Part shown: piece after piece, positions 1 through 64,000 of the stretch
Layout: each line of letters begins with the position of its first letter
Position numbering within the stretch: the first letter of the stretch is position 1
NCBI GenBank assembly: GCA_965235115.1
Contig: OZ249436.1
Span: 26,536,001 to 26,600,000 of the forward strand
From: Laetmonice hystrix
Taxonomy: Eukaryota
Direction: 5' to 3'
DNA: 64,000 nt
Program-made: the position numbers and the translations under genes
The notes under the pieces: model-generated
Database searches by the model: none
What the model saw: only the letters and a program-made list of their open reading frames with translations
Told to the model about the DNA's origin: nothing

Positions 1-3000
1 AATCAAAACGGATGACGCTCATTCGGTAGAAACATTGGAATCGTGTCATTAGGTCTATACATTAAAAAAGGTTTTGATGGACCTTTGATTCTTTTTTGCC
101 CTAAATATATGGCCATGGTTTAGGTAGGTTTAGGTTTAGGTAGCCTAAATATATGGCCATGGTGAACATAAATTTATCAATGAAAGGCGCAATGGAGCAT
201 GCGCATACTAAAGAAAAGTTAACCATTGGTTTAATTAATACTAAAATACATGAAATATGTATGAAACAATAAGTAAACGAAATTAATGACAGGTTATAAT
301 GCAATAAATCCTTAGAAAACGCGAAGAACTATTAAATTCCATGACGATTAATCATATACACTGATATCCCTCCAGAATAATCCTTATTCCAGAGGTGGTT
401 TTTACGAGGATTTAGAGTTTGCCTAACTCAGCCTTCGTAACGAAGACCGTTGCCATCTTTGTTCAATTTTTTTTCTAATCCCATAACCTGAATCCCGTGT
501 GACATTGAGACTGGCCGTTGTTGACTCCGAACCCATGTCGTTTTCTCCTCCGTCTCCAACAAACTGCCCCGTGTACTGGCGGCAGGCGGCATTAGCTGAC
601 CCCTGACTTGGTCTGTCTTGTCGACCGAGGTCAAGCTTGTCAAGGTAGCTTCAACTATAGTCAAATCGTCAACTGATGATGAAATGTCTGGTCTAACAGG
701 CTTCCTGACAAAAATAGAAGCTTTTGAAATGAAGCATATATCAGATGGGAGCAAATCAGGCCAGTTCGAGAGAAGGCGTTTACTTAATTCCCCGTAATCC
801 TTTGAAGTATGTGTGAATGTCTGCAGGGATTATCTGAGAGCACTTCAGTCATGCAGTAAAGTGATTCAATACCAGAATAGAGGTAACGGACAATTTGACT
901 TTACTGTCGATGTAGAAGGTTTTCCATTCATAAAACCAGTTAAGGGCATTCCTAAGAGACATTGGATTCTGCTCCTCGCAAGATATTGTGATTCAGTAAT
1001 TGGGACTTGGCAACAAAAACAGAAATTAGTCGCTGGATGTAGTCCTTTCGGCATGCTGTGTTTGTGGATGGGTTGAGCAAACACTGCCAGACCTGCATGG
1101 AAGGAGGACTGATCCCGCTGGAGGCCAGACCTTCATGCGACAACACAGCCTCAGTCTCCACGGCTACTGGAGGAACGGCAGAGCGTACTGATGAGGAACC
1201 TCCTGGGACGCCGTGAGGGAACCACGCGCTCTCCTGAGGGAACACCCCTTGATCAGTATACTGGAGGTGGTCACACAGACAGAAAACAGGGATTTCCGAG
1301 CACGGAGGAGTGCATCTTTGTTATGAATATAGAAGTATTTTGTCTGCAAGTCAATGAGTGCCAGAAATGAAGCAAATGCACGAGTTTAAAATTCAAATCA
1401 CAAAGCAAACCGATGAGGACCAGAAGCACAATGAGCTGTGGCTTAACGTAAACAACGTGAACTAAATGTTAATACCACTTCTTCTCCGGTGTTGATGACA
1501 GTCACAATTATGGTGGTGGAAAAGACTTATAAAGAAAGAGATGTATGGGCTCCAAGCAATATTCCTGAAACTGTCACAAAAATGATTATAGTTATGCCAA
1601 TGGTAAAATCTGAGTTATCATTACCGTACCAATGGCGAGCCAGAAATATTATTTTATCGGTCACCGTGCTGGAAGGATTACGCGGGTCAAGTGAGAATTA
1701 GGCCTACGTCGAATGACGTGGAATTTTCTTTGCGCAGTCATTTTAATATCTGTCACTGATATACAAAATTGTTCATTTGGCGATGGTGTTTATAGACATG
1801 GTCAAGGAGTTTCTTACCGCACTTTGCCACAGCGACTCCCATACAATGATGATGGAGACGATGTTCTTTTTCGTTTTTTATTAAGATATATTAGACCTCA
1901 AGAGCGGTGGTTATAGAAAGTGGCCAGCATTGCATTACGGTATCCATGCAGCTAGGGGTCTGTTTAGACACGGTCACGCAATTAAGCTAACCCAACATCC
2001 CCCCCCATACATTCTCAAATTATCATTTTTTTTACAACAATAATTACCCCAGCTATTGTTCATAGTGTGGGGTGTGAAATCAACCACAAAATAACCCCCA
2101 ATTAATATCTCCAATTATTAAACTTTTTGTGAAAAAGACCCCAAAAGGTAGTTTTGACACATAAAATCAAAAATAAACAAGATAGCGCAACGGCGCATCC
2201 ACCTGAAGGCATGTATTTTAATTTTAAATTAATTTTTAATTTCATATCGTTAAAAACTGGAATTGTCTAAGATTTTTGAGAACCGACCATTTACAGGTGA
2301 AACTAACAGTCATCCTTCCTGACCTCTTGTCCGAGTCTGCCCCTCGATGATACATCAGGGAATACCAGTCGGGCTGGAGTGTATTTACTAAAATGTCCCT
2401 GGGGGTTCACACAACCTAACAGTAAATCAACTTCGCCGGCAGGGTAAGGTAGATAAACTTCACCAACATGCACGCTGCACTCGATAACCCTGAGAGTTTG
2501 CGGCATGGCGGATAAGCCTCACCTTTGGGGAATTTCATACGGTATTTCTGAGTTTGGAGGATTTGTGTTCAAATTCCCTCTCCTGGCTGGTGGAGAACTG
2601 ACCACAGTCATGTGGACCTGTTTGTTTTGTTATTTGTTTGTGTAAAACCGAAGTATTCGGGGAGAGGGGGGAAATGTTCAGTCGAGGTCAACTGAGATTG
2701 TTTTCAGGTTCTCTACGGAAGTAGCACTTTATCAACATGTGTTTAGGTAAAGTAACTTTCTTCATAATAAAAGAGGTTGTGAGAAAAATGTAACGATTAT
2801 TTTTGTGACACTTTGAGATTTCTTGGAATATCTGATGTCAGTTACTAAAGGAAATCGTTCATTGTATTGTGCTGTAATCTGGCTTCGAAAGGACCGAGAG
2901 GAATTTCTCTTTGACAGGTGATGACAGCTTATACAGGGCCTCGAGCTTTCGTTATCTGCCGAGAGCACCTTTTCCTAACTAGATTCTATGTCAACCTAAG

Positions 3001-3175
3001 GTGACAGTCTCACTTTATCTAACAGGATTTACTCTTTGAGGTTAGGACGTGATTTACCGGGATCTGCAGTGAAACGTTACGATAACTTCAAAACGTCGGC
3101 TGGTAATGTGTCAGCACTGGGCAGACATGCGGGGGATGAGGGGAAGGAAGTTATGATAGAGAGAGAAGTAAATAA

Positions 3176-4014
3176 AAATTAACAAAAATAGCTGCCTCAT
3201 ATTCATGGTAAAATTTAATATGCGTTGTATTTATAGGCGTACATAATCTGTTTAGAAGGTCAGGGACCAGACATGCCACCAGAAGGAAGGTAGTATAGAG
3301 AATCATTATGACCTCCCATAGGTCGACATAATACGATGGATTGAGGATTATTTCAATTTTGTCTTTCATGAGAACGCGAGAAGAGAAGTGAAATGAAGTT
3401 TTTAGCTTAGGAGCAGCGGCGGAACAGATAATATGGGGGGGGGGGTGCATTTTGCTTGAGGTAGTGGAACAGATTTAGGAATAATTAATATGCCATAAAA
3501 AAAATTACAAAAGCCATAGAATTATTGGGGGCCAGGCCCCCGAAAAAATATTGGGGCAGTCCCCCCCCCCCAACTTCTGCCACCTATGATTTAATATTCA
3601 CTTCTCAGCCGGTATATCTGAACAAGGACGCCCAGGTGATAGAAAGGTGGAATTAGGACAGAGAAAAATCATATTTAAGACAAGGAGCATCACTACCTCA
3701 CCGTAATATCAGAGGCGACGGAAGATACTTTGTGTTGGGGGGGGGGGGGGGGTAGCAAGACCACTTCTGTTGATCCCAGTGAAAGACGAACTATGGGACG
3801 GAAAGGTTTTGATAGGTCTTTACTTACTGCTGTTCCTTCTGGTGGCATGTCTGGTCCCTGACCTTCTAAACAGATTATGTACGCCTATAAATACAACGCA
3901 TATTAAATTTTACCATGAATATGAGGCAGCTATTTTTGTTAATTTCTGTAGATCCCAGTGAAAGACGAACTATGGGACGGAAAGGTTTTGATAGGTCTTT
4001 ACTTACTGCTGTTC
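3176..4014. repeat. Local rearrangement: 113-bp inverted repeat (3176-3288 / 3833-3945) plus ~70-bp direct repeat (3765-3836 / 3944-4014)
   Basis: Direct sequence comparison; the ORF track shows the same peptide (LLVACLVPDLLNRLCTPINTTHIKFYHEYEAAIFVNF) at 3151-3450(-) and 3770-3961(+). Confidence 0.9.
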
Positions 4015-4870
4015 TTCTGACTGTACATTGACCATAAAAGCTCCAGGACATTCATACTTAATCCCCAACTTACCTGTCCTCAAAATATGACAGATACACG
4101 ACCTGGTTTTGACAGGGCTGTTCTGTTATCGGTTGTTAACCACGACCAATGGAGTATCTTTTCGGATTTTCGGCCACTTCGGGAATAGGCAGGTTAGTGG
4201 GGGATTAGGGTAATACTGCCCAATCTGAAGGTTACTCCCTGATTTTTCACGGAAGCTAGGGTATAATTATTACAGAAGCGCAGTGCTGCCACTTAAGAAA
4301 GAGTAACTCGTACGACTTACAGTCACACAGACATGCTGGCCACTGCTTAACATCCATAATTGCACAAGTTCAGCAGAACATCTATGTATTTCGGACCATG
4401 ATTCCTCAAAAATTATTTAATCTACGTATAGTGCCTATCTGCCTGATATTTGGCATCCTTATTGATGAATAAAGGTAGGGCCTACTAAAAAATACCTTGA
4501 AATCTATTAGCTTTCACCCCCTATTGTGATCACGGTTCCCAACATACCGTCAAAGGGTTGATAGAAACACTCGCGAACACGGCCGTATAGTAACAAAACA
4601 ATGACAAATTTTATGTTTGGCGGATCTAGGATTTCGGGAAGGAGGCGCCTTTTTGTGGATATCATGATCCATTTTCAGGGGGTCTGGGGGTCCTCCTCCC
4701 AAATGTTCAGAAACACCGGAGACATGTTTTCTGAAAATAGGCTATATAGAGTACACATTTCTCCCCAATCAAAATTCTATTTCTTCAAATTGGAAAAGAT
4801 AGTCGACATAAATTGGTAACAATAGACATAAATATAGACATTACCCTTATTAGAGTCCCTGAAAACGTAG

Positions 4871-5033
4871 TGTGGTGTGCGGCGTGCGTTTTTGCAAAAA
4901 TGGAACTACTGAAAATAGATATAACCATTCACATGTCTCCGGTTTGCGGCGTGCGGCGATTTATATTTGTTATAATAAACAAAAACGCACGCCGCACGCC
5001 GCACGCCGCACGCCGCACGCCGCACGCCGCACA
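4871..5033. repeat. (CGCCGCA)n heptamer tandem repeat with upstream inverted copies; probably part of a palindromic MITE
   Basis: caaaaacgcacgccgcacgccgca... at ~4981-5033 is mirrored by gtgtgcggcgtgcgtttttg at ~4873-4893. Confidence 0.7.
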
Positions 5034-6248
5034 CTGTATGCATGTGAAAGCGGCTTGCGTATACTTAATCTTTATAATCAAGGTAGTTATTTGCATTATG
5101 CACAAATTTAACAGTATATATTTGATCCTGATCACCAGAAATTCATAGGCGGATGGTCTATTAATTCTCCTTGCTAGGAAGGTTCAAAGTCTCATGAGGA
5201 GAAATTATACTGAAAATATACCGTACAGGACAAAACCCATTATATCTGTCATGTCAAATCAGACGCATGTATATGGTTATATTTCTTGTATTAAAATTGA
5301 TCTATTACTTGTAAACTAAATATGAACCATGCTACAAGTAAGTCGCAAAATGTTATATGGGGATTTCGATCACAAATATAATGTTCAGGAACTCGCGGTA
5401 GAACGTGCGGTATGGCGGGAAGATATCTAGGTCAATCTGACCTCGTTTTGGGCCACGCTCTGCTGCAGTCATGCGGTCTTCACTGCGTCTTAAACTTCAG
5501 AAGCGGTAAGTTTGTTTGTGTTGCATCCATGCACCTGTAATTCGTCAGTATCTCCTCAGGTTTTAGGGTGTAAACAATCCGAAAACTATCTCATAAATGT
5601 GACTGTTATCATACCCATCCCCTGTATACTATAGGAACAGGTGCCCCAATGAGATCTTTATATATCTGAAAGAGTTGTATGATCGGGTGTCTTACGTCAA
5701 GAAAACATGGAGCCAAGGAGGGGCAAGATTAGACATACGGTGTGCCGATAATATCAACATCGGATTTTTAGAGGAACGTCCGGTAAATTCGTTATGCTTG
5801 ATGGAAAATAGCCATCAAGAAAATGTTGATATGAAATGATGATATATTTAGATGTGTTTACATGCGATTGTTGTGGGAGAAACATTTAAAGATATTTCTC
5901 AGCCATCTGTGCTTGTATGATGCAGCCATTTTAACATACCGGACGTTCCACATCATGTCGGTAGCAGGGTAAAATGACGTTAAATCCTTTATTTTATATT
6001 TAACACAACATCCTAGACGGACTTTATATCAAAGTAATAATGTAGTCCATGATATACAGACTGTATGTAATGTGAGAAACTGCAGTCGTGTAGTACGTAT
6101 CACTGCATGAAATAAAGCGTTTAAGTGAAACTTATATTATATTTATATGGTCTTAAATGTCATATTTAATCACGTTTAATCACAACTAAACTATAATTAA
6201 ATTTCAGATTTACAGTACGTTTAATTAACCTTTAAGAAAATCTTAAAC

Positions 6249-6915
6249 TTCCACATTTAATGGCGATATAAACCTGGAGTATTTCTTAGTATATTTTCAC
6301 ATTTAACATTTCATTATTTTCAACAAAATGCGACATTTCATATTTCTGGACCAGAATATGAAATTAATCTTCACGTTTCTGAGGAATTTAACTTCACTCA
6401 AATTTCACATTTATTATAGTATATTTTCTTAAATTTAAATATTCTTGAAATTTAAAGGAAAATAATTGCTGTGTATGTGCTGTTGAATTGGGAATATAAT
6501 ATAGCTTTACTCTGACAATGAATGTTGACGTTTCAAATTTCTATCCGATTATATCGACTTTAACATCACCTATACTGCACAGTAATCTTGGTCTTAAATT
6601 TGAAAATTTGATGATATAAATATGGATTATTTTCTACTATATTTGCATATTTAGTATCTGATTATTTGTTAACAAAATGTGGCATTTCATATTTATGAAC
6701 CTATAAGTCATATTAATCTTCATGTTTCTGGTGAATTAAACTTCAATAAAATTTCGCATTTACTAAATTATATTCCATTAAATTCAAATATTCTCGAAAT
6801 TTAAAAGAAAATAATTGTTGTGTATATGCTGTTAAATTGGGAATATAATATAGCTTTACTGGCGCAAGCAGTGACGTTTCAAATTTGTAGCCGATTATCT
6901 CCCATTAAATATTAG
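6249..6915. repeat. Left subterminal array of the CACTA element: two diverged ~349-bp copies rich in (C/G)AC(G/A)TTT motifs
   Basis: Anchors aacaaaatg (6322/6671) and gggaatataatatagctttact (6490/6839) recur 349 bp apart. Confidence 0.85.
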
Positions 6916-7155
6916 ATTTAACAATTCCAATTGTTATTTGATAATATTGAGCTATTTGTCATTATCGTCATGAAAACAAAGAGTCGTAGTTTTCCGCATA
7001 TCAAATATCTTTTCTTTTTATTCTCGCACTGCATCTTCTTTCCCGTACAAATAGTTACAAATAGTGACGTATCCAAAAGAACAAATTACATTGTATTATA
7101 AAAGCGGTATTGACATATTTGCGGACATCGCTGAATGTTAAATATAAAAAAAAAA

Positions 7156-10100
7156 TTATCGTTCCGTGGAGACTGCCCATTCTTGATTTGTGGCGAGTTC
7201 TTGTGGGGGCGCCCTCTTAGATACGGCCCCGAGCACACGCTTCATTAGCTGCCTCCTGCCTCTCTTTGACATTGCCGACTCCGCCTTTTTATCTAGTTCT
7301 TCTACGAGTCGGTCACACTCGTCACTTCGCCAGGTGAGACGTTTGACCACAAACACCTCCTCGCCTTCAGACTCCCCCTCCTCCTCTGATGACATGAACT
7401 CCAAAGTCATGCAGGACATAGCTTTCTTTTTCTTCTCTCCGTCCCAGGAGGACTTGTTTTTGGTGGCCTGAATACGCCTAGATAGTTTCTGAAAAGGTAA
7501 AAAAGATATATTTGCATGACATAATATATCCAAATAGGGCCCATGTGTGTGATTAGCTTGCAATAGCCAGGGTTATATCAAGGCGGGGATGAGATCGAAC
7601 TTTGTGGAATTGGAACATTGCTTACCTCCAGAATTAAAAGTAACCCCTATTATCATATTATCTGTTTCTTTATAGAGCTAATGACGATTGTGGCGACGAT
7701 CTATGGTAATAGTTACCGTCTGTGTGAACACTATATATATTAGAAGATATTGAAAAGAACGTGTCAGGAATTTTACTATTTAGACGTACTCTGTACTTGC
7801 GGCCGTAGGCCCGGCAGTCCTTGTTATGCTTCTGTGTTACGCCTTTCCTCGCTTTCAGTGTTTTTTCACGCATGGACTGGAAGTAGCGTGCAATCGCACC
7901 TGTAAAGGTAACATGGATAATAACATAAAGGTGACTCTTTGAACCATATTTTAAGGTCTAAAGAAAGAGGAAAAAGAATTGCTTCAGTTAAAATATACTT
8001 ACTATGGATGACGCCTAGGTCCGTTGAAGGATACAACCCCTGGACAAACTGAACGATGTAATCAGTGAGCGCCTTGTTCGCTGGAGAGTCAAATCTGGAA
8101 ATACAAAATTCTCTTTAAAACACGGCGTCAAGTAACAAACATATACAGAAGATTATGTCCCTTTACTTTAACACTGACTGCAGACCAGGGCCAACAGAAA
8201 ATGTTATGTAGGCCTATACTGTTTCAACGATCAGTATATATTCGATCACTCCCCCCCCCCCCCGATGTTATCCAAAGAAGAAGAAAATATTCTTACTTCA
8301 CTGCTCTGCCGTTCTCATTTGGCAGAGTCTCCCATGGTGTCACACCACTTTCCACCCCAGCCTCATGAGCGTCTCTTACAGCCGCCTGAAATAAAAGGAT
8401 ATGCTTACAGATTCTTTCATATGCCCAGCTCATCTGTCAAACAGAGTGAGACAACAAAGTGAAAGTAAGAAGTTCGTTCCTTGTGGTGACATTTATATGT
8501 ACACAAGCACATATCACTTATGTCATGGTTGAGATTAGAATCCGGATGGATTCCGAATTAGTTTACGCCCCCCTCCCCATGAGCATTGGCTGATTTATCA
8601 TCCCAGCACTAGTGATCATTATTTGTCAGTTTAAACCTGGATCTAAACTGAAAACTGTTGCCAGTTTAAGCCAGTCGTCAGTTAAGACCTGGACAAATGT
8701 CTTAAAAGAATCGCCCACAGAAATGGAGAAATCTAGTGAAATTAAATATTGCTTTAATCTGACCGGGTTCCTCTAAGGTTCCTCTCAAATTTTAACATCT
8801 GACGAGTTGTTCTTGGGGCTAGGTCAAGTTTGAATATGAATAAGATCTTGCAAGTATTTTTTATATAGTGGCATATTTGCGTTTTGACGGGAACTATAAT
8901 CCCGTAACTCCCAAACTATTGGTTGTATGTCCATCAAATTTCTGGGTATTATTCTTGTACGTTACTTTAGGTTTACGCTGTCAACCCCGCAGTATACTAC
9001 AGTATGTAAGAAAATGTTTAGCCGAGATTTTGTGTTAGCTTCATAAGATTTTGTAGGGCCATCTGGCAGTTACCGTGGTCAGCGGCGGTCGGTTGACCTG
9101 CTAACGATGTATATCCCCCTCTAATGACGTATCGGTTACATTTAATGTTCTTTTACTTAATTCATAGTAGAAATCCGTTAGGAAGCCCCCCTCCCCGGCA
9201 ACGTGTAGAGAAAATGCAGTCGATCTGCGAGTGCTGGTAACACACCTATATAAATCTACGGACTAATGTCGGGATCCTAATAAACTACAGTCTATACCCA
9301 ATATCAACTGAAGAAGTGCGATTATTAACAAATACAAAATGACTGTAAAAACATTTTAGAAGGGGCCTAATCCCATAACTCTCAAAGTAATGGTTGTATG
9401 GCAACCAAATTTGGTGTGAGGATTATTGTATATTACCTTAGGTTTACAGTCTCAAAACTTCAGTAAAATACGAAATGATCGTAAAAATCGAGTTTTTTTT
9501 ATACCGTGAGAACACTAACTTTTAGGTCTGCGTCTGGCAGCATGCCAATGCCCGGGCGTACAGCTGACCGTGGGAGGGGGAGGGGGAGGGGGAGGGCAGC
9601 GAGGCTGTGGAGTGTACGGCTGGGAGGGGCGCGGCGGGGGTTGGTGGGGGAGGGGGGGTTATCTAGAAAAAATAGTAGAAAGGTAAGACTTGAGATGTGT
9701 TCTTCTAACATATATAGCTTGGAAGATCTGGGAAGATCGTGTGTGTGTGTGTGGGGGGGGGGCAGGGTTTCCCCCGGGGGGAGACTGGGGGGTTCAACCC
9801 CCCTCAGGATCCGGGGGGATATCCCCCACTAATTTTCAGTGATACAGAAATTTCAAATGCAAGTTGAATGCTGAGATATGAAAGGGGGGGATCAGGTGGT
9901 TATCGGCAGGGAAACAAACTATACTGCATAACCCTCCCCCCCGACTTCAAGTGATGCAGGTCACTACAGAGTGCTGCTGATTTATCTCTGTCCTGCTCCC
10001 GATGATCTCCCCCCCCCCCCAGCTCAAAAATCCTGGGGGAAACCCAGGGGGGGGGGCAAAGGTAAGTACAGGGCCGGACTTCCCTCACACTAGGGAACCC

Positions 10101-10999
10101 TCGATCCACCCCGACCCCATTCTCTTCCTCCATGCAATTCTATAGTACCCCTGAACCTCAATTCCAGAATTAATTTGTTAAAATGATTTTTCCTACTTTT
10201 TTCGAAATAGCCTTCATTATCTTCGTCTTCGATGTGTTCAAACTGATGTGTGCAATTCTCACCTGCACCTCAAGTGAGGGTCTTGGCTGCTGAGACCTCC
10301 TCCGGCCTTTCGGATCATTCAGCAAACCAAGTATTTTCTCCTGGTTTTCAATTATTTTCGTCTGATTCTTCTCCAGTTTTTCAAGGCGACGAAATATCTT
10401 GCGCTATAGTATAAAGATAAATATTTCCTGTCAGACACAACAAAACTTTTTTCAATACGATCATAGGCGTTGGGGGGGGGGGGCGGGGGTGCAAAGGTTG
10501 GAGAATGGCGCCCCCTTCTTGACCCCTTTCATTTCTTCATGACCTCACAATTTTGGCGCCCCCTGTATCTCTGCGCCCGGTGGCAAATCACCCCCCCCCC
10601 CCCAAAAAAAAAAAACCGTCACTATAGTAGGTGTCCCTAAAATCTGTAAGATTCAATGGTTTAATTAAAGTGAACAATGAAAGTACAGCTCAATTTTATT
10701 AGAATCAGCCAACAGGCCATTTTTTCGCAATTGTTCTTCTGGTAGCTCTCTGCTGACCAGGTTACCCCTGCAGTCGAATTATAAATGACGGGCCCAACAG
10801 AACATTCACTTACCGTTGTGCCTCCCGATGATGATATTCTGCTGCGCGGCGTCTCCTCCAATGACAAGCTCAGTGACTGATGGGACTGACTGCCAACTTC
10901 ATCATTTCTCCGCTTTCTACTTTGTAATGGTAAGTGTTCTGCATGGTTGCCAAGCCTAGGTGTTGAGCTTTCTTCGCTTGAGCTTGATGCTGACGACAT
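7156..10999 (-). CDS. CACTA partner gene, C14orf93/DUF4616-like, 316 aa; exons 10814-10999, 10263-10403, 8297-8385, 8003-8094, 7790-7899, 7156-7488
   Basis: All five introns are GT-AG with matching phases (951 nt, no internal stop). The product has an S-rich N-terminus, a coiled coil (RKIFRRLEKLEKNQTKIIENQEKIL), FDSPANKAL, AIARYFQSMR and a C-terminus MTLEFMSSEEE..KRLTWRS..LVEELD..RVLG..SKRAPP..WA resembling C14orf93 by recall. Confidence 0.8.
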
Positions 11000-12900
11000 A
11001 GTGTTCTAGCGAGATATATGCCACGGAACACTAACCGTACAATGGTAAACGTGTTGTCTATGCCTAATTTAAATTTTCGCGCTAAGAACGATATAGGCTA
11101 ACGGTTACAGCATGTCTGAGAGACTGACAAGCGATAAGATGACCCTGATTGACCCTTACATGGACAGGGCAGAGCTGGGGCATGCAGGGGTGGCTGGCAG
11201 TGGGGTGACGTGGGATGCCGGTTGGGGTTCGGGTGGAGGTGGTGGTGGGGGCGGGGGGAGGTGCAGGGTGTGGAAGTCGGTGTGGTGGGAGTGTGTACAC
11301 CAGGCGCAAAGAAATATAATGTTGCCTATGGTCATTTCGACCAACTCTCAAAGATCATCACTTCTACATAGTAATGACCAGCCCTGATATGTATTGGACT
11401 TCTCCATCGAATTGGTTTATTGGGCACATGAATATGGGTGTCCATCACCATATGCTACAACCCCCGCCCCTCCCCCCGAGTGGCGGATCCAGGGGGGGGG
11501 GGGGGCTTTAACCCCCACTCACAGGGAGCTAATTTCTTCTCAACAGAACTTTCTGAATTGACCATGCTAATCCCCCAGCAAATCCTCCGGGCCTGTGTTG
11601 TATCCTTGGGATAGGGGGATGACCCGGGGATGACAGGTGAAAGCAATTCGGAATTCCATGTTTACAATATGCTTAAACATTTTTACAAATCATTTGAATT
11701 GAACAACACTTTTTAAAAGGTTTCCACGGGATTATCCATCTATATAGGCCCTCGTATAGACTAGCCTGTGTATCATTTATACCATGTTTTCGGCATGACG
11801 ATTAGTTGCCGACATCCCCACTCACTTCCAGGGCAAAATATAGACTAGCTCCCTAAAACACTATCCATTGCATGCAGCCTTTTCCTGCCAAAACCGACTT
11901 CGTATACTAATGAAAAAAGAAATAAAGGACTTCTTTCTTTTCTTTCTTTCCCCCCTCTTTTCGCCAGTGTCTTCGGGTGTTTTTCTGCAGGGAAAATGTC
12001 GTTTGTGCTTCAAGGAGGTGCGTGACATTTTAATGGTTTACAGATAGGACATAAAACAGCTGGGTATAGGGTTAGCGAATGCTCTTATCTGCAGCAACTC
12101 AAGGAACTAATTATCCTTTTCCCGCCAGAACAAACAGCGTGACCTCGGTTACTATAAGGTCACTCCCCTGCTCACACTGTGACTCATCTCACGGTGAATG
12201 AAGTGAGAAAACTCTATTTGCCAACTGAATTGAGTCGTTTGCTAGCATAGTATTACTGGTCAATAATGGTGTATGGTTATGGGCTGTGGGGCATTGGACA
12301 GCTAAAGCATGCCCTTCCAGTTAAGAAATCCTGATATTGTACAGAGGACTTTTTGGATGTCGGGTAAAATAAAGGATTAAGGCGTATGCCACGTACATAC
12401 AGTATTTACATCAAATATTTAACATTGGGAGGCATCAGTCAGAAGCTTTGTGAAATATTGTGATAAATATAAAGTACATGTGATTCTTCAATTCAAGACT
12501 CTCCGTTATACTGACCACTGAGAGGCTGGTTGTGGAGTGTGCAAACATTTGCCGCCGTAACAAATCTAAACTCCAGCGTAATGACCAATTTGCTTTAACG
12601 CCCGACTCACGAGTCGATGGAGTGGGAGTAACTGATCGTTAGGGTAACCATCCTTATGATACATTTTGTTGAGGTCAGGGCACTAAAAATTTCAAGGACT
12701 TTGGGGCATAAATAAATATAATAATTAATAAAGTATTAAACAAATTAAATAAATTATAAAAGGCATGAGATTAGGAGATTTTGTTTAACAGATATAACAG
12801 ACATATATCTTCTTAATATATTCCATTTACTATTTACAGATGACCAGCATCATCGAAGCAAATCATTCATACATTCAACAGGAATGATACAGCCGGCCAC

Positions 12901-15879
12901 ATGTCATCCCGTAAAACAAAGTTGTCGGCTCTCCACGCAGGTGTACGTCGCAAACAAGCGAGGAAATCCTGCCCAGGTTGTGGCGTTTCCTTCAACTCAA
13001 AACATCTCTCTAAACACAAATCAAACAGCTTCGTTAACGGTCAGTGGCTATGCAATAAGGAGGCGAACACAAATGTAGACGACACGCTCTCGGACAATAC
13101 GATCAGTTCTGAAACATCAAGTTCCGAGGAAGATCTTTCTCCACCCAATAGTCCTGATGATCTGAGACGGAATCTTAATAAAGCCATCCAGCACCATGTT
13201 CGTCGGACAATACCTGAGTGTGATCTATATGATGACATAAGTGAACCAATCTGTACTGATGACGAATGTGAGTTATGGGACGACATTGATCTGAGTGAAA
13301 TAGAAGATGACCTAGATGAAGGAAACGAGGCTGCTGGTGAAGATGACCCTACACGCAGACATCAAACTGCAGGGGATGGAGAGATCCTATTATGGCTGTG
13401 CATATTCTTATGTACACTTCAGGCAGCTTTTATTTTGCCTGATGTGGTACTCAACCACATTCTACAGTTTCTACAAGTTTTGTTTTCTGTGACCGGGCAA
13501 AATATTACAGCCTGTGTTACACTTGCAACTGTATTTCCTGGATCTGTATATATGCTGTGGAAGACACTTGGATTTCAGAAAGATAGTTTCCGAAAGTATG
13601 TGGTTTGTGAAAAATGTTTCACGCTATACAAGTACGAAGACTGCATTCAGACTGTACAAGGGAGACAGACATCAGCAAGATGCAACTTTGTTCCATATCC
13701 AAACCATCCACAAAAAGCTAGACGGGCAGAATGTGGCAATTTGCTGTTGAAAAATGTTGAGCTTGCACACGGGACAACAAAGCTCTATCCATTTAAAGTT
13801 TATTCTTATAAGCCAATTGTGGAAAGTCTGGCCCGGTTACTTAAGAGAACTGGCTTTGAAAACCAGTGTGAAGAATGGCGGGCAATTTTGCATACCGAAG
13901 GTGTATACACGGACGTCTATGATGGCGCAGTATGGCAGGAATTCCAAACAGAAAAGTATGGCAATTTCCTGCAGAATCCAAGACACTATGGATTAATGCT
14001 AAATGTAGATTGGTTTCAGCCATTTGATCATGTTTGTTACTCAGTTGGTGTCATATATGCTGTAATATTAAACCTCCCAAGAAGTGAGCGTTTTAAGTTA
14101 AAAAATGTCATTCTTTGTGGCATCATTCCCGACATGGGAAAGGAACCACCACTGCAAACATTCCTTGATCCGTTAGTAGATGAACTACAAAGTGCATGGA
14201 CGGATGGTTTCAAGATACGCACGCACCTGCATCCTGGCAATGATGTTACGGTTAAACTTGCCCTGATGTGTGTAGGTTGTGACATCCCAGCAACAAGGAA
14301 ACTGTGTGGCTTTCTAGGCCACGCAGCAAACTTAGGATGTTCAAAATGCTACAAAGTATTTCCCGGTACCGTCGGAGAAAAGGATTATTCTGGGTTTGAC
14401 CGCGGTAACTGGCCTAAAAGAGACATTGTCCAACATCATGAAAATGTAAAAAAGATATTAAAAACACGCGCAGCAGTTGAAAAGTCTAATATGGAAAGAA
14501 GTCTAGGCGTTCGTTATTCACCATTATTGAAAATGAATTACTTCGATCCTGTTCGCATGGCCACCATAGACCCCATGCACAACATATTTGAAGGCACAGC
14601 GAAACACGTGATAAAGGTATGGGTTAAACACGGGGTAATTGAAGACCGATCGTTTGCAAGGATACAAGAAAACATGGATCGTGTTGATACGCCTAGCAAC
14701 TTGGGCAGGCTGCCGAGGAAGATTGCATCTTCTTTCGGAGGATTTAATGCCGATCAGTGGAAGAACTGGACAAATATCTTCTCTGTTTTCGCCCTTAAAG
14801 GGGAAATTGAAGATAAATATCTCCAAAACTGGAGAAAGTTCGTCTTGGCCTCTAGAATCTTGTGCAGCACCGTCATTACAACTGCAGAAATAAATATGTT
14901 CGACAGTTATATCATGGAATTTTGCAAGGAATTTGAAGAACTCTTCGGGAGAGAACGTATAACTCCAAATATGCACATGCACGGCCATCTTAAATCCTGT
15001 CTACTCGATTATGGGCCAGTTTACGGATTCTGGCTTTTCAGTTTTGAGCGATTTAACGGGCATCTAGGATCAATGCCTAACAATAGCCGTTCTGTGGAAG
15101 TCCAGTTCATGCGCAGATTTTTAAGAGATGCCTTTGTGTTTTCGCTGGACAGACCTCATAGCCACCAAGAAGAATTCAATGAAGTTGTCTCTCGACTACT
15201 TAGTCATGGCCGTGGAACATCAGAAACGGAGACACAATTGTCTTCATCTAGATCTTCTATTCTGTCAATCAGGGATATGTCATCACCAATAAGCTCAGTG
15301 CACGACAAAAATTGGAGTGATATTTCAATGTATGCCTTGAAACAGCGTCGAAAGTGCACACTCGATACTGATCAGCTCTTTTTCTTGAAAAAGATGTATC
15401 TCTACATTTACAATGAAGTTGATGACACAGCAAGTGATTTCACAGTCCCCGTATCATGTTGGCGATGTGAGGCCATATCTGTTGGAAAGGAGGTGTTTGG
15501 CACTGCTACATCAAGATACAGAAGGTCGTCTCTTATAACTGCAAACTGGAATGCTGGCGACGGAAAAATCGTCACTGATGATCATTTGCCCTTATGTCCA
15601 GGAGTAATTGAAAAACTCTTTCTACACAATCTTGTCCGTAATGGTGTAGTTCATAGTCATTTAATTGCACAGGTCAAATGGTATGATTCTATTCCTGAAC
15701 TGAAGAATTATTGTGGACCACCGGTTGAAGTATGGCGGAAAGACTTGTTCGACACATTTGGGGAGTCTACATTTATGCCAGTGCAACGCATATACTGCAA
15801 ATTCGTCCAGTGTGAGGGACTCGTAAGAAACAAGAAAGTTCAGTTTGTGTGTACAGTCGGGCGGGGACTACAGCTTTGA
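12901..15879 (+). CDS. CACTA/EnSpm (Tnp2/Transposase_21-like) DDE transposase, 992 aa, intact
   Basis: Motifs DVYDG, LMLNVDWFQPF (D), ILNLPRSERFK, VGCDIPATRKLCGF (D), GCSKC, IDPMHN, PNMHMHGHL and WLFSFERFNG (E); N-terminal Cys/His clusters; candidate 5'-UTR splice acceptor tatttacag at ~12832-12840. Confidence 0.95.
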   Translation: MSSRKTKLSALHAGVRRKQARKSCPGCGVSFNSKHLSKHKSNSFVNGQWLCNKEANTNVDDTLSDNTISSETSSSEEDLSPPNSPDDLRRNLNKAIQHHVRRTIPECDLYDDISEPICTDDECELWDDIDLSEIEDDLDEGNEAAGEDDPTRRHQTAGDGEILLWLCIFLCTLQAAFILPDVVLNHILQFLQVLFSVTGQNITACVTLATVFPGSVYMLWKTLGFQKDSFRKYVVCEKCFTLYKYEDCIQTVQGRQTSARCNFVPYPNHPQKARRAECGNLLLKNVELAHGTTKLYPFKVYSYKPIVESLARLLKRTGFENQCEEWRAILHTEGVYTDVYDGAVWQEFQTEKYGNFLQNPRHYGLMLNVDWFQPFDHVCYSVGVIYAVILNLPRSERFKLKNVILCGIIPDMGKEPPLQTFLDPLVDELQSAWTDGFKIRTHLHPGNDVTVKLALMCVGCDIPATRKLCGFLGHAANLGCSKCYKVFPGTVGEKDYSGFDRGNWPKRDIVQHHENVKKILKTRAAVEKSNMERSLGVRYSPLLKMNYFDPVRMATIDPMHNIFEGTAKHVIKVWVKHGVIEDRSFARIQENMDRVDTPSNLGRLPRKIASSFGGFNADQWKNWTNIFSVFALKGEIEDKYLQNWRKFVLASRILCSTVITTAEINMFDSYIMEFCKEFEELFGRERITPNMHMHGHLKSCLLDYGPVYGFWLFSFERFNGHLGSMPNNSRSVEVQFMRRFLRDAFVFSLDRPHSHQEEFNEVVSRLLSHGRGTSETETQLSSSRSSILSIRDMSSPISSVHDKNWSDISMYALKQRRKCTLDTDQLFFLKKMYLYIYNEVDDTASDFTVPVSCWRCEAISVGKEVFGTATSRYRRSSLITANWNAGDGKIVTDDHLPLCPGVIEKLFLHNLVRNGVVHSHLIAQVKWYDSIPELKNYCGPPVEVWRKDLFDTFGESTFMPVQRIYCKFVQCEGLVRNKKVQFVCTVGRGLQL

Positions 15880-16699
15880 ACGATGCTGAATCTTGTCAGA
15901 CTCTGAAGTGGCGAATATATAGGTCAATCCTATATAGATATATATTGAGGTATGGTCTCATGGTGAGTAGAACAGGGCCAAATCAAGCTGTGTGTTGTAT
16001 CTAGAATGTGTAATGTAAATTGCCCCCCCCCCCCCCAAAAAAAAAGAAGGTTGGATGAAAACTGATTTAGGGGATAGGTGGGTTTTTCTAGTTGACGGCG
16101 GAGCGTTTGGCCTGGCAGGGTGAAATCCACCTTATCGAGGTCAGCAGGCACACAGATTGGGGATGCGGTCATGTGCTGCCGGGCAGCCGCCCCCACTTCC
16201 ATTATCGGATATATCGGGGTTAATATGGTGCAGAGGTTGCAGAGGGAAACCTCAAATATGTCCAACCGGGCAGACTTGGTGCATATATTATGTTGAACTC
16301 CTTGAATATTTTGTTATCTCGACTGAGAATGCTGTGTGGGGAAGGAGGGGGCGCTGCGATATATTTCGCATAAATGATTGTGCTATAGATTCAGGAAGTC
16401 CATGGCCACTATAAAGCCAAGGATTTCTTTGTTTCCCCTCGTACGTCCCTCTTGAGCGTTATTTAAGGTTTACATTTGCATAAACTTAATGATGTGCAAT
16501 GCCCGTCGTCCAAACTTTGTGTTTTACTGACTACTTCCTGAACCTTCAAACTGTTTCACTGATTAATTGTAAATTTAATTAATCCAATGCGTTCTTTTAT
16601 ACAAGTCAAAATTGTGACAATAGGGATGGAAGCCTATGTGATTGTACATGTATATGTTCATGCAGGATTTAGTTTTCATGTCAAGCGGTTTGAACATGC

Positions 16700-16972
16700 C
16701 AGGCGCGCGTTCATGGCGCGGGGGGGGGGGGGTCCAGCGTCCGCCCCCCTGCTCCCCTACACTAGTTATTTTCTATCTTAGATTCAACGGAATAAGGTCG
16801 AACGAGCAAGTGCGACGCATTCCCGCCGTTTTGAACCCGTTGCGCGATGAATCCTATCCTTTCGAAATTTTCTGGGGGAGGTCGCACAGACCCCCGGCCA
16901 ACCCGGCTGGAACGGCTGTGCCGGCCCTAAGCACCCCCCCCCCCCCTACGGAAAATCCTTGACACGCGCCTG
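16700..16972. mobile_element. MITE with CAGG..CCTG termini and 5-bp TSD (CATGC), inserted inside the CACTA element
   Basis: TIR caggcgcgcgttca / tgacacgcgcctg; catgc at 16695-16699 and 16973-16977; internal polyG/polyC tracts. Confidence 0.8.
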
Positions 16973-17189
16973 CATGCTAACCTGGATCCTCAGTTCGGCT
17001 ATGTAATATACCGCTAGACTGAGCGGCCAGACCCACTTTTAGTCATTTAGAGCTGGAGGCTAGTCTAATATACCGCCTGCATTGTTTTACTATGTGAGAA
17101 TTAAGCCTCCATGTGGGAGTTCATTGTACTGCTATTAGTAAAACCTAGGCCTATTAGAAAAGGCGTTTAAAAGTTACTGAGGTTTAGTA

Positions 17190-17840
17190 GCCTCATTTGA
17201 AAGATGCGTTATACTTTGAATATACGAACCGTTCGATGTTTTATTAAATGTCACATTTAAATATATTATACCTGAATAAGCGTCCTTATTAAAATTACTG
17301 CGGTTTAATCGCTTTATTTTTCATATATACAAAGACGTATTATATGTTAAATAATAGAAAATTTAATTGCCACTTTTAGTTGACATAAACGTATTATACT
17401 CCATTATACTTGATTAAATTTTTAGAAACGTCATGTTTGAATATTTCATTATATATGACCTTTAAGATAAAGTATTCTAGCCTTAGCTTTCATCCATGAC
17501 ATTTAGAAAGGCATAAAGTTTTCGTATACATGACTTTTCCTTATGTTTAAATTTGATTAAACGTCACGTTTAAGATAGTTACCAATTAAAGCTGATTAAA
17601 CGGCGTTTTTAAAAATACTAAAGTTTACTTGTCTTATTTTCCATATATACAAGAAGTTTTAGACTCCCTCTATATCTAGAGTATACAAGCAATTTAAGAG
17701 CACTTATAGATGGCATAAACGTATTATACTCTATTATACTTTATTAAATGTTCAGAAACCTCACGTTTAAATTATTCATTATATATGACGTTTAAAATCA
17801 AGTATTCCTGCCTTAAATTTCCCCCATGACATTTCAAAAG
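17190..17840. repeat. Right subterminal array of the CACTA element: two diverged ~330-bp copies
   Basis: cataaacgtattatact at 17384 and 17714; downstream blocks (ttcattatatatgac, ccatgacattt) keep the same spacing. Confidence 0.85.
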
Positions 17841-17931
17841 ATATAATTTTTTTTGTATACGCTACTTTTCATGCAGTTATTACGTCTACATGGAAAGATT
17901 AGGGGGAGGTGGGAACGTGCGGTATCATATA

Positions 17932-18180
17932 TCGGGTGGGCAAAACAATTATTTTGGAACACTCTTTTCTTGACTGTAACTTCTATAATTTTTACCCCAA
18001 TGTCATAATTATTTGGACCATGATATCTGCTACTGTGTCTGAATGACGTGACGTCAAATGTATGAAATGCCCCCTGCCAAAAACAGATGATAGCATGTTT
18101 CAAATATTATGACATTGGGGTAAAAATTCTAGAAGTTACAGTCAAGAAAATAGTGTTCCAAAATTTTTAGGCCCACCCGA
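17932..18180. mobile_element. TA-flanked MITE (Tc1/mariner-like), termini TCGGGTGGGC..GCCCACCCGA
   Basis: Long imperfect inverted arms (tggaacactcttttcttgactgtaacttct..ccccaatgtcataat vs attatgacattgggg..agaagttacagtcaagaaaatagtgttcca). The right TA is restored when the LTR element is removed. Confidence 0.8.
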
Positions 18181-18181
18181 T

Positions 18182-19095
18182 TGTATCGGGCCTTTGTTTA
18201 GGGTTTTGCAGTTTAAATAGGTATTCGATGTTGGGGTAGAGCTTTGGCTATTGCGAGAGGGTTTTCCCGATAATGTCTTCTAAACGTAGGGGTAAGCTAG
18301 GCTCTATCGTATGGCTTCGTGAGATGGGGTCCAACTCAGACTGAGGGATGACTAGCGGTCGAAGGTTCAATCATTTATTAAGACAATCCGGATGTAGAGT
18401 TCGTCCGTGTGTAGAGTACAGATATCTCCTCGCGGTAGATGTAAAGTACAAGTGTCTCCTCTGAAGTTGAAGTAAAGTACAAGTGTCTCCTCTGAAGTTG
18501 AAGTAAAGTACAAGTGTGATATTCACATACGCTACAAGTTTTGACTCTCACCTCCCTTTCTCTGAACTCCCCTAGTAGCTGTGATGTGTAATGTCCGAAA
18601 GTCTGAATCCTAAACGTTTCTCAGTAATTCCGAAGAATCTGCAAAGTCTTGTTTCCGTACTGATCTCCTATTGCAAAGGCTGAATGCTGAAAACCTCCCA
18701 AGTGCGGGATGATGAGAAAGCTAAGTGCTGAGCGAGAGAACTCCACGTCTGCTCATCTCCAAGTTAAAACCACATACGACTACTGCAAGGTTGCGCGTCT
18801 ATATATATCTACCAGCTTTTCGGGGGATTTTCTTGGTTCGTGACTAAGCCTGCACTACCTGAACCTATGGAGGGGTTTGGGCTGGTAAGGTGGATGAGTT
18901 ATTGCTTTTCTGCTGTACCTGCTGAACCTTCCTCCTGTAGGCGAATGATTTATGACTCTGTAGTTGTACCTGTTGCCCTTCTGGCTAAGGCTTGCTGTTG
19001 GTTTGGATACTCTAACATAGGAAATTGTGTGACTAGCTAAAACTGATGTATAAAACCGTATTTGTTAAAAGTTACTAGTGGTGTACTCCAACACA
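18182..19095 (-). repeat. 3' LTR (914 bp)
   Basis: No difference from 29368-30281 found by eye. Minus-strand AATAAA at 18374-18379, TATATATA near 18800, internal 31-bp direct repeat (gtaaagtacaagtgtctcctctgaagttgaa) at ~18441-18515. Confidence 0.97.
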
Positions 19096-19113
19096 CCCTC
19101 GCGGTCCCCCTTC
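19096..19113 (-). promoter_or_regulatory. Polypurine tract (GAAGGGGGACCGCGAGGG) abutting the 3' LTR
   Basis: Purine-rich run directly before the LTR TG on the minus strand; imperfect. Confidence 0.7.
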
Positions 19114-19505
19114 AAATAATTTTCGAAGGAAATTATTTGTAATATTAAAATTATGCCCGGGGGCGATTAAAAACTTACATGTTTCTACCTCTCCGGATTG
19201 TGTAAAACCGTAAATACATGACAAAATAGATTACATATGAAATATATGAGAACCTTCATCACTCATCAACAGAAATAAATATACTCGTAACTTCATGCCA
19301 TAGTCTGAGTAAAATGTTCGTGTGTGGAGTAAAATCTCCCACGATGCGTTGCAAATGTTCATAAGAAGGCGTGTACAATTAGCGTCCTTCTGCCTTCACC
19401 GAAACTTCGAAACAGTATGCGTATAAAGCTGAGACTGCCAACATAGCGAATGTCTCTATATAGCAAAGATTAAATGTTCATGAAGAAAAAGAAAGGTGTA
19501 TGTCA

Positions 19506-22178
19506 CTAAGCCTGGGCCGCTTGCGGTGCCGTGGCAGGGACATATGCTTCAGTTTCAAGCGGGTGGTAGCCGTCTTGGGCGGCCAGGCGGGGGTAGAGAG
19601 GGGTCGAGTGCTCCTGGCTTAACCCCACCGGAACATGAGACCATGTCCCCACGTGCCCTGGTGTATCCGTGTTAATGATCGTGGCGAGGCCCTGATCGTA
19701 ACGGAGAAGTCGAACGAGCACCCTGGTAGGGTGGACTGAAGCCAGCGCCAGTGCATGGCGCCTTGGGAGTGAAACTGTCCGTGGTAACGAGAGAACGGTG
19801 CAGCCCTCCGTCTGAACATTCATGTGGTGTTGAACGATTAGTGCTGATGCCCACGTCAAGGTTATTGTAGCTGACAGGCGGTGTAGTTTAACAGCGTAAT
19901 GAGTTAACAGAGGCAAACGAGATAACGTCAATGTCTCTGCAGCAAAGTTCATCATTCCCAATCGAATGGTTAAAAGTTCGGAGCCCGTGTAAACTTGCAG
20001 TGCTAGGCCTGCAGCGGGTTTGTCTCTGGATACATAATAGGCAAAGAGTCCCAGTGAAAACACACACAATACCGTCAGTAAGATGATCAAAGCAAGCGTA
20101 GCGTAGAGAGGTGCGTGTAGATCAGTCATGATGGGCGGTCCCGCTTGTGGGTGGGTAGAGTGGCCCAGCACAACCTCGGCCACCGTGCGCTGCGGCGTTC
20201 CCAGAGCTGCCAAAGCGAGTAATGAAGCCTTGTGTCGTCGTAGCAGAATAATCACCACGATGACGGCGATGGCAATAGCTGGCATAATCCCGATCGGTAT
20301 CCATGATCTGGTGGCGATGTTCGCTTGATTCGCCTCCATAACGCCTAGGTCATCATGAAACAGCGGAGTGTGCTGTTGGCGGGCCTCTTGAAGTTTTTGA
20401 AGAGAGACTTTAAGATTCGACTGGTCACTTTTGAATTTTTCCGCATTAAATGAGTCGTCGGGGGGGATTGGGTCTGGTATCACCCACGGTTCAGGTAACA
20501 TGTGATCGTCGCGATAACCAACTAGCGGTATGCCGATAGCGTTCAAAAGGATAGAGTTAATAGGATATCGGATAGTGGTTTCGAACTGCTGCTTCGGGCA
20601 AGCGGTTAACTGGTACGGTATCCAAGAGTCCGGAGTCCGTAACGCACAGTCGCAACCCAGTGTGATAAGGGCTAATTGCGAAATAGTCTTCGGTTCGACC
20701 GGCCTGTCCCTGCACATCATATCAGCTTTCGTCGAGAGAGAGCTGACGACGGCACGTCCTTTACCGATATAGATGAACCGTTCCTTAAAGGAAGCGTTGA
20801 CAATGTATGTTGTGCGGCAGATTCGAGAAATGTCTTTAGCGTCGTTTCGATATAGTGCTGTTATGCAAGAGTCCGATGACATGTACTGCATATACCACAT
20901 GTTAGGGCATGTTTGAATTTCGTCTCCAGTACAGTCTTGCCAATCGTGATCGGAAAGTGGTATGAGAAATTGTTTATCAATCGAAACCGCGACTTCGTTC
21001 GGTAACCCTGTAATGAGCGTAGCATCGACTCGCGTCTTGTTAATGACGTGTATCGGAATAGGTAACGCGTGTACGTGATAGATTCGAAACAAATGCTGCT
21101 GAGCCGTGATGGGTATTCGTATGAGAATGTCTAGTCTCCTGCCCTGTCTCGAAAACACGGGGTTCGCATTATCGTAGTAATAAGCTGTTGATGTGAACGC
21201 TAGATTATGGTGCGGGTAATTCTCTTGAAGGAAAACTGAAATGTTAGTTAGTGCTTGTTCGAGCGCGTGGTGCGGCACCAAGTTTGATGAAAGTTCGCCC
21301 CTGGTTAGGTCTCGAATTCCATCGAGGAATTTAACTGATTCTGTTAACATAGAGACAGCAGACAGTGTCATAGCCTGAACTCTGCCTGATAATGTGTAGA
21401 ATAACATCTGTAAATGGCGTGAAATCGTTTCATTGCGTTGCATGCCCCTCACGGCATGAGCCATTAGATTAACATAGCGCGTCACGTTACTGATACGATA
21501 GTGACTATTTAAAAGAGCTTCTACCACACGATCAATCCTATCGTTAGTGACGTTTACCATATGTACAGTATTTACATGTTTAGCATCTTGCTTCGCGCTG
21601 AAGCTGTGAAGCTGGCGCGATAGGGTGGCCATCGCCCTCGCGTTCTTGAGGATATCCTTATTGCGGCCTGTGCCAAATAAATAGTAGCTGATTGTTGATA
21701 CAATCTCGAACGGTGCTCGCGGGTGACGTCTGGCTGACCATTCGTCTTTGGGAAGCAGGCTTAGGGCCGCTTCCAGATTACCGCGGACCTGGCGTAAGGT
21801 TTCGTTCAAACCCCGTCGAACTGTGTTAATGTACATGATGAGCATGTCGTACTGCAGATGACGGTCATTAGTCGCCGGGTGTGAAGCTCGCATCGGAGCG
21901 CGTGCAGCTGTTGGATAAACATCCAACAGGCTGGTCAGAGGTGCTAAATGTACAGGGGGTATGTCGACATGAAAAACCTGGTATATCCAAGCATCTTTAG
22001 CAGTCGAGATCAACTTTGAAGGCTGGAGCACAACCCCATAATTGAGTCGTAACTCTGTCTCATCTAAGAAATTAAGTTGAATAGTGTTTTGGGGTGTTAG
22101 GACCAGTGTCCAAACAACGAGGAATATAATGTTAGAGATCCGCATCTTGACCCTCACTTCCGTACTGTCTGTGAGCAT
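19506..22178 (-). CDS. env: Envelope glycoprotein of errantivirus/baculovirus-F type (class I fusion-like), 890 aa
   Basis: Signal peptide MRISNIIFLVVWTLVL; LRLNYGVV; furin-type RRHPR (21717-21731) followed by the fusion-peptide-like APFEIVSTISYYLFGTG; helical region with N-glycosylation sites; Cys-rich region; TM WIPIGIMPAIAIAVIVVIILL. Confidence 0.88.
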   Translation of the reverse strand: MLTDSTEVRVKMRISNIIFLVVWTLVLTPQNTIQLNFLDETELRLNYGVVLQPSKLISTAKDAWIYQVFHVDIPPVHLAPLTSLLDVYPTAARAPMRASHPATNDRHLQYDMLIMYINTVRRGLNETLRQVRGNLEAALSLLPKDEWSARRHPRAPFEIVSTISYYLFGTGRNKDILKNARAMATLSRQLHSFSAKQDAKHVNTVHMVNVTNDRIDRVVEALLNSHYRISNVTRYVNLMAHAVRGMQRNETISRHLQMLFYTLSGRVQAMTLSAVSMLTESVKFLDGIRDLTRGELSSNLVPHHALEQALTNISVFLQENYPHHNLAFTSTAYYYDNANPVFSRQGRRLDILIRIPITAQQHLFRIYHVHALPIPIHVINKTRVDATLITGLPNEVAVSIDKQFLIPLSDHDWQDCTGDEIQTCPNMWYMQYMSSDSCITALYRNDAKDISRICRTTYIVNASFKERFIYIGKGRAVVSSLSTKADMMCRDRPVEPKTISQLALITLGCDCALRTPDSWIPYQLTACPKQQFETTIRYPINSILLNAIGIPLVGYRDDHMLPEPWVIPDPIPPDDSFNAEKFKSDQSNLKVSLQKLQEARQQHTPLFHDDLGVMEANQANIATRSWIPIGIMPAIAIAVIVVIILLRRHKASLLALAALGTPQRTVAEVVLGHSTHPQAGPPIMTDLHAPLYATLALIILLTVLCVFSLGLFAYYVSRDKPAAGLALQVYTGSELLTIRLGMMNFAAETLTLSRLPLLTHYAVKLHRLSATITLTWASALIVQHHMNVQTEGCTVLSLPRTVSLPRRHALALASVHPTRVLVRLLRYDQGLATIINTDTPGHVGTWSHVPVGLSQEHSTPLYPRLAAQDGYHPLETEAYVPATAPQAAQA

Positions 22179-22831
22179 GGCCGGGCGTATACCTCAAATA
22201 CACCACGACTCCGTGGCCCAGGAATTACGTATCAGCTATAGCGGGACAGAGCCCGGACGATGCATTCAACTTATGATGTGTGTCCCTTACCCCTGGGAGG
22301 GGGAGGTGGCCGCGGTGGCTGTGCCCCTGGAGGCGGCGTCCCGGGGCCTAATCGTGGGCCTGCGGGAGGCCGCCGAGAGGCAGGCTTCTCCCCTCCCAGG
22401 CGCCGGCCGAGGGCAGCAGCGGGCGGCCGCTCCCTGTGCGGCGGGCGGCCCTGGCGACTCTCCCCCGGTGGTGCGGCCCTGGGCGCCGCCGGCCCGGGCG
22501 GGACAGGACCCTCCCCTCTGGGCTCCCGGCGCGGGCGGGGAGAGCGGTGAGGCGAGGGCGGCGCCGGCGTCTCCGTCGCCTCCCGACGGCGGGCCTCTGG
22601 AGGGGCTGGAGGGACTTGAGGGACTTCTGTCCCTCAGTCCCGGGCAACAAGCGAAGTGGGCCCGCTGGGCCAGCGGGGACCTGTAACGGTAAGTGTTACT
22701 TCTTCTTCCGACCGGGCTCACTCCCTTCAAGGACAGCAACTGTAAACCGGTTGTCTGGTGTAATGGAAAAACGAAACAAAAATTCCGAATTTCGAAAAGA
22801 TATTGAAAGTCAATTAATTCACAAGAGCGTG

Positions 22832-25800
22832 TTACTGCAAAGCCACGTCTGGGTCGAAGTCCGGATGAAAATCAGTTCGTTTGACCCACGACGTAATTTT
22901 CCTGTCTCCAGACCACTGGACTAAATAAGTCCAAACTCCTGACTTGAGTTTGCGTCTCTTAAGGATTCTGTCTATTGACCAGTAGGTGTCCTGAGTTGCT
23001 GGAGTGAGTGCGGTGTTATCTACTGTTATGTCATCATCGATGTGCTCCGGTGCCTGGTCGGAGTGATGACTGTTGTCCGGCTGTTGTTCCCCTGTGTTAT
23101 GTACCTGTGCGGGGTCGCCTAGTACAGGCGCCCATGATATGTGAGCTACCTTAATTTTGTTCACATTGTAATAGTGATCTAAGACCTTACCCGTTGAAAT
23201 CGACTGTAGTTTTACCATGTGATCGTCTTTCATGTCTATCACCCTGTATGGTCCTTTGTATTTAGGACTGAATTTTGAAACCCTGTTTGCTGCACAAGTG
23301 GGGTCGTATAAATAGACGCAGTCGCCTACTGTAATTGCTGCTGGGCGTGCTTTCACGTCCAACTTGTCGCGCATATCTCTCTCGTACGATTCTGTAACCG
23401 TGGTCGCCATTTGCTTGATTAGCTCGATTCTCGCGAAAATATCGGCAAAATGTGTATTTAAATCGGAATTTGTTTCCTGCGATCCATCCTCTAATGATGG
23501 CATATTCATCGGCATCGGGTCTCTACCGAAGAGTAGTGTAAACGGAGCAAAACCTGTCCTCGCGCTGATGGCTGAACGAACCGTCCATAACGCGATGGGT
23601 ATCAGCTGTGGCCATTTCGTGTGCGTCTCGTTAATGTAACAAGCCATAACGTCCTCTAGCGTGCGATGTAACCTTTCTACACGCGCATTGCCGGTCGGGT
23701 TTCTTGCGCTTGTGAACGACTGACGACAACCCACACGAGTGGTAACCTCTCTTAGGAGAGCAGATAGAAATGATTGACCCCTATCACTGTGTAATCTCTC
23801 AACTTTGCCATATCGACAAACGATTTTTGACAAGAAAACGTCTGCGACTGTTTTTGCTGTTTGATCCTCTGTGGGATAGGCTTCGGGCCATCCGGTATGG
23901 AGGTCAATGAAGGTTATTATATAACGCAGACCGTTGACTACCTTTAAAGGTCCGATGAAGTCGGTCTGTACCCATTGAAAAGGGTAATGTGGTTTGTCCC
24001 ACGATTTAGCGAGCGCCTGGGGGTGCGGCGATCGTTTTCTTAGCACGCAGACACTACATTGCTGAACGTAGCGAGCGATATCTGCCATATAACCTGGCCA
24101 ATAAAATTTGGACATAACTTTATCCATGACGGCTGACCGTCCAACATGTCCTCCGGCCAATACATCGTTATGTAATAGATAGAGTACTGACTCTCGTAAT
24201 TTAGCTGGAACCACGATTCTCGGTTCGATTTTTGTAACTGCTTTGCTAGCATGCCTAATTTTCGGAAAATGACATAGAACTCCCGGAGGTACCATGTCCA
24301 TGAATTCTGCTGTTGCTACTATCTTCGACGCCTTTCGAAGATCGTCTGGCAGTGTGCCATCCGAAATATAATCGATTAATGCTCGGCATTCACCGTCTGA
24401 ACGTTGTTCCTGCATGATACGGTCAACTGTTAGGTCGATGCGTGCGCCTTGAGAGTCGCCTTTCTGGCCGTTGCTAGGGGGAGCGACCCCCACCGTCTCT
24501 TTCTGGCCAATTTCTCGGGACCGGTCCTTCGTTCGTTTCTTATCAGAAATAGAACAACTCATCATGGCCGACGCGCCGTCATGCCCATGTTCAGCGTGTG
24601 CCTTACAATTAATAACGTCCCCTACGATGGGGTCTAGAGCGCTACACGGAGTAGCGTCCTCGCCTGGGCGGCGGAGCCGTACGCCACTGACTGTTGCAGT
24701 GGGACCGCTATGCGCATTAGCGGATGAGCCTGTAGAGGCTTGAAACCTCGCACTGTCTGCTGCAGTGGAGTCGCCTGCGGAGGGCGGAGTGTCGCCTGCG
24801 GAGGGCGGAGTGTCGCCTGCGGAGGGCGGAGTGTCGCCTGCGGAGGGCGGAGTGTCGCCTGCGGAGGGCGAAAATAGGCCTGTGTAACCACGTGCTGTGG
24901 CTAATATCTCACTGACTGGTGCAGTGGCATCACCTGAGAAGGCGGGAATAATCTCACTGACTGTGGCAGTGGTACCACCTGAGGAGGCGGGAATTGTAAC
25001 ACCGACTGTTGCGGTGGCATCGTCTGTGGATGCGTGAAGTGCCTCGCCTGTTAGGGCGGCTGGTGCTTCGCCTATTAGGGCTGAAGTTAAATCTATTTGT
25101 GCAACGTTGCGTGCTTGTCCTGACTGTGTGTAACACTCATCACCGATCTCTGGTTCGCATGCCGTGCTCGGGGCCGGCCCTGTCTGTACTCGAGATAGGA
25201 AATCGGCTAAGTAATGAGTTTTACCTGGTTCATATTGAAAATCGATGTCGAAGCCCGTAATGAACAAGGCCCATCGAGTCAACCTGCTTGTCGGCGCTTT
25301 CTGCGCGTTCGACAGTAGGGTGAGTAGTGGCTTATGATCGGTAACCACTATAATGCGCATGCCATCTAGGATGTCCTGAAAATGTTGTAGCGCACGTATT
25401 ACAGACAGTGCTTCTTTCTCAGACACTGTATAATTCATTTCGGCGGAAGACATTGTGCATCCCCAAAAGGAGATAGGCCGGTAAATTTGACCTGATAAGT
25501 GACAAAGTGCAGCGCCGCATGCACTCGAAGAGCTGTCCGTCAGCAGGTAAAATGTCTGATTGAAATCGGGGTGTACTAGAATCGGCGGTGATGTAAGTGC
25601 TGCTTTTAAAGATTCGAAAGCGTCCTGTTGTGGCTTGCCCCACTGAAATTTAGCTTCTTTCTTAAGCAATTCGTAAAGCGGTGCTGCTAAGTTCGGAAAT
25701 CTCGGAATAAATATTCTGTAATAGGAGCAAAGTCCTAAGAATGCTCTCACCGTCCTAACGCTTCTGGGTCTCTCAAAATGATCTACTTTCGATAAAATTC

Positions 25801-27319
25801 TCTGTTGCGCCGAGATACCTTTATCAGATAGAACAAACCCTAAGAAGTCTACTTCGGATCTACACCATTCGCATTTCTCAGGCTTAAGAGTTAATGATGC
25901 GCGTATCAAAGCTTTCAAAATTTGGTCAACGTTACTCAAATGAGTATCAAAGTTCGGATCTGACGCGAGGAGATCGTCCATGTACGATACGCAAACTCGC
26001 GGTACGAGGCCTTTCAGCGCTAGCGACATTACTTTTGAGAATGCCCATGGAGCTCCAACGAGTCCCATTGGAATTTTCTTGTATTGCAAGACTCCTTCGA
26101 TCGGTGCTTCGAAAGCGGTGCATTTTCTCGAGGATTCATCTATAGAACACTGAAAAAATCCCGAGCGCAGATCTAATTTGCTATGAAAACGAGGCTTTTT
26201 CGCGGCAATTAGTGAAAATAGTGAGCGCGCCACGGGCATGGGAAATTTTCGCTTCATCGTTATCTTGTTTAACCGCCTAAAATCGGTGCATAGGCGTAGT
26301 CCACCATCCTTTTTCTTCACTACGACCAGCGGACTTCTCCAAACTGAGTCTGATGGTTCGATAACATCTGCCTTTAAAAGTTCTCCAATGTGTTCTTGAA
26401 TGCGTGTAATTTGATTAGGACCGTACCTGTATGGTGCCGTTGTGACGGGCTGGGCGTTCGGCTCGACTTCTATTGACATAGGTGCCAAGTCGCACGAGCC
26501 AAGCTCCTGGAGTGAATCCGCAAAAGCTAGTCTGTTTGATTCCAGCATGTCACGAAATTGTTCCTTTTGACTGTCGGTAATATCCGAGTGTTCCAAATCA
26601 AATGATATGGGTTCCCTGGGCGTTTCCCGAGATTCCATCGCTGATACCTGCTTGTAATTGGTAGGAAGGTGCGGGTCGTCCCGTGAAGGAGCAAAATCTC
26701 TGTCCGCGTATGCCGTCACTGTAGATGGAGTGATGGTGATAACTTCATCCGTGGGGTTCAGAACAGATACAAAAACTCCTCCATTACCAACAACGTCAAC
26801 TGACTTGCCTGCGATAAACGCATCTGGTCCCGTCTGTGTGGGGGTGATATATACCTCCGTCCCATCAGGTACGTCCCGAGAAATGGAGCAAAACATAATG
26901 ACTTCCGAAAAAGGTGGCAAATGAACTTTCCCAACCGTGTGCACTGTGATGCTGTCCCATAGAGTCACGTGTGCTCTATCGAAATCCACTGAAGCCCTCG
27001 TTGCAATTAGAAAGTCTCGACCTAAAATAACATCCTGTGTGAGGTTGTCTATCACCGTAAACTCGAAACAGATGGTAAATGTATCAAGCTGGAAGCGTAA
27101 GCAAACTACTGTACTTGCCATGGCTGTGCTGCCGTCAGCTAGTGTTACCGAGTCATTAACAGATCGTGTTTCAAGCACCAGATCAGCTGGTACTCGCGAG
27201 AGCGCTGTATGTGAGATATATGTGTGGCTGGCGCACGTGTCGACTGCTGCCCACATGCGGTGATCTGTGAACTGAATTTGTAGAAGGGGTGGTAGAGATA
27301 TATGTTTCTTGAATGGCAT
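22832..27319 (-). CDS. pol: Pol polyprotein: protease, RT, RNase H, integrase, C-terminal chromodomain; probably made as Gag-Pol by -1 frameshift
   Basis: AVDTCAS (PR); LCTDFRRLN, LDLRSGFFQ, PMGL, YMDDLL (RT); TDSS, EKEAL, TDHKPL (RH); HHCC finger, TDFIGP, SDRG, VERLHRTL, KYKGPY (IN); YWSIDRILKRR..YLVQWSG..SWV (chromo). Confidence 0.97.
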   Translation of the reverse strand: MPFKKHISLPPLLQIQFTDHRMWAAVDTCASHTYISHTALSRVPADLVLETRSVNDSVTLADGSTAMASTVVCLRFQLDTFTICFEFTVIDNLTQDVILGRDFLIATRASVDFDRAHVTLWDSITVHTVGKVHLPPFSEVIMFCSISRDVPDGTEVYITPTQTGPDAFIAGKSVDVVGNGGVFVSVLNPTDEVITITPSTVTAYADRDFAPSRDDPHLPTNYKQVSAMESRETPREPISFDLEHSDITDSQKEQFRDMLESNRLAFADSLQELGSCDLAPMSIEVEPNAQPVTTAPYRYGPNQITRIQEHIGELLKADVIEPSDSVWRSPLVVVKKKDGGLRLCTDFRRLNKITMKRKFPMPVARSLFSLIAAKKPRFHSKLDLRSGFFQCSIDESSRKCTAFEAPIEGVLQYKKIPMGLVGAPWAFSKVMSLALKGLVPRVCVSYMDDLLASDPNFDTHLSNVDQILKALIRASLTLKPEKCEWCRSEVDFLGFVLSDKGISAQQRILSKVDHFERPRSVRTVRAFLGLCSYYRIFIPRFPNLAAPLYELLKKEAKFQWGKPQQDAFESLKAALTSPPILVHPDFNQTFYLLTDSSSSACGAALCHLSGQIYRPISFWGCTMSSAEMNYTVSEKEALSVIRALQHFQDILDGMRIIVVTDHKPLLTLLSNAQKAPTSRLTRWALFITGFDIDFQYEPGKTHYLADFLSRVQTGPAPSTACEPEIGDECYTQSGQARNVAQIDLTSALIGEAPAALTGEALHASTDDATATVGVTIPASSGGTTATVSEIIPAFSGDATAPVSEILATARGYTGLFSPSAGDTPPSAGDTPPSAGDTPPSAGDTPPSAGDSTAADSARFQASTGSSANAHSGPTATVSGVRLRRPGEDATPCSALDPIVGDVINCKAHAEHGHDGASAMMSCSISDKKRTKDRSREIGQKETVGVAPPSNGQKGDSQGARIDLTVDRIMQEQRSDGECRALIDYISDGTLPDDLRKASKIVATAEFMDMVPPGVLCHFPKIRHASKAVTKIEPRIVVPAKLRESVLYLLHNDVLAGGHVGRSAVMDKVMSKFYWPGYMADIARYVQQCSVCVLRKRSPHPQALAKSWDKPHYPFQWVQTDFIGPLKVVNGLRYIITFIDLHTGWPEAYPTEDQTAKTVADVFLSKIVCRYGKVERLHSDRGQSFLSALLREVTTRVGCRQSFTSARNPTGNARVERLHRTLEDVMACYINETHTKWPQLIPIALWTVRSAISARTGFAPFTLLFGRDPMPMNMPSLEDGSQETNSDLNTHFADIFARIELIKQMATTVTESYERDMRDKLDVKARPAAITVGDCVYLYDPTCAANRVSKFSPKYKGPYRVIDMKDDHMVKLQSISTGKVLDHYYNVNKIKVAHISWAPVLGDPAQVHNTGEQQPDNSHHSDQAPEHIDDDITVDNTALTPATQDTYWSIDRILKRRKLKSGVWTYLVQWSGDRKITSWVKRTDFHPDFDPDVALQ
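24770..24870 (-). repeat. 21-bp in-frame tandem repeat (PSAGDTP; four full copies plus one partial) in the RNase H-integrase linker
   Basis: gtcgcctgcggagggcggagt repeated from 24770 with period 21. Confidence 0.95.
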
Positions 27320-27334
27320 TACAATCGAATTATC

Positions 27335-27394
27335 GTCCCTCTGACAGAGTGCTAATACCTTGGTGACTGTCGAGGGACACGCTGGGCGTTTCCC
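27335..27394 (-). promoter_or_regulatory. -1 programmed ribosomal frameshift signal (G GGA AAC plus hairpin)
   Basis: Slippery heptamer at 27388-27394 in gag-frame register; 9-nt spacer; stem GTCCCTC-GACAG / CTGTC-A-GAGGGAC. Pol is in the -1 frame and open across the site. Confidence 0.85.
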
Positions 27395-28566
27395 TGGTCC
27401 TGATATGTAATTTGAGAATGGTCGTCAGGTTGAAATCTGGCCTTGGCCCCAATTAAATGGTTCGGCTGGTCAGTGAGGTGACGGGCGCCGCGTCTGGCGG
27501 TGTTCTGTAACCATCGGCACGCGTCAGTGGAGTGGCCGCGGGACTTGTGATAAGCGCAGTATGGGCTGCCGTCCTCCGGGGGGGTGTTTTGCTGGGTCGC
27601 GCTGCTTCCCTTCTCCCTCCACTGAGGAGCGTTGCCATACCTTCCCCTATAGCCTCGTCTGTCCCATTGCTGTTGGCCCTGGTGTTGATTTCCTGAGCCT
27701 CGCGCCTGGGATCTCTCGATTCTGGCGAGTGCCGCTAAAATGTTATCATAACGGCCTAGTGGTGCTGACTCCGTTGCGGCGCATGATTTCGTCTGCGGGC
27801 CTACCGTTTCCAGGCGGGAAGCCATCTCGACTGCCTCGGCGAATGTTGATGGGTTCTGTACTGCCAAAAGGTTACTGAGAGACGGTTCCAAACCTCCGAT
27901 AAAGACCGATGTAAGAATTTGATCAGTGACGTCATAGTTGCGCTGTTTGTGTCGGAGCGTTCCCGCGAAATCGAGAGCTGTCTGACCTTTCTGTTGCTTT
28001 AAGCCGAAAAGATCCCTGTGCTTTTGCCAAGTGGGCCGTTTGTCTCTGAAAATGTCAATCATATGGGACTTGAAAGCTGAATAAGATGCCGTTGCCGTGG
28101 CGTCCAATGCTCTCATCCAGTCAGCTGCTCTGTCTTTGAGACCATGCAGTGCCATTGCTAGGGTGTGATCATCTGGCCATCCGTAGATGCGCGCCAAACT
28201 CTCTGTTTCATCAAAATATGTTCGAATGTTTTCATTGGCAGATCCTGAAAATGTTGGCAAATGTAGAGTGGGTAGTTTATGGTAGGGTAGCCTCCCTACA
28301 TCGCTTCTAGTTACCGAGCTTCCCGCCGTATCTTCGTCACGATGGGCTTGAATTTCCCCGTTCACATTGTTACCTTGTCCGTCACCGTCGGGGTGTGGGT
28401 TTGGAGGGGGAATCTGGATCGGACCTACTTGCTGGGCGTCCGGCAGTGGTGGCTGCTGAGGCCCTGGTTGCAGTGGCTGTAGAGCCCCTGGCTGTGGTGG
28501 CTGTGGAACCCCTGGCTGTGGTGGCTGCGGAGCCGGCTGCTGCGGGGCGGCATCGTCCCCGTTCAT
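27352..28566 (-). CDS. gag: Gag, 404 aa (P/Q-rich N-terminus, capsid domain, CHHC zinc knuckle)
   Basis: LPTFSG..E..W capsid start, LKQQKGQT..F major-homology-like region, FIGGL, C-x2-H-x4-H-x4-C (CAYHKSRGHSTDAC). Confidence 0.93.
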   Translation of the reverse strand: MNGDDAAPQQPAPQPPQPGVPQPPQPGALQPLQPGPQQPPLPDAQQVGPIQIPPPNPHPDGDGQGNNVNGEIQAHRDEDTAGSSVTRSDVGRLPYHKLPTLHLPTFSGSANENIRTYFDETESLARIYGWPDDHTLAMALHGLKDRAADWMRALDATATASYSAFKSHMIDIFRDKRPTWQKHRDLFGLKQQKGQTALDFAGTLRHKQRNYDVTDQILTSVFIGGLEPSLSNLLAVQNPSTFAEAVEMASRLETVGPQTKSCAATESAPLGRYDNILAALARIERSQARGSGNQHQGQQQWDRRGYRGRYGNAPQWREKGSSATQQNTPPEDGSPYCAYHKSRGHSTDACRWLQNTARRGARHLTDQPNHLIGAKARFQPDDHSQITYQDQGNAQRVPRQSPRY

Positions 28567-29160
28567 GTCGATGTCTTGTTGTTGAAGCCGAAATGGTTGC
28601 CGGAGATCTGGAGGCGCGTCTGGTATGTGGTGTGCTTGGGAGAGATTAAAACGCGCCTTACCACTATCACCGGCTGTAGAGTTCCCGCTCGCAGAAAGTT
28701 GATGGTCTTCCTGTAAATCTGTTATGTTGAAGGAGTGTCCCTCGATTACTATGCGATTGTTGCCTTGTAATTCGACCGGTTGAAAATCAGGTGCTGACCG
28801 TAGTTGTCTTTTCTTCCAGAGAGACGAGGAGGTAGAGGCGTGACCGGGCGTCGCCAGCCTTGGCGCGGGGGGCGACGCGTGCCGCGGGCTCCGGTCGGAC
28901 TGGGCGAGGGGGGTCGGGCGCCACCGGCTCCCCTCTTTGTAAAATAAATTTTAAAACGTACCCGAAAGTCGTTTCGTCAGTCTCTGTAGAGTAGTCCAAT
29001 CAGAAACATCTCGCCATACTTGAGTTTTATGAGGTAATGTTCTCCACCGTAGTTATCCTGTAGTTCAAGCTCCCCGTGAAGGTATCTGCAACGTTGGGCT
29101 TTTCCACAGGTGTTCCGTATAGTTTGCTGTAGTTGGGCTGTCCACTAAGTAGTTCGTGGT

Positions 29161-29371
29161 TCCTCCCGTGGTGTTCCGCCGTTTGGATTCTCCACGAAGT
29201 GTATCCTCCCTTAGCGTCCGCCGTTTGGATTCTCCACCAAGTGTTTCCTCCCGTAGCGTCCGCCGTTTGGATTCTCCACCAAGGGTTTCCTCCGGTAGCG
29301 TCCGCCGTTTGGATTCTCCACCAAGTGTTTCCTCCGGTAGCGTCCGCCGTTTGGATTCTCCACCAAGTGTA
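29161..29371 (-). repeat. Five tandem 42-43-bp units, each carrying an LTR-end mimic plus a primer-binding site (TGGTGGAGAAT, tRNA-Ala-like)
   Basis: Units start at 29161, 29204, 29246, 29288 and 29330. Minus-strand consensus: (T/A)ACA-CT-TGGTGGAGAATCCAAACGGCGGACGCTA..GGAGGA. The LTR-adjacent unit overlaps the real LTR end. Confidence 0.93.
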
Positions 29372-30281
29372 TCGGGCCTTTGTTTAGGGTTTTGCAGTTT
29401 AAATAGGTATTCGATGTTGGGGTAGAGCTTTGGCTATTGCGAGAGGGTTTTCCCGATAATGTCTTCTAAACGTAGGGGTAAGCTAGGCTCTATCGTATGG
29501 CTTCGTGAGATGGGGTCCAACTCAGACTGAGGGATGACTAGCGGTCGAAGGTTCAATCATTTATTAAGACAATCCGGATGTAGAGTTCGTCCGTGTGTAG
29601 AGTACAGATATCTCCTCGCGGTAGATGTAAAGTACAAGTGTCTCCTCTGAAGTTGAAGTAAAGTACAAGTGTCTCCTCTGAAGTTGAAGTAAAGTACAAG
29701 TGTGATATTCACATACGCTACAAGTTTTGACTCTCACCTCCCTTTCTCTGAACTCCCCTAGTAGCTGTGATGTGTAATGTCCGAAAGTCTGAATCCTAAA
29801 CGTTTCTCAGTAATTCCGAAGAATCTGCAAAGTCTTGTTTCCGTACTGATCTCCTATTGCAAAGGCTGAATGCTGAAAACCTCCCAAGTGCGGGATGATG
29901 AGAAAGCTAAGTGCTGAGCGAGAGAACTCCACGTCTGCTCATCTCCAAGTTAAAACCACATACGACTACTGCAAGGTTGCGCGTCTATATATATCTACCA
30001 GCTTTTCGGGGGATTTTCTTGGTTCGTGACTAAGCCTGCACTACCTGAACCTATGGAGGGGTTTGGGCTGGTAAGGTGGATGAGTTATTGCTTTTCTGCT
30101 GTACCTGCTGAACCTTCCTCCTGTAGGCGAATGATTTATGACTCTGTAGTTGTACCTGTTGCCCTTCTGGCTAAGGCTTGCTGTTGGTTTGGATACTCTA
30201 ACATAGGAAATTGTGTGACTAGCTAAAACTGATGTATAAAACCGTATTTGTTAAAAGTTACTAGTGGTGTACTCCAACACA
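29368..30281 (-). repeat. 5' LTR (914 bp)
   Basis: Matches 18182-19095; the ORF track gives identical 66-aa translations at 18840 and 30026. Confidence 0.97.
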
Positions 30282-30766
30282 CGATATACCGCACATTCCA
30301 GGTGAACGATCATAAAGTGCTCACCTAAAAAGTTCTAGTAGTCGATGGAGTTCACAAATTGTATATAATGCATGTCTAGATCAACTTGTATATGTATATT
30401 AATCTAAAAGGGTCAAATGTATTTCAATTGACTTGGGGATGTACTGGAGAGTATATATCGCACGTTCCTTAATTGGCTAAAAATCAAAGAAAATATTTAA
30501 ATAAGAGCATAGCATGATGAGAAATACACAGTTAGATGTGCCTATGAGTACCCTTAATTTACATAAAAAATATAAGGGAAGTGCAACTGAGTGATAATTT
30601 TTTTTGATTTTCTTATACCCTTGTATTTCTTCTTATTTTTTTTTATCATTGTTCTAATGTCTTTTTTTCTGTTTATGTGACAATGCGAAGAAAATTCACG
30701 CCGAGTCCCAACGGGAGTGGCTGGAAAAATGGAAACGGGAAATGGGGGAGAAAGAATGGTTGGCAT

Positions 30767-30930
30767 CAGGGCTGCGTTTCACTAACGTCTTTAACAAAGA
30801 CCTCTGTGACGTTTTTGCGGGGCCAATTTTAAAGAATAGATGGTTAGTGAAACACTTGTCCTCACAAAGACCTTGTTAGCTCAGCGACCATCTTAAAGAC
30901 GTCTTTTGAGCGTAGTGAAACGCACCCCTG
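30767..30930. mobile_element. Short MITE, TIR CAGGG(C/G)TGCGTTTCACTA
   Basis: cagggctgcgtttcacta / tagtgaaacgcacccctg; no clear TSD. Confidence 0.7.
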
Positions 30931-31328
30931 AGGCCCAGCGCATGCGAACAAAATAAGGAGATAATGAAGAGGATCACTTTGTAATTCTTCTAGAAGAATA
31001 ATGTGGAATCTAAATTTTGTCTTCATCATGAAGAATTTTCACTGCTGTTATTTTTCTGGAGGCACGGCGGAGCAAGGGGGGATGGGCGCTAAAGCCCCCC
31101 CCCCCCAATAATTTCAGATATAAAACAAAATCTCCAGAGCTTCTGGAGCCTAAGCGGGCCCTGGACCCTCGCCTGAAGTGCTGTGATAGTGTATAGCCGA
31201 TAATGCCCCCCCCCCCCAATCCGAAATTGCTCCCGCCGTGCCTGCTCTGGCAGCTGTAATTAGGATACTTTTGAAGAAATCTTTGAATAAAAGACAGGTA
31301 CTTCAGTTTACGCAAGTTTTGTATTGTA

Positions 31329-32350
31329 TTATATGCATTTCGGGTCTAGGCGTTTTCCCCGCCGGCGTTTCCCCCCCGGCGTTTTCCCCGCGGCGTTTTC
31401 CCCGCCGGGGCTTTCCCACCCGACCAAGTTCCCCGCCGGCGTATCCCCCCCCCGGGCTTCCCCTCGGCAATGGAAATAAATGACACGAGGCACGGTATTA
31501 TTTTAGTTTTTACTTGTGAACTAAGGCATATCAGAACATACATTAACACACACATATATAGGTCCGCCTATATCCTTAAACTTCCTGTTTTTTCCATCTT
31601 TTTTTTTTTTTTGGGGGGGGGGGGGTACAACCAGACAACGGCCGATTCTTGGAATGCAATTGCTGTTTGGTACATGGAGAAATCTTGAAGAAAAAACTAA
31701 TGCAATGATGTTCAATGTTTTCATTAAAGAATGTGTAAAACTGACATATAAAGCAATACGACTAACAGAAAAACGCCAACGCCAAAGAACCGTTGCAACG
31801 TTCTCTCACAGCGCTACACTGCCCACCATATGAAGCAGTCGAATAAAAAAAAAAGACTTGACGCGGGGGGGGGGGGGGTAGGTGACGCGCGCGGGGACAA
31901 GAAACGAATTTTTTTTTGCCTTACATGAAGAACTGTTATATGTGTAAACCTTTTCCAGTCGTATCCCGTATAGGATACGGGATAAAAAAAACATCATTCT
32001 TTTTTTGGAATGGTCAAAGGCCAATGGTCAAATGGTCAGGGGTCAACCACCTTTTAAACTAATGATTTATTTTGAAAGTCTCACATGTTTCCTATCATGT
32101 CAACCTTGCTTAAATAAAATCGTTTGTGGAGGTTTTTCCCCCTCTGAATTCTTTGTGTAATTTGTGTAATTTGGTCTGGAAATCCCCCAGGCCCCTGCAT
32201 GGCAGGGACATTATGAAGGGGAATAGACCGGGGGTAGGGGCAAGCCCGGGGGGAATACGCCGGCGGGGAACTTGGTGGGGTGGGAAAGCGCCGGCGGGGA
32301 AAACGCCGCGGGGAAAACGCCGGGGGGAAAACGCCGGCGGGGAAAGCGCC
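31329..32350. mobile_element. ~1-kb element with ~120-135-bp GC-rich inverted arms built from GGCGTTTTCCCCGCC subrepeats
   Basis: 31329-31463 is the approximate reverse complement of 32237-32350. It contains a truncated copy (~31600-31920) of the Harbinger-type MITE at 39836. No TSD found. Confidence 0.75.
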
Positions 32351-35300
32351 TGATACCATGCATTTCAGTTGCATTCTAGGGTAGGAATTTAGTAGGTTCG
32401 ATATTTTTGAATATTTCTCCGAACGTGCGGTATGAAAAACATTGGCCAATTGTCACCATTTTAGCAAATAATATTCCAATGAAACGTAATAGTTTTAATA
32501 GATATCCTTAGATAACATGTCAGGAGAGATTGACGGTGACAAATATTGCAGATAAAAGGGTTTATAAAAAAGCTATCCAATGTTAAGACAGTCATTTTAA
32601 TTTTCACATTTTATTAAAGTTTTTTTCAGGAATGACAACTACGTTATGATATATATATATATTAATAATAAATGCATAGCTTGTATTTTTTGTAAAGTCA
32701 TAGGGCAATGTTTTGTTCTTTTAATTATGAAACAAGCACTACTTTTCAATTATTCTACAGCGATCCTACCTGCACTCAGTAGGGAAAGGACATTTTCATA
32801 CCGGACGTTCCACATTAAAAAGGTCTCTTTATTTGAAAGACCATAAAAACTGGCCGGTTAGGAGTAGCCCAGTATAATGAACATTTCTAGAGAGCTGAGA
32901 CAATATCCTATCAGGACAAGACAAAATAAAAAGCATTGGGGAATATTTTTAAAATCTCAAAAAGAGCCATGCTCTAGAGGCCAATTGTACGTTTTCAGGG
33001 ACTCTGACCCATAAATTAGCACATTGTCTCTCTGCAAAGATTATCGCTTCCAATCCCTGGGAGGTACTGTAATAACTGTATTCTTTGTGTAGGCCCAGCT
33101 TTAGGCCTGCTAGGATAGGTACTTGGTGCAGTTTCGATACAGGAATCCAGGGGCGGATCCAGGAATTTGGAAGGGGGGGGGGGGTCCACGGGGGAATCCG
33201 GCAAGAGGGGTGGGTGGCCAACACGGTTAATTCAGAAAGCTCTGCTCTGCGAAAAAGAGAACAATTGACGCCAAGGGGGGGGGGGGGGGGTCCTGACTCC
33301 CTTCACCGCCCCAAGTCCCTTGAACCTTTCGATAACAGTACTCACCAGTAACTTGGATTGATAAGGCACATTAATATTGAGGACACGTTTGTGACCAACT
33401 GTTTTCTAAGTAGAAAATCTTTAAAACTTTAAAAATGTCAGGTCGAGTGAGGCCTACAGCATACTCGGTCAGGCTCTTGAATTCGAACCCACTTATAATT
33501 AATTATTAGGTCTACAATACCATTCTGTTAACCCTGTCTATCTCTGTTTAAATATCATGGACAATACGGACCCGTGCACCCAAATCACCACCAACCTCTA
33601 ACCCGGGGCCATTCCCGTGGTCCAGAACTGATTATCAACAAACGAGTAGGTCTACAGAAAGTGGTAATATTTAGTGGATTCCTTGATTAACGCTCCCATG
33701 CACCTTCCAAGAAGATAACATAGCACGGAAAAAATAAATGTGCTGAGATGACGGGGTTTCAACAGAGTAAACCAGCAGACATGTTACATAGGTGGTTACT
33801 CTGAGGTCTCCTCGGGGGGATGCATGCCTCCTCCTCCTTCTCCTCCTCCCCTCCTCCTTCTTCTCCTCCTCTCCTCTTTCTCCTCCACATGGAATCAGGA
33901 GTAGGTGTAACGTCGATCACCTATTTTGTTATTTCTGAAACCACATAACAAAAGAAAATGTAATCAACAAAAATAATCTGCTAATTAGGAACCTGCAAGA
34001 TTGGTGGATTTCAAAAAGTGCGGCCGTTATGTGTTTGAATTGAATGGTTTTTTAAAAATATCAATTTCTTCTCTCTTTTTTTTCGCACGGAGGATAGGCC
34101 TACGGGGCATTTTCGGGGTTACACCGGGGACAGATTAAATTTTTGTGCGTGTGTTTCTGCTGTGGCATGTACTCAGGTATTGGAAAACATTACAATGTAC
34201 TAACATACTTACTTTTTTAAAATGACTATGGCAACAATGACAACAATGACCAAGCCGAGCAAGGACCCCACGACAGACAGGGCGATCACTAACGCTGGAG
34301 AACTCCGTGATGGTGGCGCCGTCTGGCGGAATGTGAAAGTGACATTATTATAGAGAAAGCCACAGGCCGGCATGCTGGAGGGTTCGAAACTAAGGGGGTC
34401 CTAACCCCCCTCCTCTCGTCCCCGGGGGAGGGAGTCAAATATTTTACGGTCAGGCTTAAGCCTGCCTACTGTCCCGGCCGCAATGGACATATCCAACCCA
34501 TCTTCAACGTTCAGCTTATAGACTCTAGCTAACCTATATATAGGTAGACCTGCAGAATTTTTGGCGGGGGGGGGGGGGGGGGTCAACGATAGGCCTATGC
34601 GGTGGTAAAAGCCCCACATCAGGAGCGCCGAAGGCGTGCGTCAATATCCCCTTATAAAAACACTGGGGGCTCTGAGCGACCCCCCCCCCCCGACACATGC
34701 CTGCCAACCATGTAGCCTAGGCCTACTCAAGAAAATTGCAAGGGGGGGAGGGTAGCGCTATTTCTGTAAAGTAACAAAAATGAAACTTTCATTGCCACTC
34801 ACAATATCATTTTAGCCCTAAAAGAATAACCGATAATGGTAACAATGACAAAAAAGTCAGAAAAATAGATCGGATCTTTGGCGGGACAGCCGGTCGGCAC
34901 AAGTCGGGGAATGGCCGTGACGTCGCCAAATGAGCGATAATAGGCCTAAGTGTTAGGTAAGGGTTAGGGTTAGGTTTAGCTCATTTTTAGGTAAGGTGGG
35001 GCAATATGAGCACCATAACAATTCTGACCTGGTAAAACTACTGGTACTGCACAATACATTAATTCATGTAATATTTCATCATCAAGAGTCTAGTATAGGC
35101 TGTATTCCTGACATAAAATAACTTTAAGGTCCTATTAAAAAAATAAGTAAATCGCCAAAATAATTTAATCAAATATGCTCATAGGCCTATTCCCCCTCTT
35201 GATGGGTAATACGAGCACATGCTCATATGACCCCGGGGGGGGGGGGGGGCTAAGTGGCAAAAAATAGATATCGAAATGGTATGTTAACAAACTTATTAAA

Positions 35301-36701
35301 AGAGAGGACGTAAAAGCTATCGTCTAGGCTACACCTGTTATCATTCCCTAGTCCAAATGTGGTCTGTTAAACCTCCAGTTGTGCTACTATATCTGCCAAT
35401 AAATGAAGGTGCTTATTATTGTTTCATTATCAAGAAATTACATACATTAATATTTCATGGGATCCTTAATTTTATTAATAAAATATGATCCAGGGGTCTT
35501 TTAGAGGGGACCGGGGGGCTCCCCCTCTTGGTAAAAATTCAGGGTGGCTTGGAGGCCCTTCATAAGAGCATCACTAGACCTCTATGCTCATAATGCCCCA
35601 CTTATGTATGCTCATATTTCCCGCAAATGCATTCGTCGTGTTTCTCCCAAGGTCTGATGCAATGTCTCGTGCCCTATTATCGTTCATTCAACGCTGACAA
35701 AATTAAGACATCGAACTGCCAATAAAATATGAAGTTGTGTCTACCAGGGTAGTCCTGCGAAGGCACCAGAACATGACAGTGGTGTAGGAAGGAAACAAAT
35801 ATGGGGGGGGGGGGGGGCAGAAGTGACGTCACAATGACTTACGCCTATGCCTCTGCATTGAGCCTGCGGTCATTTTATAAATATTGGTCATCAACTTTGT
35901 GGTATAAGACAATACCGTAATTAAGAAAATACAAATGGATTGAGATTAAGGTTAGGATTAGGGGTAGGATTATGAAGAAATATTTCAATAAAACAACATA
36001 AAAGCACTTTAAGTTCTAGGAATGCAGGTCTGTCGGACTTGCATTTCAGGGAGATTTGGATTCCTTTCACACCTGCTCGTGCGGACATCTGCAGCATGGC
36101 CAGTCGTTTTATGGTTTTCAACTGATGACGCCAATTTTGCTGAGGAAGTGGCTTGTTTACATAAAAAGACGGTTATTTCTGCTCCTCCGAGGGCAATTTC
36201 CTACAAGTCTGTTTGCCTAAAGTTATGTTTGGCCCACTTCCTGCACACATACATCGTTGAGGTGTTACAAAATGGGGTAACTTTGGCCAATCAGTTTCAA
36301 TTGTACTAAATATGTTTAAAATGATGTTCCAATGTTGAAAAATAAAAATATAAAACACAATAGAACACACCCACACAAAATATATATACAACGAGAGAAA
36401 AAAATATTAATCTGGGCCAAAGTTACCCGGAAGCAAGGTTTAATTTGACCAAGACAATTCACGACCTACATCCGGTAACTTTCCACTGACGTTGACAAGG
36501 CTGCTCTTGGTACAGCTGGGCCATGCATGAAACCATGCAGATGCTATCTGAAGATCATTTCTTATTTCTTATTTCGAGGAACACTGATAAAGTAAAATAA
36601 AATTCCATACTACATGTAGGCATAGATTCGCATGGCATGTTATTTTGGGGTTACCCGTCGATATTCGATAGTTCTGTTCCTCTGACGCATTGTGAACCAT
36701 G

Positions 36702-38889
36702 TTAGATTTCTATATTGGAGGCGGTGTTTGGAACGCAGATACCATTTTGCTCACAGATGTGCAAAACTGTCTCAATGGGCTGGCAGTCCTCAGGGAACTG
36801 TGCACTGAAGAGCAACTGTTGTATTTTGAGCTTCGTAAGTTGTTTTTCCTTATAATTAGTAATTTTCTTCAGTTCTGCCCCGACGTAGAGCCCATAGAGA
36901 TCGTCCTCTCCCACCTCCAACAACTCTCCGAGGTCGTTCCATTGAGGCCTCACTGAGTCACTTCTCAATCTCTTCCTTGATAGCGGCGTGTCGGAGGTTC
37001 GCGATGGATCCGCACTCTTGCTATCCTCGCCTCTATCCTCCTCCTCCTCGTCCTCCTCCTCCTCGTCCTCCTCTTCCTCCAAGTCGGGAGACGTTGTGTC
37101 CTTCATTACAGTGACTGCTGTTTTAGAAGTCTGTTTCTGAAACAAACGGTAATTGACGTACGCCCGGTGAGAGAACCAAATGACAGGCTGAGATGCGTTG
37201 TTTATATTAATGACCAGGACCAGCAACAAAACACAGACGGGGGGGGGGGGGGGGTCCACTAAATCACTTTTCACTGTGTCCCTGAATGTCTGCAACTGAT
37301 TAAGCACTCTAAATGGTCAATACCACTAAGCTTATTTTCCCATGTGACGGCAGCGCGATTTTTAATTTGTAGAAGAAATTTCACTCAAATAATTGTTGGC
37401 TGTTAATCGCTTAGAATCTATACCAGAGGGAAATGAGTTTCATGCTTCATAATCTAAATGGCAATGGAACGAAATAAGGACATCAAAGTAGTAGGGACGT
37501 ATAATTATGGGCCTACTCTGAAGAGAAATATGCCGTTCCTGTGTCAATCTGTGTCCCACCTGTGTCAATCTTGGTCTTGGCTTAGTATGGGGCCGAAGGA
37601 ACTGAAGAGCCTTCCAGTGTTTCCAGTTACTATTTTGAGCATCCCCGATCTTCTCTGTTCTAACAAGCGTCCTAGAGAAGTACGTTCGGAGATTGGCAAT
37701 CCTTGTCCTGACATCCTCCGCTGTGTGAGAGAGAGATACGATAATATTTGGATAGGCCTACATAGCATTTTATAATATAGAGAAAGAAATATTTGGCAAT
37801 AAAGTTGTCTGGAGATAACTTAATTACTCAAACTCCTGTGCCATTAAAACATTATCATTTATAATCTTACCAAGAACCTTTTCATGACACTTAGCCCCGA
37901 GCTCATAGAACGGTGGATCACAATATCGATCATCTAGTACCATGATATCGAACATTGAGAAGACTGATAGTAGCCTACATATATATAGGCCTATTAATGA
38001 TATCGAAGGCATGGCAGATTTCCCAAGACTTTGATGAAACTGTTGTCCCTTTGCAGGAATCTGCATGTAGAATACTGGTATAAGGGCCTTCTATCACTTT
38101 TAGGCCTATAACCCGGAAGACTGTTATCTTTGGTATTTCAGAGAAACTTAACAAAATATACAATATTAAGGCCTATTGACAAGAACTGTAAAGTTATTCT
38201 CAACTTTGGCTGAACTTGATATCCTTATATTATAAGGCCATGTGAAAAAGGGCCCCGAAATTGTTTTAGGACTATTGATTTTCATTGTTTTTTGTTGTTG
38301 ATTTTTTTTTTTTGGGGGGGGGTGTTGTTTTGTATTTTCATTTTTGTTAAATGTGCACCTGGTCCCTTTCACTGTTTTGTGTACGCCTATGTTCTAGATC
38401 CGCCTAAAACCGGACTGATACCGTGCCACCATAGCATAACTCTACCACATATTACCTGGCTTATCTCTCCCCCCCCCCCCATTCCAAGCGATAGAGAGAG
38501 TTAATTGGCACTCCACCAGGTGGCACTGTAAGCTGCCACGTGCCCGAACATCCCCTAGCGGCTAGAGAGAGAAATGTAAACAAACATGGCGATGCCAGGT
38601 TGGGTTTGAGTGCACATAATCAATACGGGATCCTGAACCACTGCAGCAAGTCAGACTTTCTCGGTTTCATCGAAGGCTGACAAGTTTCCTCATACAAACT
38701 ATTTTACTTGAGCAGCAGTGACTCTGACGTAGCCTTACCTGTCACATTTAGTTCTTGACAGATGCGTTTCATTGCCTCGTTCTTCTTGGTTCGGATGTGG
38801 TAGTCGGGCGAGGTTGTGTTCCATAAGCATTCTTCACGTTTGTACAACTGTATAAAATGTTCAAGGTCTGGTTGGTTCTGTGCTGACAT
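36702..38889 (-). CDS. MADF (Myb/SANT-like) plus BESS-like protein, 248 aa; exons 38739-38889, 37560-37720, 36702-37136
   Basis: Phase-matched GT-AG introns (747 nt open). MADF: FIQLYKREECLWNTTSPDY..KKNEAMKRICQEL..VRTRIANLRTYF..WKHWKALQFL. Then an acidic tract and the BESS-like DDLYGLYVGAELKKI..TKLKIQQLLF. Confidence 0.88.
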
Positions 38890-39348
38890 CCTCTTGTAAG
38901 TGTATATATGATCGTCGTCACAGACGACCCCACCTTTCACCGACTTGGGCCGAGTCTGCATTCGACGGAGGCGTTCGACGAATCGATTGTACCGAATCGA
39001 TGTTGGTCGGGACGCGGAAGTGCTGCCTGATGGGAAGAGGCTAAATCTCATAGCTGGAATCCAGGGTGTGACGTCATTAGAGCTATGTAGGTCAGGGAAT
39101 ACCCTGCTCTGGCTGCCAGCAAAATATGGATTCACCACCTATAGCCTAACCGGAACGGACCCTAACTCGCACAAGGAGGTACGCATGTAGGCATATATAC
39201 CTCGTCGCCTGTTAACTTTGGCCTCTATTCTTGAAAGCGGTATTCTGGAGGGCTCTGCACAGTTCTAAAGAGGAATTCTACGGGTCTAAGACGATATGCA
39301 TTCAGGCCTGGAGACCGGAGTAGTACACTTTCAGCGGCGGAGTTGGGG

Positions 39349-40640
39349 ACCAGGATTCAGGCAGGCTTGGTCACCTATCATCACCAATACCCGAGGCCTG
39401 GGCACCTTATAGGTGGAAGTAGGCCCATATGGGACCTGGATTCAGGGCTTGGTCACCTATATTGACCAACACCCGAGGCCTGGGCACCTTATAGGTGGGA
39501 GTCTATCCATTATATGGGACCTGGATTCAGGGCTTGGTCACCTATATTGACCAACACCCGAGGCCTGGGCACCTTATAGGTGGGAGTCTATCCATTATAT
39601 GGGACCAGGATTCAGGGCTTGGTCACCTATATCGACCAACACCCCAGCCCTGTTCACCTTATAGGTGGGAGTCTATCCATTATATGGGACCTGGATTCAG
39701 GGCTTGGTCACCTATATTGACCAACACCCGAGGCCTGGGCACCTAGCTTATAGGTGGGAGTCTATCCATTATATGGGACCAGGATTCAGGGCTTGGTCAC
39801 CTATATCGACCAACACCCCAGCCCTGTTCACCTTAGGCCAAAAAAAAAAAAAGTTTCGTTTCTTGTCCTTTCATATAAAAAAAGTGGTGCGGTGACGCGG
39901 TTTTTTTTTTTTCATCTTTCTTTTTTTTTTTTGGATGCAACTAGACAACGGCCGATTCTTCGAATGCAATTGCTGTTGGGTACATAAATCTTGAAGAAAA
40001 GACTAATGCAATGATGTTCAATGTTTTAGAATGTGTAAAACGCACATAAAATCAACAAGACTAACAGAAAAACGCCAACGCCAAAGAACCGTTGCAACGT
40101 TCTGTCACAGCGCTACACTGCCCACCATATGAAGCAGTCGGATTTGAAAAAAAAAGACTTGACGCGGGGGTTTTTAGGTGACGCGCGCGGGGACAAGAAA
40201 CGAATCTTTTTTTTTTTTTGGCCTTATATAGGTGGGAGTCTATCCATTATATATATGGGACCTGGATTCAGGGCTTGGTCACCTATATCGACCAACACCC
40301 CAGCCCTGTTCACCTTATAGGTGGGAGTCTATCCATTATATGGGACCTGGATTCAGGGCTTGGTCACCTATATTGACCAACACCCGAGGCCTGGGCACCT
40401 TTAATAGGTAGGAGTAGGCCTATCTGGGACCAGGATTCAGGGCTTGGTCACCTATATTGACCAACACCCGAGGCCTGGGCACCTTTAATAGGTAGGAGTA
40501 GGCCTATCTGGGACCAGGATTCAGGGCTTGGTCACCTATAACATCATCAATACCCGAGGCCTGGGCACCTTATAGGTGGGAGTCTATCCATTATGGGACC
40601 AGGATTCAGGGATTGGTCACCTATATCGACCAATACCCAT
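39349..40640 (+). repeat. Tandem array of an ~85-bp unit (left arm of the foldback element)
   Basis: ataggtgggagtctatccattatatgggacctggattcagggcttggtcacctatattgaccaacacccgaggcctgggcacctt, period 85 (39491, 39576); two subunit variants (GAGGCCTGGGC vs CAGCCCTGTT). Confidence 0.93.
39836..40223. mobile_element. PIF/Harbinger-type MITE nested in the 85-bp array
   Basis: Termini GGCCAAAAAAA..TTTTTTGGCC, subterminal cgtttcttgtcc/ggacaagaaacg, 3-bp TTA TSD (39833-39835, 40224-40226). Confidence 0.85.
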
Positions 40641-41084
40641 GCAAGGGCTTCCCTTTTAATACCAGCAAAGTACATTGTGACCTAGTTTCTGTGTGGCATC
40701 AACTGAAATAAAACATGTACTGAAATAAAACTGTGTAACTCTGTTCGTTTTTAGTAGTTGCATGGTTCAATAATGATCCTGTCCATTTGTCCCCTTTAAA
40801 CCCATGGCGGACCCCCTGATGGTCATGATATTAAGTATTAAGTTTACTTTTCATGGCCATATCCTGTATTATTATATGCCTTAAATAGAACATAATAGTT
40901 TATGTTCTGACTTTAAAATATCTGAGTTACTTTCGTTGCTCATTTAAAGCGCATGAATATATGTACTACAGCTGATGACCCCACTGATGGTCATGCTCCA
41001 TGAAATAAAACATGTATGCCTACTGAAATAAAAACTGTGTAACTGTGTTCGTGTTTTGTTCCTACTCAGCTAAATCGACCAATA

Positions 41085-41593
41085 CCTGAGGCCTACTCCC
41101 ACCTATAAGGTGCCCAGGCCTCGGGTATTGGTCGATATAGGTGACCAAGCCCTGAATCCTGGTCCCATAATGGATAGACTCCCACCTATAAGGTGAACAG
41201 GGCTGGGGTGTTGGTCGATATAGGTGACCAAGCCCTGAATCCAGGTCCCATATAATGGATAGACTCCCACCTATAAGGTGAACAGGGCTGGGGTGTTGGT
41301 CGATATAGGTGACCAAGCCCTGAATCCAGGTCCCATATAATGGATCTAGACTCCCACCTATAAGGTGAACAGGGCTGGGGTGTTGGTCGATATCTAGGTG
41401 ACCAAGCCCTGAATCCAGGTCCCATAATGGATAGACTCCCACCTATAAGGTGAACAGAACTGGGGTGTTGGTCGATATAGGTGACCAAGCCCTGAATCCT
41501 GGTCCCATGGCATATAATGGATAGACTCCCACCTACAAGGTGACTAGGCCTCGGGTATTGGTCGATTTAGCTGACCAAGTCCTGAATCCTGGC
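41085..41593 (-). repeat. Inverted tandem array of the same ~85-bp unit (right arm)
   Basis: Reverse-complement copies; the ORF track shows the same cycling peptides on the minus strand (41062-41488). Confidence 0.93.
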
Positions 41594-42349
41594 AGCTAGA
41601 GGAGTCGCGGCGCTGACAGTGACAGTCTGCTGCGTGCTGGCCTCGTGTGCTGCATACTTTATAGCCCGTTATACTACTGTTTCTGACCCTTTTCTTCTCT
41701 CTGTCAATTAGAAACCAATAGATTTGTATTTTAGGAGAATATATCTGTCTCGATTTTGGACAGTAATCTGTATTTAACTCCTCAAGAATAGTGTTTTCGA
41801 CCGCCTCTATCGAGGACTCAGTCGCGACATAAGACGGAACGGAACGTCTGCTAGCTAGAATTCGGATTTTCCCGCAACCCTCTAGGGAATCCCCGACCTG
41901 GATTCCAGCTATGAGATTTAGCCTCTTCCTGCCTGATGACTGTGACAGCACCAACGCGCATGCGTTTGGAGAAGCGAAGGTTTCGGCAGGGAAAGTCGAT
42001 GTGGCAGGCACAGCCGTACGTGTGGGGCCGCCTATGTGTATCGACTAAACGCGGCAGATCGAGGGATTTGAAATTGTTCCATCAGATTTTATTATGGGCA
42101 GTAGGCTACCAGTAGCCTATATAGGCCTAGGCCTATACTAGGCTACATATTTATAGACTATGTTTTTGGAAGGTGTAGGCCTAGCTTAGATTTGGCCTGG
42201 GCGCTGGGGGCAAAAAAAAAAGAAGTTTGCTCAAGAAGAAAAACCATAGATCTAGGCTACCCCCCCCCCCCCGGCCCGGTAGGCCTATCAAATGATCCGC
42301 CCCTAAAAGTAGGCCTAGACCTAATCAGAAGGTTAGGCTACTCTGATTG

Positions 42350-42556
42350 CAGGGCCGTAATTCGGGGGGGGGGGGGGGCTAGGGGGCTTAGCCCCCCCCC
42401 CCCCCCAATATTCAATATTTTCAATGTTGCCTAGGCCTAATAGATTCTAGGCCTAATTATCCTACTTTACCAGGGACAACCTTGGATCTGTTCGTCGAGC
42501 CCCCTTAAATAATTGAATAGCCCCCGCAAATTAATTTGATGGAAATTACGGGCCTG
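42350..42556. mobile_element. MITE with CAGG..CCTG termini and 5-bp TSD (GATTG)
   Basis: cagggccgtaatt / aattacgggcctg; gattg at 42345-42349 and 42557-42561. Confidence 0.82.
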
Positions 42557-42603
42557 GATTGCAATACAGGTAACCCCAATGGTTCTACAATTTTCTCCTA
42601 ATT

Positions 42604-43041
42604 AATTTCACAGGTAAATTGATTCGACATTGATGGCCAGTTGTCAGTTTCGACCCAGGTCTAAACTGACAAAATTATAAATGATCACAACCACCGGGTA
42701 GTGCTGGAATGATAATCACTAATTTGAACTGATTCAAGACAGCACCGAGCGATAATTGAATGCTCTCTGTGAAAGGCACTGTAGAAATAAAAGTTCCACT
42801 TTAGATTTTCTCATCACTTCATTAATAATATTGTTCTTACAGACCGTATTCCAAATATTTTGTTAGATGCAACACACAAAACAACAAAATATGCACAGCC
42901 AATATTTTGCAGGCTACATTCCTGCCATGGAGAATCAGTTCAAATTAGTGATTTATCATTCCATCACCTTGTTTGTCAGTTTAGACCTGGATCTAAACTG
43001 ACAACTGGCCATCAATGTTGGATCAATTTATCTGTGAAATT
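42604..43041. mobile_element. MITE with ~70-bp TIRs
   Basis: aatttcacaggtaaattgattcgacattgatggccagttgtcagttt.. vs ..aaactgacaactggccatcaatgttggatcaatttatctgtgaaatt; related fragment at ~8620-8700. Confidence 0.8.
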
Positions 43042-43124
43042 CAGTAACAGAAATAATGCTCACTGTTGGATCCACTATCACCGTCTATATAGGGACGCTG
43101 CGTACCAAGTCTGACGTGTTCATC

Positions 43125-43527
43125 TATAGGGCGCCTAAGTCTCGTGACCTGGTTATGCAAATGACGTTAAATAGCCTCAAACCAGCTCGCGAAAGCACCA
43201 AACGTGTGCCATGCGATTGTGACGTCAAACAATTTCCCATAGGATTAGCATTGACAGGGCCGACAGGCTTACAAAAACCAGCCCGTATATTCACAATCTA
43301 ACTTTCTAAACTATAAAACAAACTTTATCCCAGAGTAAACATGCCAGCCATCATGTATTGTAACGTTTAAATATTAACAGCGACTTCACTGCAGAATGAA
43401 AATATTTCAAAGTTGACTGTCACTGTTCCCTATGGCCATCGCAATGTTAAACCAGCGAGGCTATTTGCTCCTTGTCCCGACAACGCGAAATCTCTTGAAT
43501 TCTCGTGACATACTTAGGCGCCCTATA
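43125..43527. mobile_element. Non-autonomous DNA element with 16-bp inverted ends (TATAGGGCGCCTAAGT)
   Basis: tatagggcgcctaagt / acttaggcgccctata; TA at both borders. Confidence 0.7.
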
Positions 43528-45564
43528 ACTGACTATATATAGCAGTGGCACCGCCAGACAATAACAAGAAATCTGTTTTTTAAAAACAGGGTGTTGTTTT
43601 TAATGGGTTACAAAATGGAACCTTCTAATTGGAGTTTAATAGGGGAAGGGGGGTTATAATGGTCCACTCGGGTATAACGGTCACCCCCATATTTCTCGCT
43701 ATAAGAGCTGCTGCCATCTGCCGGTAAACGCCGGAGATTATTCATCCGGTGATACATAATGTGTAGAGACCTCTACATTTCCTTATTCAAAAACAGTCTT
43801 GTTTCTGTATGTTTTCTTTTTTTCCCTTTTTTCTTTTTCTGGCAGGGATTAAACCAGACAATTTATGACTGAAAAGGTCAGCCAAGAAAGACTATGTCAC
43901 TTGTTTTGTTTTAGATGTTAGCATAATTTCTGGGTGGGGCCCATTATGCCCCCCACTGGGGGCGTCGTTATACCCAACCCAGTGTACAGTGCACCCAGCC
44001 CACCCTCACCACCAAATTTTCTTTTTCTGTATTGTGGCTTTATGCGTGGCCTGATTTGTCTGGCTAATTAAACGTTGGTGGAGAATAAAGTTAAGTTTAA
44101 TTGGGCAATTGATTTGTTTAACTATATGGATTTCACTCCAAAATATCTCGTGCCAAAGTTAGGGTGGCCGTTATACCCCACCTTCCCCTACAAAGCTGTC
44201 TGACAGATTTTATGACATGAGGTTGAAAGTGTGTGTGAAAAAAAGTAGTTAAGACCTGCATTGATTGTAGCCCGAGCAAGCTGTACGACTTGGTATACGT
44301 TTTTAATTGGCATCCCATTTATGGTCATTTAACCATTGCTAGAAATGCCTGCCACTCTTTGATTCGGAGGGCACAGAGGGACGTGCTCCCCCTTCAGTTT
44401 GCCGAGCAGTTTTCTTGTTTTTACCGCAGTATTAATGCCACTTAATTTCTAACCCTTCAGTTTGCCGAGGAGTTTTCTTGTTTTTACCGCAGTATTAATG
44501 CCACTTAATTTCTAAGAGTGACGTGCACAGAACTGCAGTCCGCCAGCACAAAGCCTGCTATGGAAGTACCCATGTAATACACCAGGTGGCCAGGCAATCA
44601 AAGCCTGTATACGGAAGTTCCCATGTACTACACCCATGTTCCCATGTTGACGCCAGTACATTTCCTTCTTTCCGCTTAAAATTTTGCCAGAAGACAGGCG
44701 ACAGATCTGTCATCAATCGTTGCTATGCGCAACTGGTGTAGGGGTAGTCTGGACACAGTGAATAAGAAAAGTTGTTGTGTTGATTTTTTCTGCACGGGGG
44801 GGGGGGGGTAATTTCCATATCATTCTGCATCTGAGGGCGGTGTTGTGTGGCAGGCTTATTTACACGGGGCAGCAGATCTTTGCTAACTCTCTCCTATCTC
44901 TGATGATAGAGTTTTGGAAAACAGATCTTGAGTGATTCACTCTGCCAAAAAAGTATCAGGGTAAGGGCAGAGTAAATCACTCCATTAACGTGTCTACAGG
45001 GAGCTCCACTAAATTTGCTTTTGATCAAATTTTATATAGGCCTAACCTTTAAAGTAAACAAATAGGCCGAATCTCATACTTTCTTATAACTCAATGATTC
45101 ACAACAGGACCAGAAGCCATGGAAAGTTACTTTAGCCCTATACATGCATAAAAACATGTTTTAACTTGTTTTTCTCCCAGTAGATAACCGGAAGCAATTA
45201 CCTAAACTTTCATGGATAGGTATTCTCCACACACACACACACACAGACTCACACATTGAGGAAAATTAGGCCTATTTCTTGGGTCCCGTCGGTGGGCGGG
45301 GTTTCATCCGAATGGGGGAAACTGAAAAACTTTCATAATATCAGGCAATTTTTAGCCTCAGAGATCGATTTGGCTGGGATGTAGTATTTTGCTGCTATAG
45401 ACCACGCCCATTGTAAATCCCCTTAGGCCTAGTAGGTCTAATCGGCTATATATGAATTCGGCTATACCAAGTGTATACATCACTGCGTGAACAGATTTTT
45501 GGTAATGGCCGATTCGGATTTAGGCCTACAGTACTTAATACTTTTTCAAAGTGGGTAGACTTAC

Positions 45565-48500
45565 ATGTGTCGGATTTGGAACCTCGGCATCATCTGTTGT
45601 CGATGAAGGCGCACCCGCTGGTTCAATGGACAAAATCTGAATAACCGAATCTTGAGCGCTCTTCTTCATGTGCATCAAAAGGCTCTGTTGTCTGAGATTT
45701 TTTAAAATATTAAAGTAACCATAAGGCACCCCGAGTACGTGACATATATCAAAATAATGATATCAGCAATGTTATATTTCAGCGAAGTAAACATATGCTG
45801 TTAATTTAGGCTTCCGTTTATTTTAAACTTGAAACCTCATAAAGACTTGAGTAATTTTTGTTCCATGCACATGCTGCAAGTTTGGAAGGACAGCGTCAGA
45901 ACTTACATGTCTGGGGTCAAGAGGAGCTGAAATAGGATGCTGGCGCGGACGAAAGGTAAATCTGAATCATTGTGTGATGAAGTGATGGAATCTTGAACAG
46001 GGAATTGTGAGTTTGACCCCAGTACCACTGCCAGTACGAGGTCAACCTGGTCAATGGCTACCTGTACCGTGTCCGTGTACACGTCTATCGTAAAGTCCAC
46101 GGTCGTGTTTATCCCGGCGATAGACCTTTCAATAATAATTATTAAGACAGTTCTGTGGTTTCATTGAATTCTATAAATTCTATAATTCACAAAAATATAT
46201 AAAGTGCCATGTTATGATGACTTAGAACCTTCTCACATGGCACAGATGTGAAGATTATACATGTACGTGTACCTTGTCGTGGGGACGTCAGAGCACAAAG
46301 TGACATTCAATTGGCAGAACTTGTCTATTGCCATATGAAGAAGAGGTTTCCAATTCTTGGCTCCATTCATCATCTGAAACAGAACATAGTCACAAAATAA
46401 TCATTTCACGTTCATATACATTTTTTGAAAGCGTTTTCACACTCACCTTGTTCTCCATATAAAATATCTTTGTTATAGTTTTATAAATTACTTTGATTAT
46501 TGATCCAGTAAATATTACGACTTTGAATTTATTAAAAATTGGTACATGTACCTGCTTTGGCGAGGCAGCGGTAAGAAATCGCACCCTCACGCCATTTCTC
46601 CATATCGTATTGATATCTGTCGACAATATCACATAGAATCTCAACGAATCAGGCTAGGTAAGAGTATAAAGACATCATAGTTTGGCTATGGGCCTATATG
46701 GCTTAACGGTGATTGGTATGCGGGTTTTGTGTGTATTTTCACAATAAATTGCCACGAAGGTTCAAACAAACAGACTGAAGTGCGCACTCCGAAGTGCCAG
46801 AGCGCCGCATTGCGGCATTCGGCGGAATCGTCATCAAGGAGGTTCCGCATAAAAGTTGCCAAATAGCAGCATATTGATTTCAATTAATAAAGGTATGCCA
46901 CGGTAAGGTCGTGGTGTTCTCTGCACCCCCCCCCCCCCGCTTAGACTACAAAAATATAAATAATAAAAACTAGGTAAACCACTGGTCAGGAACAAAACAA
47001 TCATGATGGCAATACTGATGCACTGCACTATAGGTACTCTACTCACATGGTGACAAGATAATGTTAAGTCTTTTTTTTCATATTACCTGTCCGCCCTTTT
47101 ACTTCTTCCAACAACCGTTGTTAGAATGTTCTAAAGGTTGAACCCGATGTATAAAATACTGTACAATATAGAGGCACATACCGACACACCTGACTGGCGA
47201 TATTAACCGTAGAGAGGTTCCGTTCATACAGACACACTCGTAACCCTGTGTCGTGTTCACACATCGCACGTTATTAGACTCCAAACACTGGAACGCCACC
47301 TCTGGGGTCGAGCAGGTCGCCACCGCTGTACGAGCAGAACAATCACAAGATTTGTACAATGGGGTCGAGCAGGTCGCCACCGCTGTACGAGCAGAACAGT
47401 CACAAGATTTGTACAATGGGGTCGAGCAGGTCGCCACCGCTGTACAAGCAGAACAATCACAAGATTTGTACAATGGGGTCGAGCAGGTCGCCACCGCTGT
47501 ACGAGCAGAACAGTCACAAGATTTGTACAATGGGGTCGAGCAGGTCGCCACCGCTGTACGAGCAGAACAGTCACAAGATTTGAACAACGGGGTCGAGCAG
47601 GTCGCCACCGCTGTACGAGCAGAACAATCACAAGATTTGTACAACGGGGTCGAGCAGGTCGCCACCGCTGTACGAGCAGAACAATCACAAGATTTGTACA
47701 ATGGGGTCGAGCAGGTCGCCACCGCTGTACGAGCAGAACAGTCACAAGATTTGTACAACGGGGTCGAGCAGGTCGCCACCGCTGTACGAGCAGAACAGTC
47801 ACAAGATTTGTACAACGGGGTCGAGCAGGTCGCCACCGCTGTACGAGCAGAACAGTCACAAGATTTGTACAACGGGGTCGAGCAGGTCGCAACCGCTGTA
47901 CGAGCAGAACAGTCACAAGATTTGTACAACGGGGTCGAGCAGGTCGCCACAGCTGTCCGAGCAGAACAATCACAAGATTTGTACAATCTGTAAGGTCAAA
48001 CTGGAGTAGGAAACGGTAGGTTGTAATAAATATCGTTCTAATCCTAGAAAACGGTCAGTTTTTATTGTTTTTACCTTCAGTTACTATAGATGGTTCCATC
48101 GTTGTTCTGGCAGGTATGTAGGTGCTGACTGAAATGGAATATAGATCCTAATGTGGAACATCGTAAAGGGTGGTATCAGTATACACGTGTCACGGCTATA
48201 ACCCAGAAATAGTAATAATGAACCAATTACATGTGGGGATTTCCTAATGGGCAAAGTCTACCACTTTTAATTATTTTTAAATAAAAAAAGCAGGAGAAAG
48301 GCAATGAGATTTTGCAAACCTTCGGTCATTGTATTAACCAAGACTGCAGTGGTATTAGCTGAAAATACAATGCTTCTTTTATATATGATTCAGCTTTTTG
48401 TTGTCGAGTTCAATCTTTTTATCAGCATACAAAATTAGCTTCAGATTTAGCAATAGTGTTGTCGTACAGACATATGCATGTAGAAACGTGCGATTCGCAG

Positions 48501-50501
48501 TGTCACGAGAGCATTATTTTTCATTACTTCTTCAGTTAAGGTTTTATTTCAGGTGATAATTTATCAGCTAGAAAAATAAGTAATATAGGCGTACGAATAT
48601 TACACATCGATATCCCATTGCGCCTTTTCTGGGACACTACAGGTCGCAAATCGTATAAATAATATTGTGTGCTGTATTTTTGTAAATTCATACCTATTTC
48701 AAACGTTGTTGTTGGAGAGGAGGAAACTGACGTAGAATCATCTATCGAAATAAACAAAGACAAACGGTTTATACCAGTTAATTAAAATAGACAAAAGTCG
48801 ATAAAGAGTTGTCTTATCTTCCTGAACAATCAAACCCAAGCGCAGTAGGCCTATCAGTTTTTTAAAACTATAGTCGCCATATCCCCCCCAATCATTTTGA
48901 TCATACTTATTATGCTACCTGCAGCTGAACAATTCTGGTTATCAGCATCGAGGAAGTTGGAGGAGTTAGCACAAACACATCGACTGAAGGTTGAGTTTAT
49001 AGTGAAACACGTGGTATTTTTTCCACAACCTCCACCGCATAATGCTGGAATAATAATAATATTGAAGAAATTAGATCTGTGTATGCTCATTTTTATCTAT
49101 GTAAATTATGCAGTTAATATCTAACTTTTGGGACAATACTTTCATGAGAAAATTGCTAATTGGAGATGAATTACCTGAAGTCTAATTCATTGTCGATAAA
49201 TCATGAGTGGCCAGAGAGAAACTATAATTTGAAGTCGAACTGAAATGCTGTCCATAATTATCTAGGTTCATCTTTGACCGGCTTACATGGAACATTGCAG
49301 GTTAACTGTTCATCTTCAGACCACGGTAAACTTCCATCATGACAGGTACAGTTATAGTGCGTTACGTTATGAAATGTACAGTTTCCATGATTACCACACG
49401 CACCAGGATACTTTACACAAGGTAATTCTGAAAACAAGAAATTGATCCAATAACTACATCTATACATGCCAAGTCGAATAGGCGGGCCTACCTTCACAGA
49501 GAGTTAATTAAATGTAGTTTACAGAGGGTATCACAGGAGCGGATCTAGAAAATCTAGGGGGGGGGGGGCATCGGGCGAAGAGCACCTTACGAGCGCCAAT
49601 GACGGGGTCTGGGGGTCCTCCACTATTGAAACCTTTGGAAACTAGCCACTCAGAAATTCCTTCCTATGGCTTTCTGGGGCCCATGTGATAACCAGAATAC
49701 TGGTCCTCGGCTGTTCAGTCCACACACTCAGGCTCCAGGGCCCCCTGACTCCCCTGGATCCGCCCCTGTATCAATACCCCGCGATAACACTCTCGTTTCT
49801 GGTCGATCGAACTGAGAGTGAAATTCAGGATTACTATGACCTCATGGGGCAAAGAGTAGAGTGGTGTGTGAACGAACAACGCTGGACTTACTGGTTTTCT
49901 GATCAAGTCCTGTCTTGTCTTACTTACAGTTTTGTCCCCTCGGGGGCATAAGGAAGCCAAAGTGACTAGCATGGGTGGCGTGGGCCTTTTTTGGGGGGTG
50001 GGGAGGAGGAGGAGATCTTGCTTGGTCCGAAAAAAATCTACGGGGGAGGGGATTCTAGTCCATCCGTAAATACCGATAGAAGGGGGGGGGGGGGGTATCT
50101 ATTATCTGTTTATCTAAAATGTTACCGGTATATGTAATCTAAAAACAAATATCTATTATATGTTTTGAAAAACACCCACACATTTTAAATAAGTGATGTC
50201 ACCATTGTGCCATTTCGTTCTAGCAAAGCTAGTCATAACTTATTAATATCCAGATATTAGCAAACGATATTCAGGAAACAAGCAATAAGGCCAGTGTATA
50301 GGCTATAATATTTTCATTATTTCCAATAATATTCTTTGACAATTTCAACATTCTTGCCACAGCGACAATCGACCTGCAGTTTACCTATACAGGTTCCATC
50401 ATACCACGTCAGACTAGAGTTAACACAGGAACACAGACTGTGTGACGAGTTGGCGTTAGTACAGAGTGCATCTGGTCCACACCATACTATTTCACATGGC
50501 A
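45565..50501 (-). CDS. Host gene fragment: N-glycosylated EGF-repeat protein followed by a possible SEA-like module; exons 50385-50501, 49287-49427, 48919-49044, 48075-48128, 47182-47325 (minimal), 46552-46616, 46273-46373, 45907-46125, 45565-45691; start and end not located
   Basis: Four phase 1-1 exons each encode a 6-Cys EGF-like unit (e.g. CVKYPGACGNHGNCTFHNVTHYNCTCHDG..C). All nine exons join in frame with GT-AG introns. The SEA-like label is inference. Confidence 0.85.
47304..47987 (-). repeat. 12 x 57-bp tandem repeat spanning the intron/exon boundary of an EGF exon
   Basis: Units start every 57 bp from 47304 to 47931. Each reads ..tgttctgctcgtacAG|CGGTGGCGACCTGCTCGACCCC on the minus strand and is open as LYKSCDCSARTAVATCSTP. 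Confidence 0.95.
49534..49768. mobile_element. MITE of the abundant CAGGGGCGGATCCAG family with 5-bp TSD (TATCA)
   Basis: caggagcggatctag / ctggatccgcccctg; tatca on both sides; half-copies of this terminus at ~4620, 11480, 33150, 38395, 42295 and 52503. Confidence 0.8.
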
Positions 50502-53500
50502 CTGGAAATAAAACATAAACTCTTCTTAGTTCTGATAAATACGAAGCTGTAGGGCAATGAAGAAATGAATGACGCACTAACTCGTTCGTACGACTTACTA
50601 AATCGTACGAACGACTTACTAACTAATATGTACAACATACTAAAGCCTGTGATCCACAGAGAAATTGTTCAGCCGACCGAGTCGCACAAGTACATTATGC
50701 GGCGCTCAAATCCACAGGCCCCGCGATTTTAACTCGTATTTTTGGATTTTTGGTCACATGATCAACACGGCACAAAAGGTTTGGGATGGAATGGACCCAC
50801 TTTAGAAGGTGAATTATTGTCTTATCCATTCTCAACGATCACATTCAAACGTCGTATTCAGTTGTTCAACAGAAGATGGTGCCAGAAGAGTTGGGGAGAC
50901 AGAAGCACAGAGGCCACGGGGGGGAGGTGAAAGATGGGTAAGACCCCCCTCTCAGCTTGAGAGTTGGGGGAGGGGTCTTTGCCCCTTCGTCCCAGCGCCT
51001 ATATTCAGGGATAGAGTTTCATTTATAGTGCAATGATTCCTGGCACTATGGATGGTTTCATTCTTTAACTCTCAGAAATCCTCTACCAGTACTACATTTG
51101 TACGTCTATTAAATCTCTCTAGGATCTGGGATAAGTGACATAAAATGATCCACCAATTTATATACGTGAAAAGTACGCAGTCTATATTCAACCTTCGCGC
51201 CCTTCCAGGTTATTTAGCGGGCAGTTCGATTCCTTCCATCATCACTTATGGCCTTCATCTTTGCCTGATGGTTAAAAAATAAAGATCTAAGTGCCTTTTG
51301 TAGTTTGGCCTTACCCATTCCTCTGATGCGATGATTTCAGGCTACATATACCTCAAACTGCGACCACAGGTGTCCGTACTACCCCACCAATGGTTGCAGG
51401 TAGAGATACTGTGCGAGCCACACAGTAATTAGGAGACTGGTTATCGTTATCAACGAGGAGAGATAGGCAGCAAATCCACATTCTTGATACCGGACACATG
51501 CAGTGCTAGCCAAAGAATTCGGCTCTGTGCTCTGTACAGAGCCGAAGGTCGCTGTTCAGAATTTCCGAGCGTACCCGGACAAATCTTCTGTCTGCCATGA
51601 AAAGCCCTCCCTTGTCTCTATATGTTGATGAAATAGTGATAAATAAACTCAAAATAACTTCTCTCATATCTGCAAGCTGGAAAAGCACGATGCGACAAAA
51701 TAAAGACAGTCACATCTCTCGAACCGAGAAATTTCAATGCTCGTTGAGTGCCGCCATTACCGTCGGAGACACGCTCCAACGCAGAGCTACTTCCGCTTCG
51801 CTTTCGCTTCACACAGTAGTAAGCGAGTCTCTGCGTAGGAGTGTGCGTCGGAGAGATGCATGCGGGAACCAAAGGCAACATGGCGGCCAGTAAAACGCCG
51901 TTAAACGGGTGATCTAGACATGAATTTGACGTTGTACTATTAAAAACACTGCTTCATGACCCCACACACCTACTGTCGAGATAAATGGATGCCGGTGAGT
52001 TGATCAGTGCAAGCGGTGGTGGTCTGGCTTGGGTGTGGTCTGACCCGCCAGGAATTTAAGCCACTGCCTGTAAGCCTTGCTGGCTCGGCGCATGGCTTAC
52101 TACGTAGGCTAATGCAGTGCCAGATTGAAAGTAGGTTCAGAGGTGGTGGTGGTGGTGGTGGTGGGGGGGGGGGGAGGGGGGTGATCTAAGTTTTGCTTTC
52201 GTTCCAGCTCTGGCCGACCTGTGGTAGCCTCTTCGGCTGCGAGCTGTCCAAGGGTCGAGGTGCATAAATTAATTTTAACAAGATCGGTGGAAAACATGCC
52301 CATGCCCAGATGCCCATTTTTCTACAACCTTGTTTCACTACTATTTACGTGGGATACACGCTCCATGACCATCCTCCGCTCTGGTTCGGTTGCACACACA
52401 CCGTCCCTGTTGACACGTCTCCCCAGTCCCGGTACAGTTGGTGTCACACCCACACCTCCTCCGCAAGGTAGAATTACCGTCTGTAGAAACAACCAGTTAC
52501 TCAGGGGCGGATCCAGGATTTTTGTAAATCATGCTAAACCGACGGTTCAACATGGTCAATCGTCAACGGACAGAAGAAAAATTGATTGCCAATGTTTTAT
52601 TTAGATGTGGGTGAAAGAAAGAAATACCATATACTTGTAGTAATATAAACGATGGAAGCATTTTCTTGCCAGAGCGTGAAGGTATCAGAGAATAACCATT
52701 ACAAATAATATTATAGATTAAATTTTACCGATTGACAAAAATAGCCGATAATCAATTAGGATGTAATTCGAATTCTGGCTGAGCTAAACACCGTATATAT
52801 ACGCATACTGCTAAGCTTATGATAAAAGATTCATGATATTTTACAAAGTAGGCCCCTATAGATAATATAAATTGGAATGTCGACTGACTGAGTCCTTCTG
52901 TTTACAAACTTTTAATGGGGATTTATAACTACAGACATGAAGTACGCATTAGTGGAATTTAAAGGGAAAGTATCGCATCGGAGTTTCCAGAGATAACCTC
53001 TCATTGCCATCTGGAGGTCAGTGTCGATATGCCAAGGTCGTTTCGGTCGTTTTCGGTGAATTCGCTCGGTTTCGGTGTTTAGTCTCGCCCCGCGAGCACA
53101 CCCCCCCCCCCCCTCTAGAGAGAAACCAACCGTGACTCCAATGTACCGAAACCGTTTTTCATGTACACGACAGTTTACAAGGCGATATTCTAGCATTCTA
53201 ACATAAGATGCAATTGGTTCCCTTTAACCGAGGACTTTAGCACTGTTTACCAAGAGTCTGTAAAGGTTATTCATTATAATTTTGATCTCTGTATAAGAAT
53301 TCGATAAGGGTTATTTAAGCGATAAGTTAATTATTCTTACCGACAACACATCGTCCAAAGGCATCCTTCTCATTGTAGTCCGAGTCCGAACAACTCTGAT
53401 ATGGGGGCGGTAAATTGGCTCCACCAGCTTCCACAGATGTCAATAGTGATTAGTTTAAAGCCATTCAAGATTTTCTCAATGACTCCAAAAATGAAGACAT

Positions 53501-56500
53501 GGGCTGTTAGGTTAGATAAGGCCTTAGACATAAATCGCATAAATCGGGCGATGAACAAATGAATTTCATTGGCTGTTCAAGTCGATGCCAGGTCAACGAT
53601 TTTGTCAACAACCAGCCATAAGCCGATGGCTTCATAGCTGGAATGTTGAATTTCGTTAGATTTCTCCATTTCCGTGGGTATACCTTATTTATTTATTTAT
53701 TTATTCATTTTGGAGTCATTTAACTAAGAGATAATCTTGAATTGCTTTACCGGCATTCAAATATAAACACAACATTTTAACGAGCTCAATATAATCGAGT
53801 ACGATCAGTAAAGGTTCGTTTTTATGGTTCATTCGAGTAATGACACTCTCAAGCTCTCTGTATCCTTTGGCCATTAAAATGTCCTTTATGGTTATGGAGG
53901 CAGACCCTGATTGCAAAATAACCTCGCAAGGGAAACACAATAATGTTTGGATGTTTGGTTTCTTGCAACTCCCTGCAACTTTTTCTAAAGTGGAGGTAAT
54001 TTTTTTATTTCCAAACGTTATGATTCTCTTCTATGAAAATCTGCCCTGTTAGGGCCTATGTCTGATGCAATCGCAAGGAAAAATCCATTTAGTCATCGTA
54101 ATATTGTATTCTATAGTAGGCTCGTTCATGAAAAGTGAAGGGTGAAATAATATACATTGTAATTGTCTTTAAAAAATTGCTAATTTGAACGACTTGATGA
54201 TAGTTACAATGCCATGATCTGAAATCGTCGAAGTTACAGCCGTACGTCCGGCAGAAGTAACCGTAACATTTAGTAGTGTTGGTGGCCGACTCGATCCGAC
54301 ACGTAGGAGTCGTCGTCGTCATCAGTGTTGGGTCAGTGTCGTTTACAACACTGTCGTCCCAACACGCCCTCTGGTGAGAAACGTACACGCCTGGCGGTGG
54401 GAGGGAACGCATGTCAACTCTTACTCAGCGTGTTATGGTTTGCGTAGGAGGGAGGGATGATTAGTCAACGTTAATTAGGAGGAGTCGGGACCAAGCTGAG
54501 ATATGGCTTCCCGTGTTTTTCCCGTCGTCTCGGAAATGCCGTTGTACTTAATAAGCACATGAATGGACACACGATTTTAAATTCTAAAATTCCATTCCAT
54601 TTACATTTTCCTAGTTCTCTGTTTTTAATCATCTGTCTATAATACATCTTCCGGTGAATACCCTTGCAATGGAGACGGAATTACACTAAATTTAGCCCTG
54701 TAATCCGTAATCATACGACATAAAATACAGAGAATTCATTAAAAAATATTGTTCAATGGTATAGATATACCTTAGTCTATAGACTCTCGTTTTTTCCTGC
54801 CTTCGTCGAGACTCTAGAAGCAGTATTGTGGCAGTATCAAGGCCATAATTAAGCCCCCACTTGGGAATCAGTCCCCGCCCCTGTATCTGGTGGGCTTACC
54901 GTCCTGGTTGAGGGTGACAATGCTGACACAGAATGGGTCCGAGAGCCAGTCTGGACAGAGGATGGGTGTGAGGTTAGTTACCGCCCAGCACAGCCCGGGT
55001 GTGGGACTATCCATGTTATCATCACATTGATAGCATTGCAGATCTGTACATGAAAGTCAGCCTTCTTATAATAGAATATAGAATGATGTATGGGTTGAGG
55101 TATGAATGGTGTATGACATTCACAACCAGGTAATACTGCCCAGGACAAGCCCCCCCCCCCTTCCCGAGCATTCATCCCTATAACTTCATCCATATGAAGA
55201 TATTCATTCTTTGTGTTCTTATATGTTTCCATGTATTATGTAAACTTATGTACATAATATCAATTATGATCTTGTACAGTACCTGCTAGTTCCTTGCCGT
55301 AAAGCTGTAAGAGCAAGGCCATCCCAAAGTGGAGTCCGAAAATGCTAGACAAAGACATCCTGTGAAATATAGTTAAGCTCTTGTGTCCTTAATCTCTCCC
55401 ATTTCCCCCTTCCGCATCCTCGAAATCCTCCAGTAAAGTCCTTCCTTGTTGTCCACACTTGTGGTTAACGGGCGGCTCCAAGTTATGAGTTGTGGTTGAA
55501 AAACTCCAAGCATGAGTGTTCAGGGAAATGAAAGCCTTAATTCTCACACCAGGTCGAGAACGACCAGATAATATGGACCAGCCCTGCACCTCGCATTGGC
55601 CAAGATTGTTAGATTCCTCGTCCCTGTTTTATCAACGTAATATCGGCGTGGTTAGGTAGTTATCTAGACCGGTGTTTGTCAATGAATAGTGATCGCTTGG
55701 CCGATTCATCTGACTGCATGCCATTGCATTTCGAGGTGTACATCGGATGACTGTCATTTAAGAATACTAATGACAAGGGATAGCTCTGCACCCTGGCAAA
55801 GGGACAAATATATATATTGGCTGCAGACGGCATGGACCGGGTTGAGTTGCCAGAATCAATACGTAATGGCCCAGCTTGACCCCCTCCTCAGTGCGGTGTT
55901 CAAAGTCCTGACTTGCAAGCCGTCATCCTCTTGCCTGATGCTACATAATTGAATGCTTACCTGTGTGCTTCCCTTTTCATGAGTGGATTTTCCATTTTGA
56001 AAGTTAAAGGATGAAAGAGCTGAACCACGTCAATATATTATTCAATATTGTTTCTGGAAGTATGCTGCATTAATCATGTGTTGCGTTTGTTGTGGCAACT
56101 ATCGGAATTTAAATACATGCACGTGAATTTGTCACCCTGGTAATAATAATAATGGTACTGCTGTGGCATTCAGGTATATCCTTGCCCATTAAAAAGTGTA
56201 TAGGTGTACATGTAGAAGGGTTTCTGGGTTTTTTTTTTTAACGAGGGAGGGGGTCCCAGATACTTAAAGCAACGAAAAATAATTATATCACATAGGGCTG
56301 CACTGGTAGACCAATCCTATACCTTGCACCTTGGACCTCTAAAAAAAATCAGAAAAAAAAAATGATCAAAAAAGTAATCGTTAAAAATCCACCGCTACTC
56401 CTCACCGGCCCTTCTCTGCCATCTTGTGCCAAGAACATGGGGTTCCCCACTTGGCAAATGACGTCACTTGTGCGTACCCCATTTCATGTGGCAGGACACC

Positions 56501-56658
56501 ATAGAATATGGTACAAGGTGTCTAAGCAGTGACGCGGCAGCAGCAGCGACCGAGAGCCGCCAACATAGTTATTTATAGCGCTGGTCTTCGGTCTTTTCGA
56601 ATTCAGTGCAGCCGACAGCCACACAACCTGGCATGCTGACTCAGTCGACAGTCCCTAC

Positions 56659-56822
56659 CAGGGGCGGATCCAGAGACAAGGCATGACTGTAGCTCAGGAC
56701 TGACAGTCTCAGACTGCAGCTGAGGGTGACGGTCAGCCGCAAACATCCCCAAAGCAATGCTGGGGTGGGGGCTGACTGCATGTCGCTCAAGCTGCCTGAG
56801 CGACAGTCTAGATCCGCCACTG
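56659..56822. mobile_element. MITE of the CAGGGGCGGATCCAG family with 5-bp TSD (CCTAC)
   Basis: caggggcggatccag / ctagatccgccactg; cctac on both sides. Confidence 0.8.
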
Positions 56823-57524
56823 CCTACTACCTCGTCTGTAGGCCTACACATTATCACGAACCTCTCCCTGTCTCGACTCCACTAGTCTCCAGTACTTTTA
56901 AAACTTGAACTAAAGTCCAAACGACTTGTAAAGTTGTATAGGAGGCCTGTAGACGCGTATGAAGGATATGAATGAATGGCGGCAGGGCTGTGGTTCGACT
57001 TAGTGACGTCATTAGTCCTGGAATCCCGCTCTTTTTTGATTGGTTAATACGATGGGCGTGGCAAAAATGGCGGTCTACTCCAATATTCGTGCCTTCTATA
57101 GAGCACACCTCTTTCTATTATCGAATTCTCTATTTTGAACAGCCTATTGGGTTCAATTTTGGACTGGAAAGAAGCTTTAAGGTAAGAAGCACATGTACAG
57201 ACAGCTGAAAAGCTAATATTTTGCCTTTCTTTAAACAGTCAAAAAGTCTTAAGGACCAGATATACTGGTTCGCCCGGCCGGCCGATTTTGGTATATGGTT
57301 GACCACTGAACAACAATGAAAAATGCAGGAGGATGCATATTGGACGGTATCCTGTGACCATATATATGTAAAAATCGCCATCTGACTAGTTTAGTCAGGG
57401 AATATTACAAAAATCTGGGAACAAATTCCCAGATTTTCCCAGAAATTTTTTCACCAATGTGTTCGTAAAAACGGAGCCCTGTTGGGGACATGCAGAAAAA
57501 AATCGTTTCTGAGAAAAAGATTTG

Positions 57525-57816
57525 TGGTGATCTCGAAATTACCACTTAGTGACGTCATTAACTCGTTATTACGACTTAATGACGTCACTAAGTCGTTATT
57601 ACGAGTTAATCGCATTCGTTTCAAAGAAAAAAAATGTGATGATCTCAAAATTACCACTTAGTGACGTCATTAAGTCGTAATATCGAGTTAATGACGTCAC
57701 TAAGTCGTTATTACGAGTTAACCGCGTTCGTTTCAAAGAAAAACATTTGTGGTGATATCGAAATTACCACTTAGTGACGTCATTAAGTCGTAATAACGAG
57801 TTAATGACGTCACTAA
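57525..57816. repeat. ~112-bp tandem repeat (about 2.6 copies), each with a hairpin pair of TGACGTCA palindromes
   Basis: TGACGTCA at 57550, 57580, 57662, 57692, 57775 and 57805. Confidence 0.92.
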
Positions 57817-58175
57817 TTAGGTTGTGAGGGGTCAAACTAAGGGGGTTTTCACGATTCTGAATCGGTTGCATACATTTTTTAATTATATAGGCTACATGTA
57901 TGTGCATTCCATCTCCCAGTGCCGTTCAGGGGATGCCATATTGATTTGATGGAATCATGTTCCATACTTCCATACGGACTGATATGATTGTATACACGTT
58001 ACGGGGCGGTGTGACGTTAAATATTGGGCCCTATGGAAGCACAGGAACATGTATTTTAAATTACAGATATGGCCCTTACGCAGAGTGAGTAGTTGGTGTT
58101 GGGTGATAATGACAGGAGGAAACCCGCGCAGTTTAAAAAAAGTATAAATTCAACTAGGCCTATTGGTTTATTTTA

Positions 58176-58448
58176 GGTTCTTTACAGAATCCCTGAGGAA
58201 TGGTTCTACGAAGAACCTTATAAAGGTTCCCTGTTGGGGAACGGTTCTGTAAAATGGATCTATCTAGAACCCCGGAGGAATGGTTCTACATGGAATCTAT
58301 GTAAAATGGTTCGATATAGAACCGTTGAGGAAGGGTTCTGTAAAGAACATTTTCAAAATTAAGGGTTCTATATACAGCACCCAAAAGGGTTCTGCCTGGG
58401 CGACGACCTAAAGAACCATTAATGGTTCTATGGAGAACCTTTTTTGTG
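58176..58448. mobile_element. Degenerate non-autonomous DNA element with about 15 GGTTC/GAACC subrepeats (EnSpm-like remnant)
   Basis: Dense GGTTCT and AGAACC motifs in both orientations; termini not clearly recognisable. Confidence 0.5.
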
Positions 58449-59305
58449 TACCTTATCCCGTGGAACAATGGCTTAACACTACTTCCTTCCTAAACTTTAG
58501 TTCTTTCAGACGTGTGCAACAAGGGGTCATACATTGAGAAGCAGGCACATTCTACTTGAACAAAAAAATGCCAATGGCCGTCCGCAATAAATTCATTTAC
58601 ATACGACTATCGTATAACGTATAACGAGTTGCTTTCCAATGGACTAGTTGTTCAAAAGAACGCGGTAGAAAATGAAGGCAGCTGATAATGCACCTCGGTA
58701 GGTAATATATTGAGATCAAATCGCCAGATGGCGCCACCGAGACCTAAAGGCCAGAACGATCTTCTTGAAATTTGTGGTGACTGTGTGGTGACCATCATCA
58801 ATATTATTGACATAAGAATTAATTACACAACCATCATGATGATGTGAAATAATCTCAGGCAAATAATAAGTGAAGAAATATAACAACAAAAAGAAGTAAT
58901 GGCTGACAATGTGATGTGGTGTCACCTGCACTTACTTTACTTGAATGAATGGCTTTTATTATTTCTGATAAACATTGCAACAAACATTTAGGTCAAGCTG
59001 AAGCCCGAAACGGCTTATATGCGAGATAGGGAACCAAAATTTACAAGTTAACATAATATCAGTGCTGCACTCTGGTTATGGGCAGTGCCATTTCTAGTTA
59101 TAAAGAGACCGTCCTTACAATGTAGATATGGTGAAAGATAACAAAACATAAGTTAAGACACAAGGTCGGTTAGTTTAACAGAACAAATAGCATAAACATT
59201 TTAGTGCACTCAGAGATCTTGAACAAATTTGAATAGGTGGAGGTATAAACTTTCTAGCATGTGGAAGTTTGATCGTATCATTAAAACATAGGCCTAGATT
59301 ACTAT

Positions 59306-62300
59306 CTAAGAAAGTTCAAGCTCTTTCAGGAATTGTTTTTTCATGTGTTTTTTAAATGAATGAGTTGAGGTGTAGAGTGTGATGTTGGGATTAGTTATGA
59401 TTTTATTAAATTCAGATGGTCCTTGGAACATAATTGACCGCTGTGCTAATGATGTTGTGGTTTGAGGTAGTTGAAACGTATTGGATTGCCTTGTTGTATA
59501 CTTAGAAATTGTGTGACGTCTGCTGAAGAGATCTTGTATTACTGGAGGTAGTAATCCATGGTAGACTTTGAACATAAAGGTTAGTACTGATAATAGGTAG
59601 ATATAACTGAGTGGAAGTATCTTTGATTTAATGAAAAGAGGTTTCGTGTGGGCTCTAGCTTTTTCACTATAGATGAGCCTTATGGCTGTTTTTTGAATTT
59701 TGATAAGAGGATTCAGAATATTACAATTTGCCTTTCCCCATATTAATATACCTGAACTAAAATAAGGATATAGGAAGGAATAATAAAGTTGAATCAGAGT
59801 TCTAGTGTATAAAGTTTGTCTAGCCTTCCGTAATATCCCGATCGATTTAGATAGCTTGTTACACAACATTTCGACATGCATGCGCCATGACATATCCTCT
59901 TCAATTACATATCCAAGAAATTTAGTCGATTTAGTTTGTTGTATAGTTTTGCCATTTATTTCTAGGCTAAGGGGTGTCGTGTTCTTTTGATTACCGAAGA
60001 GAATGAAGTGAGATTTATCATGATTTAGGGATAGTTTATTGGCATTAAGCCAATCCATAATTTTGTCAAGTTCTTGGTTTATTTTCTGCGACGGATTTTC
60101 AATTTTGGGGAAGCTATGAAAGAAGTTACTGTCATCTGCAAATAGAGCAGGCTCCAAAATTGGAGAAACAGTAGGTAAATCATTAATATAGATGATGAAG
60201 AAGAGGGGTCCCAGGATGCTTCCCTGTGGGACGCCTGTGGATATATTCTGGTTATGTGAATTGGAACTGAGGCAGTGTACATATTGTTTTCTGCCATAAA
60301 GATAACTTTCAATCCATTTAAGGGCTATACCACGAATACCATACATTTCAAGTTTAAATAATAGGATATTAAAGTTAATTGTGTCAAAAGCCTTAGAAAA
60401 ATCGAGGAAAATTCCTATTGTATTTAAGTTACTTTCTTTAGCTTTTGCCAGTTCAGAAGTCAATGTAGTAAGTGCCATTTCTGTGGAATGATTGGTCCTG
60501 AACCCAAACTGCTTTTGGTGAATGATATTGGATTTCTTAATAAAGTTTTGTAACCTACTGTAAATCACTCGTTCAAAGAGTTTGGATATCGTTGTCAGTA
60601 ACGAAATGGGCCTGTAGTTATTGTAATAATGTTTATTTTTTGCTTTATAGAGAGGCTTAACCTTTGCTATCTTTAGTTCTTCGGGGAAAACACCTTGACT
60701 AATTGAAAGATTAAGGACATGAGTTAAAGGGACAGTTATACAATTTAAAATATTAACTATTACAGCCTTGTTTATATTATCCCATCCTGCAGCACAGTCC
60801 TTAAGATTTATGATTAATTTTCGAGTTTTCTCCTTTGTTACTGGATGAAGGTAGATAGTGGATGTATTTCTGACTGATAGGAAGTCAGAAAAATGCTTGT
60901 CAGATTTAGGGATTTTATCAGCAAGTGAGGGTCCAACATTTACAAAATAACTATTAAAATTGTTTACAATTGCTAATGGGTCATTCTCCACATTTCCGTT
61001 TTCATCCTCGAAATAAGAGGGATAACCTGCAGATTTATTTTTGCCTATTATTTCATTTAAGATTTGCCAATAGAATTTCATGTTTTTAGAATTATCCAGT
61101 AAGATCTGATTGTAGTGTTGTCTCCTTGCATATTTCATTTGATTGTTAGTAAAACGTTTAAACTGTTTGTATGCTTTCTTGTCTGCGTCCGTTCCTGTTC
61201 TTTTTGCTAATATATCGGGTGGATAAAAAAAAACGCCCCGAACTTTAAACTCCAATATTTCAAAAAGTTTTGATTGTAATTCAATGAAATTTTTCTTACT
61301 ATCACTTTATGATGTTGTCTCTTAGTTGTTAATGTTACAACTCAATAGCTTGGATAATATTTCCGTAGCGCTGAAAACAAAAATCATTGTACAAAAGCGC
61401 AATGCCGGCCTAAAGCGAGTGGTAGTCGCACCAGAGTCCCTGGCCTCACACTAGAGTAGGTGTTAATCGGTCCCCCGTTTTCACTTCATACTGCTCTCAG
61501 TCTCTTTTTACATCGCCAAAGCACTTCCTGATCTATGATAGGGAATTATCTTCCCATTATTGGGAAATAAGCAGCGTTCTGAACGTGTTGCTAAACGTGA
61601 TAATGATACGATTTCCCTTAAACTTCTGCTTACAGTCATATCGTCCTAATGTTGCAGTTTCTCTGTAGGGTTTGGCACATTAAACATCTGGGTTTCTCTA
61701 GAAGTACTAGGAATAGGACATAATTTATTATATCTAGTGGTTCACAACATTATACATATTGTAAAACATGCAAAAACTAAATATTGAAAATGTTTTTACC
61801 CAAAGTACAATGCGGTCATCAAACAGGTATCAAATTGGACACCTGGCAGCTGCATGATATTTGACCTAATTCCGGCATTGTGTTTTTAGACACTGATTTT
61901 TGTTTTTAGCGCCACGGGATTAATATCAAAGCTATTGAGCGGAAACGTTAACATACAAGAGATAATATCATGAAGTTATATTAAGAGAAATTTTATTGAA
62001 TTATAATGCAAAGTTATTGAAATATTAAAGTTTAAAGTTCGGGGCGTTTTTTTTTATCCACCCGATATATAGGTTATTTTTTTGTTTGATCATATTGCTT
62101 AAATTCTCGTCAATCCATGGGAGTTTAGATAAGTATCTGTTCTTCTTTCTTTTAAGTGGGAATGCTTTTATAAAGTTATCTGTCAAGATTTTATGCAGTG
62201 CGCTATACGATTTCTGAGCACCTTGTAAGTCTGTTACACAATTCCAGGAGACAACTTTTATAGAATTTATAAAACAGGCATAATTCTTTTTAGTCATTTG

Positions 62301-63269
62301 TCTTTGAGATTGTGGAATGGGTGTATGTTTTAGTTCGTTCTGGATGGTTATATATAGGGGGTAATGATCAGAAATGTCAGATAGTACTATTCCAGAGGAT
62401 TTTATGGACAAATACTTATTTGTTATAATATTATCAATAAGCGTATTAGAGTTCCCACAAGATCTTGTAGGATTCATTATCACAGGCATAAAACAATTAG
62501 AAATATTTGTGTTTAGGAACTGTTCAGATAAGAGACTTTTGGATTTCAGGTCTATATTAAAATCTCCACAGATATAACAGTCAGCACTACTCAGATATTC
62601 TATTATATTTTCGTAGTTCTCTATGAAGGTATGAGAGTCGCCATCTGGTGGACGGTATATACAACCAATGATTAGATCTTTGCCTTTTTGAACCTCCTTC
62701 TTATCAATTTTGATAAATATTGACTCAATATGGTTTGTGCTGTGAGTCAGGGAGTCAAGTACAGTGAAGCTGATGTTGTTTGTAATATAAATGGTTACAC
62801 CTCCACCTCTCTTGTGCTTCCTGTAGTTGTGGACTGCTGTGTATTCAGGGTAATCGTACACTAAATGGTTTTCCTTAGTTATCCAAGATTCGGCTATACA
62901 CAGGAATGAGAATCTCGACCTTGTCTTGTGAATTAGTGCATCAATTTCATGGAAATGCTTGACAAGACTTCTTGCATTCATGTAGAAGATAGATACATGA
63001 TCATTAAATTTTGTGTTTGCCCATCCATTCATGACACTTTGTAATTCAATCTCTGTGATATAAGGTGTATCTACAAGTTTACAGTCATGATTAGAATTGA
63101 GATCAGGGTCAATGTCACTGAATACATCTACACAGTTGTCTGGGGTTGAATTCCCATTATTCAACCAATCTAATAAAACAAAGTCTTTCCCAGGAGAAAT
63201 AGAGGTTGCCATTTCATCAAAGTCCAGCTCCTCTGCATATGTAAATGGGAGTTCGTTCGTAGCTGTCAA
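59306..63269 (-). pseudogene. LINE ORF2 (endonuclease 62025-63269, RT 59306-61255) split only by a MITE
   Basis: EN: YMNARSL, IAESW, RGGGV, IYRPP, GDFNIDL, TLIDNI, SDHYP. RT: NYRPISLL, QFGFR, LDFSKAFD, GVPQGSILGP, FADDS, KFLG. Removing 61215-62065 plus one TA restores ..KNNLY-I-LAKRTG.. in frame. Confidence 0.92.
61215..62065. mobile_element. 851-bp TA-flanked non-autonomous Tc1/mariner-like element, termini TCGGGTGG..CCACCCGA
   Basis: ~50-bp TIRs (tcgggtggataaaaaaaaacgccccgaactttaaac..); TA duplication; same terminal octamer as the MITE at 17932. Confidence 0.9.
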
Positions 63270-64000
63270 CTGCTAAACAATATTTTCAACTCACAATTTA
63301 CAATGTAACTTGTAATAGTCAAGCCAATCAATGCATCATACCTATTTGTGCTTATTAGAAAATCTTTCTTTTTGACAAAGAAGTACTTGTTATACCACGT
63401 CTTACCATCATACATATACGTTTCAAGGCCAACTATATTGGCAAGCAATACCGAGCAACCGTGAATTGTCACGTGCATAATGAGTAACATCTGGGGATAC
63501 ATTCACAATGCAATGAGTAACATCAATATATATGTTCACAATGAAGTAAGTAACATTGGTATATATGTTCACAATGAAATACATATAAATACATATTATT
63601 ACACAATGGTTCATAGTGTAAGTACGAGGAAATGAATTAGTATAAATAAATGTTAACATAATATCTGAGACAGAAGCCTAATGAGTGTTTGGGTGACACT
63701 GCGACGCAAATAGGCAAGCAATTTTTGACAAGATGATTTATTACCTAATAATCTGGCAAAAGTGAACTGTTCCGAGAAACTGGCAGACTCATGAGCCAAT
63801 AAGATAGGATAGCTAGTTTTTAAACTGAGTTCTTAAATCCATGAGTAGCTTACCCAGCTTGTTTTGACCCTTGAAAGTGAGATTTTTTAATTCATCGGAC
63901 CATAGAGTACAAGAACCGCCCCAGTGGCCATCACGGGTAGCTTCTACCAGGACCGAGTCATTTGTTCTTAAAAGGGTTGCCATGGGAACATCGTTTTGTT

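Follow-up and report, generated by a model that had tools for sequence, protein, structure and literature searches.

An intact Ty3/gypsy element with three open frames

Analysis of a 64,000-nt stretch of the Laetmonice hystrix genome (GCA_965235115.1, contig OZ249436.1, positions 26,536,001 to 26,600,000; hereafter the window) uncovered a complete Gypsy element on the minus strand at 18182-30281, delimited by long terminal repeats (LTRs), a target site duplication (TSD) and the reading frames between them. The LTRs (3′ LTR 18182-19095, 5′ LTR 29368-30281, both on the minus strand) run from TG to CA. By eye they had shown no difference in the initial annotation, and exact comparison of the two 914-bp repeats yields 0 mismatches. 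The 4-bp TSD is intact as described, with CGAT on the left (18178-18181) and on the right (30282-30285). A purine-rich tract adjoining the 3′ LTR (19096-19113, minus strand) is the likely PPT, judging from its sequence and from a junction shared with other copies.

All three frames reported at the outset are open. The gag frame (27352-28950, minus strand), which carries a Pfam Retrotrans_gag domain, spans 532 aa from stop to stop and 404 aa from its first methionine at 28566. The 128 codons upstream of that methionine (28950-28566) are open here and in several close copies, and gag may start at a non-AUG codon. The pol frame (27424-22832) is open over 1530 aa and encodes protease, reverse transcriptase (RT), RNase H, a low-complexity spacer, an integrase with zinc finger, core and GPY/F-SH3 domain, and a chromodomain. 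This PR-RT-RH-IN order between LTRs, recovered with Pfam, bears out the original assignment to Ty3/gypsy. The catalytic motifs DTCA, YMDD, those of RNase H and D,D35E are all present, and Pfam detects a single RNase H. The spacer of about 220 aa between RNase H and integrase (24749-25130) contains 21-nt and 45-nt tandem repeats, is poorly conserved (9-23%) and is missing from some sister families. The env frame (22193-19506) measures 895 aa from stop to stop and 879 aa from the methionine at 22145 (19506-22145, minus strand), and is separated from pol by a GC-rich (65%) spacer (22146-22831) that is partially deleted in several copies. Carrying env, the element is an errantivirus in the operational sense of an env-bearing Ty3/gypsy element (PMC13524379).

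Pol lies in the −1 frame relative to gag, and the overlap contains the heptamer GGGAAAC in the right phase (27394-27388) followed by a stem of −19 kcal/mol, which together form a predicted −1 frameshift signal (27333-27394, minus strand). The heptamer is in frame and followed by a similar stem in all seven sister loci examined. The first primer-binding sequence (29365-29353, 13 nt), of tRNA-Ala type, is separated by 2 nt from the 5′ LTR. It recurs in five tandem 42-nt units (29175-29367, minus strand), four times perfectly and once with a mismatch, and two to five such units are present in 9/9 other copies examined. Pattern searches of the host genome found no tRNA-Ala gene matching the primer site, and a narrow literature search found no paper on repeated primer sites.

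The element is inserted in one arm of the inverted repeat of an AT-rich, high-depth, MITE-like repeat, found at 17900-17945 and at the joined site 18165-18181/30286-30300, whose second arm occupies about 17908-17941; another partial copy, the third, is located near 30455. Elsewhere, the window contains a 1011-aa open frame with a Transposase_21 domain of CACTA/EnSpm type (12844-15879, plus strand) and a LINE whose endonuclease and RT are split over two frames (59306-63272, minus strand), a copy of which on C19 is 100% identical in the RT stretch. An array of 85-nt units in two inverted blocks, together with a 57-nt minisatellite, occupies 39341-41592 and 47190-48116.

A divergent chromodomain closes the integrase

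The last 50 aa of Pol (aa 1481-1530; 22984-22835, minus strand), running to the pol stop, had been noted as chromodomain-like. The Pfam Chromo profile alone scores this tail at 16.3 bits (E 0.0092), below its cut-off of 25.1, while 16/18 sequence matches in the PDB are chromodomains (best CDYL2, E 3.7e-4) and 28/30 matches in the ESM Atlas carry Pfam Chromo (top score 0.95, 211 shared features). The identification of an integrase chromodomain is upheld by these matches. A search of the genome returned 61 chromodomain matches, among them diverged families at 47-69% identity; of 14 examined, 12 terminate a pol frame, and env-homologous frames follow downstream in 11.

The domain is 47-68% identical to those of six sister loci, compared with 4-21% for the adjoining linker. 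Over five pairs its pN/pS is 0.19-0.38, against 0.57-0.87 for the linker, and thus close to the 0.15-0.24 of the integrase core, all values being uncorrected and synonymous sites saturated. The methyl-lysine cage of retrotransposon chromodomains is formed by Y24, W45 and Y48; group I domains have all three aromatics, and group II domains lack the first and usually the third (PMC3350952). Aligned on CDYL2, the corresponding residues of the window element are W, W and D, so that it lacks the full set of three aromatics of the classical group I. In 7/7 aligned sequences from this genome the first two positions hold aromatics (W, W), and position 3 is non-aromatic, of D/G type, in all seven. Judged from sequence comparison, the Pol tail is a real, divergent and non-classical chromodomain that is kept by selection.

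Insertion follows a palindromic DNA motif

The family offers 13 independent TSD sites, which share C, A and T at positions −4 to −2 (10, 13 and 10 of 13) and A, T and G at +2 to +4 (9, 10 and 8 of 13). Scored against CAT-N6-ATG they reach 60/78, compared with a null mean of 20.6 and maximum of 42 over 20,000 draws, and nine solo LTRs examined after the motif was first noticed give 44/54 matches. Insertion follows this palindromic motif, which explains local site choice. According to PMC3276498, LTR elements as a rule have palindromic target motifs that extend past the TSD; the type of feature is therefore known, while CAT-N6-ATG is absent among the Drosophila motifs given there.

The density of other Gypsy integrases around insertions was used as a crude proxy for chromatin context. 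Within 1 Mb, their mean number is 1.15 for the 13 family sites and 0.94 for 16 sister sites; for controls it is 1.20 (65 long-ORF Gypsy elements, drawn from the top 150 of 1,319 candidates regardless of chromodomain status) and 0.67 (51 long-ORF LINEs). None of the differences between family or sister and control sites is significant at this small sample size and low power, and the test neither supports nor excludes chromatin targeting.

These observations bear on whether the domain reads methyl-lysine in the classical way and directs insertions to heterochromatin, as has been demonstrated for MAGGY. The two conserved cage aromatics in 7/7 sequences, the CDYL, CBX and HP1 readers among the best PDB matches and the purifying selection on the domain would suit such a reader, and such steering would suit the three family insertions that share 1 Mb of C1 and the many degenerate copies at C11:27.6-27.75 Mb. 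Against it, the third cage position is never aromatic, and neighbour counts at family and sister sites do not differ significantly from those at Gypsy or LINE sites. We regard the classical reader as possible but doubtful. The chromatin-targeted integration originally proposed for this element finds no support, given the missing third aromatic, a DNA motif that accounts for local choice and no added concentration in Gypsy-dense regions in a test of low power. We retain the reading of a selected, non-classical chromodomain.

The env frame encodes an F-type glycoprotein with an extension

Env alone matches no Pfam fusion family and no PDB entry, and a word-index search with it gave no match among 7,999 candidates, a blank that reflects low sensitivity since 1,253 homologues emerged from a full scan with HMMER. 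A profile of 120 sequences, which includes 119 of the 150 homologues listed out of the 1,253, matches the PDB entries 9w4d/9w4c ("fusion protein") at E 3.5e-17, and Baculo_F is matched by 14/36 members of the closer env alignment (best 6.4e-16). A single-sequence model was unusable (pLDDT 32.9); an alignment-based model reached pLDDT 82.6 and pTM 0.73. The latter matches RSV/hMPV F in structure (best E 2.6e-9, TM about 0.3), as well as the F protein of baculoviruses, chu-like glycoproteins and a protein from an abalone herpesvirus. Hydropathy indicates a signal-like N-terminus and a transmembrane segment at aa 616-634, and a furin-type RHPR motif at aa 140-143 precedes a hydrophobic, fusion-peptide-like stretch. 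By hydropathy and motif, the signal peptide, furin site, fusion peptide and membrane anchor by which errantivirus Env proteins are recognised are all present. Homologue profiles and the predicted fold establish Env as F-type with a modelled class I F ectodomain, in line with the initial annotation; its start, splicing and cleavage are putative.

The second-best structural match to Env is A0A145VUZ2 (BFVD; E 2.3e-21), an uncharacterised 801-aa abalone herpesvirus protein. This modelled likeness possibly stems from F-like genes having been exchanged between retroelements and viruses of molluscs.

Env might be a mere passenger, in an element that moves only inside germ cells and makes no use of Env between cells. 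The full-length env in 7/16 closest copies, pN/pS of 0.28-0.41 across three sister families, and the cleavage site and fusion-peptide-like stretch found by pattern search in the window and in 2/3 full-length sisters all speak against this, and we consider it unlikely.

Beyond the F anchor, Env continues for aa 635-879 (19509-20243, minus strand), and its topology was read by eye and from hydropathy. The anchor is followed by RRHK and a short hydrophobic run; some 30 residues further on come a second transmembrane segment (aa 684-702) and then a domain about 140 aa long. The hydrophobic run ends at a small-x-Ala site, which is Ala-x-Ala in the six closest aligned relatives. The domain (aa ~706-845) is conserved across five sister loci and in seven proteins from the database, and pN/pS across the extension (0.17-0.47) is on a par with that of the ectodomain (0.28-0.41). 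With E below 1e-50, a profile of the extension matches 8 of the 150 env homologues listed, and six of these eight fed the profile directly or via a cluster member; weaker matches may stem from the transmembrane segments. Searches of Pfam, the Atlas and the PDB gave no match, and the domain belongs to no family known to them. A PLYPRL sequence in the Env tail was considered as a late domain and dropped, its loose pattern occurring in only 17/97 long homologues.

This layout predicts a second membrane protein with its own internal signal after the F anchor, and we infer from it signal cleavage and a matrix-like role. We tentatively propose that the env frame may encode a polyprotein from which an internal signal peptide would release a small membrane protein, whose cytosolic domain of about 140 aa could assist F in budding or in a matrix-like role. 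A narrow literature search found no paper on a matrix-like errantivirus Env polyprotein. If true, the Env polyprotein, taken with the two-aromatic chromodomain and the CAT-N6-ATG motif, would point to an overlooked fourth functional product in these invertebrate errantiviruses.

Probable placement among chromodomain-bearing errantiviruses

The initial annotation assumed that errantiviruses with an F-type env lack chromodomains. Chary and Hayashi (eLife 2026; PMC13524379) scored 28 of 139 errantiviruses as chromodomain-positive, and all ten positives looked up in their table are ENV_F, which overturns that assumption. In their data the domain is present in every member of one clade of errantiviruses from cnidarians, molluscs and annelids, and in scattered outliers, with a patchy distribution in some clades; the chromodomain clade, recognised by RNase H and a "mini" domain in the bridge region, is placed basal to chromoviruses (PMC13524379). 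The element had also been put forward as a potentially infectious lineage, by implication a new one, unless a described clade already had both features. Such a group is published (PMC13524379), so the pairing is not novel and, as far as the combination of features goes, the claim falls.

The primer sequence GGATTCTCCA occurs in six rows of the table in PMC13524379, typed tRNA-Ala, all ENV_F and two chromodomain-positive; the four rows looked up belong to RT clades J/K, together with mollusc positives. An RT-RH tree built by a quick method with SH-aLRT support only, which comprises 81 rows after short coverage excluded 5 of 85 candidates, groups the window element with five sister families (SH-aLRT 99), within a long-branch clade of 27 rows (SH-aLRT 100) that includes P0193 and 20 database proteins. 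The tree contains no named chromovirus references and leaves deep nodes open. Chromodomain-like tails are present in 7/27 rows of the clade, namely six from this genome and P0193 (E 5e-7), so the domain is patchy in the element's lineage. The 20 database relatives lack the tail, although at least three end early and may be truncated. Since all members of the published main clade carry the domain, the element may instead represent one of the published outlier lineages. Exact membership of the published clade is suggested indirectly, by primer type and host group. For the host HSP70, the best full-length matches with a named source come from annelids, molluscs, a brachiopod and a nemertean (77-79% identity), which points to Lophotrochozoa; unnamed matches are closer, and the highest bit scores belong to longer proteins of lower identity.

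A chromovirus proper, of the Tf1/MAGGY/Sushi lineage, that captured an F env would constitute a new chimeric lineage. A real chromodomain at the chromovirus position and the basal placement of the published clade relative to chromoviruses (PMC13524379) fit this origin. The database proteins with precomputed Pfam Chromo (P0261 and P0264) fall outside the element's long-branch clade in the quick tree without named references, the 4-bp TSD and tRNA-Ala primer differ from the 5 bp and tRNA-Met reported for plant chromoviruses, and the feature combination is already published; we therefore judge a chimera very unlikely. We are confident that the element is a very recent, intact Ty3/gypsy element with an F env and a chromodomain, and likely a new family of the "ancient" chromodomain F-env errantiviruses.

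Copies and recent movement

Ten other copies were examined in the genome. Among seven other complete LTR pairs, three are identical, one has a single mismatch and three have 2-6, and a matching 4-bp TSD is present in three and absent in three of the six other copies with both ends intact. Twenty further LTR loci comprise ten solo LTRs with a 4-bp TSD (nine independent), five ends of other copies, four loci with unmatched flanks and one truncated, giving the family 13 independent 4-bp TSDs. The solo LTRs at C21:16647367 and C21:16659356 (L096 and L097) share the same flanks 12 kb apart, a local duplication that was counted once. Pol is open for more than 1,400 aa in 6/17 closest matches. Dense nests of degenerate and tandem family copies lie at C11:27.63-27.75 Mb and C11:23.04-23.12 Mb, resembling piRNA-cluster or heterochromatin graveyards.

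The window copy is intact and very recently inserted. That its LTRs are identical through gene conversion or assembly, as copy C11a (identical LTRs, unmatched flanks) and the three of six copies without a matching TSD might suggest, is hardly credible for a copy with a perfect TSD, three open frames and an LTR about 1% different from the next closest. Its early description as apparently active thus stands as a very recent insertion, on the identical LTRs and TSD, and reaches that far only.

Proposed life cycle and significance

In the proposed cycle, the 5′ LTR would drive genomic RNA, Gag-Pol would arise by −1 frameshifting at GGGAAAC, and tRNA-Ala would prime reverse transcription. Integrase would then cut with a 4-bp stagger at sites like CAT-N6-ATG. 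During integration the chromodomain probably touches chromatin or nucleic acid, its ligand being putative, as is any influence of the domain on the choice of site. Env, probably translated from a subgenomic RNA and cleaved by furin, would let particles pass between host cells, as in Drosophila errantiviruses.

With this element, the group published in 2026 gains one family that is young and well preserved. It also provides a test case, as a target motif can be read from many dated insertions, and the main text of PMC13524379 does not describe targeting for the group. The divergent cage poses a clean question of what the chromodomain binds, and in the Env extension enveloped retrotransposons may have a component that was overlooked.

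Comparison with known systems

Published chromodomain errantiviruses come from Cnidaria, Mollusca, Annelida, Nemertea and Hemichordata (e.g., Aint_1, Cgra_1, Mare_1 and Gmag_4) and belong to RT clades J/K (PMC13524379). The element shares with them the LTR-gag-pol-env-LTR layout, three open frames and an F-type Env with furin site (PMC13524379), as well as the post-integrase chromodomain, tRNA-Ala primer site, near-identical copies and similar size. The main text of PMC13524379, which deals with Env ectodomains, does not cover the target motif, the frameshift signal, the tandem repetition of the primer site or the extension of Env. The likeness to these elements is drawn from described features and table rows.

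The Drosophila errantiviruses (gypsy, ZAM, Idefix) are not known to carry a chromodomain, and a pseudo-RNase H bridge is found in most insect elements. Shared with the Drosophila elements are an F-type env as third gene, a 4-bp TSD and a palindromic target motif (PMC3276498). Their TATA/ATAT motifs lie inside the TSD (PMC3276498), whereas here the information lies outside it, as CAT...ATG.

Chromoviruses (MAGGY, Tf1, Sushi and the plant Tekay/Reina/Galadriel elements) share the chromodomain at the integrase C-terminus. To our knowledge they lack env. In the quick tree, the RT of the element groups apart from the Chromo-annotated database proteins. Its cage, with positions 1 and 2 kept and position 3 lost, fits neither group I nor group II (PMC3350952).

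What the first reader, a model, noticed from the sequence alone, without database searches (positions are those of the whole stretch)
29161..29371. Polarised tandem array of 'LTR end + primer-binding site' cassettes in a young env-bearing Gypsy element
Seen: five 42-43-bp units lie directly downstream of the 5' LTR. On the minus strand each reads (T/A)ACA-CT-TGGTGGAGAAT, i.e. the last LTR bases, the 2-nt spacer and the PBS. Divergence rises away from the LTR: the two proximal units differ by one base, unit 3 has lost the CA end (ACC), and the distal unit has a broken CCA complement (TCG). A further relic lies at 29040-29048. Established: LTR elements normally have one PBS; TGGTGGAGAAT matches the 3' end of tRNA-Ala isoacceptors ending ATTCTCCA-CCA; the LTR-terminal CA is the integrase attachment site. 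Inference: priming at an internal unit would still give a cDNA ending in CA, so these could be redundant priming/att cassettes that expand or contract during strand transfers. They could also be decoys for 3'-tRNA-fragment silencing. I do not know of this architecture being described, but could not check the literature.
Basis: partly seen in the sequence, partly recalled or inferred. Interest (0 to 1): 0.85.

Follow-up and report, generated by a model that had tools for sequence, protein, structure and literature searches.

The report
Repeated primer-binding site in retrotransposon leader
A very young, intact gypsy-type retrotransposon carries its tRNA primer-binding site five times in a row (plus three decayed older copies) right after its left long terminal repeat; this is a real and unusual twist on the common habit of such elements to carry tandem repeats in their leader, but nothing here shows that the extra copies are used.

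Summary
A 42-bp tandem array (29156-29370, 5.1 copies, 93% matches) starts in the last 3 bases of the 5' LTR of a 12,100-bp minus-strand Ty3/Gypsy element (18182-30281). The element has identical 914-bp LTRs, a CGAT target duplication, open gag, pol and an F-like env ORF. Each unit reads ACA-CT-TGGTGGAGAAT. Divergence rises away from the LTR (0, 2, 3, 5 changes), and three degenerate relics follow.

The 11-mer matches the 3' end of published mammalian tRNA-Ala-AGC; the host tRNA was not available. Five related families each carry one PBS of the same type, so the array is derived in this family.

The functional reading is not supported by anything I could test:
- The 3' LTR of this copy abuts the target duplication with no n x 42 bp extension, so this insertion was primed at the proximal PBS.
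- The few substitutions give no evidence of selection on the internal PBSs.
- tRNA complementarity is only 11 nt, which weakens the tRF-decoy idea.

The element holds four other tandem arrays, and leader repeats are common in insect gypsy-like elements. Best reading: a leader minisatellite that happens to include the PBS. No other copy of the family could be found, so copy-number variation remains untested.

The parts
18182..30281 (-). Complete Ty3/Gypsy-type LTR retrotransposon with three open reading frames, 12,100 bp
   Evidence: LTR pair at offset 11186, TG..CA ends, flanked by CGAT/CGAT. No other fragment of it lies in the window.
18178..18181 (.). Target-site duplication CGAT next to the 3' LTR
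   Evidence: It abuts the canonical LTR end, so there is no 42-bp extension.
30282..30285 (.). Target-site duplication CGAT next to the 5' LTR
29368..30281 (-). 5' LTR, 914 bp. It contains a perfect 31-bp x 2.5 tandem repeat (29627-29703) and one AATAAA at about 29565.
18182..19095 (-). 3' LTR, 914 bp, identical to the 5' LTR
   Evidence: 0 mismatches in 914.
19096..19113 (-). Polypurine tract GAAGGGGGACCGCGAGGG directly upstream of the 3' LTR
29156..29370 (-). 42-bp tandem array of five units, each ACA-CT-TGGTGGAGAAT plus 26 nt. U1 29329-29370, U2 29287-29328, U3 29245-29286, U4 29203-29244, U5 about 29160-29202.
   Evidence: TRF; 19-mer scan; unit comparison.
29355..29365 (-). LTR-proximal PBS TGGTGGAGAAT, 2 nt after the LTR end. 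This is the one used for this insertion.
   Evidence: Position. 11-nt complement of published tRNA-Ala-AGC 3' ends. The same motif sits in the same position in five related families.
29040..29154 (-). Three degenerate PBS-like relics (29133-29154, 29092-29114, 29040-29059) that continue the array with rising divergence
   Evidence: Local alignments against shuffles; GTGGA spacing of 50, 38 and 60.
28567..29367 (-). Leader (5' UTR), 801 nt, between the LTR end and the gag ATG
   Evidence: No Rfam family matches it.
27352..28566 (-). gag, 404 aa, open. It has a 24-bp x 3.9 repeat at aa 11-42.
   Evidence: Pfam Retrotrans_gag 1.5e-9.
22832..27319 (-). pol, 1495 aa from its first ATG, open. Its frame is open from 27424 and overlaps gag by 73 nt in the -1 frame. 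It has in-frame repeats at aa 767-805 and 817-850.
   Evidence: Pfam protease, RVT_1, RT_RNaseH, Integrase_H2C2 and rve, in that order.
19506..22178 (-). ORF3, 890 aa, open: env-like membrane protein with a predicted class I (F-type) fusion fold
   Evidence: Conserved in relatives. Two hydrophobic segments. AF2 pLDDT 74.9. Foldseek best hits are pneumo/paramyxovirus F, E = 5e-8.

Best explanation
The array is a leader (5' UTR) minisatellite. It arose from a tandem duplication that spanned the last 3-6 bases of U5, the 2-nt spacer, the 11-nt tRNA-Ala-type primer-binding site and about 26 nt of leader.

The duplication has recurred. Eight generations are recognisable: five units and three relics. 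Turnover most likely comes from template switching by reverse transcriptase between repeat copies, including mis-registered plus-strand transfer between PBS copies. Ordinary replication slippage or unequal exchange would give the same pattern.

The LTR-proximal unit stays perfect because it is the working PBS next to the working LTR end. The young units are homogenised with it, and the distal edge decays as at any array edge. That produces the polarity.

Units 2-4 still carry an intact 11-nt tRNA complement, so they could bind primer. But the extra copies are by-products, not an evolved redundancy system.

Shown: the anatomy, the polarity, the derived state, and use of the proximal PBS for this insertion. 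Inferred: the duplication mechanism and the lack of function.
For: - The array is real and starts within 3 nt of the LTR end.
- Changes relative to U1 are 0, 2, 3 and 5, followed by heavily diverged relics.
- The 3' LTR ends at the canonical ACA directly against the CGAT target duplication. This insertion therefore came from priming at unit 1.
- The same element has four other tandem arrays: LTR 31 bp x 2.5 perfect, gag 24 bp x 3.9, pol 21 bp x 4.8 perfect, pol 45 bp x 2.6. Tandem duplication is general in this lineage.
- Five related families (L001, L002/L005, L006, L007, L010) have one PBS, TGGTGGAGA(A/T), right after the LTR.
- In Drosophila, 19 of 49 LTR-retrotransposon 5' UTRs are tandemly repeated (PMC8872304). 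Tirant leader repeats vary from 2 to 6 copies (PMC5408687). UTR repeats next to LTRs are also common in plants (bioRxiv 2021.07.15.452536).
- There is no sign of constraint on the internal PBSs: 5 substitutions in U3-U4, none in the 11-mer, P = 0.22 by chance. U5 has already lost TGG.
- The RNA fold of the array is only mildly better than shuffles, z = -2.1. No Rfam family matches.
Against: - An array starting exactly at the U5/PBS junction is unlikely if arrays fall at random in the 801-nt leader: about 0.7%, computed post hoc. This hints at a mechanism tied to the priming site.
- The monotonic gradient over eight units also fits new units being added at the LTR side by PBS-dependent strand transfer, which would require the internal PBSs to be used.
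- The unit ends (A.ACA) resemble the two natural LTR ends about as much as those ends resemble each other. An integration-competent end after internal priming is therefore not excluded.
- Only one copy of the family could be examined.
Confidence: 0.55

Rival explanations
1. Redundant priming cassettes. Several of the PBS copies bind the primer tRNA and start minus-strand synthesis. Internal starts still give a DNA end finishing in CA. Mis-registered transfers between PBS copies expand or contract the array and keep its LTR-proximal units young.
For: - Four units keep a perfect 11-nt tRNA complement, and three of these are preceded by ACA-CT.
- The polarity and the exact start at the priming site fit turnover limited to units lying between the LTR and a usable PBS.
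- Engineered retroviral vectors with two PBSs are reported to initiate at both. I know this only from the title of Voronin and Pathak, J Virol 2004, seen in the reference list. The paper is not held, so the details rest on my own knowledge.
Against: - This insertion shows no 42-bp extension of the 3' LTR.
- There is no statistical sign of selection on the internal PBSs.
- Unit 3 has lost CA and unit 5 has lost TGG.
- Relatives manage with one PBS.
- An extension of the 3' LTR would lie beyond the polyadenylation site, so it would not be inherited. Internal priming alone therefore gives no heritable benefit (inference).
Confidence: 0.17
2. Cis-acting protein-binding array. The repeated 42-mer is a multivalent site for a host or element protein. 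As DNA it could act as an enhancer, insulator or chromatin-targeting module, like the leader repeats of gypsy, ZAM and Tirant. As RNA it could act as a packaging or dimerisation signal. Inclusion of the PBS in the unit would be incidental.
For: - It has the same position (5' UTR just after the PBS) and similar copy numbers to leader repeats with insulator or protein-binding activity in Drosophila (PMC8872304; PMC5408687).
- The 17 nt after the PBS (unit positions 17-33) are unchanged in U1-U4.
- The leader is long, 801 nt, against about 40-180 nt in relatives.
Against: - No motif or binding factor could be identified.
- The invariance of positions 17-33 is not significant with so few substitutions.
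- No strong RNA structure and no Rfam hit.
- Relatives lack the array.
Confidence: 0.2
3. Decoy or sponge for 3' tRNA fragments. The extra PBS copies soak up tRFs that would otherwise block the working PBS or silence the transcript.
For: Multiple tRNA-complementary sites lie in one transcript. Targeting of PBSs by 3' tRFs is established in mouse (Schorn et al. 2017, from my own knowledge, not checked here).
Against: - Complementarity to published tRNA-Ala-AGC 3' ends stops after 11 nt.
- The 5' part of an 18-22-nt tRF, which would serve as its seed, would not pair.
- More sites would be expected to raise, not lower, sensitivity to small-RNA silencing (inference).
- The host tRNA set is unknown.
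Confidence: 0.05
4. Assembly artefact: the array length is wrong, expanded or collapsed by the assembler.
For: Short tandem arrays are error-prone in assemblies, and I could not see reads.
Against: Units 3, 4 and 5 carry distinct ordered substitutions. The array is flanked by unique sequence and by decayed relics in register. An artefact would not create a divergence gradient.
Confidence: 0.03

Closest known systems
[quoted passage not shown]
   Same: A tandem array in the leader, downstream of the 5' LTR, of an env-bearing Ty3/Gypsy element, with a handful of units. Copy number is known to vary in Tirant, from 2 to 6.
   Different: In the passages I read, those repeats are described only as lying in the 5' UTR; nothing there says the PBS is part of the repeat unit (that they lie downstream of a single PBS is my own knowledge). 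Here the unit starts in the last bases of U5 and contains the PBS. The units are also shorter (42 bp against 102-307 bp). No protein binding is known.
Engineered retroviral vectors with two primer-binding sites (Voronin and Pathak, J Virol 2004; seen as a reference)
   Same: More than one tRNA-complementary site lies in one genomic RNA. This allows initiation at more than one place and deletion or duplication between the sites.
   Different: Those vectors are artificial, with two full 18-nt PBSs far apart. Here the array is natural, with four to five 11-nt sites 42 nt apart. There is no evidence of use, and the paper itself could not be read.
Hypervariable tandem repeats next to the polypurine tract in plant Ty3/Gypsy elements (Ogre/Tat; cited)
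   Same: A short tandem array sits next to a priming site of reverse transcription in an untranslated region. It is thought to arise during replication of the element.
   Different: Those arrays sit at the plus-strand primer (PPT, 3' UTR), not the minus-strand primer. They are not described as containing the primer site.
Related env-bearing Gypsy families in ENA assemblies ERZ26168297 and ERZ25767047 (loci L001, L002/L005, L006, L007, L010)
   Same: Same gene order (gag, pol, about 900-aa ORF3). gag is 38-50% identical to the two gag relatives found (the genes of L001 and L002), and pol 43-44% identical to the pol relatives of L005, L006, L007 and L010. The same PBS type, TGGTGGAGA(A/T), lies 1-2 nt after the LTR.
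   Different: Each has a single PBS and a short leader (about 40-180 nt). L001 has no PBS relics in its leader.

Membership tests
Ty3/Gypsy (Metaviridae) LTR retrotransposon | Direct LTRs with TG..CA ends, flanked by a short target-site duplication | tested here: met
   914-bp LTRs with 0 mismatches, TGT...ACA ends, CGAT/CGAT.
Ty3/Gypsy (Metaviridae) LTR retrotransposon | pol domain order protease - RT - RNase H - integrase | tested here: met
   Pfam hits in that order along the 1495-aa ORF.
Ty3/Gypsy (Metaviridae) LTR retrotransposon | tRNA-complementary PBS just after the 5' LTR and a polypurine tract just before the 3' LTR | tested here: met
   TGGTGGAGAAT lies 2 nt after the LTR and GAAGGGGGACCGCGAGGG lies before the 3' LTR. 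The match is to published mammalian tRNA-Ala-AGC 3' ends. The host tRNA has not been seen.
Env-bearing (errantivirus-like) Gypsy element | Third ORF after pol encoding a membrane fusion glycoprotein | tested here: met
   Open 890-aa ORF3 with two hydrophobic segments. The predicted fold matches class I F proteins, Foldseek E = 5e-8. More than 1000 relatives.
Env-bearing (errantivirus-like) Gypsy element | Phylogenetic placement of RT/pol inside the insect genus Errantivirus | not tested
   The best named pol hits are 27-35% identical (fish, sea urchin; 'transposon 297', 29%). No tree was built. The neighbouring transposase points to a marine invertebrate, possibly a mollusc.
Leader (5' UTR) tandem-repeat arrays of gypsy-like elements | Tandem array between the 5' LTR and gag | tested here: met
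   29156-29370 lies within the 801-nt leader. It differs in that the unit includes the PBS.
Leader (5' UTR) tandem-repeat arrays of gypsy-like elements | Unit number varies among copies of the family | not testable with these tools
   There is no second copy in the window, in protein collections, or in metagenome, viral or prokaryote contigs.
Leader (5' UTR) tandem-repeat arrays of gypsy-like elements | Binding of host proteins, or insulator/enhancer activity | not testable with these tools
   No binding data are available, and no known motif was recognised.
Multi-PBS retroelement (functional use of more than one PBS) | Two or more sites complementary to the 3' end of the primer tRNA | tested here: inconclusive
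   Four intact 11-mers and one with TCG. They are complementary to published tRNA-Ala-AGC ends. The host tRNA is unknown, and no tRNA gene lies in the window or in related loci.
Multi-PBS retroelement (functional use of more than one PBS) | Initiation at an internal PBS, visible as a 3' LTR extended by whole units | tested here: not met
   For this one insertion, the 3' LTR ends at the canonical ACA directly against the target duplication. Other insertions could not be examined.
tRF-target / decoy site | Pairing with an 18-22-nt 3' tRNA fragment, including its 5' seed | tested here: inconclusive
   Against published mammalian tRNA-Ala-AGC ends the match stops after 11 nt, so the seed part would not pair. 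Host tRNA and small RNAs are unknown.

The most novel reading that the evidence does not exclude
The internal PBS copies are really used. Primer tRNA binds several units, and mis-registered plus-strand transfer between PBS copies adds and removes units at the LTR-proximal end. The array would then be a natural, self-renewing multi-PBS system: a record of strand-transfer errors and a buffer against loss or blocking of a single PBS. I could find no description of this in a natural retroelement.
Probability: 0.17. Interest if true: 0.65.

Novelty: new variant of a known kind. Interest (0 to 1): 0.4.

Why it matters
Leader tandem repeats are ordinary in gypsy-like elements. A natural array whose unit includes the primer-binding site and the last bases of U5 is not something I could find described.

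If many copies of this family exist in the host genome, their unit counts and LTR flanks would form a ready-made natural data set. It would show how reverse transcription handles several identical priming and transfer sites, which has so far been studied with engineered two-PBS vectors.

If the array is only a neutral minisatellite, it remains a useful caution for annotation. LTR finders that expect one PBS will report several, and the element's true PBS is the LTR-proximal one.

Tried and rejected
- **Other copies of the family.** The exact gag product is not on record. The best gag relative is 50% identical and the best pol relative 44%. The 19-mer gave two chance hits in metagenome contigs, inside unrelated coding-like sequence. 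Longer unit patterns gave nothing in viral or prokaryote genome contigs. Self-BLAST found no fragment or solo LTR elsewhere in the window. The closest ORF3 relative (P0243, 48% identical) sits on a contig whose DNA could not be delivered. L008 and L009 are cut before the leader.
- **Host tRNA.** ARAGORN found no tRNA gene in the window or in five related loci. The tRNA-Ala assignment therefore rests on published mammalian sequences.
- **tRNA read-through origin of the unit.** Rejected. Beyond the 11-mer the unit does not match the published tRNA-Ala 3' part, and no Rfam family, tRNA included, hits 28500-30300.
- **Structured RNA element.** The fold is only z = -2.1 against shuffles.
- **Long-range pairing or repeats of the unit elsewhere in the element.** Only the relic and one chance 9-mer turned up.
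- **PBS relics in the closest relative's leader (L001).** None above chance.
- **Upstream ORF through the array.** Two frames are open across it, but this was not pursued and no coding signal was tested.
- **Literature.** Searching for the PBS string returned mostly PCR primers. Searches for natural multiple or duplicated PBSs found nothing relevant. The sugar-beet pararetrovirus hit concerns separate genome components, not an array.
- **Structure prediction with related-locus ORF3s.** I did not resend those sequences and used search-derived homologues instead.
- **A correction of my own.** I first counted 10-12 differences for U5 from an ungapped comparison. With one inserted base allowed it is 4 substitutions plus 1 indel. 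There is therefore no sharp step between U4 and U5.

Full report
**What is there**

Tandem Repeats Finder reports a 42-bp array at 29156-29370: 5.1 copies, 93% matches, no indels. Each unit, read on the minus strand, is ACA-CT-TGGTGGAGAAT followed by 26 nt. The 19-mer TGGTGGAGAATCCAAACGG occurs five times in the window, four exact and one with one mismatch. All five are in the array, against 0.01 expected by chance.

The array belongs to a 12,100-bp element on the minus strand, 18182-30281.
- The LTRs are 914 bp (29368-30281 and 18182-19095) and identical at all 914 positions.
- They begin TGT and end ACA, and are flanked by a 4-bp target duplication, CGAT, on both sides.
- A polypurine tract precedes the 3' LTR.
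- Three ORFs are open, with no stops or frameshifts: gag (404 aa, Retrotrans_gag), pol (1495 aa; protease, RT, RNase H, integrase in the Ty3/Gypsy order) and ORF3 (890 aa).
- pol overlaps gag by 73 nt in the -1 frame, the usual arrangement.

The LTR ends at 29368, two bases (CT) follow, and TGGTGGAGAAT occupies 29365-29355.

**Units and polarity**

In phase from 29370:
- U1 and U2 are identical.
- U3 differs at two positions, one of which turns ACA into ACC.
- U4 differs at three positions.
- U5 is 43 nt, with four substitutions (one turns TGG into TCG) and one inserted base.

My first ungapped count of 10-12 differences for U5 was an artefact of that insertion.

The base before ACA is T at the LTR and again before U5, so GATACA is shared there. 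It is A before U2-U4. The founding duplication therefore probably took at least six LTR bases.

Beyond U5, three degenerate matches to the ACA-CT-PBS part of the unit lie at 29133-29154, 29092-29114 and 29040-29059.
- Their summed score is 57, against 45 +/- 3.9 in dinucleotide shuffles; 4 of 300 shuffles reach it.
- All three fall in the first 125 nt after the array, which happened in 0.3% of shuffles.
- GTGGA cores are spaced 42, 42, 42, 42, 50, 38 and 60 nt apart.

The five units are thus the young end of a longer decaying series of eight.

**The primer**

No tRNA gene lies in the window or in the related loci, and the host genome is not in the collections. Two papers print mammalian tRNA-Ala-AGC sequences that end CATTCTCCACCA (PMC10878346; PMC10620816). 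The first 11 bases of the PBS are the exact complement: acceptor strand, discriminator and CCA. Pairing stops at base 12.

**Relatives**

The closest gag and pol products in the protein collection are 50% and 44% identical. I fetched the surrounding DNA for five related families: L001, L002/L005, L006, L007 and L010, from ENA assemblies ERZ26168297 and ERZ25767047.
- All have gag and pol; L001, L006, L007 and L010 also carry an ORF3 of about 900 aa (L002 and L005 have a shorter third ORF of 519-550 aa).
- Each has exactly one TGGTGGAGA(A/T), 1-2 nt after the LTR end.
- Their leaders are short, about 40-180 nt.
- None has a tandem repeat at that place.
- L001 has no PBS relics in its leader.

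The PBS type is ancestral to the group, and the array is derived in the window's family.

**Tests of the functional reading**

*3' LTR extension.* If minus-strand synthesis had started at unit k, the right end of the DNA would carry k-1 extra units. The integrated 3' LTR would then be followed by (k-1) x 42 bp before the target duplication. This follows from the standard model of reverse transcription. In this copy the 3' LTR ends at the canonical ACA, directly against CGAT. This insertion was therefore primed at the proximal PBS. That is a single data point.

*Constraint.* U3 and U4 carry five substitutions at four sites. None is in the 11-mer, but that happens by chance with P = 0.22, so there is no evidence of constraint. 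U5 has already lost TGG and U3 has lost CA.

*att-like ends.* The unit shares only 3-6 nt with the LTR end. However, the two natural LTR ends share little more with each other (C.A.ACA against the unit's A.ACA, read). An integration-competent end is not excluded.

*tRF decoy.* With 11 nt of complementarity at the tRNA's extreme 3' end, the 5' part of an 18-22-nt tRF would not pair. This weakens the idea. It is an inference and depends on the host tRNA.

*Other properties.*
- The array folds only slightly better than shuffles, z = -2.1.
- It matches no Rfam family.
- The unit has no other match or complement in the element beyond the relic and one chance 9-mer.

**Context that favours an ordinary origin**

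The element contains four more tandem arrays:
- a perfect 31-bp x 2.5 repeat in each LTR;
- 24 bp x 3.9 in gag (aa 11-42);
- 45 bp x 2.6 in pol (aa 767-805);
- a perfect 21 bp x 4.8 in pol (aa 817-850).

This lineage duplicates short segments freely.

In Drosophila, 19 of 49 LTR-retrotransposon 5' UTRs are tandemly repeated. The gypsy and ZAM leader repeats act as insulators (PMC8872304), and Tirant leader repeats vary from two to six copies (PMC5408687). UTR repeats next to LTRs are also frequent in plants.

What sets this array apart is that the unit contains the PBS. A start within 3 nt of the LTR end has a chance of about 0.7% if arrays fell at random in the leader (post hoc). This hints that the priming or strand-transfer site is a hot spot for the duplication.

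**Mechanism**

I think the array most likely arose and turns over through template switching during reverse transcription. With several identical PBS copies, the plus-strand strong-stop DNA, which ends in a PBS copy, can pair with the wrong PBS complement on the minus strand. This adds or removes whole units on the LTR side.
- Units that have lost the PBS drop out of this exchange and decay.
- The proximal unit is held by selection because it primes.

That gives the observed polarity. Slippage or unequal exchange in host DNA, together with selection on the first unit, gives the same pattern. One copy cannot separate the two. These steps are inferred, not shown.

**Literature**

Ten searches found no natural element with a tandemly repeated PBS. 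The nearest experimental analogue is the engineered two-PBS vector of Voronin and Pathak (2004). I saw it only as a reference and the paper is not held. The library lacks most subscription journals, so absence of a report is weak evidence of novelty.

**ORF3**

ORF3 has no Pfam match and no sequence match to solved structures.
- It is conserved in relatives at 25-38% identity.
- It has 1194 relatives at E <= 0.001 among cluster representatives.
- It has two hydrophobic segments near residues 623-660 and 683-718.
- A model built on a 42-sequence alignment has mean pLDDT 74.9. Its best matches are pneumovirus and paramyxovirus F proteins: Foldseek E = 5e-8, probability 1.0. TM-scores are low (0.2-0.44), as expected for proteins that change shape.

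'Env-bearing' is therefore supported, with a class I F-type fusion fold. A faint Baculo_F hit is recorded for a downstream gene in L002, a related locus.

**Host**

The window is rich in mobile elements. The neighbouring Transposase_21 ORF has its best named relatives in molluscs (Mytilus edulis 44%, Haliotis, Saccostrea, Ostrea) and in other marine invertebrates. This suggests a marine invertebrate host but does not identify it.

**Verdict**

The architecture is real and unusual. The proposed functions are untested, and the one testable prediction is negative for this copy.

I rate it a new variant of a known kind, a leader tandem array that includes the PBS, with interest 0.4. The decisive evidence is a census of the family's copies and LTR flanks in the host genome, which none of the collections available here allowed.

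Noticed in passing
window 19506-22178 (-): ORF3 (890 aa) has no Pfam or PDB sequence match. It belongs to a family of more than 1000 cluster representatives, and its predicted fold matches pneumo/paramyxovirus class I F fusion proteins (Foldseek E = 5e-8).
   Followed up: yes
window 24770-24870 and 24906-25021 (pol aa 817-850 and 767-805); 28442-28534 (gag aa 11-42): In-frame tandem repeats lie inside coding regions. A perfect 21-bp x 4.8 and a 45-bp x 2.6 array sit between the RNase H and integrase domains of pol, and a 24-bp x 3.9 array sits near the N-terminus of gag. At 1495 aa, pol is longer than most of its closest relatives (about 1350-1470 aa).
   Followed up: partly
window 29627-29703 and 18441-18517: A perfect 31-bp x 2.5 tandem repeat lies in each LTR, about 60 nt upstream of the single AATAAA. 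It may be a duplicated promoter or enhancer module.
   Followed up: no
L002:9963, L005:1993, L006:3952, L007:3697, L010:3045: In four related families the single PBS is followed within 1-3 nt by a shared motif, A(A)CCCGAA. It is conserved although the rest of the leader differs. Its meaning is unknown. It does not look like a canonical tRNA T-arm complement.
   Followed up: no
window 29040-29051 against L001:9826-9837: The most distal relic shares 12 consecutive bases (GGTGGAGAACAT) with the PBS and its first following bases in the closest relative, L001. The oldest relic may therefore keep the ancestral post-PBS sequence. The extra 3 bases beyond the shared motif are only weak evidence.
   Followed up: partly
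L009:4828-6234: In a related element the ORF after pol carries dUTPase (PF00692) and DCD domains, according to the precomputed Pfam list.
   Followed up: no
window 12901-15879 (+): Open 992-aa ORF with a Transposase_21 (tnp2) domain. Its best relatives are 44-48% identical, and the named ones are mostly molluscan (Mytilus, Haliotis, oysters).
   Followed up: partly
window 59306-61255 (-) and 62025-63269 (-): Adjacent ORFs with reverse transcriptase (RVT_1, 5.9e-36) and weak endonuclease/exonuclease/phosphatase domains: a LINE-like non-LTR retrotransposon.
   Followed up: no
window 47303-47987; 39346-41589; 57503-57816: Further tandem arrays lie outside the element: 57 bp x 12 (97%); 85-bp arrays in three blocks, of which the third appears to be in opposite orientation to the first two; and 112 bp x 2.8.
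   Followed up: no
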